A stretch of 64,000 nt of DNA from Anolis carolinensis (taxonomy: Eukaryota): contig NC_085844.1 in the NCBI RefSeq assembly GCF_035594765.1, forward strand, positions 87,373,923 through 87,437,922, given 5' to 3'. The notes beneath the pieces were generated by a model. It searched no databases. It was not told the DNA's origin and was given only the letters and a program-made list of their open reading frames with translations. The translations under genes and the position numbers were made by a program. Below are positions 1 through 64,000 of the stretch, one piece after another (positions within the stretch are counted from its first letter, which is position 1; each line of letters opens with the position of its first letter).

Positions 1-127
1 TGTCTGTCTCGGTTCTATGTGTATATGGGCATTGAATGTTTGCCCTATATGTATATAATGTGATCCACCCTGAGTCCCCTTCAAGGTGAGAAGGGCGGAA
101 TATAAATACTGTAAATAAATAAATAAA
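1..127 (+). mobile_element. 3' part of L2-tailed SINE (Anolis SINE2-like)
   Basis: gtgatccaccctgagtccccttc...gggcggaatataaatactgt(aaat)n tail, same as element at 819-1034. Confidence 0.75.
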
Positions 128-352
128 TCATGGTCCTGAGTCCCTCTTTCTAGGGTAAACGCCAACTAAGTTAATTTTATAAAAATGGAAAATTAAAGTG
201 GGCCCCCAAAACTGACACACTTTCTTCAAGACAGAAAAATGGGTAGGAAAAAGTTAAGCCCAGTTTACTTTAGCTAACATTCTAACATTAACTACTAGCT
301 TTCTATTAGTTTTCATAGTAAAAAATAGCTCAGTTATAAATTAGATGCTTAC

Positions 353-416
353 TTTTGTATTCGCTTCTCTATGACTGGCCTTACAGCGCTGATCCAATCA
401 TCTTGATTGCATACTC
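353..416 (-). CDS. UCHL5: UCHL5 exon 7 (64 nt)
   Basis: (G)[20 protein letters not shown]; ttag/gtaagc. Confidence 0.95.
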
Positions 417-3400
417 CTAAAATAAAAAGCACACAAATATTACTTGTTAATATTTATATGTACTTCCGCAAGCATTTCTATTCACCAAAGATATTATTTG
501 TTACAAAATTAAAGAAATACTCCTAAAATGAAAGCACACAAATATTACTTGTTAACATTTCTATGTACAGAACATCATTTTTTATTTAAGCTCAGGATGC
601 CATATATGCAATTTCTAAAAAATACCAGCAAAATTTTATTTTTGACATAGTATGAAAGCAGCAATGACTGTAGTAACTTTTTTAAACCCCTTACAAGATG
701 ACTAAAAAACCCACTATGTTCTATGTTTAAAACGTGTTTATTTAAAATTCTCCCCTCTTAATATATTTTGAAATACTGTTTTCTTCAATCTGGGAAATAG
801 TGAAACTTTTAATCTAATATTTATTTATTTACAGTATTTATATTCCGTCCCCGAAGGGGATTCAGGGCGGATCACATTACACATATAAGGCAATCATTCA
901 ATGCCTTGACACAGAACAAAGACAAAGACAAACGCAGGCTCCGAGCTGGCCTCGAACTCATGACCTCTTGGTCAGAGTGATTGGTCTCAGCTGGCTGCAG
1001 CTGGCTGCTCACCAGTTTGCGCCACAGCCCGGGCCTAAAAAGGTTTAAAGGGCTGTGTATTTTGGAGGGTATGACAAGGATCTGGTTTAGGCGTCTCGAG
1101 AATGTCTGATGGTTTAAATCACCTATGTCACAAATCTGGCCCATGATGTCATTTTATGTAGCCTATGATGCTTTCAATGCCAGGGCAACATAATTACATT
1201 TAGATAGTCTTACAATTAAAAAAAAGGTCCTTTGAAGGCACCCATAAGGTTGATGTGGCCTTCAGTGAAAATGAGTTTTACACCAGCGGAATAATTTGGT
1301 TTCTCTCATCCCTAAAATATGTGTATTAATGATTGGATATTTTAGTGAAATACGTATTTGACTAAATCATTATTATACACTCTTTTATGTGTGTAAATTA
1401 TTTAGAGGAAACTCTCCAGTGAAATTGATAAAGAGAATTTCTAAGAATTGTATTCTGTAAAAAGATATTTAAAAATGTTTTATAGAGTAAACCAATGGTT
1501 GTCAACATTGAATTGTTCTTATTTTTCAAGCATTAGAAGTTCCAGCCAGTATGGCAATGTTTAGGAATTTCGGGAACTAAAATCTCAAACATCTGGAGGC
1601 CAAAGTTTGGGAACCTGATGTAAATCATTTTCACCCAGCTTGCCTTACAGAATTTAAAACTATAATAGTCTTTAATACCATAATCTCTGAAACATATTAT
1701 TAATTCCAGAAATACTAGTAACACTGGAAGTTTAGACTGTAATTAACTTTGAATTTTGTGACAGCTATTATTCTATTTTGGCTTAAAGGACTTTTTTCAC
1801 TTTTCATATACTACAACAAAACTAACTATCCTACCATATAGTGACACACACAACAACCATAAAGTCTAAATGAGAAAAGTGGAAGAACATTACACAGCTA
1901 AATTAGAATTTTACCCAAATCTATTGGTCCTTCCCGCAGACCATCTAGTTCATATAACCTTCCGTTTACGGGAACGTAGCTGACAAAATGAAAAGCATCT
2001 TCTTCTTTCGCTGTTGACTTTGCATCAAACTCAAACATTTGCTGTCTAAATGCAAGTAAAAGAAAAGAATGAACATTAAAATAAAGCACTTTCTTAGGAA
2101 ACTGGATGATTTGCACAGATTTGGTTATTACCTGGCAAAACTGTTGTGAACTTGTCGAATCACTTCTGAGTTACTTAATGCTAGACCCTTCATCTAAAAT
2201 TAAAATGAGAAATTTGTTTAATTGGTCCTGAGCAAGGTTTTTAAAGAAAAAAGAAAAGCAAAGAACGGGTACATAAGTAATAATTTAATTTCACATACCG
2301 CTGCATCAAAGCTTTGAGAGAATTCTCTGAATTCTGAGAGTGTTTCTCCTAAATGGACATCTTGATGAGTACAGTTTAGTAGTACACTTACTATGGCTTG
2401 AGTTGCACAAGCATTGTTTATCACCTGCAAAGGAATGAACAATAACTTAGTAAAAATCAAATATATAAACCAATTTTCATTCACTTCATGTTAATCCACT
2501 GCAATCGTTTTGACAGAACAATAATAGAAACTCTTCATACATGTATACTGTGGTTCACGTATCCTTTGCACGGGATGTCTGCACTCCTTACACATAATGG
2601 TTTATTCAGCAGCTTTGTTTTATAAAACAAATTCAAATTGTTGGTCTATTATCCTGCAGGCACATGAATTATATCTTTGTATGTTTAACAAAAGTTATCA
2701 TGGTAGCATTACTTAAATAGATTTCTATGTATGAAGTCTCCCACATTTAACATCTTCAGCAGTACAGACTACGATCCAAAGTACTACTTCAGCTATAATC
2801 AACATTTATAAGATGAGCTGAAGACTTACATGGAAAATATTTCCTGCTTTAAATATAAATTACCAAAAAACATTCAGCAGCCAAACCAGGCTTTTAAAAC
2901 AGAATACTACTACTACATATATTTGTGTATGTCAAGAAATTTTAAGTCAAAAATATCGACCCTAAAAAACTGAGTTGACTTATCCACAACTGTACCTTAA
3001 CTCCTATCAAATGTGACCATCAATTTTCAACTCTAAATCTGATTAAGAATATCAAAAATCAGTAAAAGGGAAAGCTAGTATAAAATGTGATCCAACAATT
3101 TTCTATATCTACGAATGCCTGTGTAACAAAGATGGCCTTTGTACCCACTGAGTTTAAATAACTAAAACCCAGTTTTCTCCAAAATGTAAGGGTTCAGGCT
3201 ACATTCCTACACATGCTTATCTAAAAATAAATCCAACATTAACTTAATAGGACTCAGTTATGAGCATGCATATAGAAGTTTACAAGACTATTCTGCACAT
3301 AGTATCAAGGTGGCCCAATTTCTACAAGTGTGCTAATGAAGTTGCTCACATTACTAAACATGAACTTAACCTGTGGTTTGCTTGCCAAAGATATACTTAA

Positions 3401-6400
3401 GAGCTCCAGGCACTATTGATAGGATAGTAATCAGTGGATATTACTGTCATTTATGAATACTGAAGCAGCCATAATATGAATCAAACAATTGGACCATTCA
3501 ATTATTTATATGAAATGGCAGCACCTGTTTTGTTTCAAATGGGACTTCTGTTATTTTTAATACTCTGGTAATGGATTCAAGTAAAACTTAATTCTCACAC
3601 AACAAAGATATGACACTCAGTGATAAGTTACATTAGGGTATTAAGCTCAATGCAAACACCACACAAATGGCATGTTTGGGTCTTAGTAAAGATTGCAGCA
3701 AATTGATTTTAACTCACTCCAACAAAACACACCACACTATTAAGTGATTCAGATCTGAATTATAAAGACAATGCTAGCAGTGGCCAATCTGCAATAGAAG
3801 ATTTAAATGTTCGTAGCACAAACAATATTTCACGAATGTCTGAAATCCCCCCACCCACACCCCAGTTTGGGCACTTAGTCTCTAAAAGGTTCGACATCAC
3901 TGAAGTAGTCCCATCACAATCCCTTTTAAAACATGGCTTTGGTGCCATCATGTGTCAGTTTTGTGAACTGCCAATCTAAAGGACCTTCTTCATGTACATT
4001 ATTTTCAGGAACCAGAATTTAGCCCCATCAAGATTGGATTAATTCATTTTATGGGATTTGTCAATGTGAATCATTGTTTAACAGTTGATTCAAAACATTT
4101 ACTTGAATAGTGACTAATTAATAAGATTCCAGCTCTTGTTTTTCACGCTTGCATCCCAATTCTAAAAACATTTGCAGTGGAACAGCTAAAACAAACTATT
4201 ATAAGAGTTCCCAAGATTATAAAATTCATGTATTTTGACCAAGCACACAATGAAACAAAATGACAGGTTTTGCACCATTGCAATAACAATGCAATAGGAA
4301 AGAGGGGCAACTCCTTATGATGGCTGATAGAATTCTTAGTGAGAGGTAAAAAAGATAATGGTTGCCAAAATTCCATTATGTTCTCACTATTCCAGAAAAA
4401 CATATTGACATTTTGCTACAGTTTGCATCGTTATACAAAAAAACCCCCTAAATCGTATTTCATGCTACCTGAAATATTGACAAATCTAAGTTTTTATTGC
4501 CAATTTCTATGAAATCTGGCATACATTATGTTATCTATTTTCAAAACTATTCATTTTCATAAATCAAGACAAAGCATAGTACACATCAATTTGGATTAAT
4601 TAGAAGACTTATTTTTAAAGTAGTCTTACTTCATTTCTGATCATTCCCAAATAAAGATCCATGTGTTCTTAGCTTTAGAGGATGAAAAAATCTGTCCCAT
4701 AAATTTTAAATACTAAAATCTGATGTCTATTTAACTAGAAATAGATGGCACTGAGATGCAAGCGACTTCCAAAAAAATCTGTAAAACTTTACAGATTACA
4801 ACATTGTTCTATGTGAATTACAAAAAAGTGCCATACTTGTATTCACATAATACAAGCCTGTAGTTCTTGCCTGTGGTAATTTTTATCTGATCTTTCCCGC
4901 CCAACCTGTGCAATCATTCTTAATCAGAAAATGCTCTAGGTGAATATATATAGAGAATATCTAAACTTACTGTACCTGTTTAGCAAAAAATATTGTATCT
5001 AATCTGGAATCCTGAACAACAGAGCCAGCTGGTTCTTCTCCTGGTTGCCATTTGAACAGAAAAATCAGTCCATGAACAGGCCTACACAAAGAAAGGATGA
5101 GAAAAAAATATATAGTGGAATATATATATTTATGGAAAGTCACTATTCCCAATATATGTAATATCGCAACACTGAAAATGCTTACTGAAACCAAATCAAT
5201 TAACACTACTAGATCACAAATGCAAGATTCTTAGCCATATCACTAATTCTTCAAGATAGCAATGACTGGAGGAAGCATGGACAGAAATATTATGTCTTCC
5301 TGAAAAACCAGTAGGATGTTGCTCCTGCTCCAGCTTATCGTTGAATTAATCTTCACATTCTTGTATCAAACACTTACAACTGGGCAACTGGACTGTGACA
5401 CATATAGCAAATAATTTCTATCCACATTCTTGACAAAGACTGTAGCAACTCAATTACAAAAGTATTAAGTTGTTTCAGAATTTCTTTTCTACTACTGTCA
5501 GCACCCCCTGATGAATATTCTGCTCAGAATGTCTCTACTTGTAGAGAGACGAGAGAGAAGAGCAGATATATTCCCAAATGCCACATTTGATGAAGCTACA
5601 TCTCCAAACACTTATGGAAAGTTCTAAACATTGAGAACAGAGTTTTCAAAAGACACAGATGACTATAAAGACAGATGAAGGTCTATGAAAATTGCCTCCT
5701 CAAATTATTTCAGCAATGAAATGTTCCACTTTCAAAACCTTCCACAGACATATACACATAATTCTAGGTTTCTTCATACATATCTACAGATAATACCAGG
5801 GGCAGGAAATATACTTACTTCAATTTTTCAAAGTTCTCCGGCTCCAAACTCCATATTTCCTCAACCTGAGCACCTCTGCAACCTGAAATAGTGTAGAAAT
5901 TTTGCCTATTATTGTTTAATAAGTTAGCTTTTATGAAGATACAGATGAAAAGGTAGATACTGCTTTTTCATCTGTAACCTAATCAAACTGCTTTTGTTTA
6001 CCCTGTATACTCATGTATAAGTCCTGAAATTGTAGTCAAAAAATCAATCACAAACCTGGGTCAACTTATTCACAGGACAGTGTGAGTACTGTACCTTAAT
6101 TCTTATTTTAAACAAAAGAGAAGAGCCATCCTGTCCTGTGAGTAGAGTTGTGAAAGACAACAGTTTACTTTGTTCCAGAAGAATCTAAAAGAAACACAAC
6201 TCCTCTTTACTCTCTCTGCCTTTTTGAATATCTGGGTAGGGAAATGGCTGTGGGATCCAAGGGCAGCTGGGAATGAGGTGTTACTGGTCCATTTCCTGCT
6301 CTGTAAGATGATCCTCGATGTATCCCTGGGTCAAATAAAAAATCCATAATTTTGACCCCCAAACCTGTCTTTGACATACATAAGACTGACTTATACATGA

Positions 6401-9400
6401 GTACATATGGTATACAGAAAAAATATTCTTTTTAATGCACATTTCTGAATACAGAGTGCTCCGCAGTGAGTGAAGTCCAAACCAAGGATCTAGAACAGTG
6501 GTTTTCAAACTGTGGGTCTCCGGATGTTTTTGGCCTTTAACTCCCAGAAATCCTACCAGCTGGTAAACTGGCTGGGATTACTGGGAGTTGTAGGCCAAAA
6601 CATCTGGAGACCCACAGGTTGAGAACTACTGATCTAGAAGAACCCTAACCTGTAGTATGCAGTACTCCCACACGCAGGTGTTGTGGCTAAACTACTACAG
6701 AGTTACTTTTATAATGAAAGTTGTATAAAGATTAACATAATTACAAAGTTTTTGAAAAAAGCACAGAGGTACTACAAAAATTGATTAATATTTCTACTAT
6801 TATGGGCTACACTAAAAAGGAATGCCATAAATGTGAATTTATCTTTAGAATTTGAAGACACAGAGATACATAGTTGCTTTGTAAATGTATTCTGGTGAAG
6901 TGGTTAACCACTCAAGTTAACAAAATGAATGTTGATACTTCTTTCTTACTAGAGGAACAGTTAGCGTTTTTAATTCTAATAGATAAACTAAATTTACTAT
7001 ACTTGGAAAATATGTCACATTAGTAGAGCTGTACAATTTGCATTAAGAGCTCTGGTGAATGCAGTGAAGCAAAAATGTTAGCTGAAATAAATCTGAACTC
7101 AGGCAACATGTGCAGCAACTCGGCTCCCTTAGTAACAGAATGTGAAAAAGAGCAAGATGGATCATAGAATCACAGAGCTGGAAGAGGCCATCTAGTCCAA
7201 CCCCATTCTGCCATGCAGAAAAAGCACAAAGATGGTCATCTGTCAGGGGTATTTGACGGGTACTCTGTTTAAAAGCTTCCAAGAAAGAAGCTTCCACCAC
7301 ACTACGAGGCAGAGAGTTCCTTCCTTCCCTTCAAAGAGCTCAGACAATTGTGTTACCCTATAGCAAGCCTTTAAAAACAAGCTATACTGAAAGGGAATAG
7401 GATGTCCAGGGTGATCCAGATCCACTTCACATAATAAATGGCACAAAAAGCAAGTATTCAAAAACTCCACAAACTTAAGTTACTGTTAACTCTAAGTCAG
7501 GTATGTAACATGTTTGCAAATGCTTGCATGCTAGGATCACACAGTGGACCTTTGATATCCAGTGTGGTTTGGTTCCTGGGCAGCCATATTTCATGGATGC
7601 TCAGGTCCCATTATAGACAATGATGTAGTATAATGAAATTTGCAAAACCAAAGTTTGCCTTTTGGATTTTGGTTGCAGAATTGGAGGATAGGGAGGGCTG
7701 ACTGCATATTACACTTGCAAATATTTTGTGCAAGACCTCCACTTTATGCTGTAGCTGTTACCAACTGCAAAATATTTGCAAGTTCATCAATATGTTTCCA
7801 AACACCTAGAGCAAAACATCTGCTCTTACAGCAAAAACTGGCTGCAGTTCCTTGGCCAGCTGCTAACCTACTTTGTTGGGCATGAAATAGACTTTAAGAC
7901 ACCTATGTAAACCATTTATGTGCTTAGCTATTAAATACTATAGAAGTAAATTATAACATACAGTCTTTACCACAGGTCCAGCACCAGGACATTACATTAT
8001 GTAATAAAATTTGAATTGTTTTTGTTCTTGGTTTGAACCTGTTATTTCCTGTTTACTTATGCGGTACTTGCTTTGGAAAGTAGTTGTTGTGTCTGCCACA
8101 AACGATGTTGAATTGGTTGAGACTCTTTGAGGTATTCATTGGAAAACTATAACAAAATGTACTGAAGGATGTCCCACAAAGCAAAGTTTTTGCAGTTTAG
8201 TAACCTTTCCCCCATGTTTTTAGTATAAAACCAATTAGGAAATGACATTTATAACCCAGGAACAAAAATCGTGTTACATAGTGTTACCCTTCACAGGAGA
8301 AAAAAAACTAACCACATCTATATCTATGAAACTTGTAAAAATCCACCCTCCCTTAAGCCAATTTTAGAATAATAGAAACATAGGGTGCATCTACACTGTT
8401 GAACAAATGCAGTTAGATATTTTAACTGTCATGGTTCAATACAATGGAGTCATAGAAGGCGTTATTATGCAAGTCCTCTCAGCCCCCTTCAACACAGCTG
8501 TATAAAATTAAAACTGAAGTGGATTATCTGGTGGTGTGGCCCTTCCCCACAGCCATAAAACCCAAAATATCAAGGCAGAAAATCCCATATCTGCTTTGAA
8601 CTGGGTTACTGAGTCCACACTGCCATATTTTCTAGGTCAAAGCAGAAAATGTGGGATTTTATTCAGATGTGGAAGGGGCCGGGATTATATGGCAGTGTGG
8701 ACTCAGGCCCCTTCCACATAGCTGTATAAAATCCCACATTATCTGCTTTGTTCTGCATTATATGGTAGTGTGGACTTAGATAATCCAGTTCAAAGAAGAT
8801 ACAGCAGAGTCTCACTTATCCAAGACTCGCTTATTCAAGCTTCTGGATAATCCAAGCCATTTTTGTAGTCAATGTTTTCAATACACGTGTCATGATATTT
8901 TGGTGCTAAATTCGTAAATATAGTAGTAACAACATAACATTACTGCATATTGAACTACTTTTTCTGTCAAATTTGTTGTATAACATGATGTTTTGGTGCT
9001 TAATTTGTAAAATCATAGATATTCGCTTATCCAAGCTTCTGCTGGCTCGTTTAGCTTGGATAAGTGAGACTACTGTATTGTGGACTATCTGCCTTGATAT
9101 TCTGGGTTATACAGTTGTGTGGAAGGGCCGGTAGTTTAACAAGGTCTTTTTCCTCCTCTGTCCAAGAATTCTGGTGTCCCAACTCCTAGGAGTCCATTGC
9201 ATGTGTTGCCAAAGTGCCTTCATTCTAGACTAGAGAATATCTGCAAAGAATGAAATTGGCGCTTGAGAGCCTTAAGAGCAGCAGAGCCCTCCCTGAAGTC
9301 CCGGCCTGTCTTAAGGGCCTTCGTTCTTAACCCCTCCGCCTCTCAAGCGGTAAAAAAAAAAAAGGGCAACCCAAGCCTCACCGAACCCTTTGATGAGCTC

Positions 9401-9463
9401 CGTGAAGACGCCCGGGTCGCTCTCCATGAGGCACCACTCGCCGGCACTGCCTCCTCCCGCCAT
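353..9463 (-). CDS. UCHL5: Ubiquitin C-terminal hydrolase L5 (UCH37), coding exons 1-7, 3'-partial
   Basis: complement(join 9382-9463, 5819-5882, 4976-5081, 2299-2424, 2132-2193, 1915-2045, 353-416). All introns GT-AG and phase-consistent. Protein [28 protein letters not shown]...[12 protein letters not shown] (catalytic Cys)...AFHFVSY...LYELDGL (His, Asp). Confidence 0.98.
411..568. repeat. Direct duplication (~52 bp; 411-463 and 517-568) of the UCHL5 exon 7 acceptor region
   Basis: atactcctaaaat(a/g)aaagcacacaaatattacttgttaa(t/c)attt(a/c)tatgtac twice, 106 bp apart. Confidence 0.9.
819..1034 (-). mobile_element. Full-length tRNA-headed SINE with L2-type tail (Anolis SINE2-like)
   Basis: On - strand: A box TGGCGCAAACTGG, B box GAGTTCGAGGCC, stem-loop tail and (TAAA)n. 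Confidence 0.8.
1915..2045 (-). CDS. UCHL5: UCHL5 exon 6 (131 nt)
   Basis: [43 protein letters not shown]. Confidence 0.96.
2132..2193 (-). CDS. UCHL5: UCHL5 exon 5 (62 nt)
   Basis: [20 protein letters not shown]; tttag/gtaata. Confidence 0.96.
2299..2424 (-). CDS. UCHL5: UCHL5 exon 4 (126 nt)
   Basis: [42 protein letters not shown]. Confidence 0.96.
4976..5081 (-). CDS. UCHL5: UCHL5 exon 3 (106 nt)
   Basis: [35 protein letters not shown]; ag/gt boundaries. Confidence 0.96.
5819..5882 (-). CDS. UCHL5: UCHL5 exon 2 (64 nt)
   Basis: ttcag|(G)[20 protein letters not shown]|gtaagt. Confidence 0.96.
6001..6410. mobile_element. Old Tc1/mariner (Tc2/pogo-like) non-autonomous element
   Basis: TA-flanked, imperfect TIRs gtatactcatgtataagtc / gacttatacatgagtacat; related fragments ~2915-3010, ~18165-18370, ~30590-31015, ~63005-63110. 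Confidence 0.6.
6496..6631. mobile_element. Palindromic hAT MITE
   Basis: CAGTGGTT(T/C)TCAA TIRs, perfect 8-bp TSD ATCTAGAA. Confidence 0.85.
7160..7320 (-). mobile_element. CR1 LINE 3' fragment
   Basis: catagaatcacagag tail repeat; matches 3' end of CR1 at 12480-12760 in reverse. Confidence 0.7.
7995..8283. mobile_element. CAC...GTG MITE with 3-bp TSD (probably Chapaev3/CMC)
   Basis: TIR CA(C/T)TATGTAA / GTTACATAGTG, TSD TTA; same family at 34174-34468, 38558-39000, 62659-62946. Confidence 0.65.
8538..9129. mobile_element. PIF/Harbinger-type MITE cluster with nested Tc1/mariner MITE (8802-9075)
   Basis: GGCCCCTTCCACA / TGTGGAAGGGCC TIRs; inner CAG..GAGTCTCACTTATCC element inserted at duplicated TA. 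Confidence 0.8.
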
Positions 9464-9735
9464 GGCGGCTCTGAAGCGGCGGCAAAGGCGTCCGGCCTCG
9501 GCCTCCCTCAGGAGAGAAGAGGCGAGGCTCCGACAGCCCCGCTTCTCGCGCCGTGAATCCTCCGCCCGCGCGCACGCTGCTCTCTTCCCGACAGGCTCCG
9601 CGGAAGTCAGACAGGCGCTGAGAGATGAAGGGGACCGGAAGCCGGCCACAGAGAGGCAAGACTAGAGAGGCCCCGCTTCTTGTTTCCAATGCAACAAGGC
9701 GCGGAGGAGGCGGACATTTTGGAGGGCGCTCTGTC
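9290..9735 (-). promoter_or_regulatory. UCHL5 CpG-island promoter / 5' UTR
   Basis: GC/CpG-rich patch around the ATG; ETS-type CGGAAG cores (~9601, ~9636), CCAAT (~9686). Confidence 0.75.
9382..9463 (-). CDS. UCHL5: UCHL5 coding exon 1 (82 nt)
   Basis: gccgccATGG Kozak; [27 protein letters not shown]; donor G|GTGAG. Confidence 0.96.
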
Positions 9736-9770
9736 CTTCACCTCTCTATGGGAGCATGTACACTGAGGAA

Positions 9771-9851
9771 CAGGCATGGGCAAACTTCGGCCCTCCAGGT
9801 ATTCTGGCCTTCAACTCCCACAATTCCGTTAGGCAAGTTTGCCCATGCTTG
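9771..9851. mobile_element. 81-bp hAT MITE
   Basis: TIR CAGGCATGGGCAAACTT / AAGTTTGCCCATGCTTG; degenerate 8-bp TSD ctgaggaa/ctgtagaa; sibling at ~13217-13282. Confidence 0.7.
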
Positions 9852-10103
9852 CTGTAGAAGCAATGCAGTTTGGCACCGCCTTCATTGCCATGGTTCTGCG
9901 GTTTTAACAGTCTTTCGCCTTCTCTGCCTACCAATATTTTCCACCCCCAGGATTCCAGAGCATTGAGCCATGACAGTTAAAGCGGTGTCAAAACGGCGTC
10001 GATTCCACTGTGTCATCAGGCCTGTTGCCAGAAAAAAAATTGGGATAAGTTGAAACTCCCCCCCGCCCCCCAAGATGTCTTTTGAGGCCAGTGCCTGAAA
10101 TTA

Positions 10104-10915
10104 CAGTAGAGTTTCACTTATCCAGGGGCTCCTGGTGGCACAGTGTGTTAAAGCGCTGAGCTGCTGAACTTGCGGACCAAAAGGTCCCAGGTTCAAATCC
10201 CAGGAGCGGAATGAGCGCCTGCTGTTAGCCCCAGCTCCTGCCAACCTAGCAGTTCGAAAACATGCAAATGTGAGTAGATCAATAGGTACCGCTCCAGCGG
10301 GAAGGTAACGGCGCTCCATGCAGTCATGCCGGCCACATGACCTTGGAGGTGTCTACAGACAACGCTGGCTCTTTGGCTTAGAAATGGAGATGAGCACCAA
10401 CCCCCAGAGTCGGTCAAGACTGGACTTAACATCAGGGGAAACCTTTACTTTTACCTTCACTTATCCAATATTCACTTATCCAACGTTCTGGATTATCCAA
10501 CACAGTTTGCCCCCCGCCTCGATCCACAGCTGTTTCTCTGGGCAGCAAGAATTGAACTTTTTATGGATTTAATTTCTGACAATGTTGTCTGTAAGTTCAT
10601 TTTATGCACTTCTATCTTTTTTGTAGTTAATTTGTTGGTAACCAATATTTTTTGGTCAATGTTTTCAATATATTGCAATGTCTTGATGTTAAATTCATAA
10701 ATACAGTTATTCAGTACTGCATAATGTTACCTTGTATTGAACTGCTTTTTCTGTCAATTTGTTGTAAAACATGATGTTTTGGGTGCTTAATTTGAAAAAT
10801 CATAATGTAATTTGATGTTTAATACGCCTTTCCTTAATCCCTCCCTATTATCCAACATTTTTGCTTATCCAACGTTCTGCCGGCCCGTTTATGTTGGATA
10901 AGTGAGACTCTACTG
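10104..10915. mobile_element. Tc1/mariner (pogo/Tigger-like) MITE containing a Sauria SINE
   Basis: CAGTAGAGT(C)TCACTTATCCA TIRs, TA TSD. Confidence 0.85.
10125..10455 (+). mobile_element. Sauria SINE, full length
   Basis: tRNA head (tggcacagtgtg / ggttcaaatcc), (ACCTTT) tail, 12-bp TSD TTCACTTATCCA. Confidence 0.9.
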
Positions 10916-11489
10916 TACCATCATTGTGCAATGTTCTTCATGGGTAATAGGTCCTGAATCATTGCTCCTTCTTTAAGCCAGTTCTTGTCAGCCATAAAGG
11001 ACAATAGTTTTCACAACTGGCAGGACTTTGTTTTCTTCTGCTTTCTTTGTATTTGATCATGATAATGGGTTACATCAATATGTTTTCCACTGAATTAGCA
11101 AGAAGTTTTCAACCAGGTAGAAGTTGTTCTGATGGTACTCAGTTTTTTGGTGAGTACCATCAAGACTTCTACTGCATTTTTCAATCACACAAATGGTTTA
11201 GCAACCAATGCACCAAACTTTTGATGACCACCTTTGCCCCCAACTTCTCCTCCAAAGGAGTGCACCTTGTTACAACATTAAGATGTATTTTTGGCATTGC
11301 AGAGGGATTGGCTAAAAGATTTGTGGACTGAGAAAGGACCATTGTAAATACTACTGTTTTTGATCTCTTGGAATCAGTAAAGTTCCTGTATTTTTGTTCT
11401 GCAAACCTGAGTGGCATGTTATTGTTCTGCGGGTGACTCTGGATTGCAGGCATATGTAAGAGCTTCCATTTATCATAATTAATCCGTAA

Positions 11490-12760
11490 CAAAAACGACC
11501 TTAACAGATTAGAGAGCCGGGTCAAAACTAACAAAATGCATTTAAACAAGGACAAATGTAAGACACTAAACTTAAGCAGAAAAAATGAAATTCAAAGATA
11601 CAGAATGGGTGATGTCTGTCTTGACAACAGTGCATGTGAAAAAGATCTTGGAGTTTTTGTGGACAAAAAGTTGAACATGAGCCAACAATTTATTATATTT
11701 ATTTACTGTATTCCTATCCCGCCCTATCGCACCCCAAGGGGGGCTCAGAGCGACTTACAACTTGGCACAATTTGATGCTATGTCAAAAATACATGAAACT
11801 TTAAATCATAAACATAAAACAATAACATATAAATACAATTAAAACAGGATTTAAAACAGCAATTAAAACAATGACATAATCCATTATCAGAGTCCATTAG
11901 CCATTCCAGTTACAGTCACATAATTCGCAGCTGCCTATTACATTGTCACTAGTCTATTCTCTGAATGCCTGTTTCCAAAGCCAGGATTTTATTTGTTTTC
12001 TGAATGCCAGGAGGGAGGAGGCTGATCTCACATCACTGCAGTCGAGGCGCCACAACTGTAAAGGCCCTCTCTCTCATCTCTGACAGCCGCACCTGTGAAA
12101 GTGGCGGGACCGAGAGCAGGGCCTCCCCAGAAGGTCTTAACGTCTATCCACAACATGATGCTGCAGCTAAAAAAGCCAATGGGATTTTGGGCTGCATTTA
12201 AAGGAGAGTAGTGTCTAGATCAAGTGAAGTCATGCTGTCTCTCTATTCTATGAGGAGCGTCTGAAAGAACTGGGTATGTTTAACCTGCAAAAGAGAAGGT
12301 TGAGAGGAGACATGATAGCCATGTATAAATATGTGAAAGGGTGTCATAAAGAAGAGGGAGCAGGCTTGATTTCTGCTGCCTCGGAAACTAGGACTTGAAT
12401 CAATAGGTTCAAATTACGGGAAAGGAGATTCCACCCGAACATTAGGAAGAACTTCCTGACTGTAAGAGCTGTTCAACAGTGGAAGTCTATGCCTTGGAGT
12501 ATGATGGAAGCTCCTTCATTGGAGGCTTTTCAACAGAGGCTAAATCACTATCTGTAAGAGGTACTTTGTTTTTGCTTTTCCTGCATGCTAGTTAGAGTCT
12601 GGGTAGATATACATACTGAGTTCGGCCTATACTGTTTTTTTAAACAGAGGCTGTATGGCCATCTTCCAGGGGCGTTTTGATTATGCTTTTTCTGCATGGC
12701 AGGGGGTTGGACCAGATGGCCCATGTGGGCTCTTCCAACTCTATTATTCTGATTCTATGA
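11490..12760 (+). mobile_element. CR1 LINE 3' fragment interrupted by an L2 fragment (-; ~11688-12147)
   Basis: CR1 ORF2 tail FNKDKCK...EKDLGVFVDKKLNMSQQ|HDAAAKKANGILGCI; ends in attctatg-type repeats. Confidence 0.85.
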
Positions 12761-13104
12761 AGAGTTTGACCCTGTAAATGTTTTGGCTTACAGAGTATTC
12801 TCCACTCCCCATGGTAATGTAAAATATTTAAGACGGGCTATGGTGGCTTGCCTCTGCCATATCTGTGGTTTTTAAAAAACACTGTAGTGTAAATGTGGGG
12901 CAAAGTTGTAATCTCATTACCTTCTGTGAGACAAAGGGCAGGAATCGGGAGGTGATCATACCTTCCAGTCTTCCCTCACTCATTTTCATTCCTTGTCCTC
13001 TCATCACTTTTAGTACTTCCTCATAGGTGCCTGCTATTTTCCTCATCACACATAGACAATAAGTCTCCACCACCAGCTATTTTTCTTCATGCAAATCTGC
13101 CAGA

Positions 13105-13415
13105 ATCCCTTTCCATGGGATGCAATAGTTCTGCAGCTAAAGAAACGGACCCTTGAGACAGGGATGCTGTCTTAAACTGTTGTTTTCCGTGGGATCCAGT
13201 AGTTCTGCATCTAAACCAGGCATGGGCAAACTTCGGCCCTCCAGGTGTTTTGGACTTCAATTCCTAACAGCCTCCTATGCCTGATCTAAATTCATTGGAC
13301 CCTTGAGACAAGGATGCTGCTTTAAATCATTGATTTCCATGGGATGCAATAGTTCTGCATCTAAAGCCATCAGACCCGCTGTCTCAAACCGTTGCTTCCC
13401 GTGGGATTCTATGAC
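13105..13415. repeat. Degenerate tandem repeat (~65-75 bp units)
   Basis: ttcc(a/g)tgggat...tagttctgca(g/t)ctaaa and ggacccttgagaca.ggatgctg recur 2-4 times; one unit split by a hAT MITE. Confidence 0.6.
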
Positions 13416-13689
13416 ATTCTGCCTCTTCCCGAGACTCTCCGACTTTAAAAAAGGTTTCGGAGCCACTTGATGCTATTGAACTACAACTCCCAGCCATGCT
13501 CTTGAGGAGAATGCTGGGAGTTGAAGTGCCACAACGTTCGAAAGGCTGCCCGGTCCGATTTTTTTGTGTTCTCTAACGTTGGTCTTCCAGGTGTTTGGAA
13601 CTTCAACTCCCAGAAGCCTCGGCCGGCTGGGAGTAGGGCTAGGAATTCTGGGAAATGAAGTTCGAAGACCTGAAGATGTAGGAAGCACA

Positions 13690-14120
13690 GGCAGATGACG
13701 TTAGCGCTGGCGGAGGCTGCAATACAGAGAGCAAGTGTAAGATTCTAGGCTGCCGGAAAAGGGGAGGCGCGCGCTGTACATCCGGGACACCGTCAGGTGG
13801 CGAGCGCGCGAGGGGGCGGTGCGCGCGATGGCTGCCTCCTGCATCCGGGTCCCTCCTCCTTCCGTGCTGCGCGAGGGAAGTTGTCAGGAGAGCTCGGCCG
13901 GGCGGGGAGGAGCAGAAGGAGCCCTGAGGAGAATACAAAGCCCGGGTTTCTCTGCTTTCCTAGAGAGGAGGCCCCGAAGTAGTCTCGAAGGTACTGCTAA
14001 CTTTCTCCCTGTCGGATAAGGGAAGGGAATGCCTTAGAGAAGCCCGAGCGGGCGCCTCCAAAGCCATTGCTCAGGAGGGATGATGTAGGCCCGTTTGTCA
14101 GGGTGGGGTTGGTCGCCTCC
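13690..14120 (+). promoter_or_regulatory. Probable RO60 CpG-island promoter and non-coding exon 1
   Basis: CpG-rich patch 2.3 kb upstream of the 16361 acceptor; TGACGT (~13696), CCGGAA (~13753), GC boxes; candidate donors CAG|GTGGCG (~13797) and AAG|GTACTG (~13991). Exact exon not resolved. Confidence 0.65.
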
Positions 14121-14394
14121 AGCTCCCTTCCCAGCATGGAGCTCTTTGTGGTGCAGCTGTGGGGTTTGGCACCCAATGAAGGGACGCTGTGTATAGGCGG
14201 AGCATCCCTTATGCGCATTTCTTGGAGAGAAAACTTTCCTAAACCGTGTGTGTTTATACTTGTGGTCCCTTTCTTCGTCCTAGGATGGGCTATGGCTGTG
14301 TCAAATCTGGATTATATGGCAGCGTAGACTCTGATAACCTCGTTCAAAGCAGATATTGTGGATTATCTGCCTTGATATTCTGGATTATATGGCT

Positions 14395-14905
14395 TTATTT
14401 TGTGTCAAAAGCATTTCATAGATAAATAAGTATAAAACTGATAAAATAAAGGGATCACAAGCAGCTAAATAATTTTAGACCAAAAACGAACAACAGCGAC
14501 TGCATTGTTTGTAGCTTTAAACAGTTTTTCTCTGCATGAGGCAGGGCACCGTGGGCACACGTACAGATGCTGAGTTGTTTGTTTTGCTCCACAGTCACAC
14601 AAGGTGGAGGATTCTTCTAGGTAGTGCCATTTAGCCAGGTTGTCTTTTGATCAGACAACTCCACCTCTGAGAGCCCTTCCACACAGCTATATAATCTAGA
14701 ATATCAAGGCAGAATAATCCACAATATCTACTTTGAACTGAGTTATCTGAGTCCACACTGCTATATATCCCAGTTCAAAGCAGATACAGTGGGATTTTAT
14801 TCAGCTGTGTGGAAGGGGCCTGAGTCTGTTCTGGCACTTCCAAGTTGCCCATTCTTGGTTTGCTCCTGGAAGAAGACCCTCATAGGAGGTAATCAGTTGG
14901 AACTG
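14395..14905 (-). mobile_element. Vingi/ingi-like LINE 3' fragment split by Harbinger MITE 14671-14820
   Basis: Translates QEWATWK.QNRL / KDNLAKWHYLEESSTLCDCGAKQTTQHLYVC (CCHC)...FWSKII*; MITE has TGA TSD. Confidence 0.75.
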
Positions 14906-15124
14906 CCTGATTTTGCTTCCTACAGAGATATTCTTGTTGTTGCTGGAGGAATGTTTAGAGGAGTGGTTCTCATGAAACTTTTCCTTGATTTAAGTCTACT
15001 GGAAGGAGGCTTACAGTGGATAGGTTTCACACTTTTCAATTTTCTCTCAAAATTGGCAGCAACTTCCCGTCACCCATTGGGGGGGGGGGGGGAGGAGGGC
15101 AGTCCCGGCTAATTTATTGTTATA

Positions 15125-15910
15125 TGATTGTGTGGAAGAGTCCTAAGTCTACACTGTCATATAAATTCAAAGCAGATAATGTGGATTTTATACAGCTATG
15201 TAGAAGGGGTTCCAGTCCATTGGATGGTGGCTTTAAAATACTCTCCCTCGCTTTCACAAAAGGAACTCTGCACATGCCTTGAAGACATGCATAAAAAACA
15301 AAACATAAAGGGAGGGAGATTGTTGGAGCCTTTTTCTTTTCCTGACCAGAGCAATGAAATTCCTTAATGCCAGGTGACACAGGACCCTTTCACACAGCCA
15401 TATAGGCCAAAATATCAAGGCAAATAATCCACAATGGATTATATGAGTTCACACTGCCATATAATCCAGCTCAATGTGGATTGTGTACAGCAGTGTGGAA
15501 GGGACCACAGTAAACCAACGATGGAACTATATTCTGTGTGCCTTACACAGAAAATCAATGCACTTTGACACAAGGAATTTTGGGAGAAGGTGGCCCCTTC
15601 CACACAGCTGTATAAAATCCCACATTATCTGCTTTATACTGCATTATATGGCAGTGTGGACTCAGATAACCCAGTTCAATGAAAATATTGTGGATTACTG
15701 TATCTGCCTTGATATTCTGGATTATATGGCTGTGGGGAAGGGCCCATAGTTTCACAAGGGCCCCTTCCACACAGCTGAATAAAATCCCATATTTTCTGCT
15801 TTGAACTGGAATATATGGCAATGTGGATTCAAATAACCCAGTTGAAAGTAGATATTGTGGGCTCTTCTGCCTTGATATTCTGAGTGATATGGCTGTGTGG
15901 AAGAGCCCTT
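15125..15910. mobile_element. Cluster of PIF/Harbinger-type MITEs
   Basis: At least 4 copies or fragments of the ggcccttccacacagc...gctgtgtggaagggcc family. Confidence 0.75.
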
Positions 15911-16382
15911 AGATTTCAGTGGGTAATATTATGTTAATATCTCTACCTGTCTATATCCACTTAATGACACTGTGGACAAACGATTGGATGTAGCCTGTTT
16001 TGTTTTCACTGTATGATGTATTGTTATATATTGAATTTGTATTTAATATATGGATTCCATTGTCAGCATACTCTTTTTAGTCAGCATGATATATCTCTTT
16101 GGTTTTGAGATGTCTGGGGAATTAAATGTTTTACATTTCTATTAAAACTATTTATGAATGTTTTATTGCATATAATTTGATTTTTACAGCTGGGAAGATT
16201 GTGGATTATAAATTTAACATCTGCCTACCTGATAAACATCTCGGTTTTCTGGCTTGGCTATGAAACTATGAGCTTTTCTTGATTAGTAGGATTATCTTCT
16301 AAAGAACAGAAGATACTGGAAAATAATTGAAATTGTTTCCTTTTGTGTATTTTCTTTCAGAAGGTCTTATAACTGACAAAAA

Positions 16383-16962
16383 ATGGAAGAAGAAGTAAGT
16401 CAGATGGAGCCCTGTGACGAAAACCAGGTGCCAAATTCTGAAGGTGGATATGTGTGGCAGGTTACTGACATGAATCGATTGCGCCGTTTCTTGTGTTTTG
16501 GTTCTGAAGGAGGCACTTACTACATCAAGGAACAAAAATTGGGCTTTGAAAATGCTGAGGCTTTACAGAGACTTATTGAAGATGGCAAAGGGTGTGAAGT
16601 GGTGCAAGAAATAAAGACGTTCAGTCAAGAAGGCAGGGCAGCAAAACAGGAGCCTATCTTACTGGCACTTGCTATTTGCTCACAGTGCTCTGATACAAAA
16701 ACAAAACAAGCAGCTTACAAGGCTGTCTCTGATGTCTGTCGCATCCCAACCCATCTCTTCACTTTCATCCAGTTTAAAAAGGATCTGAAGGAGGGCATGA
16801 AGTGTGGCATGTGGGGTCGCGCCCTAAGAAAAGCTGTTGCTGATTGGTATAATGAAAAGAATGACATGGCTATTGCCTTAGCAGTGACAAAATACAAGAA
16901 AAGAAATGGCTGGTGTCATAAAGATCTTCTTCGATTGTCTCATCTAAAACCAGCAAACGAAG
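16383..16962 (+). CDS. RO60: RO60 first coding exon (acceptor at 16361, 580 coding nt)
   Basis: ORF 16383-16970 [10 protein letters not shown]...HLKPANE; donor G|GTAATT. Confidence 0.97.
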
Positions 16963-17260
16963 GTAATTAAATGTTTGGAAATGTTAACACAGCAATAGAT
17001 GTCTGCATTGAGCAATACTGTCTGTTAGGGTGGTTGAACAAGGGAAAGGAAGGCAGAGCTTGGAAAAAGTATTTGTTGGGATAGCTAGGCAACTTGGCTG
17101 GGGGATTCTGGGAATTGTAATTCAAAAAGAATTCTAAGCTAAATGAGGGAGGAAGCCTACATAAAACAGGAATTATTTTTGCCAGATAGTATTCTGACAT
17201 TGCACTAATGAATAGTCTGTTATGGTTTTTTTCTATCTATCTATCTATCTATCTATCTAG

Positions 17261-17306
<46 letters not shown>

Positions 17307-20300
17307 CAATATCTCAAATGCAAGTATTTAGGTAATGGTGTGACACAGATTTTTAGGGATGTACTGAGAGCGGTCTGTTTCCCCATTACAACTTATGTGT
17401 ACCAATGGGCATTAATAATAATATTAATATTAATAACAGTAGTTACTCTGGGACCCTAAGCTGGGTCTGAGAGAAGTCTGCTTCCCCATGACAGCTGATG
17501 TGTGCCAGTGGGCCTTAATAATATTAATATTAATAGCAATAGTTACTCTGGGACCCTAAGCTGGGTCTGAGAGAGGTCTGCTTCCCCATAACAGCTGATG
17601 TGTGCCAATGGGCGTTAATAATATTAATATTAATAACAATAGTACTCTGGGGAAGACCCAAATGCATTAAAAGTTGGTGGGCTAAAAGGGTTTGAAATGC
17701 TCTTCGTGTGTGGTGATTTTTACCCCTCTAGCCCAAAAACCGAGCGGGGGGTGAGGGGTGAGCCTCGGAAGCCCTCCCATTGCCGCCAATGGTCTGAAAA
17801 TTTTCACTTTTTTGTAAGCGAGATGAAAATTCTATTCATATAGGCGCTCCATTTTCGACAATGGGGACATATACAAAATTGATACAAAATGAATGAAACA
17901 AAACTAAACAAACAGTGATTCCATACAAATGCATTCCACTATTTTACTCATAGTGTTAACTGTAATAGAAGCTGGTTGTTTTTATTCTTGAAAGGATAAA
18001 ACTAAGCTGTATTTTTTCATATTGCCATCATTATGAAGCATTTTAATCTTATTTGTAGAAAAGCAAGTGTACATCCAGAATAAATTAAGTAATTAGTGGC
18101 AGCTTTGTGATAGTTTACTGTTTTCTTTCTACCTGTCTGCTCTTCTGTGTGTGTAGTCCTATGCAACATCGTGTACTCATGTATAAATCTAGAAAGTTTA
18201 GTCAAAAATCAAACCAAAAAACTGGGTCGACTTATCCATGGGCCAGTTTGGTACTGCATATTAACTCTTACTTTAAAAAAACGGAATCATTCCCTTCTTT
18301 GAGTAGAGTGATGAAAGGCAAAAGTTTGGTCCTTCCAAGGCAATTTTAAAAGAAGCACCAACCTGTTCTATAGTAGCAGTAGTGCCCAGGGTGTAAAATG
18401 TAAAGTATTTTGAATGTTTTTCTATCGAAGCATCCTAATAACTGTCCAGGTCTATGAATGTTTATCCAGGAGCAAGCCTTGTGCAAAAGTTGTTTGTTTT
18501 GCATGCAGATCACTACTCTATCTCTTATGCAATAGCTTTTCTGACTAAAAAGTTTAGCTAAGTTCCATTTAGGATATTAAGCATTTACATATTCTAGTTT
18601 AGAAGTAACTGGTATCTTTGATAGGAAGTAAAAATTGAATCCTTCAAGTAGTCACTGAAAACTAGGTTTAGAAAAATTTAGGAAGGGAATGGCTGCACAC
18701 AGTCACCAAGCATATTTCTTTGTTGTGTTGTCTATGCCCTCCTCTTTCCTAGAAAAAGAATTCTTTACAATAATGATGTTTTTTTGCTTTAGAGAACCTG
18801 AAGAATGTATAGCTTTCTCCTGCATAGGATCATCAAAATCCACCCAAAGCAAATCTGAATAACTTTTGATGACTTGGTGTTTTGATTTTTAAAATGTGTG
18901 ACTGAAAGGGAGTGGAGAGAGTTGTAGCTAGGTTAGGTAAAGTTGTAAAATTGGCTTCCTGAATCTCTGATGTTGGGGCTTTCTTAGTTTATGCTATAGA
19001 AATTTACATTTATTGCACCCACTGCTTTCTCATTGACATAATTTTAGTTTTTTTACTCTTGTTCTGCCTGCTTCATTGCTGCAAATAGTAAAAGTAAAAG
19101 CCAAGGAGAGTTACATAAAGCTTAGAAAATATCCTCATGTTTTCCTTTCAAAACAAATATAAGGGCTTTGGACATTCATTTAATTGCACAGGAAAACTAT
19201 TTGCTTTAGCAGTTCCCAGTAGTTATGAAGTCAAGGAAAATAATTCTAGAAACAAATGATTTTGAGGCTTTTCCATTGACATTATTTTAAAATACTGTAA
19301 GAATAGTGTGGTGCTTTGATGTTAATAATGTGAATGGAAAACAGTTTGGTGGATATGCTTCTGTCCACAAATTTCTTATTATGCTGCTGTTATGCAACAG
19401 TTCTTGAATAGAATTGTTTGTCTTTCAACAGGCCTTGCCATAGTCACTAAGTATGTCATGAAAGGGTGGAAGGAGGTCCAAGAAGCTTATAAAGATGACA
19501 AGTATTCTGCTGAAACTGAAAAACTGCTGAAGTATTTGGAGGCAGTGGAGAGGGTGAAACATACAAAGGATGAATTGGAAGTGATTCATTTGATAGAAGA
19601 ATTTAGTCTAGTTAGGGAACACCTCCTGACAAGTCATTTGAAATCTAAAGAGGTAAGTACATTATATAAATAATACTTTGAATATGTTTTGATGGATTTT
19701 TAACTGAATTTTTTAGTGCTGATGGTGTTTAATTGTTTTAATTTTCCATGTTTGTATATTTTAAATTCTTTCAAGCTGCTTTGAGTTCCCTTTGGGGAGT
19801 TAAAGCAGGGTATAAATAAATGTAAATAATAATAATAGTAACAATAATATCGTATTTTCTTAATTTGTACAATTGATCTTCATATTTAAACACTTGAGTT
19901 TCTTCTTTTTTTCAATATTTTTATTCTCACCCTATAAGGTATGGAAAGCATTGCTACAGGAGATGCCCTTAACAGCAATGCTGAGGAATCTAGGGAAGAT
20001 GACAGCAAATTCTGTTCTTGAACCAGGAAGCCCAGAAGTAACAATAGTTTGTGAAAGATTAAGAAATGAAAAACTTCTTAAAAAGGTAATGATTTCTGTT
20101 TTTTTAAAATAATAGATTCATTCTATTAATTCAGAAAGTTGGTCTTCTAGCAATGCTGAATTTGATGTCCAACTGATGACATTACTTTTCCTTTTTGCTT
20201 ACAAAATGTATTAATGAGAAGTGTGTTGGTTATGCTAAGGACATGGATTTGAAAGTCCCATCTCTGTGATCTTTGGAATTAGGTGAGAATGCAAATTAAT

Positions 20301-23300
20301 GGAAATAAAACTTCTGTGCTAGCTTCCTGCTGATATTGGAAGTACGACAAAATGTCATGCAGTTTTCTATGATATTACTAGCAGTTAAGGAAAAGTTATT
20401 ATTTTAGAAAAAATGGCAGTGTAGAGAATTTGACACTGCATGACATTTGGCAATGACTTTTGCCATCATTCAATAGCATTGTAAAATATAGATTTTATAG
20501 AAGAATGGAACCGTTCACAGGTGGGAAAATATTTTTATGGGAGATACTTGATATTTCGGTGCAATTGTAATAGATGGAACTGGAAGGATTTTATCCATGC
20601 AGAAAGGATGCATGGATCATATACTATAGCTTTCAAAATCTAAAAGAAATTTCTATACAAAAGTTATAAGCCTTGCATATGACTAATCAAAACTACAGCT
20701 GTAAAGAGAAAGTGTTTCTAATTACTTCAGTTTCTTTTGTACATTAGATAATAATAATAACAACAACAATAACATTATTTTGAAAAGAATGTGTATTATT
20801 TTTCTAGGCTCGGATACATCCATTCCATATTTTGGTTGCTCTAGAAACATATAAAGGGGAACGTGGCTATCGGGGGAAACTTCGTTGGCAACCTGACAAG
20901 GATATTTTGGAAGCTCTTGATGCCTCATTTTACAAGACCTTTAAGGTAAATATTATGAATGTGTAGATACAGAAATGCACACTGTTTCAAACATCATATT
21001 GATTTTAAGGTTTTTTCCCTTCTGAAATATAGTATGATGTCTGTATCTTTGAAACTCTACTTAATAGCAAACCCTATTGAAATGAGGGGCTTCTGGCCGA
21101 AGAATACCATAGTGTCAGGTGGCACAGCGGGTTAAACTCCTGTGCCAGCTGAACTGCTGACTTGAAGGTTGGGTTACTGACCTGGAGGTTGCCAGTTCGA
21201 ATTGGTGAGACGGTGTGAGCCTCTGCCTGTCAGCTATAGCTTGTGGGGACATGAGAGAACCCTTCCAGCAGGATGGTAACAAATACGAGCGCCCCCTGGG
21301 TAATGTCTCTGTAGACAGCCAATTCTCTCACACCAGAAGTGACTTGCAGTAGATTCTCAAGTCACTTCTGATACAATTTAGAAAAAAACATAGTGTCACA
21401 CTGGGAGTCCTCAAAATGCCTAGAAAGGACATATTTTGTCAGATGTGGATAAAATAAAACCATAGATACCAATCCTGTGGATATGAAGGGTCATACTGCA
21501 TATTCAGCATAGATTTTCAACTTTTGAAGTCTTTGCTTAGACAAGTATTGAATGGGCTGGTTCTGTCAGAAGTATTGGTAATAAAGACTTGAAAGTAGAA
21601 TACCTAATGCTAAAAAAACTTCATGGAAAACAAATATTTATGATCTAAAGCAGAGGTCCTCAAACTTTAAAAATATAGGGTCAGTTCACAGTCCCTCAGA
21701 CTGTTGGGGAACCAGGCTATAGTTTGAAATAAAGCATGAACAAATTCCTATGCACACTGCACATGTCTTATTTGTAGTGCAAAAAACCATATTCAAAATA
21801 AAGAACAATTTAACCAACATAAACTTACCAGTATTTTAGTGGGAAGTGTTGGCCTGTTTTTGACTGATGAGATAGTCGGGCTAATTAGGATTGTTGTGTG
21901 CCTTCAAGTCCTTTCAGACTTAGGGTAACCCTACGTCTAAAGTTTAGGGAGGGGCCCAGGTAAATGACCTTGGAAGGCTTCATCCGGCCCGCAGGCCTTA
22001 GTTTGGGAACCCTTATCTAAAGCTTCAAGAGCTCTCTGCTGTCTTAACAAAAATGTTCTGATTTTCCCCTTTATCTTCTATTTCAGACAGTAGAGCCAAC
22101 TGAGAAGCGTTTTTTGCTTGCAGTTGATGTCAGCGCTTCTATGTCCCAGAAGGTTTCGGGCAGTGTACTGAATGCTAGCACCGTTGCTGCAGCAATGTGT
22201 ATGGTAAGAGATGTTACAAGCTTGCCAAGTTGTCTCTATCTGAATTTGAATGTGGGAGTGACTTTGCATCCTTTCAGCCAAAGGATGCTTTCTGTGTTCA
22301 AACATATATAGTTACATCAGAAAACTGTATTAAGGATGTCTTTCATTGTGATTAAAAAAAAGATAAGAACAGGTTAGGAAAATGCAAAGATTAAAGAAAA
22401 ACTTTGATAAATGTTCTTTAGGAGAAGTGTTCAGAGTTCCCACTTGTTTCATCATATCAGAATTGAGCTTTCTGAAAGTATCTTGATAATCCTACACATT
22501 TTCAAGAAGATGGTGTCCCTAATCTCTTAGTGCTTAGGATAATGCATGTGTTCTAGACTTAGGCTGCTGGGATTCAAACATCTTTGAGCTTGGGAATATT
22601 TAGTGAAAGGATGACGACCATTTCCTCTCCCTGTTTGCCACCTTGCCTATAATTTTAACCATGTTGCTCTTCCACCAATTACTCTCACTTCCCTCAAAAT
22701 CTGGCACATTTTCATTTGTACAACTTGGAACAAAGTGCCTTTGGAGCTCGTTCACTCCTCCTTTGCTAGAGCAGTATGTTTGGGCCTGAATGGGGACAGT
22801 TTTAGAATCTGCTGAGGCAAGACAAAAAAAGAGCTCTCAGAATTTCAGCAACAACAAAATGAGGCCAGCTACAAGGTTTTGAGAGGGTATGATAGGGTTT
22901 TGGGAAGAGTAGAGAAAGCAAGTAGAAGAAATGCAAAAGGAGGGGATTGTATAGCATTCGCCCTAGCCAGGGACTATCCTTTGGTTTTTCATTTTAAAAA
23001 ACATGAGCAAAACATAATAATTGTATTTTCTCTTTTGTTTGACCTTTTTTCAGCTTGTTGCACGCACTGAAAAAAATTCACACATTGTTGCCTTTTCCCA
23101 TGAAATGGTCCCTTGTCCGGTGGCTGAAGATATGACTTTATCTCAAGTGTTACAGAAAATGTGTGAGGTATCTAAAACTTCTGCTTGTTCAATCTGTAAT
23201 CCTATATGCAAAAACAATGTAAAAATATTGAGGTGTGAAAAGGAAATAACTCACTCATTTAGTATACATTTTCTCAGTGGAGATAATTTTCATGTGTACA

Positions 23301-25652
23301 TTGTAATTTCAGTCTATTTTCTCTCCTTTTAAATGTTAGGATTGTTACAATAAATCGTTTCCATTAAATTATTTGTTTGGCAGTGATGGCCACATTATGT
23401 TAGTATTGCAGCCTTGTTTATGTTTCATCATAGATGGCTTAGTAGCATTGGATACTCAAACTGATGATACTTAGTATCAAAATAAATCAGAGAAATGACA
23501 TTTGTTATTGTTACACATATGCAGTTATTTCCAGCATTACATAAAAAAACAAAGGAAAAGTTAATATCTGACCAACATACAGTCTAAATATCAACATTTA
23601 GGGTATACATGGTGGGGATTCTTCCTAGTATTTATGTTGTATAGGGGAACTTCCTACTCTCTCTCTCTCTCAATCTGACTTTCTTCTCTGTGGGGAAGGA
23701 AGTGTATATGTGTAGACCATTCACTAGTGCTGTCCTTGTTCTGTGTTTTCTTCCCATACAGCCCTTTGGCTGAAAAATGCAACTCCTCTGCTGTAAGACC
23801 ATAGTTGTAACTATGATATGGTTGCCTTTAAAACATACCTGCTATATGTATTTCATTTAGTCAGCATATATTATTTCCACAAAGAGAAGTGGAAGGCTTT
23901 AGCCGGTGACAATGGAAAGATGCTGCTAGGAAAAGTAGATAATACTGGCTTAGATGTACAAAAGCAGTTTAAGTTATTAGACATCTATCTAGGAAAGCAG
24001 TTGTTTACAAGAGATGATGGCCGGAATCCTGTTGGGGAGTTATCAACATGTGAACTAGAGTTGTGCATTTGTAACTGTTTAATAATTATTATTTCATTCA
24101 TTCTATAGTTTAGGGGCACATAGGGATTGTGAAAATCCTTCAATCCTTATGTACTGGGCAGTAATCCTTCTGATTGATGGGGTTCATTCTGCTGTTGCTC
24201 AGGGAGAAGCTGACTAATGTTATGACCCACCTCTTAAACGGGTGATCTCTGGAGGGGAAATTGTGATAGGCTTCTGCCTATCACAATTGGAATTGCTCTT
24301 AGCAATGGATAGGAACATCAGTTTAGCTGCTCTCTGAATTATGGGAATGGACTCCATCCACTGCTTCAGCTGCTTCCCAGAAAGAGGTGACCTGGTGGGG
24401 AGATGGATTGAGATTCACTGCTTAATTCTGCAACTATGTTGGTTACTCATTCATAACTCCACAGCAAAATTCCAGCCAATATGAGGAGATAAGGACTGTT
24501 ACATTGTGTGTTACATTGTGTTCTAACCACTCACTGTGCCATAATTTTTTCTTGTGTCAGAGCCACATTCATTTTGAAATTTTGAAAGGTATACTAGTAG
24601 CTATGGAACATCTAATGACTGCTGATATTCAAAATCATCATTCCCTCTTTATCCCAGATCCCAATGGGTGCCACGGATTGTTCTCTCCCAATGCTATGGG
24701 CTCAAAAGGCAGGTGTGGCTGCTGATGTATTTATTGTGTTTACGGATAATGAGACCTTTGCTGGAGAGATTCACCCTGCCACAGCTTTGAGGCAGTACCG
24801 GGAGGTAAATGCTTTCTGTATAATAGCATAATATTTTTTCTGTATAAAAACGTTTATTTTTTAAGTAGTTTCCAGTTTTTATTTAAATAAAATTTAAATA
24901 TTGCAAAAGGGTAAAGATCTGCAGAAACTGCTACATGACAATAGAAACATGATTTAAAACATTTCTATTTCTAACTTAACAATACAAATGGAAAATAATT
25001 TGTTGAACCTTTTTGCATCACAATCCAGCCCACTCAGAAGTATATTTGAGCTGTATAAATGATCCATAAATGTCATAAAGCAGGGGTCCCCAAACTAAGG
25101 CCCGGGGGCCGGATGCGGCTCTCTGAGGTCATTTACCTGGCCCCCGCCCTCAGTTTTATAATATAATATATTGTATATACACATAATATCGATAATAATA
25201 TTGTAATGTAATACAATATAACAGTAATAATAATACCATATAATAATATTGATTATATATTCTATATTACATATAATATTACTAATAATATTACAGTATA
25301 GTGGTATAGTTCAATATAGTAATATATAATGCTAATATTGTGCTATGCTAATAATACAATATATTGTATGTACATATAATTTGTAAGCCACTCTGAGTCC
25401 CCTTTGGGGTGAGAAGGGTGTGATACAAATGTAGTAAATAAATGCAGTAAATAAATAATAAATAAATTTTAAACTTAGGCTCGCCCAAAGTCTGAAATGA
25501 CTTGAAGGCACACAACAACAACAACAACAACAACAACCCTAATTAACTTGACTATCTCATTGGCCAGAAGCAGGACCACACTTCCCATTGAAATCCTGAT
25601 AAATGTAGGTTGGTTAAAATTGTTTTTATTTTTAAATATTGTATTGTTCTTT

Positions 25653-25687
<35 letters not shown>

Positions 25688-26297
25688 TTGCACTACAAAT
25701 AAGACATATGCAGTGTGCATCGGAATTTGTTTGTATGTTTTTTTCAAATGATAATCCGGCCCCTCAACAGTCAAGGATTGTGGACCGGCCCTTGGCTTAA
25801 AAAGTTTGAGGACCCCTGTCATAAAGTATGCAATTGAAGACTATAAAAACTTTTCTTCACACAAACAGGAGCAATAAAACTGCTACAGTTGCAACAGAGG
25901 AAGCGATAGTGGAGAAATCTTCATTTTGGGGTATGATTACTAAGAAATTGATAGTGAGAGATGTCTAGTCACCTAGGCAAAGATACTGAGTCAAACTAAT
26001 GCCTTCTGAGGTTTGGAAGTTGGGAGTGGGCCAAACCAGGGCAGAAAGCCTGTAGTTGAGAAGATTTGGATTTATTTAAATAAGTTATTGATTACACAGG
26101 GATATATTCAAATTTGTGTGTGTTTTCTCTCTTTTTTCTTTTAGAAAATGGGTATTCCATCCAAACTGATAGTTTGTGGAATGACATCCAATGGCTTCTC
26201 CATTGCAGACCCAGATGATAGAGGCATGTTAGATATTTGCGGTTTTGACGCAGCAGCACCAGATGTCATTCGAAACTTCATTTTGGATTTGATTTAA
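16383..26297 (+). CDS. RO60: 60 kDa SS-A/Ro ribonucleoprotein (TROVE + vWA domains), complete, 538 aa
   Basis: join 16383-16962, 19432-19652, 19939-20085, 20808-20945, 22087-22203, 23054-23167, 24658-24804, 26145-26297 = 1617 nt. [32 protein letters not shown] motif DVSASM, FTDNET, ends ...IRNFILDLI*. Confidence 0.98.
17232..17305. repeat. (TATC)n microsatellite
   Basis: ~18 units with one interruption. Confidence 0.95.
17365..17650. repeat. ~100-bp minisatellite, ~2.8 units
   Basis: Unit ttaataatattaatattaata..atagttactctgggaccctaagctgggtctgagaga.gtctgcttccccat.acagctgatgtgtgcca.tgggc starting 17412, 17515, 17615. Confidence 0.9.
19432..19652 (+). CDS. RO60: RO60 coding exon 2 (221 nt)
   Basis: (G)[12 protein letters not shown]...HLKSKE|gtaagt. 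Confidence 0.96.
19939..20085 (+). CDS. RO60: RO60 coding exon 3 (147 nt)
   Basis: [22 protein letters not shown]...EKLLKK. Confidence 0.96.
20808..20945 (+). CDS. RO60: RO60 coding exon 4 (138 nt)
   Basis: [30 protein letters not shown]...FYKTFK. Confidence 0.96.
21118..21388 (+). mobile_element. tRNA-headed A-tailed SINE (3' end resembles Vingi)
   Basis: 10-bp TSD CATAGTGTCA; B box cagttcgaatt; same family at 45643-46015 and 46040-46290. Confidence 0.8.
21651..22014 (+). mobile_element. hAT non-autonomous element (OC1/Charlie-like TIR)
   Basis: CAG(A/G)GGTCCTCAAACT TIR, 8-bp TSD ATCTAAAG. Confidence 0.8.
22087..22203 (+). CDS. RO60: RO60 coding exon 5 (117 nt)
   Basis: [21 protein letters not shown]...AAAMCM. 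Confidence 0.96.
23054..23167 (+). CDS. RO60: RO60 coding exon 6 (114 nt)
   Basis: [21 protein letters not shown]...QKMCE. Confidence 0.95.
24658..24804 (+). CDS. RO60: RO60 coding exon 7 (147 nt)
   Basis: [15 protein letters not shown]...[23 protein letters not shown]. Confidence 0.96.
25081..25818 (-). mobile_element. hAT non-autonomous element (same family), composite with L2 tail
   Basis: CAGGGGTCC(C/T)CAAACT TIRs, TSD TCATAAAG. Confidence 0.9.
26145..26297 (+). CDS. RO60: RO60 last coding exon (153 nt incl. TAA)
   Basis: [35 protein letters not shown]...LDLI*. Confidence 0.96.
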
Positions 26298-28788
26298 TTC
26301 TGTGAACATATGCTTTCCTGGCGTTACCAGCTGAAGACTGATCTGGGACCTACCAATTGAATTGACTGATTGTATTAACTCATGGCTGAGTTTTAATGCA
26401 TCAATTAGAATGTTTAACATTTTAAAGGTGGGCAGAGGCAAAATCACTTCTGGGGAGACTGTTTAAATCTGTTGCACACTGTTAAAAATAACAATGGAAT
26501 GCCTTTTAGAAATAGCTGTGGAAAACAGTGTATGCTTCTAATTTTTTTATAATAGCTTATCCTTAACAAGGTATTCTATTGCTGTAGAATTTATTTTCCA
26601 GAATAATTTTACTCTTTTACTCCCTGTTTGGGAAGTTATTTCAATGTTTTACATTGTGTTGGGTTGATAAAAGAGAGGCCCAGTCTGTACTTCAGGTTAC
26701 CTCACTTCTATCAATGCGCATTGGCTCGCATTGCTTATAGCACATTTGTGTTTGGCAAATTGCTGCTTTCAGTGCTCCTTTTGTTAGTAAGGAATTCTGT
26801 ATATCCAGATACTGACTTATTTTGGGACAACTGGTTTGTTCTAAGGGGTTTGTGGGTATGGCTGTTTTTTGGTCTCCTCAACCCTTTTTGTTTTCAAGCA
26901 AGTCTTGCTAGATTTGCACAATTTTGTCATCATGGTTTAGGTTCTCACTGATTTAGGAATATGTTGCAAGACTCACTAAAAGAGAAAGGTGAGAAAATTA
27001 GGTTTAAATTCCTTTTCATCTAATAGAAAGGGAACAAAGAAGGGAACATGCATATTTATAGTGACATAAGAAATAGAATTAGATTCTAACATTATTTATG
27101 TATTACTTGTGTGTTCTGTAGTCTCATAATGAAGCAGAACTGGTGCCATGCTTCTAGTCCTTCCCTCTGTCTACCTGTTGAATGAGAATAGTTGCAAGAG
27201 AGCTGCCTTGCTGTGTGTGAGCAACTATGTACATTTAGGTAATACGCAGTTCTGCACATCCTAATTGTGTGGAGTTCCTACATGTGAACAAGAGTGAATG
27301 CATAGGCTTTTATTCCTAGATTCTGCTTAACACATAAAAGTCAAAATCTGGAATTAGCTGAGGAATGTGAAATTTGGACCAAACCTAGAAGTGCTGCCTC
27401 CTTCTGTTTCACCACAGGATTAACCCTACATATGTGGGTAACATATGAGGAAGGGTTGTGAAACAACTCTATGTGTAATGTAGCTGAACCAATAAAATTC
27501 TCAGATGTTTTGTGTGCAGCTGAGGCCAGTGAGAAACATGTTACTAGATTAAGTTATCAGTAAAACAGTAGTGCAGAAAAAAACCTAAAAACCAACCCTT
27601 GTGTTTTTCATCTCTACTGTACTATAACAAAGTACTTATAAGAATGTGTTAGACCATGTGACTGTGATAGGAGTACAAAAGTTACATATTTTAAAAGGGA
27701 GAAACTATCGTAAAATTGTACTGTTAGATTGTGTCCATAGATTGTGTGAGAGAGGCATTTTGTGCAACTGATGTTACTCTTCTCCCTGCTCTCCTCTGCA
27801 TTCTTTCAGTGAGTTTTTTCACCCCCATAAAGTCAAGCAGAGAACCTTTGCTCCAGAGTGGCTCAGATAGTATAACTTCCTTTTTCTGTTTCAAGTGATA
27901 ATCCCTTTGGAATATACCAGCCAGCCCTTTTTTGTTTCGAGGTGCAAGTAGAAGGAAAGAAAAAAATAAGCTGAAATAGTTGCCTTCTGCTTAATAACCA
28001 ATGATAGAACTTAATCTTATTAGGCTTTTTGGAGTCGAATGTGGATGTTCTCTATCACAACCTACTGTGAAAGAGATGGGAGATACACAAGGAGTTTTAA
28101 TTATTGCTCAAACCTAGCTTCCTTCATTGAGGCTGTTTAGAAGTACGTCTACATGTCGAACTCTTTGTCTTTACAGAGTCCTTGAATTAATAGTCCAATA
28201 GTTAGAGCAAAACTAATAAATTGTATTGGGGTCCTCAAATGTAATACATATAATATAAAGACACTTTCTAATGGTTTTATCATTTAGCTTGACGAGATTC
28301 TTTTTAGTGCAGCTGGGGAAATACTTCTCCGTTCAAGCAGTGATATTATCTGAAAATCAAGCATAATTGTAACCAGGTAATTATACAGTACAGCCAATAA
28401 CCTTATACATTTTATAGCCAAGTACTTATATAGGACTGAACTGGGTAATTATATGCTTTATACAGTAGCTTCTACGATTGTAGCAACTGTCAGCTTATTT
28501 CAGTCAAACATGTTTGTAGTCTGTGTAAGAGATGTCTCCTGTAGGGGCTTACATTTTTGCACCACTGTAGAACATTTTTAGGGTCTCTTCCCCCCCCCCC
28601 CCCCAAGTGCTTAAAATTGCCTGGGGAAATTGTCTTAACACCATTTTATTATAGTACCTAAAGAAATAACACAAATCCGCTAGAATGTGCAGTTGTTGCA
28701 AAATGTGCATCATAGAATCTGATGCTATTTATGTAGTGAAGTGTGCTTAATATAGTTGATGGGTTAGAGGAGTATTTGATTAAATTGT

Positions 28789-29293
28789 GGGCGCTTCCAG
28801 ACAGGGCTTAAACCCATGCCGAAGCAGGATTAAGAAACTCACTTGGGCATGGGTTTTAACTCCCCACGTTCCCACAAAAAACTGGGGTTTCCTGGTGGGG
28901 TGTCCCCATGCCATCCTGATAATTTCCGGGATGGCATGGGGCCACCCCCCCCCCCCCCAAAATAAGCCTCATAAGTAAAAAACAAAACAAAAACTTACCG
29001 GGCTGATATTACATTTAATGCTTGGGGGTGGGGAGGGGATGCCCTTTCAGTTCTCCGAGAGGGTTTTGGGGACTGACCCTCAGGACTACCTGGAAGTCAG
29101 TCCACACAGGCCCCATTCACCATTAGACCTGGGCCTTTTAGAAAGGCCCAGGTCTAATGGGGTATTTTATTCGGAACAAAGCAGAGTTTACCTGCTTTGT
29201 CCCAAGTTAATTCAGTTTTGCCGGAGGCATTGTTTGGACACCTCCGGTAAAAGCTCCACAGGCCCTAGTTTTGGGGCCTGTATGGAAGGACCC
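28789..29293. mobile_element. PIF/Harbinger-type non-autonomous element (~505 bp)
   Basis: TIR gggcgcttccagacagg / cctgtatggaaggaccc; GC-rich insert in AT-rich context. Confidence 0.6.
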
Positions 29294-32200
29294 TGAGATG
29301 GAAAGGGTGTCCAATTAATTGAAAAACACCTTTAATTATGATGATGATGATAACATGGTTTGGCATCTAAATGGATCTCCATTGCTAACAGAAAATTTCT
29401 ACAAGTGAATGGGTAGCATCTTGCCAATGCACCTCAAGGTTTGGAGAGATGTGTGGTAAGAGAAGACAGTAAGGGAAAAATTGGTTGCACCATTAAAAAT
29501 ATAAGTAACAGCAATATTGGATATACCAATACTGTATAAGCTCTTGAAACTACAAGGGTAATATCTTAAGAATAATGTTTGAAATTTCATACCGTTAAAG
29601 TAAGTGGGATTCAGTTCTGTAAGCCCTGAGAGTGTAGATACTTTTAGGCTCTCAACAGAAGTCACGAGTTATCAAAAGCAGCTCTCTTGCAATCATGCCA
29701 TTTGAAAAACTTGTGGACGCATCAATCTCTGTGTGTAAAATGATTTCCACTAAAGTATCTGAAAATGTTTCTGGAGTGTTGAACTGCTTCTCCAGCATCT
29801 TGAATTATATTTGTTCTAAATTTGCTCTCTTGTATAATTTCTAAGAGAGCTCTTCAGGCATTTCCTACGTAATTGTACAAAATAAACAATTTTGGTTCTT
29901 ACGGATGTTGTGCCTCTTCCTCTAAGGAGACATTGAGTTTGCTTTATAGGCATCATTAATATATGGGTGTCGCTGGCAGTTAAGTCAAAATGGACACAAC
30001 CACTTCCCTCCTTTGGTAGAACTCTTAAAGCAACTGGTAAAGCAGACAGTCCTTGTTACACCTTACAATAATATGACATTACAATAATATGAATGTCATA
30101 TTAAATAATCTCATTGGTGCAATGCCCAGCAAATGCTTAAAGCATGCAAGGTAGTGTCACTACAAAGATCCATTGAACTGTGATTGGATATTTGATGGAC
30201 ACTGGTTCAGCTCTGTGTGCCCACATTGCCTTTGCTCCCCTACCCACCACCCAGGCTTTTAGTACATGTCAGCCTTTGCGCTTGGTTGCTAGCCTTGCTT
30301 TGGATAAAAGACACTGATGTTACAGGAACCACCATTTTTTCTCTGATTTCCTACAATTAACTTTGTTCTCCTCCTGTGACAGGTCTAATTTTTGCCAGTC
30401 AAAAGTATTATTGCCACCAGCTCCCTCTGTTGCCAATTAGTAACATTTTATTTCATCCATAAACTATGTATATAACATGGATATCTCATAAGGATCATAG
30501 AGCTGAAAATACAGATTTCATTCCAGCAAACACCTTAATGTCATGTTGACCTACATTATTCCATAGTATTACATATATGTCAGGCTAACAGGTGGGTATT
30601 ACATGTAGTACAGAGGCTCTTATTCACTTGCATTGAAGTGCTTGCATCGAATAAGTTGAGGAAAGGTTTTGGGACCAAATTATGGATTGTGATATGACCC
30701 ATGGGTAAGTTGAAATTCATTCTGTTGTGGGGGAAAACACCAATGCCACCCAGCAGCCTCTGGCCACCACTGCCATTTCTACTCCCAGGCCTTTAAAAAA
30801 GTCAGAAACACTGCCCTAGCAAAGAGAGTTGAAGGGTTCAATGCTTTTTTTTGGTCCTTCTGGGACAAATTAAGCTTTTGTCTTCTGCCACTCAACATAG
30901 AGAAGGGACAGTTCCTTCTTTGGCAAGTGTTAAGGTATAGTAATATTGACACATCAATCTAGGTTTTTTTGGGTTGCTTTTTTTACTAAAATGTCTAAAT
31001 GCATATATAGACCAGTTGTAAATAATAGTGTCTATTGGATTGAATCAAGCACAATATTCTTGTTCAGTGTAAAGGTGTTTGCCGAATGCATTTTTTTAAA
31101 ATGATGTGTACAATGGAACATATTGGATAAATACTTAGTTCTGGTTTTAATACACGTATAAGCATGCATAGAAAACATCCAGTAGTTCACAAAGAATATA
31201 GAATTTTCCTTTTTTCAGTAGGTTTCCATTAGCTTTAGCAAAGTACCATTGCAATAATGATATATGAAAAGACAAAGGGCCAAACATAATACTTTTAGCA
31301 GCGCTGATATTCAACACATGTGCAACTATCCTATACTTCCAGATCACTCAGATGACAGATATGTCATTTGCAGAGTTTCGTTAATTATTTGACAGTCTTA
31401 CAGAGAGGCTGTTAATACCTGTATTGCCTCACATATCTCAAATCTGCACAGGAGTAATGAATTGATAGTTTTGACTCTCACTTCTGGAAGGATAATATGT
31501 TTTTCAATTCCCTGTAAGATTTTTCTGCTACAAGAAGGAAGTTTTGCCAGTTTAGTTTCTGCAGAATATTTTTCCAGAACTGATAACTTGATCTTGTAGG
31601 CTTTATCTGGTAGGTTGATCTGGCTACTTGTTTCTATTGTATGTGCAAAGCAGACAGGATCTTGTAGGTCAGGACACAAGAGAACCATAAGTTAACCTTG
31701 TCATCCCATTTCTGGAATGGAAAAGGTAACTCCAGATAGTTTCAAAAGTATTTGTGGCATTGTACAGGGATTTGAAATTCAAAGGTTTGGTAAGAAGTTA
31801 TTTTACCTCCAAGTAAATAGGAAAAAGGTAAGTGCATACATACATAACATAATATCACAAGCTGTCTCAAGCACCTAATTATTAAACAGGGAAGTTCAGT
31901 TTTCTATTCTTTATGCTTAGAATTAAACACTAAGGAAAAAATCCACGTGTTAATATGGTCTTATGTATCTCAGCATCTTGGGGATGGGGTGTGTGTGTCT
32001 GTGCAGAGAACCAGCAGAAGGGAGACACTTAATCCTTTTCCGTGTGACCATTTTTTATTGAAAAAGGATGCTCACCATCCCTCAAATTAGGAACCAAAAG
32101 CAGGAACAAGGAACAGTTACTGGCAATAAATTAATGTTTCCAATATATATCTGGGTCCTGGTTAGAATCTAAAGAGACCTGAATGTGGGTAGCAGGAACG

Positions 32201-32986
32201 GCAGTTCTGCATCATCTCAGAACTTCGTTGCGGTGTGAAATAGATTCTTTGGAGCAATCTGACCTATCAAGCACTCAATTGTCTATCTTCCATGATTTTA
32301 GAAGAGGATCTTTTTCAGGACGCTGAATTGAAGGTGAGACGTTTTAAGATTCCAGGAATATGCAATACCATTGAGCTAAACATCAGGAGTGGCTTCTTGG
32401 CAATGCATAGATCACTGACTGAATTTTACAGCAGAGGGAAAATGGCACTCTCATATTCAACCACAAAAAGGAAGTTTTATAAATAAATTGTATTGATATT
32501 GAAATATTTTCATGCAGCTTTGGTTGTGTGGAAGACCAAAACATGCTACTCATTAAAGTTCAGAAGAAAAATGTTTTGAGTGGATTGATTTTTCACCAAC
32601 GTTGCTGTTTACATTTACTTTTGTATCCTAGCAACTAAATATTTTGGTGTAGCAACTGGTAATATAGAGGAATAACTGCTGCATTTTACCTCCATCTGCA
32701 ACCGTATGACAAACCTTTTGGATCCACTAGGCACACTGGAAACATGAAACTCTTGCAACGGTTGTTATTAAATGAAATGGTTGCCACTGTTGGATAAGAG
32801 TATAGTCAATGCATCTGGATGGGATCTCACTGGCAGAGAGAACTCTAGATCTTTATAACCCATCTAAAGCTGTCAAAGTGTTTTGTATGTATTAAGGAAA
32901 CATGATACCAAATGAGGTTAGGAATGAAGAGTAAGTAAATGTGGAGTCTTTATGAGCCCAGCAATAACACACTGTCAAAAATGAGG

Positions 32987-33133
32987 TTAAGGAAGACTAC
33001 ATGTCTGTCTTGAGCGTCCATCTCTTTGGATTTGACATTGGTGAACTAGTGGAAGCAGCCTGCCTTCCTGGTGAAGTCTCTGAGTGTCTGTAGCACCTCC
33101 AACAAAGGTTCCATTGATAAATATTCTGGGAAC
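32987..33133 (-). CDS. GLRX2: GLRX2 exon 4 (147 nt incl. TAA)
   Basis: VPRIFINGTFVGGATDTQRLHQEGRLLPLVHQCQIQRDGRSRQTCSLP*. Confidence 0.96.
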   Translation of the reverse strand, partial: VPRIFINGTFVGGATDTQRLHQEGRLLPLVHQCQIQRDGRSRQTCSLP

Positions 33134-36100
33134 CTGTCATAGAAAAAAAATCAATGTTACCTCCTTGGCACAAAGTTCAGAGCACTACAGTGTTACCACA
33201 CATGTCATGTAAGATTTCTGAACAGATTCGGATATGTTGTTAAGAAGTGGTTGAAAGAATTGTGAACAGCCATCATTTGATAGTTTGGGATAAAAAGTCA
33301 AGATAACAGGAGCTTATCTAAATATCTAGTTTATCCAGTTTGAGCATCTAGTGAAGTAAATTGTTCTAAATTACAAATGAGACTGCCTTTCGCAAATCAA
33401 CTAAATGACAAATTGAACAAAATAGTTTACATGTTTCAGCACAATATTTCACTGTATTATAATTTAGGGTTTAAAAAAAGAAATCAAGGAATAATATGAT
33501 TGCAAAAGTTGTAGGATAAATGATAAAGTAAGGAAGGGTTCAAGATTATGACTCAAAAGCAATAATCTGCAAAATATTGTCATTGGGCATCTACCACCTG
33601 ACTTCCTTCAATGCAGGTTTTCTGTCAGAAAGGATAGTAAAAGTGTTTAGAAAGTGAAAAAAAAGTCTGCTATGCTAAGGAAATTAAATTCGTAACTCAC
33701 CCCAAGCCTATCTGAAAAACTAGCTGTTTTGACATAAAAACAATTTTGTTCTTTAAACATTTGAAGTAATCACATTGATACATGAGACATTATCATGTAA
33801 GAGATCCACCTGGTCCACTTTTTCTTCAAGTGATCAACTTTTCTCTGCAGAGATACCTAGTGACCTCCATGACCACAAATAGGGCATGAAGCAATAACTC
33901 CTTTCTTATAGTAATTCTCCAGCAACTTGTATACCACTATTAATAGCCATTGACATCTTTATGGAAGATAGGCCTATCTCAGCACAGCAGAATCATGTGT
34001 GCTCCAGATGGTTGGAATTCAGCTTAAAGAAGCTTCAGCCAATGGGCAACATGGACAAGTGGGATTTCTGGTCTTAAAAACATGAAGGGCCACAAAGGTT
34101 CCCCACTTCTTTTTCAAAGTCATCGAGCTTAGAAACTACTACTAGATACTTGGGTAGCAAATACACTACATTACACTATGTGACAACATTTGAAAAAAAA
34201 TCTGTTCCTGATTTGAAAGTATTATTGTGCAGTATTTACTTTGAAAGTAATTGTATACTCCAGGAACGTTGTTTTTCTGGCTGCTACAAACTATGTTGAA
34301 TTGGTTGAGACGCTCTGAAATATTTATTGAAAAACTATAGCAAAATGTGCTGCAAGATGTCCTGCAAAAACATGATTTTTACACTTTAATATACTTTTTC
34401 CATGTTTTATGATAGAACCAATTAGAAAATCATATTTATAACTCAGGAAAAAATAGTGTTACGTAGTGTTATGGATGGTGTCAATAAATACTTGTGTTTG
34501 GTGAATATACAGGCTGAGTCTTCCTTAAGAAGAAATATTTAAGATAAGAGGCTTTCAGAAATACACGCTGAATAAGGGATGAGGGAAAAGGGGGTAAAGA
34601 CTGGCTATCGGGATATTTTCAAGACTGGCTGTCAGGATATTTTCTGCCTTTTTGCTACAAAGCAAGGGGGAAATCCTCCTGCCTCCCATGAGTCTTTTCC
34701 ATTTTCTCTAGACTACATACAGACAGCAGCTAAGGGTCTGAGCTCACCCTTGTATGCTGGTTCGAAGACACTAGCCCCACACCAATGATTGGGTAGAAGG
34801 TGAGCATGGAAGCTTCTGGGACATCTTTTGATAGGGGCCTTGTGTGAGTCCTTTCCCCTTTTCACCATCAGATTTCTAACAGTGGTGGAATAAGAGCTCA
34901 TTGAAGAAAAATTCAGCAGGTGCTGGACAAGTGCCTACTCACTTTCCCCAAAGGTGGGAATGGGTGGCTGGTGAGCCAAAAGGTCTTAGGAATATTTTTG
35001 ATTTCTTGTATTGAAGTATATAGCACAGCAGACTACACAGCTGAACCTTTAAGGCCTAAGGAAGAGATGAAGAATATCTCTTTGGATGCTGAATCTTTTA
35101 AAGATTGCAATTCCCAAACACGTCTACACATCATGGCCGATGGTGAAGGATCAGAGAATGATACAGAACTATAGTTCAATATCTGGAGGGCCCCACATTT
35201 CTTACCCACACTTCCAGATAATACATTTGAAAAGGAAGTACTCACTGTCCTGCCACCAGTCATTTGATGAAGAACATCCTGAAACTGACTGCCATTTTCT
35301 TTTCTATCCAGTTCTATGGCTGTGTAATTTATATTTGCATCATGGAATAACTTCTTGGCCATGTTGCAGTAAGAACATGTTGTTTTTGAAAAGATCACTA
35401 CACAGTTGTCTGAGATAGTTTCCTGTGTATTAAAGCAAAAAAAAATGTGTGAGAAATTATATGTTAGTTTTTTCCACTAATGATAAGATGTTCACATTTT
35501 GATTTCCCTTTGCTTGAAGTATAAGAATTTATAGTACAGTGCAATCCTATGCATCTTTACCCAGAAATAAATCCACTCAATTCAAATGGATTTATCTCTA
35601 GGTAAATGTATATAAGATTTACATAGAGATGGATCATCATTGTAGAAAACAACTCATTTTCTACCCAAGTCTCTCTTTTTTAAGCACCAATATACTTAGA
35701 TACTAAAGACAGTTAAGTCCAGGAGAATATTCCATTATATAGGTTCCAAAAAAAAAATTAACATTCATGCTTCTTATCTTCAATCTTGCCTTTCTTTTTT
35801 ACAAAAGCCCCATCATATTCAAGGTACCTGTGTATACAATTGCAGCTTAAATGGGGCAGGGATAGAAAAAATGGAAACCTTTGCTAAAGGAGATAGAAAT
35901 ATATATTCTTTCTTCACACTTGCATATTATGGGAGAAAGGTCTGTCCTTTCCTAGGTATGATTATTATTGAACTCAGATCAGAGTTTCAGTTGAGTCAAT
36001 ATGACTAGCTGACTAGTGTGTTTTTCAGCAACAACTGCACAATTTTATTAATCTGTATTTAAATAAAGAAGAATAAAACTACCTCTTCAAAGTAGCTGTC

Positions 36101-39100
36101 CATCCTGAATGAAGACTGGATAGCTATATAGTATTGAGACGTAACTATAGCTTCCATTAGGAGCCACTTTCTATTCTATGTATTCATTCATAATATTGTT
36201 ATCCCACTCTGTATGTTAAGATGTCAGTCCAAATAGAATAAACTTAAACAGACTAAAAAGCATATTTGGACAGAATTAGACCCCAGAGGCCTCAATAAGC
36301 AGCCATGTTTCACCATGGTGCTAGAATGACAACCAGGGTTCCACAGCTGAGGAGGCCTTCAATCCTTACACATGCTTATATTGTTAACAGATACCTATGT
36401 AAAACAATTCAAAGAATGCAAGACAATGAGTCCTACCAAGTTCACAGGAAAAACAGCAACATAATTTTTCTAACCATAAACATACAGATCTTTATCTCTA
36501 TCGATGAGTCCATCATGAAAACCTTCAGATTTATGTTAGTTTCAATAGAAACGTCACATGGAATGATAATCCAGTTGCTACTACCAATTGGTATAGACCC
36601 ATGGGATTTACATTAATATTATCCAGCAATTGCTTCAGTAGGTTTTACTGGGACTGACAGTTGTATTCTGGTCAACATAATAAGCATCTTCACTCACCTT
36701 AATGTGGTTAGCAGTAGCAGTATTTGATAAGTCTGTAGTAATAGATGGACTGTTTCCCATTCTAAAATAAAGCCAATAATAGTCAATTACAATCATGCCT
36801 TGCAGAATTTAGTCAGTCTTATAGACTATATTATGACCACAATCCTATGCTTATTTACCAGTAATACCTACAGAACTCAACAGGACCCAGTAGACATATA
36901 TAGAATTGGTATAATGTTCAACAAGAAAAGAATGAGGAAAAAAGCATATACTAGCAAATGTATTTTTTCATTCATTTTTAAGCAACCTCATAATGCATGC
37001 CTCCAACTGTCATTGGGATTCCATGTTTCCACCATATATTGTCATATTTAGGGCTGATAAGAGCTGTTGGTGAATTAAATGTAGTAATCAGAAGTTTCCC
37101 ATCAATAATATTTCCCATCTCTAATATAGCCCATAACAAAGGAATCCTATGAGTATTCAAAGATCCAGTAAGTTCACTGGGGCTTACTTTTGTTCAGCTG
37201 TTACAGGATTTCAACCTACCGACATGATAGATATATATAATCCAAATGACAGCATTTTAGATTTTATATCTTTATGCACCTGTATTTGCAGCAGTAATTT
37301 ATTCAAGCCTCTCTTTATATAGACACCCCACAAAAGACATTAACGTTAACTCTTAAAATGTCAAAATCATACGAAAAATAAACTGAACATGAAAAGTTTG
37401 AAGCTATATTTGGAAAACAAGGAGTTGGGTTAGTTGAAACTTGAGGCTATCTCCACTTATTCAACAACATGATTTCCAGAGAGTTTGGAAGTAATTCTTG
37501 CTCTCCAAATTTAGCTATATGGATATGGGCGACTTCATTTCTCTGGAATATGAACTGAACTCAGGCAACATATCAAAATTTGAAAGTTAACACAATGTAG
37601 GCTTACCTGCTATTATATCTTTTTCCTGGCAGGGTAGTTAAACCTTTCAAACCAACAAACTCACTCTTGCATTCCCTGCTCAAATGTATCGGAGAGTCTT
37701 CACTGTGGTCTGCCTGAATATTTCCCCTACAGCAGTTTTGAGGGAAGATAGTGGAAAGTTCCTTTTTGTGAACACAACTTTCCATGTGATCTTGGTAAAG
37801 CTTGAACCAGTAACTCTTAGGTATCATCTTTCCCCTCACAATACATGGAATGTTTTAATCAGAACTCATGGAAAATTCCCAAATGCATGTATTTGTATTT
37901 ACTTCCTTTACTTTTTTTTCCAGATCAGAACAAAGTAATTTCTCTCAAAGTAGATAAAATTTATGTTGCCATGTGTTCATTATACCAGGAATTTATTTTA
38001 GTTATCACACAGGATTCTGATCTGTGATTTTAATATTAATATTTAACATCTATTCTTATTCAAGATCACATCATACCATACGTATCACCTGTCGACTTAT
38101 GGTGACTCCATGACTTTTATAGAGCTTTCTTACACAAGGAGTGCTCAGAGATATTTTTGCCAGTTCCTTCTTCTGAAATATGGCATAGAGCCCTTGGGAT
38201 TCATTATATGTTACCCATCCAAGTATTAACCAGGGATAAACCTGCTTAGCCTTTAAGATCACATGGGGCCTGATCAAATATACAGTAGACTTTCAGTTAA
38301 CCAGACCTCTCAAACAACCAGTAAAAATTAAAATTAATGTATAATACAGTTAAACTATGTTATATTAAGTTTGTCTTTATTCGCTTTTAATTACATATTA
38401 ATATTCAAGTCAATAAAGAGTTTATAGTATGGTATAGTATGGGGTATCATATTAGGCCTATTTTTAATAACTCTGAAACATTCAGAAATTACATTTATCT
38501 GGCATCTACCAATCTCTAGGGATGCCAGTTATCTGAGAGTTTACTGTACTTGGACAACACTATGTAACGTTCTTTGAAAAAATGATGTTTCTGGTTTGAA
38601 AGTGTTGTTTCCTGTTTAATTGTGTGGTACTTACAGTAGAATCTCACTTATCCAACACTCACTTATCCAATGTTCTGGATTATCCAACGCATTTTTGTAG
38701 TCAGTGTTTTCAAAACATCGTGATATTTTGGTGCTAAATTCGTAAATACAGTAACTACTGCATAGCATTACTGCATATTAAACTACTTTTTTGTCAAATT
38801 TGTTGTCTAACGTGATGTTTCGGTGCTTAATTTGTAAAATCATAACCTAATTTGATGTTTAATAGGCTTTTCCTTAATCCCTCCTTATTATCCAACATAT
38901 TCACTTATCCAACGTTCTGCTGGCCCGTTTATGTTGGCTAAGTGAGACTCTACTGTACTTTGCAAATAGTTGCTATACTCTATAAATGTGCTGCAGGATA
39001 TAGATAACAACAACAACAACAACACTTCATTTGTACCCCACCCTATCTCAACGAGGGTACTCAGGGTGGTTTCCAACAAAAGTAACAAAATGGCAAACAT

Positions 39101-42054
39101 TCAATGCTGAAAACAGACAATAATAAATCAAAACAGTGGGTAAAACAATCTCAAAATAAACTTATAAAACTAAACAAAAATAATACATAATTGAACTTAA
39201 ATAAACACAATATAACCCATCGTACACAATTTCCACAGACTCAAGTAGGTGTCCAATATCTAGGCAAGGATATATATAAAGGTGTAGTAGTCTTTCTCCT
39301 CTCCATATGCTAAGGTACATAAATGAGTTTTAAAAGCTTTTTAAAGGAGAGATGGGTGGGGAGCCGTTTTTATTTCTTTAGCGAGGAAGTTCCAGAGGAG
39401 AAGGGCAACCACAGAGAAGACCCCCCTCTCTCGTTCCCAATGTTCCCAACCGTGCTTGAGAGGGGGGAGGGCGGGATCGAGAGGAGGGTCTCCCCTGTCA
39501 ACCACAGTGCTCAAGCTGGTTTGTATACGGAGATACGTTTTTTTCAAATAGATAAAGATATTAATATATTATTATCAACTGAAATCTAAGAAACTTAAAG
39601 TGCTTCACTTTTACTGAACCACCATTTGGTAGCAAATGCAACAACATTCTAAACCCCCTTCCACACAGCTGCACAAAATCCACATTGAACTGGATTATAT
39701 GGCAATGTAGACTCAGATAATCCAGTTCAAAGCAGATATTGTGGATTATCTGCCTTGATATTCTGGGTTATATGGCTGTGTGGAAGGGCCCTTTTTTCTT
39801 CTCTTGGCCCAAATGCAACTGAAGTATCTCTATCTATACTGCAATAATAAGAACAGAACTTGTTTTTTCTTTCTCCCTTCCCATTTTTTTTCTTGCGTGT
39901 TTGTCAAGTTTAGATGGCAACTCTGGTCTAGGGACTATCTTACAATCTATATCTGTAAACAATCCAGCAGCCTTTCTCTTTCTTTGGAGCAGCATATAAA
40001 GCAGTGGCTCCCAACCTTTGGGCCTCCAAGTGTTTTGGACTTCAACTCTCAGAAATGCCAGCCAGTTTACCAGCCGTTAGGAACTGTGGGAGCTGAAGTC
40101 CAAAACACCAGTAATATAAAGGAACAAAAGGACCTAAATCATCCAAATGCATAAGATGTGATTTGATCTTGGAAACTAAGCAGGATCAGCCATGGCTGGT
40201 ACCTGAATATCAGATTCTGTAGGGGTAGGAGGAAGGTTAAAACCTTTTTATTCAAGCAGGTTTTTAAAGAACAAAGCTTTTAAGTTCATCAGAGGCTGCT
40301 GTGATTTTATATGCTTTTCATAATGTTCAATACTGTTTTAATATTTGCATATTTGCATATTTTAAGTTGTATTGCAATGCTTTAGTTGTGAGCCACTTTG
40401 AGTCTCCGTATGGAGAGAAAAAGAGGAAGATAATTACAACAACAACAACAACAATAGGCTATATTTCAGAGGAAGAAACTGGCAAAGACATCTCTGTGGC
40501 CCCATCTATACTGCCATATAATCCACATTATCTGCCCTGAACTGGATTACATGAGGCCTCTTCTACATTGTCCTTATCTGATCCCAAATTATCTTCTCAT
40601 CCCAGATTGTATGGCAATGGAGACTTATATGTAAATCTATATATATAAAAGAGTGATGGCATCAGGGCAGTGGACAAAACAACAAAACTACAGGCCCCCC
40701 AACCTCGAAATTTGACAACACAACCCATCATCCACGCCTCTAGGTTGATACAACAAAAAGAAAAGAAAAATAAAGTCCTAATTAGAGGGAGAGCAATAAT
40801 TGTTTTTATCCAATTGCTGCCAGTTTAGAGGGCTAATCTCTGCCCACTTCGTTGCCTAGCAACCAAGGGACAGCCAGGTTTCAGTTAGGGGACAGGCAAA
40901 TTTAGGCCTCACTTAGGCTTCTTCCACAGATTATCTAATTTGCACTGGATTATATGGCAGTGTAGACTCAAGGTCCTTCCACACAGCTATATAACCCATT
41001 TATAATCTTATATTATCTGCTTTGCACTGGATTATCTTGACTCCACACTGCCATATAATCCACTTCAGTGTGCATTTTATACAACTGTGAAGAAGGGGCC
41101 TCATATAATCCAGTTCTAAGCAGATAATATAAGATGATCAATATACAGTAGACTCTCACTTATCCAACATAAACAGGCCGGCAGGATAAGTAAATATATT
41201 GGATAATAAGAAGGGATTCAGGAAAAGCTGATTAAACATCAAATTAGGTAATCGTTATACAAATTAAGCACCAAAACATCATATTATACAATAAATTTGA
41301 CAGAAAAGGTAGTTCCATGCGCAGTAATGCTATGTAGTAATTACAGTAGAGTCTCACTTATCCAACACTCGCTTATCTAACATTCTGGATTATCCAACGC
41401 ATTTTTGTAGTCAATGCTTTCAATATATCGTGATATTTTGGTGCTAAATTCATAAATACAGTAATTACTACATAGCATTACTGCGTATTGAACTACTTTT
41501 TCTGCCAAATTTGTTGTCTAACATGATGTTTTGGTGTTTCATTTGTAAAATCATAACCTAATTTGATATTTAATAGGCTTTTCCTTAACGCCTCCTTATT
41601 ATCCAACATATTCGGTAACCCAACATTTTGCCAGCCCACTTATGTTGGATAAGTAAGACTCTACTATACTGTATTTACAAATTTACCAGTAAAATATCAC
41701 AATGAATTTGAAACACTGACTACAAAAACATTGATTATGAAAAGGCAGACTGTGTTGGATAATCCAGAACATTGTATAAGCGAATGTTGGATAAGTGAGA
41801 TTCTACTTTGATATGAAATAATTTCTAGGATAGAATAATGCAGAACAATATAATCTCTAAAACCAGGACAGTAATAAAGAAATAAAGAAATAATGAAAGT
41901 AAATAAAGCAAGGAAATTGGAAATTCCACAAAGGAAACAATCAGGGCCAGCTAACACCTCCCAAGAAAGGATTCTTCCAGAAAGGAAGCTGAGAAGGCAG
42001 TGAAGCACTATGTATTACCAAAGTCATTATTATTACTATCATTACTATCCTTAC

Positions 42055-42091
<37 letters not shown>

Positions 42092-44424
42092 GTGTTGCGA
42101 TCAACCGTGAAAATGAATACAATCTGACTCCAAGTATTCAAAAACACTAAAATCAGAATATATAAAAATTAATGTGGTATAATAAAACAGAACAATACAA
42201 TCTCTAAAATCAGAACACTAAATAAAGAACAACACTCTGAAAATAGGGGAATTCCACACAGAAAACAATCAGGGCCAGCTAACACCTCCCAACAAAGGAT
42301 TCCCATCATCAAAGTCTGGCCAATCCTCTGTTTTCTCAGGGCCACAGACAGTAGAAGCATATAAAATATCGCAAACAACACCACTCTGAAAACAAGGTAA
42401 TTCCAGACAGGAAACAATCAGGGCCAGCTAACACCTCCCAACAAAAAAATCACTCAGGGAGGAAACAGCTAGGCTTTAAATCTGCAAGGCCATTACATCC
42501 TAATCATTTTTCCTAATTGCAGCATTCATACTTGCCTCCAACAGACAAAAAAAAAAACCCAAAACAATCAGAAATTTTGTATATTCACAATCTTTAGGAA
42601 ATAATATCCCCTGATGGCACAGCATGTTAAAGCGCTGAGCTGCTGAACTTCTGGACCGAAAGGCCGCAGGTTTGAATTGGGGGAACTGACAGAGCCCCCA
42701 CTGTTAGCCCCAGCTTCTGCCAACCCAGAAGTTCAAAAACATGTAAATGTGAGTGCATGAATAGGTACTGCTCCGGTGGGAAGGTAACGCCGCTCCATGC
42801 AGTCATCCCACATGACCTTGGAGGAGTCTACAGACAACGACGGCTCTTCGGCTTAGAAATGGAGATGAGCACCAACCCCCAGAATCAGACATGACTGGAC
42901 TTAACGTCAGGGGAAAACATTTACCCTTGACATTAACTACCACCAATTCCTCAATACTTTATTTCCCATACCACCATTCTTCGCCACAGCAACGCGTGGC
43001 CGGGCACAGCTAGTCTATATATATAAAAGAGTGATGGCATCAGGGCAGTGGACAAAACAACAAAACTACAGGCCCCCCAACCTCGAAATTTGACAACACA
43101 ACCCATCATCCACGCCTCTAGGTTGATACAACAAAAAGAAAAGAAAAATAAAGTCCTAATTAGAGGGAGAGCAATAATTGTTTTTATCCAATTGCTGCCA
43201 GTTTAGAGGGCTAATCTCTGCCCACTTCGTTGCCTAGCAACCAAGGGACAGCCAGGGTGCAGTTAGGGGACAGGCAAATTTAGGCCTCACTTAGTCTTCT
43301 TCCACAGATTATCTAATTTGCACTGGATTATATGGCAATGTAGACTCAAGGTCCTTCCACACAGCTATATAACCCATTTATAATCTTATATTATCTGCTT
43401 TGCACTGGATTATCTTGACTCCACACTGCCATATAATCCACTTCAGTGTGCATTTTATACAACTGTGAAGAAGGGGCCTCATGTAATCCAGTTCTAAGCA
43501 GATAATATAAGATGATCAATATACAGTAGACTCTCACTTATCCAACATAAACAGGCCGGCAGGATAAGTAAATATATTGGATAATAAGAAGGGATTCAGG
43601 AAAAGCTGATTAAACATCAAATTAGATAATCGTTATACAAATTAAGCACCAAAACATCATATTATACAACAAATTTGACAGAAAAGGTAGTTCCATGCGC
43701 AGTAATGCTATGTAGTAATTACAGTAGAGTCTCACTTATCCAACACTCGCTTATCCAACGTTCTGGATTATCCAACGCATTTTTGTAGTCAATGTTTTCA
43801 ATATATCGTGATATTTTGGTGCTAAATTCATAAATACAGTAATTACTACATAGCATTACTGCGTATTGAACTACTTTTTCTGCCAAATTTGTTGTCTAAC
43901 ATGATGTTTTGGTGTTTCATTTGTAAAATCATAACCTAATTTGATATTTAATAGGCTTTTCCTTAACGCCTCCTTATTATCCAACATATTCGGTTATCCA
44001 ACATTTTGCCAGCCCACTTATGTTGGATAAGTGAGACTCTACTGTACTGTATTTACAAATTTACCAGTAAAATATCACAATGAATTTGAAACACTGACTA
44101 CAAAAACATTGATTATGAAAAGGCAGACTGTGTTGGATAATCCAGAACATTGTATAAGCGAATGTTGGATAAGTGAGATTCTACTTTGATATGAAATAAT
44201 TTCTAGGATAGAATAATGCAGAACAATATAATCTCTAAAACCAGGACAGTAATAAAGAAATAAAGAAAGTAAATAAAGCAAGGAAATTGGAAATTCCACA
44301 AAGGAAACAATCAGGGCCAGCTAACACCTCCCAAGAAAGGATTCTTCCAGAAAGGAAGCTGAGAAGGCAGTGAAGCACTATGTATTACCAAAGTCATTAT
44401 TATTACTATCATTACTATCCTTAC

Positions 44425-44467
<43 letters not shown>

Positions 44468-47047
44468 GTGTTGCGGTCAACCGTGAAAATGAATACAATC
44501 TGGCTCCAAGTATTCAAAAACACTAAAATCAGAATATATAAAAATTAATGTGGTATAATAAAACAGAACAATACAATCTCTAAAATCAGAACACTAAATA
44601 AAGAACAACACTCTGAAAATAGGGGAATTCCACACAGAAAACAATCAGGGCCAGCTAACACCTCCCAACAAAGGATTCCCATCATCAAAGTCTGGCCAAT
44701 CCTCCGTTTTCTCAGGGCCACAGACAGTAGAAGCATATAAAATATCGCAAACAACACCACTCTGAAAACAAGGTAATTCCAGACAGGAAACAATCAGGGC
44801 CAGCTAACACCTCCCAACAAAAAAATCACTCAGGGAGGAAACAGATAGGCTTTAAATCTGCAAGGCCATTACATCCTAATCATTTTTCCTAATTGCAGCA
44901 TTCATACTTGCCTCCAACAGACAAAAAAAAAAACAATCAGAAATATTGTATATTCACAACCTTTAGGAAATAATGTCCCCTGATGGCACAGCATGTTAAA
45001 GCGCTGAGCTGCTGAACTTCTGGACCGAAAGGCCGCAGGTTTGAATTGGGGGAACTGACAGAGCCCCCACTGTTAGCCCCAGCTTCTGCCAACCCAGAAG
45101 TTCAAAAACATGTAAATGTGAGTGCATCAATAGGTACTGCTCCGGTGGGAAGGTAACGCCGCTCCATGCAGTCATCCCACATGACCTTGGAGGAGTCTAC
45201 AGACAACGATGGCTCTTCGGCTTAGAAATGGAGATGAGCACCAACCCCCAGAATCAGACACGACTGGACTTAATGTCAGGGGAAAACGTTTACCCTTTAC
45301 CTTAAGTACCACCAATTCCTCAATACTTTATTTCCCATACCACCATTCTTCGCCACAGCAACGCGTGGCCGGGCACAGCTAGTGTTATTGTAAATCTAAA
45401 ACCTTTTTATTTAGATGGGTGTTTAAAGATGAAGGTTCTTAAGATCAATTCAGTGGGTGCTGTGGTTTTTAATACTGTTTATATTTAATCCTGTTTTAAT
45501 GTACATATATTTGTATATTTTAAATGGTTATGCTGATGTTTTTATGTTAAACTGCTTTGAGTCCCCTTTAGAGGAGATAAAGCGGGGTATAAATAAATAT
45601 AATAATAATAATAATTCAGTTCAAAGTAGTTAACCTGGGATTTTTTTTTCTGTGTCAGGAGTGATTTGAGAAACTGCAAGTCGCTTCTGGTGTGAGAGAA
45701 TTGGCTGTCTGCAAGAACGTTGCCCAGGGGTCTCCCGGATGTTTTACCATCCTGTGGTAGGCTTCTCTCATGTCCCCGCATGGGAAACTGGAGCTGACAG
45801 ATGGGAACTCATCCCGCTCCCTGGATTCAAACCATTAGTAAGTAAGTAAAACTTTATTTATATACCGTCCTCTCTCCCCAAAGAGACTCAGGGCAGTTTA
45901 CAAGCATAAAAACAGCAACATACATTACAAGCAACACAATACACACATCATTAGACAAAACTGTGGACCTTTCAGTCAGCAGTCCTGCCAGCACAAGGAT
46001 TTAACTCACTGCATCACCTGGGATTAAATCCTTCGATATGGAGCCTCCGGTGGCCAAGGGGATAAAAGCCTTGTGACTTCAGGTTGGGTTGCTGACCTAA
46101 AGGCTGCCAGGTTCGAATCCTATCCGGGGAGAGTGTGGATGAGCTCCAGCTCCATGCTGGGACATGAGAGAAGCCTCCCACAAGGATGGTAATACATCAA
46201 AACATCTGGGCGTCCCCTGGGCAACGTCCTTGCAGACAGCCAATTCTCTCGCTCCAGAAACAACTCAGGTTGCTCCTGACATGAAAAAAAAAATCCTTCA
46301 ATATAAGAACAGTGTAGAAGGGGCCTGTTGGATCTACACTGCCCTATATTTCAGGATCTGATCCTAGATTATCTGCTTTGAACTGGATTGTATGAATCTA
46401 CACTGCCAGATAATATGGAATAAGAAAATAATCTGGGATTAGATCCTGGGATATAGGGCAATGCAGATCCAACCTTGGGGCCCTTCCACACAGCCATATA
46501 ACCCAGGGCCCTTCCATACAGGCCCTATATCCCAGGATCTGATCTCATGTTTTCTGTTTATCTCAGATAAACAGATACACTGCCAAATAACCCAGCAGAA
46601 ACTGTGCCTTGATACTCTGGGTTATATGGCTGTGTCGAAGGGCCCCTACATTGGCTGGGGCCGAGCAGCAAGAGCGTACTCTTCATACATGCTCAGAGGA
46701 ACTCTCTTCCTTCCAGAACGGGGCTGAAGTTCCTACACCTTCAAATTGACTTCACTGCCAAATCCTACCTTCTTTTATTTTTGAAAAAACAACAGCTTGC
46801 ATTACAGGACGAGTTCGGAACACAGCGGTAAGTGTTCTCCTGCGATGTAAGCGAGAAGAGCCTTCCGAGAGACCCAAGGTGAGCGCGGCCACAATGCGCA
46901 TGCGCACCCAAAGTGGCCTGTCAACAGTGGTAACACAGAGCGAAGGCAAAAGGCCTTCTTGTGAAGGCAAAGGCCCAACGGGACCGCCACCCACCTGAGC
47001 CAAGAGCAGCGACGCAGCTCCCGCCTCAGCAGCGCTCTCAGCGCCAT
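32987..47047 (-). CDS. GLRX2: Glutaredoxin-2 with N-terminal mitochondrial presequence, 146 aa
   Basis: complement(join 46995-47047, 36698-36761, 35246-35422, 32987-33133) = 441 nt. CSYC active site, TVP, GG motif, structural Cys in SDNCVV and VHQC. Exon 1 assignment is less certain than exons 2-4. Confidence 0.93.
34174..34468. mobile_element. CAC...GTG MITE (probably Chapaev3)
   Basis: CACTATGTGAC / GTTACGTAGTG, TSD TTA. Confidence 0.65.
35246..35422 (-). CDS. GLRX2: GLRX2 exon 3 (177 nt)
   Basis: ETISDNCVVIFSKTTCSYCNMAKKLF...QMTGGRT|gtgagt. Confidence 0.97.
36698..36761 (-). CDS. GLRX2: GLRX2 exon 2 (64 nt)
   Basis: ttttag|A ATG: MGNSPSITTDLSNTATANHIK|gtgagt. Confidence 0.92.
38080..38275 (-). 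mobile_element. 5S rRNA-derived SINE (SINE3-type) with RTE-like tail, old
   Basis: - strand tgatcttaaaggctaagcagg...cctggttaatacttggatggg matches the 5S internal control region; second copy ~40160-40500 (+) split by an L2 tail. Confidence 0.65.
38283..38546. mobile_element. Tc1/mariner MITE (second family)
   Basis: TA-flanked cagtagactttcagttaacc / ccagttatctgagagtttactg. Confidence 0.6.
38634..38955. mobile_element. Tc1/mariner MITE nested in a CAC...GTG MITE
   Basis: CAGTAGA.TCTCACTTA TIRs, TA TSD. Confidence 0.85.
39005..39540 (-). mobile_element. L2 LINE 3' fragment
   Basis: (AAC)n end, ccctatctc..gggtactcagggtgg stem-loop tail, similar to 11688-12147. Confidence 0.6.
40636..43013 (+). 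mobile_element. Composite non-autonomous Helitron, copy 1 (2378 bp)
   Basis: Preceded by A; starts TCTATATATATAAAA; GCCAC(A)GC-aac-GCGTGGC hairpin 42983-43000 then CTAG terminus; no TSD, no TIR, no RepHel ORF. Confidence 0.9.
43014..45382 (+). mobile_element. Composite non-autonomous Helitron, copy 2 (2369 bp)
   Basis: Begins TC directly after CTAG of copy 1; same hairpin and CTAG; followed by T (45383). Confidence 0.9.
45643..46015 (-). mobile_element. tRNA-headed A-tailed SINE with internal L2-tail insertion (~45835-45960)
   Basis: TSD ACCTGGGATT. Confidence 0.8.
46040..46290 (+). mobile_element. tRNA-headed A-tailed SINE
   Basis: B box ggttcgaatcc; TSD AAATCCTTC(G/A)ATAT. Confidence 0.8.
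46895..46906. promoter_or_regulatory. Perfect NRF1 palindrome TGCGCATGCGCA
   Basis: Exact 12-bp consensus, ~90 bp into GLRX2 intron 1. Confidence 0.7.
46995..47047 (-). CDS. GLRX2: GLRX2 exon 1, Arg/Leu-rich mitochondrial targeting peptide
   Basis: MALRALLRRELRRCSWL + AG|GTGGGT donor; phase 2 joins exon 2 (A ATG) in frame; lies in CpG island. Confidence 0.8.
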
Positions 47048-47364
47048 GGACAAAACTCGAAAAGGACCCCAAGGAAGCTGGGCGGCGATTGGGTCCTCTT
47101 TCCGCGCAGGCGTCTGCGAGGGCAGCCCCATGGGGTCCTCTTTCCCCTCGCCTCGCTGCTTTCTGCGCAAGCGCGGGACGGCGGCTGGGCCAGTCGGGTG
47201 GTCCGTGAGGCAGCTCGCGCGGCGGCTCGCGCTCGGTCGGTTTGTTTGTTTCCTGTCAGCGAAGGCCGGGGGCGCGTGAGGGGAGCCTTGAACGAAGGAG
47301 CGCGCCCTCGGCAGCCGCGAGAGATTGAGTGACTGACTGAAGGAAGGAAAGAAGGAAGGAGTGA

Positions 47365-60121
<12,757 letters not shown>

Positions 60122-61549
60122 TAGTAATACATTTTAGAGCTTGAGAAGAAAAGTGCTTTCATGTGTACTGTGCTAACCTTGGAATATACAATAGACCAAT
60201 TCCACATTTGTATACAAGAAAGTAAGCCCCATTACAGCCTATGTCACATAAATGCACACAGGATTACAGTCTGACACTTTCAGTGTTCACTCGCATGTTG
60301 TTTATTGTTCAGTGTACTTTAGTGACAATTATGTTTCTAATCCTAGTAGGGGTTGGTGTCTTCCAGCTGTTGTGACTGTTATGGTGTCTTCCAGCTTCAT
60401 ACAGATTGGAATAGTCCTTAATTTGATGCACCAAAGCTTTCCAGCAAAGTTACACAATTCTTAAAGTTGGACATTTTATATTTCTTCTGTCAGAATGTAT
60501 CCCCGAGACATGATTACATGCGTTAGAAGTGTAACTTTCTTTGACTTCTGAGACCTATTTTGATTACAAAACTATCTACTAGTTATTGAGTTTGTGACTT
60601 AGTGATTGAAGAAGGTAATGCACACTCCACCCAGAGGAATTTAGATTAATTCAAGTGGATTGTTGGTTTTTAGAAACTAAAGGACTTCCCTTGAGATGCA
60701 CATGTTTTTACAGTCTTGCAGCTGTGCTTCAAGTAGACCCACTGTTATCCTTTTTTACTACAGATTATATGTAATGTCGGTGTTAATCATTTGTTTAGGA
60801 TTTGATGAACCAACATCATACTTCATTTCTGCTTTGTTCAAAATCTCCAGATTACATATTAAAATCATATAGAAAGTCTACCCATAAAGGTGCTTTTAGA
60901 AGCAGAATTTCGGGGTTTGAGTCAAGACATGTATCCTTCCTTACCTTTTTTTCATCTTAAATGATTTCTTTTATATCTGTCTACTGGGGTTTGGGAACTT
61001 GTCTCTGATATTAAAATAAATATGGACATTTTGGCAGAATTCTGACTTGAAATCTCAAAGGAAAGATTTTCAGTGTACTTTGTTCCTTTTAATCTGTATT
61101 GGTAGCAGTCAGTTGTAATACATACCTAGGCAGAAAGCAAAGTGAAAATTGGTCCACACTGTTGCAGAAGGGACTCCTATGCCAATCAAAATCATCCACT
61201 GAAGTAGCAAATACAATGTATTATATTTTGTGATACCAATATGAAGGCCTTTCAGTAGAAAATTCATGTGAAAATGTGTGCCAAATAGCAACTGTATTAG
61301 GTAAAAACAAATATTTCTTGACCTACAAAACCTAGGAAATATTCATTGACTCTGCTGCCTAAAAATATTCAGGATCTGGTTTGGCAGAAAAAAGATAAAC
61401 CCTGTGAATAGTATGTGCTGTCTCTTTACGATTTAACCATATGTGCTTTGTTCTTCTAGAAAGTTGTTGATTTAAATTCCCATGTGGTGCACTTCAGAGA
61501 AATAACTTTAGATTTATATGGTGAGGCTTTAAGGATTTGGATTTGAAAC

Positions 61550-64000
61550 TATTTTTTTCTATTTTTTTGTATTTTTTTTAAATTTTATTGTAGAACACAC
61601 ACACACACACACGATCTTGATATTCCACAATCAAAATACAAGTATTTTTCACCAGTCCCGCCACTCCCCATTCTCATCCATGAATACATATCCACCTTAC
61701 ATAATATGAAGGTACAGGAATACAACTGAATATTTATACCCCAGTCTGATCAAGCATGTAATTGTTTCCCTTGATTTCACCAGCTATTCTATTATCACTC
61801 AGAATCCTGTTAATCTTATACATAGCCGTCTGTCTGAGGTTCTCAAAAGTACTCATTATCCTGTATCCCGTTTTACGTTGTTTCCCCTCTTTCTCCCTCC
61901 GTCCTTCCCTCTTTCCCCTGGGAACAGTTTAGTAATCTTACTATACTTATAGTTGCTCAATCATGAGGGTGGTCTTATTATTTATTTAATTCCTTTATAT
62001 TTATATTTCCCCCTTTTTTCTGGAAATGATACCCTTCCATTTTGCCTCCCAGGTCTTTTTGGTTTGGCCCATCCTATAATAGCTATTCCTTTCACTAATA
62101 TAGTCTTGAAGTATTTATACCAAGTTTTTGTATCCCATTTCTTTTGGTCTTTCCAACCTAGGGAAACTGAGGTTTTAATTGCATCTAACATGTATTTTAT
62201 TATTTCCTCCCATTCTTTAAGTTCCCCATTGCCTTCCATTTTTTGAACAAAAATTGTGTTTGTTCCAATCTATTTTTGTCCCCAATATCTCTTCCATTTT
62301 CTTCTTAATTATATTATAGAATCTTTGATTTTTTTTCACATTCCTACCACATGTGGGTTCTGGTTTTTCCACAATTATACCACCATTGTTTTGGGCAGGT
62401 TATTGTTATATAAGTCAGTTGCACAGAAGTTCTGTTCTGCTACTTGTACAAGTGAAGCCCAGAAACTCTGCTTCCATGAAGGTACAAATATTCCTTTAGA
62501 TCACTCTTGGTACTTCCATATAGCTGTAATTTCCAGAATTCTGCCTGACAGTGCAGAGATCATGCTGTGATTTCGCTTCTCATTCTGCCAACTAAAACAC
62601 TTTAAAAAATATTTGTTCTATATTTTACCCATATACTTATTTTCATTTATTTTGATAACACTATGTAACATGATTTTTGTTCCTGGGTTATAAATGTCAT
62701 TTCCTAATTGGTTCAATCACAAAAACATGGAAAAAGTTTATCAAACTGGAACAACCTGCAGCACATTTTGCTATAGTTTTTCAATGAATGTCTCAACCAA
62801 TTCAACATGGTTTGTGGCAGCCACAAAAATGAAGTTTCTAAGTTATAACAACTACTTTCAGAGTACAGTAAGTACCACACAATTAAACAGGAAATAACAT
62901 TTTCAAACCAGGAATATATTTTTTTTTCAAATCTTGTTACATAGTATTAATGGATGATTTTGGCAAATATGATTACAGACTGTACCATTTATAATTATTA
63001 GCATCTACCGTTTATGTCGTATAAGTTGACTTCATGTATTAGTCTAGGGCAGGCATGAGGGCTAAAATTTTCATATGATCTGTGGATAGGTCAAGGATTC
63101 AATGTAGAAACATGTTATGGCAGAGATATTGGATGTTTCCTACGGGGGAGAGTGGAAATTGACACTTCTCTTACAAGAGATTATGCCCAGAAGGACATCT
63201 TACTCCATGTAAGCATTGCGTCCTGTAACACTCCATGTAAGCATTGCGTCCTCCCTGCCCCACATACATACACATACTTCTTCTTGCCTGATTTAAAGAA
63301 CCTGCCATGAGAAAAGTGAACATTTCCAGGCGTGCCATCCTAGCTAAAAGGTGCAGTTCAGTAGACCATATGCTATCATCTAAATTACTTAACTTGACAA
63401 TTTCAGTTATTTTAGTATTTAAAGAACCTGCTATGGGAAAAGTGCATGTGTGTGTGTGTGCTCAGCATTCCATTTACAGAAATGTGTGTGAAGGAGGATT
63501 GGTGTTTTTATGACTAGGGATTCTGCTCATATAAGAAAATGCCCCCCCCCCCGGCACTCTGCTCCTTGGCAGGAATATTTTTAGGTCTTTTTCCCAATTT
63601 TCCTTATCAGACATGATCTGTATCCCCATCCATTTATTAGTTTCTCTAATCTGACCCATCTTTTGGGCTTACCAACGTCCAGTTCAAGTAACCTGGCCAG
63701 TTGGCAGGCTTTAACGTAGTTCTGTAGGCAACATGTTCCCCAGCCTCCATTTTCTTGTGGAGTGAAAAATACTGTGTTAGCAATTCTATTCTTACCTGGC
63801 ACCTACTATCCATCTTTTGATTGAATTGTCCCATTTATTTATTATTTTAGGTGGGCTACTAAATGGGTGAGTTTGGAATAAGTATAAAAATTTCAGTAAT
63901 ATCATTTTGTATGTCTTCAGCCTTGTTGTAATGTCCTAATTCCATTTTTCCAATTGTTAATTTGTTTACTTACTTTTTTCCATATTTGATTATAATTTAT
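61550..64000 (-). mobile_element. L1-clade LINE fragments, interrupted by MITEs
   Basis: Poly-T end; ORF2-like remnants HMW*ECEK, AIKTSVSLGWKDQKKW, ENGGWG..LQNYVKACQL. Confidence 0.65.

What the first reader, a model, noticed from the sequence alone, without database searches (positions are those of the whole stretch)
40636..45382. Exact head-to-tail Helitron dimer: signature of rolling-circle concatemer formation
Seen: two ~2.37-kb copies whose boundaries coincide to the base with Helitron termini: A|TCTATATATATAAAA...hairpin-CTAG|TCTATATATATAAAA...hairpin-CTAG|T, with no spacer or flanking DNA duplicated. Established: Helitrons have 5'-TC, a 3' hairpin plus CTRR, insert in AT without TSD, and form circular intermediates with CTAG-TC junctions. 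Inference: the junction is G|T on its left side, so copy 2 is not an ordinary AT insertion; it fits read-through of the terminator on a circular donor, i.e. the seed of a Helitron tandem array in a reptile. The copies differ by scattered substitutions, a 9-bp indel and (TTA)n length (roughly 1-2% by eye), so the event is not brand new.
Basis: partly seen in the sequence, partly recalled or inferred. Interest (0 to 1): 0.8.

Follow-up and report, generated by a model that had tools for sequence, protein, structure and literature searches.

The report
Head-to-tail Helitron transposon dimer
Two copies of a 2.4-kb rolling-circle transposon (Helitron) sit end to end with no base between them, most likely because the transposon's own copying machinery made them so; such pairs are already known from bats, flies, plants, fungi and frogs, so this is an ordinary example that I did not find reported for a lizard.

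Summary
Window 40636-43013 (2378 bp) and 43014-45382 (2369 bp) are direct copies. Each starts TCTATATATATAAAAGAG and ends in a short palindrome, 9 bases, then CTAG. They are joined CTAG|TC, lie between a host A and a host T, and no flank is duplicated. They differ by 29 substitutions and three indels of 8, 6 and 7 bp (98.8% identity).

The unit is a non-coding Helitron that is mostly cargo: a SINE, a palindromic MITE, another common repeat and three internal modules. It resembles the published anole family Helitron-2N3_AC, but I could not compare sequences.

A chance second insertion at exactly this base is expected only 0.002-0.15 times per genome. An ordinary duplication would not stop at both element ends. 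So the Helitron machinery made the pair.

1.2% divergence is not clearly below the published family mean of about 2%. No other family copies or long reads could be fetched, so the assembly is untested.

Tandem Helitrons and this same pair of explanations are already in the literature. An unchecked scan note reports another such junction elsewhere in this genome. Interest is low to moderate.

The parts
40635..40635 (+). Host A immediately 5' of the dimer (left half of the AT target)
   Evidence: Sequence
40636..43013 (+). Helitron copy 1, 2378 bp, 5'-TC ... CTAG-3', non-coding
   Evidence: longest ORF overlapping it is 103 aa
43014..45382 (+). Helitron copy 2, 2369 bp, same ends, 98.8% identical to copy 1
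43010..43015 (+). Exact head-to-tail junction CTAG|TC
   Evidence: Sequence
42983..43000 (+). 3' subterminal palindrome of copy 1 (GCCACAGCAACGCGTGGC), 13 nt before the element end
   Evidence: DNA fold: 7 pairs with one bulge, -5.5 kcal/mol, z -0.84
45352..45369 (+). Same palindrome in copy 2 (the last 76 bp of the two copies are identical)
45383..45383 (+). Host T immediately 3' of the dimer (right half of the AT target)
   Evidence: Sequence
40927..41142 (.). Cargo in copy 1: fragment of a common dispersed repeat (element positions 292-507); same in copy 2
   Evidence: blastn of copy 1 against the window, (many short hits, e.g. 39655-39790, 48234-48283)
41143..41807 (.). Cargo in copy 1: palindromic MITE-like element (element positions 508-1172); same in copy 2
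   Evidence: other copies at 38623-38959, 50440-50738, 10648-10918 and 8800-9017 (80-90% identity); self inverted match
41831..42445 (+). Cargo in copy 1: three internal copies of a 73-140-bp module, with an (ATT)n run at 42026-42091; same in copy 2
42610..42928 (+). Cargo in copy 1: SINE copy (element positions 1975-2293); same in copy 2
   Evidence: other copies at 10131-10448, 53726-54038 (-) and 49473-49616 (84-86% identity)

Best explanation
This is a genuine head-to-tail dimer of a ~2.37-kb non-autonomous, cargo-laden Helitron, made by the Helitron rolling-circle machinery and not by ordinary duplication. The most likely route is as follows. A circular copy with joined ends (CTAG-TC) served as donor. 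The transposase nicked it at the 5' end and unwound it. It ran past the joined ends once, which is helped by a weak 3' palindrome. It then delivered a two-unit single strand into one host AT site. On this route the two units were identical at birth and have since diverged by 1.2%, partly through CpG decay. Shown here: the anatomy, the exact junction and the improbability of chance. Inferred: the circular donor, the read-through and the single integration event.
For: Both units have 5'-TC, 3'-CTAG, a subterminal palindrome followed by 9 nt and then CTAG, and no terminal inverted repeats. The outer flanks are A and T, with no target duplication. The repeat ends at the element ends on both sides. 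A uniform-target second insertion landing exactly on a resident 5' boundary in the same orientation is expected 0.002-0.15 times per genome. An unchecked scan note lists a second exact CTAG|TC junction elsewhere in this genome, after about 30 Mb scanned. Helraiser makes circles with exactly this junction. Those circles are active donors, and a missing or weak palindrome gives end bypass (PMC4778049). Both copies carry the same minority letters where 68-99% of laid contig depth in four runs reads another letter: element position 36 (T against C) and position 2343 (T against A). At 5 of the 29 differing sites shown, one copy has the family majority letter and the other a rare one. Several differences are CpG to TpG or CpA, in both copies. 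Both patterns are what decay after the split would give.
Against: Sisterhood is not shown. 1.2% is not clearly below the published family mean of 1.98%. The shared minority letters may only mark a subfamily. Polarised changes are uneven: 11 in copy 1 against 3-4 in copy 2, and 8 against 0 in the MITE part. That unevenness fits a younger or different-lineage copy 1 or a gene conversion at least as well. No read or contig was shown to bridge the junction at this locus, because the output was swamped by repeats. The palindrome is statistically unremarkable.
Confidence: 0.5

Rival explanations
1. Two separate transposition events. Copy 2 was resident, and copy 1 later integrated between the host A and the first T of copy 2. 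This could happen because the AT-rich 5' end is a favoured kind of target, or because the transposase cleaves the resident element's own 5' site and uses that nick as the target.
For: A|T(C) is a valid target. Helraiser prefers AT-rich DNA, most strongly on the 3' side of the integrated element (PMC4778049), and here that side would be TCTATATATATAAAAG. Divergence of 1.2% lies within the family range. Copy 1 carries more derived changes than copy 2 (11 against 3-4), as expected if it came from a later master copy. The same alternative is given in the literature for a triple tandem in Metarhizium (PMC5148889).
Against: With uniform targeting the expectation is 0.002-0.15 events per genome. Four more AT sites lie within the next 10 bases, so even a local preference predicts the exact boundary only about one time in five. 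Both copies share minority letters. Targeting of a resident 5' end has not been demonstrated.
Confidence: 0.25
2. A double-stranded Helitron circle recombined by a single homologous crossover with a resident chromosomal copy. This also yields an exact tandem pair with the circle's CTAG-TC junction in the middle.
For: Circles with this junction are made by Helitrons (PMC4778049). The product structure is identical to what is seen. It would allow the copies to differ at birth.
Against: It predicts a single switch point in which copy carries the derived state, and the polarised sites do not show a clean switch: c2, then 8 x c1, then c2, c1, c1, c2?, c1, c2 along the element. There is no direct evidence for such integration of Helitron circles.
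Confidence: 0.1
3. Assembly artefact: one copy in the real genome, or two haplotypes or paralogues stitched in tandem.
For: The family has many copies. No long read or contig spanning the dimer was available. No run held more than 74% of the sampled words.
Against: No flank is duplicated and the join is exact to the base, so reads carrying CTAG|TC must exist. The copies differ at 29 sites and 3 indels in a CpG-decay-like pattern. The window has no N. A 151-bp contig of an independent run matches left flank plus the first 20 nt of copy 1 without mismatch (X6).
Confidence: 0.07
4. Generic tandem duplication (unequal exchange or replication slippage) unrelated to Helitron activity.
For: One base of microhomology (T) lies at the duplication boundary.
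Against: Both breakpoints would have to fall on the element's first and last base by chance. The 70%-identical flanking repeats at 40237-40455 and 45395-45615 would have duplicated flank DNA as well, which is not seen.
Confidence: 0.03

Closest known systems
Tandem Helitron insertions and arrays reported in Myotis lucifugus, Drosophila, rice, maize, Arabidopsis centromeres, Metarhizium and Xenopus laevis (as cited in PMC5876387, PMC2997563, PMC5148889, PMC11934779, PMC12001565)
   Same: Same-orientation Helitron units joined end to end and attributed to rolling-circle replication or circular intermediates. Xenopus arrays have 2-7 units with monomers up to about 2 kb. The Metarhizium case is discussed with the same two alternatives.
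   Different: This case is in a lizard-type genome, where I found no report. There are only two units, each full length and mostly cargo. The plant centromeric cases are described as truncated Helitrons.
Helraiser/Helibat1 circular intermediates (Grabundzija et al. 2016, PMC4778049; 2018, PMC5876387)
   Same: A precise junction of CTAG-3' to 5'-TC; 5'-TC/CTAG-3' ends; a palindrome near the 3' end (19 bp, 11 nt from the end, against 18 nt, 13 nt from the end here); an A|T target.
   Different: Those junctions are in extrachromosomal circles in cultured cells, whereas this one is chromosomal. The resemblance of the 5' end to the Helibat left end is from my memory only; the strings were not found in the paper library.
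Anolis carolinensis Helitron-2N3_AC (Novick et al., PMC3014272)
   Same: About 2 kb, more than 1000 copies, non-autonomous, the only anole Helitron family described as composite with SINE and Poseidon fragments, and young (about 2% pairwise divergence).
   Different: The unit here is 2.37 kb. The paper does not mention tandem copies.

Membership tests
Helitron (canonical, Helitron1 type) | 5'-TC terminus | tested here: met
   Both copies start TCTATATA...
Helitron (canonical, Helitron1 type) | 3'-CTRR terminus | tested here: met
   Both copies end CTAG
Helitron (canonical, Helitron1 type) | Short palindrome about 10-12 nt upstream of the 3' end | tested here: inconclusive
   An 18-nt palindrome (7 pairs, one bulge) lies 13 nt from the end, so the position fits. 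Its energy of -5.5 kcal/mol is no better than shuffles (z -0.84).
Helitron (canonical, Helitron1 type) | Insertion between host A and T without target-site duplication | tested here: met
   The outer flanks are ...TGTAAA| and |TGTTAT..., with no adjacent duplication. No empty site was recovered; one X15 contig breaks exactly at 40635 but was not resolved.
Helitron (canonical, Helitron1 type) | No terminal inverted repeats | tested here: met
   The AT-rich 5' end and GC-rich 3' end are not complementary on direct reading. The blastn self-hits show inverted matches only inside the cargo.
Helitron (canonical, Helitron1 type) | Many genomic copies sharing these termini, with different flanks | tested here: inconclusive
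   Contigs of four runs pile onto the terminal parts. A joint linking element position 145 to position 2348 is seen in all four runs, which suggests short relatives with the same ends. No individual copy could be fetched.
Helitron (canonical, Helitron1 type) | An autonomous partner encoding Rep/helicase with the same ends | not testable with these tools
   None in the window. PMC3014272 reports Helitron-1_AC and Helitron-2_AC in the anole.
Rolling-circle-derived Helitron multimer | Same orientation and base-exact junction of 3' end to 5' end | tested here: met
   CTAG|TC at 43013/43014
Rolling-circle-derived Helitron multimer | Units are each other's closest relatives and of equal age | tested here: inconclusive
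   98.8% identity against a family mean of about 98%. Shared minority letters at element positions 36 and 2343. Derived changes 11 against 3-4, p 0.06-0.12.
Rolling-circle-derived Helitron multimer | The dimer is present on single molecules at this locus | not tested
   Only short Logan contigs were available and the single read-laying run was swamped by repeats.
Helitron-2N3_AC of Anolis carolinensis | Sequence identity to the family consensus | not testable with these tools
Only the description matches: about 2 kb, composite, SINE plus Poseidon fragments.

The most novel reading that the evidence does not exclude
The dimer is an insertion polymorphism in the living population: a contig in run X15 follows the left flank without mismatch and departs exactly at base 40635. 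If so, its two halves, 1.2% apart, were already different when it arrived. Helitron dimers in this lizard would then be mobilised as units, or built repeatedly at resident 5' cleavage sites, by a family that is still active. With roughly a hundred such junctions genome-wide, that would be natural vertebrate material for testing end bypass against end targeting.
Probability: 0.1. Interest if true: 0.55.

Novelty: new member of a known kind. Interest (0 to 1): 0.25.

Why it matters
Exact head-to-tail Helitron junctions in chromosomes are used as natural support for the circular, rolling-circle route of Helitron transposition shown in cell culture. This case adds a clean example with full-length units and unambiguous ends from a genome with young, abundant Helitrons. 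If such junctions prove frequent there, counting them against insertions at neighbouring AT sites, and testing whether the units are sisters, could decide between terminator bypass and targeting of resident 5' ends. On its own the locus teaches nothing new about the mechanism.

Tried and rejected
1. Fetching other family copies for a tree. Exact look-ups of four ORFs from the element, one of them spanning the junction, found nothing. Exact scans of 5' and 3' terminal strings in metagenome and viral contigs found nothing. No supplements were held for the two anole Helitron papers. I did not run the costly protein word search: contigs of this repeat are about 100 bp long and the four exact look-ups were blank, so the yield looked poor.

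2. Read support. All runs of the species were Logan contigs. Junction-bridging pieces, loose ends at the termini and any 40635-to-45383 joint were among the thousands of rows not shown. A narrower stretch around the three boundaries would have been the better choice.

3. Checking my recollection that the 5' end resembles the Helibat/Helraiser left end. The strings are not in the paper library, so this remains memory only.

4. tRNA and Rfam scans of 38-48 kb found nothing.

5. Readings rejected: a target-site duplication based on the 10-bp TGTAAATCTA recurrence (its register does not fit the repeat boundaries), and unequal exchange between the 70%-identical flanking repeats (it would duplicate flank DNA).

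Full report
**Observation**

- Copy 1 is 40636-43013 (2378 bp) and copy 2 is 43014-45382 (2369 bp).
- Both start TCTATATATATAAAAGAG and both end GCGTGGCCGGGCACAGCTAG.
- The junction is CTAG|TC with nothing between the copies. The base before the pair is A and the base after it is T.
- Similarity stops at the element ends; only the single T that follows each copy is shared.
- Each terminal string occurs exactly twice in the window, even with 3 mismatches allowed.
- The copies differ by 29 substitutions (19 transitions, 10 transversions) and three indels of 8, 6 and 7 bp. Identity is 98.8% (K = 1.24%).
- Several differences are CpG to TpG or CpA changes, and they occur in both copies. CpG is at about 37% of expectation. 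This looks like decay in the genome, not sequencing error.

**What the unit is**

The unit has no ORF above 103 aa, no tRNA and no Rfam match. A blastn of copy 1 against the window shows that most of it is cargo shared with other window loci:
- a common dispersed repeat at element positions 292-507;
- a palindromic MITE-like element at 508-1172, with other copies at 38623-38959, 50440-50738, 10648-10918 and 8800-9017;
- three copies of a 73-140-bp module plus an (ATT)n run at 1196-1810;
- a SINE at 1975-2293, with other copies at 10131-10448, 53726-54038 and 49473-49616.

Only about 290 bp at the 5' end and about 85 bp at the 3' end are private to the element.

The ends meet the Helitron definition given for Helibat/Helraiser (PMC4778049): 5'-TC, CTAG-3', no inverted termini, host A and T, and no target duplication. 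An 18-nt palindrome (42983-43000) lies 13 nt from the end; Helraiser has 19 bp at 11 nt. The palindrome is weak (-5.5 kcal/mol, z -0.84).

Novick et al. (PMC3014272) describe six non-autonomous anole Helitron families. One of them, Helitron-2N3_AC, is about 2 kb with more than 1000 copies and 1.98 +/- 0.29% pairwise divergence. It is the only family described as composite, with SINE and Poseidon fragments.

**Surroundings**

The pair lies in repeat-rich, non-coding DNA.
- A TROVE-domain exon lies at 16383-16970 (+) and a glutaredoxin exon at 35033-35398 (-).
- Two 70%-identical copies of a ~220-bp repeat lie at 40237-40455 and 45395-45615, with a third at 19710-19837. They are too far out to explain the duplication.

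**Why the Helitron machinery made the pair**

A generic tandem duplication would need both breakpoints to fall on the first and last base of the element. A chance second insertion needs an AT site that is exactly the resident 5' boundary, in the same orientation. I used the window's AT frequency (9%), a genome of 1.8 Gb (a size assumed from my own knowledge, not measured here) and 1000-10000 insertions. That gives 0.002-0.15 such events per genome. An earlier, unchecked note of this scan lists another exact CTAG|TC Helitron junction elsewhere in this genome, after about 30 Mb read (s1-536054). If that note is right, such junctions are far commoner than chance.

**Which route**

Three routes give this structure.

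Those circles are active donors, and loss of the palindrome causes end bypass. The weak palindrome here fits that.
2. *A second element integrated at the resident 5' boundary.* Helraiser prefers AT-rich DNA on the 3' side of the integrated element, and TCTATATATATAAAAG is that kind of sequence. But four more AT sites lie within 10 bases, so a simple preference predicts the exact boundary only about one time in five. Use of the transposase's own cleavage site on the resident copy would predict it always. That step is my inference and has not been demonstrated.
3. *A circle recombining homologously with a resident copy.*

The discriminating tests are whether the units are sisters, whether they are of equal age, and whether the differences form a mosaic. 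What I could get is mixed.
- The 1.2% divergence is not clearly below the family mean of about 2%.
- In contigs of four runs from four studies, both copies carry letters that are in the minority. At element position 36 they have T where 68-98% of depth reads C. At position 2343 they have T where 95-99.9% reads A. They therefore share at least a sub-lineage.
- At five differing sites shown, one copy has the majority letter. The rare letter is in copy 1 at 41378 and 42932, and in copy 2 at 43259, 44975 and 45306.
- Using the other MITE and SINE copies in the window as outgroups, all 8 polarisable differences in the MITE part are derived in copy 1, as are 2 in the SINE part.
- In total this is 11 derived changes in copy 1 against 3-4 in copy 2 (binomial p 0.06-0.12; 8 against 0 gives p 0.008, but that subset was chosen after the fact and some sites are adjacent).
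- Equal age is thus neither shown nor rejected. The order of polarities along the element shows no single switch, which weighs against route 3.

My estimates are about 0.5 for route 1, 0.25 for route 2 and 0.1 for route 3.

If the units were identical at birth, 1.24% corresponds to roughly 3-9 million years at 0.7-2 x 10^-9 substitutions per site per year. Those rates are from my own knowledge, not from a tool.

**Assembly and population evidence**

Only short Logan contigs were available, and my single read-laying run was flooded by repeats. No bridging of the junction at this locus was shown, and an artefact cannot be excluded; I put it at about 0.07. Several points speak against an artefact: the exact join without duplicated flank, the 29 differences, and the absence of N in the window.

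Two contigs are informative.
- In run X6, a 151-bp contig matches 40505-40655 without mismatch. That is left flank plus the first 20 nt of copy 1, which falls below the tool's 31-letter rule for bridging.
- In run X15, a 198-bp contig matches 40506-40635 without mismatch and then runs on for 68 letters unlike the Helitron. The break is exactly at the insertion site. This could be the empty-site allele, which would make the dimer polymorphic. I could not resolve it.

**Comparison with what is known**

Head-to-tail Helitron junctions and tandem arrays are in the literature and are already read as footprints of rolling-circle replication.
[quoted passage not shown] - Tandem insertions in Myotis, Drosophila, rice and maize, and a triple tandem in Metarhizium discussed with the same two alternatives (PMC5148889).
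- Concatemers in Arabidopsis (Xiong et al. 2016, as cited in PMC11934779).
- 43 Helitron-derived arrays of 2-7 units in Xenopus laevis (PMC12001565).

The anole transposon survey does not mention tandem copies, and none of the listed papers holding Helitron, Anolis and tandem looked relevant from title or abstract. I therefore file this as a new member of a known kind. Interest is 0.25.

Noticed in passing
window 40506-40635 (run X15, record 17): A 198-bp contig follows the left flank without mismatch and departs exactly at 40635, the insertion site, for 68 further letters unlike the Helitron. It may be an empty-site allele, which would mean the insertion is polymorphic.
   Followed up: no
window 41248-41666 against 43626-44044: In the MITE cargo, all 8 polarisable differences between the copies are derived in copy 1, while copy 2 keeps the MITE-family state (8 against 0). 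This may reflect a gene conversion or a different source lineage for copy 1.
   Followed up: partly
window 42892-42937 against 45261-45306: Six of the 29 differences fall within 46 bp, at the SINE to 3'-terminus transition. About 0.6 would be expected, and three of the six are at CpG.
   Followed up: no
window 40630-40639 and 45388-45397: The 10-mer TGTAAATCTA spans the left boundary (host TGTAAA plus Helitron TCTA) and recurs 5 bp past the right end. Its register does not fit a target duplication. The inferred empty site would carry an imperfect 12-bp local repeat (TGTAAATGTTAT / TGTAAATCTAAA).
   Followed up: partly
window 40237-40455, 45395-45615 and 19710-19837: Three copies of a ~220-bp repeat ending in (AAT)n or (CAA)n. 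Two of them bracket the dimer at 70% identity in the same orientation.
   Followed up: partly
window 40780 joined to 42983 (table 5): Contigs in all four runs join element position 145 to position 2348 (intervening letters not known). This suggests short Helitron relatives that keep only these terminal parts.
   Followed up: no
window 16383-16970 (+) and 35033-35398 (-): An ORF with a TROVE domain (Pfam E 1.5e-24) and an ORF with a glutaredoxin domain (E 2.5e-11). They are probably exons of neighbouring RO60-like and GLRX2-like genes, so the dimer lies in non-coding DNA beside them.
   Followed up: partly
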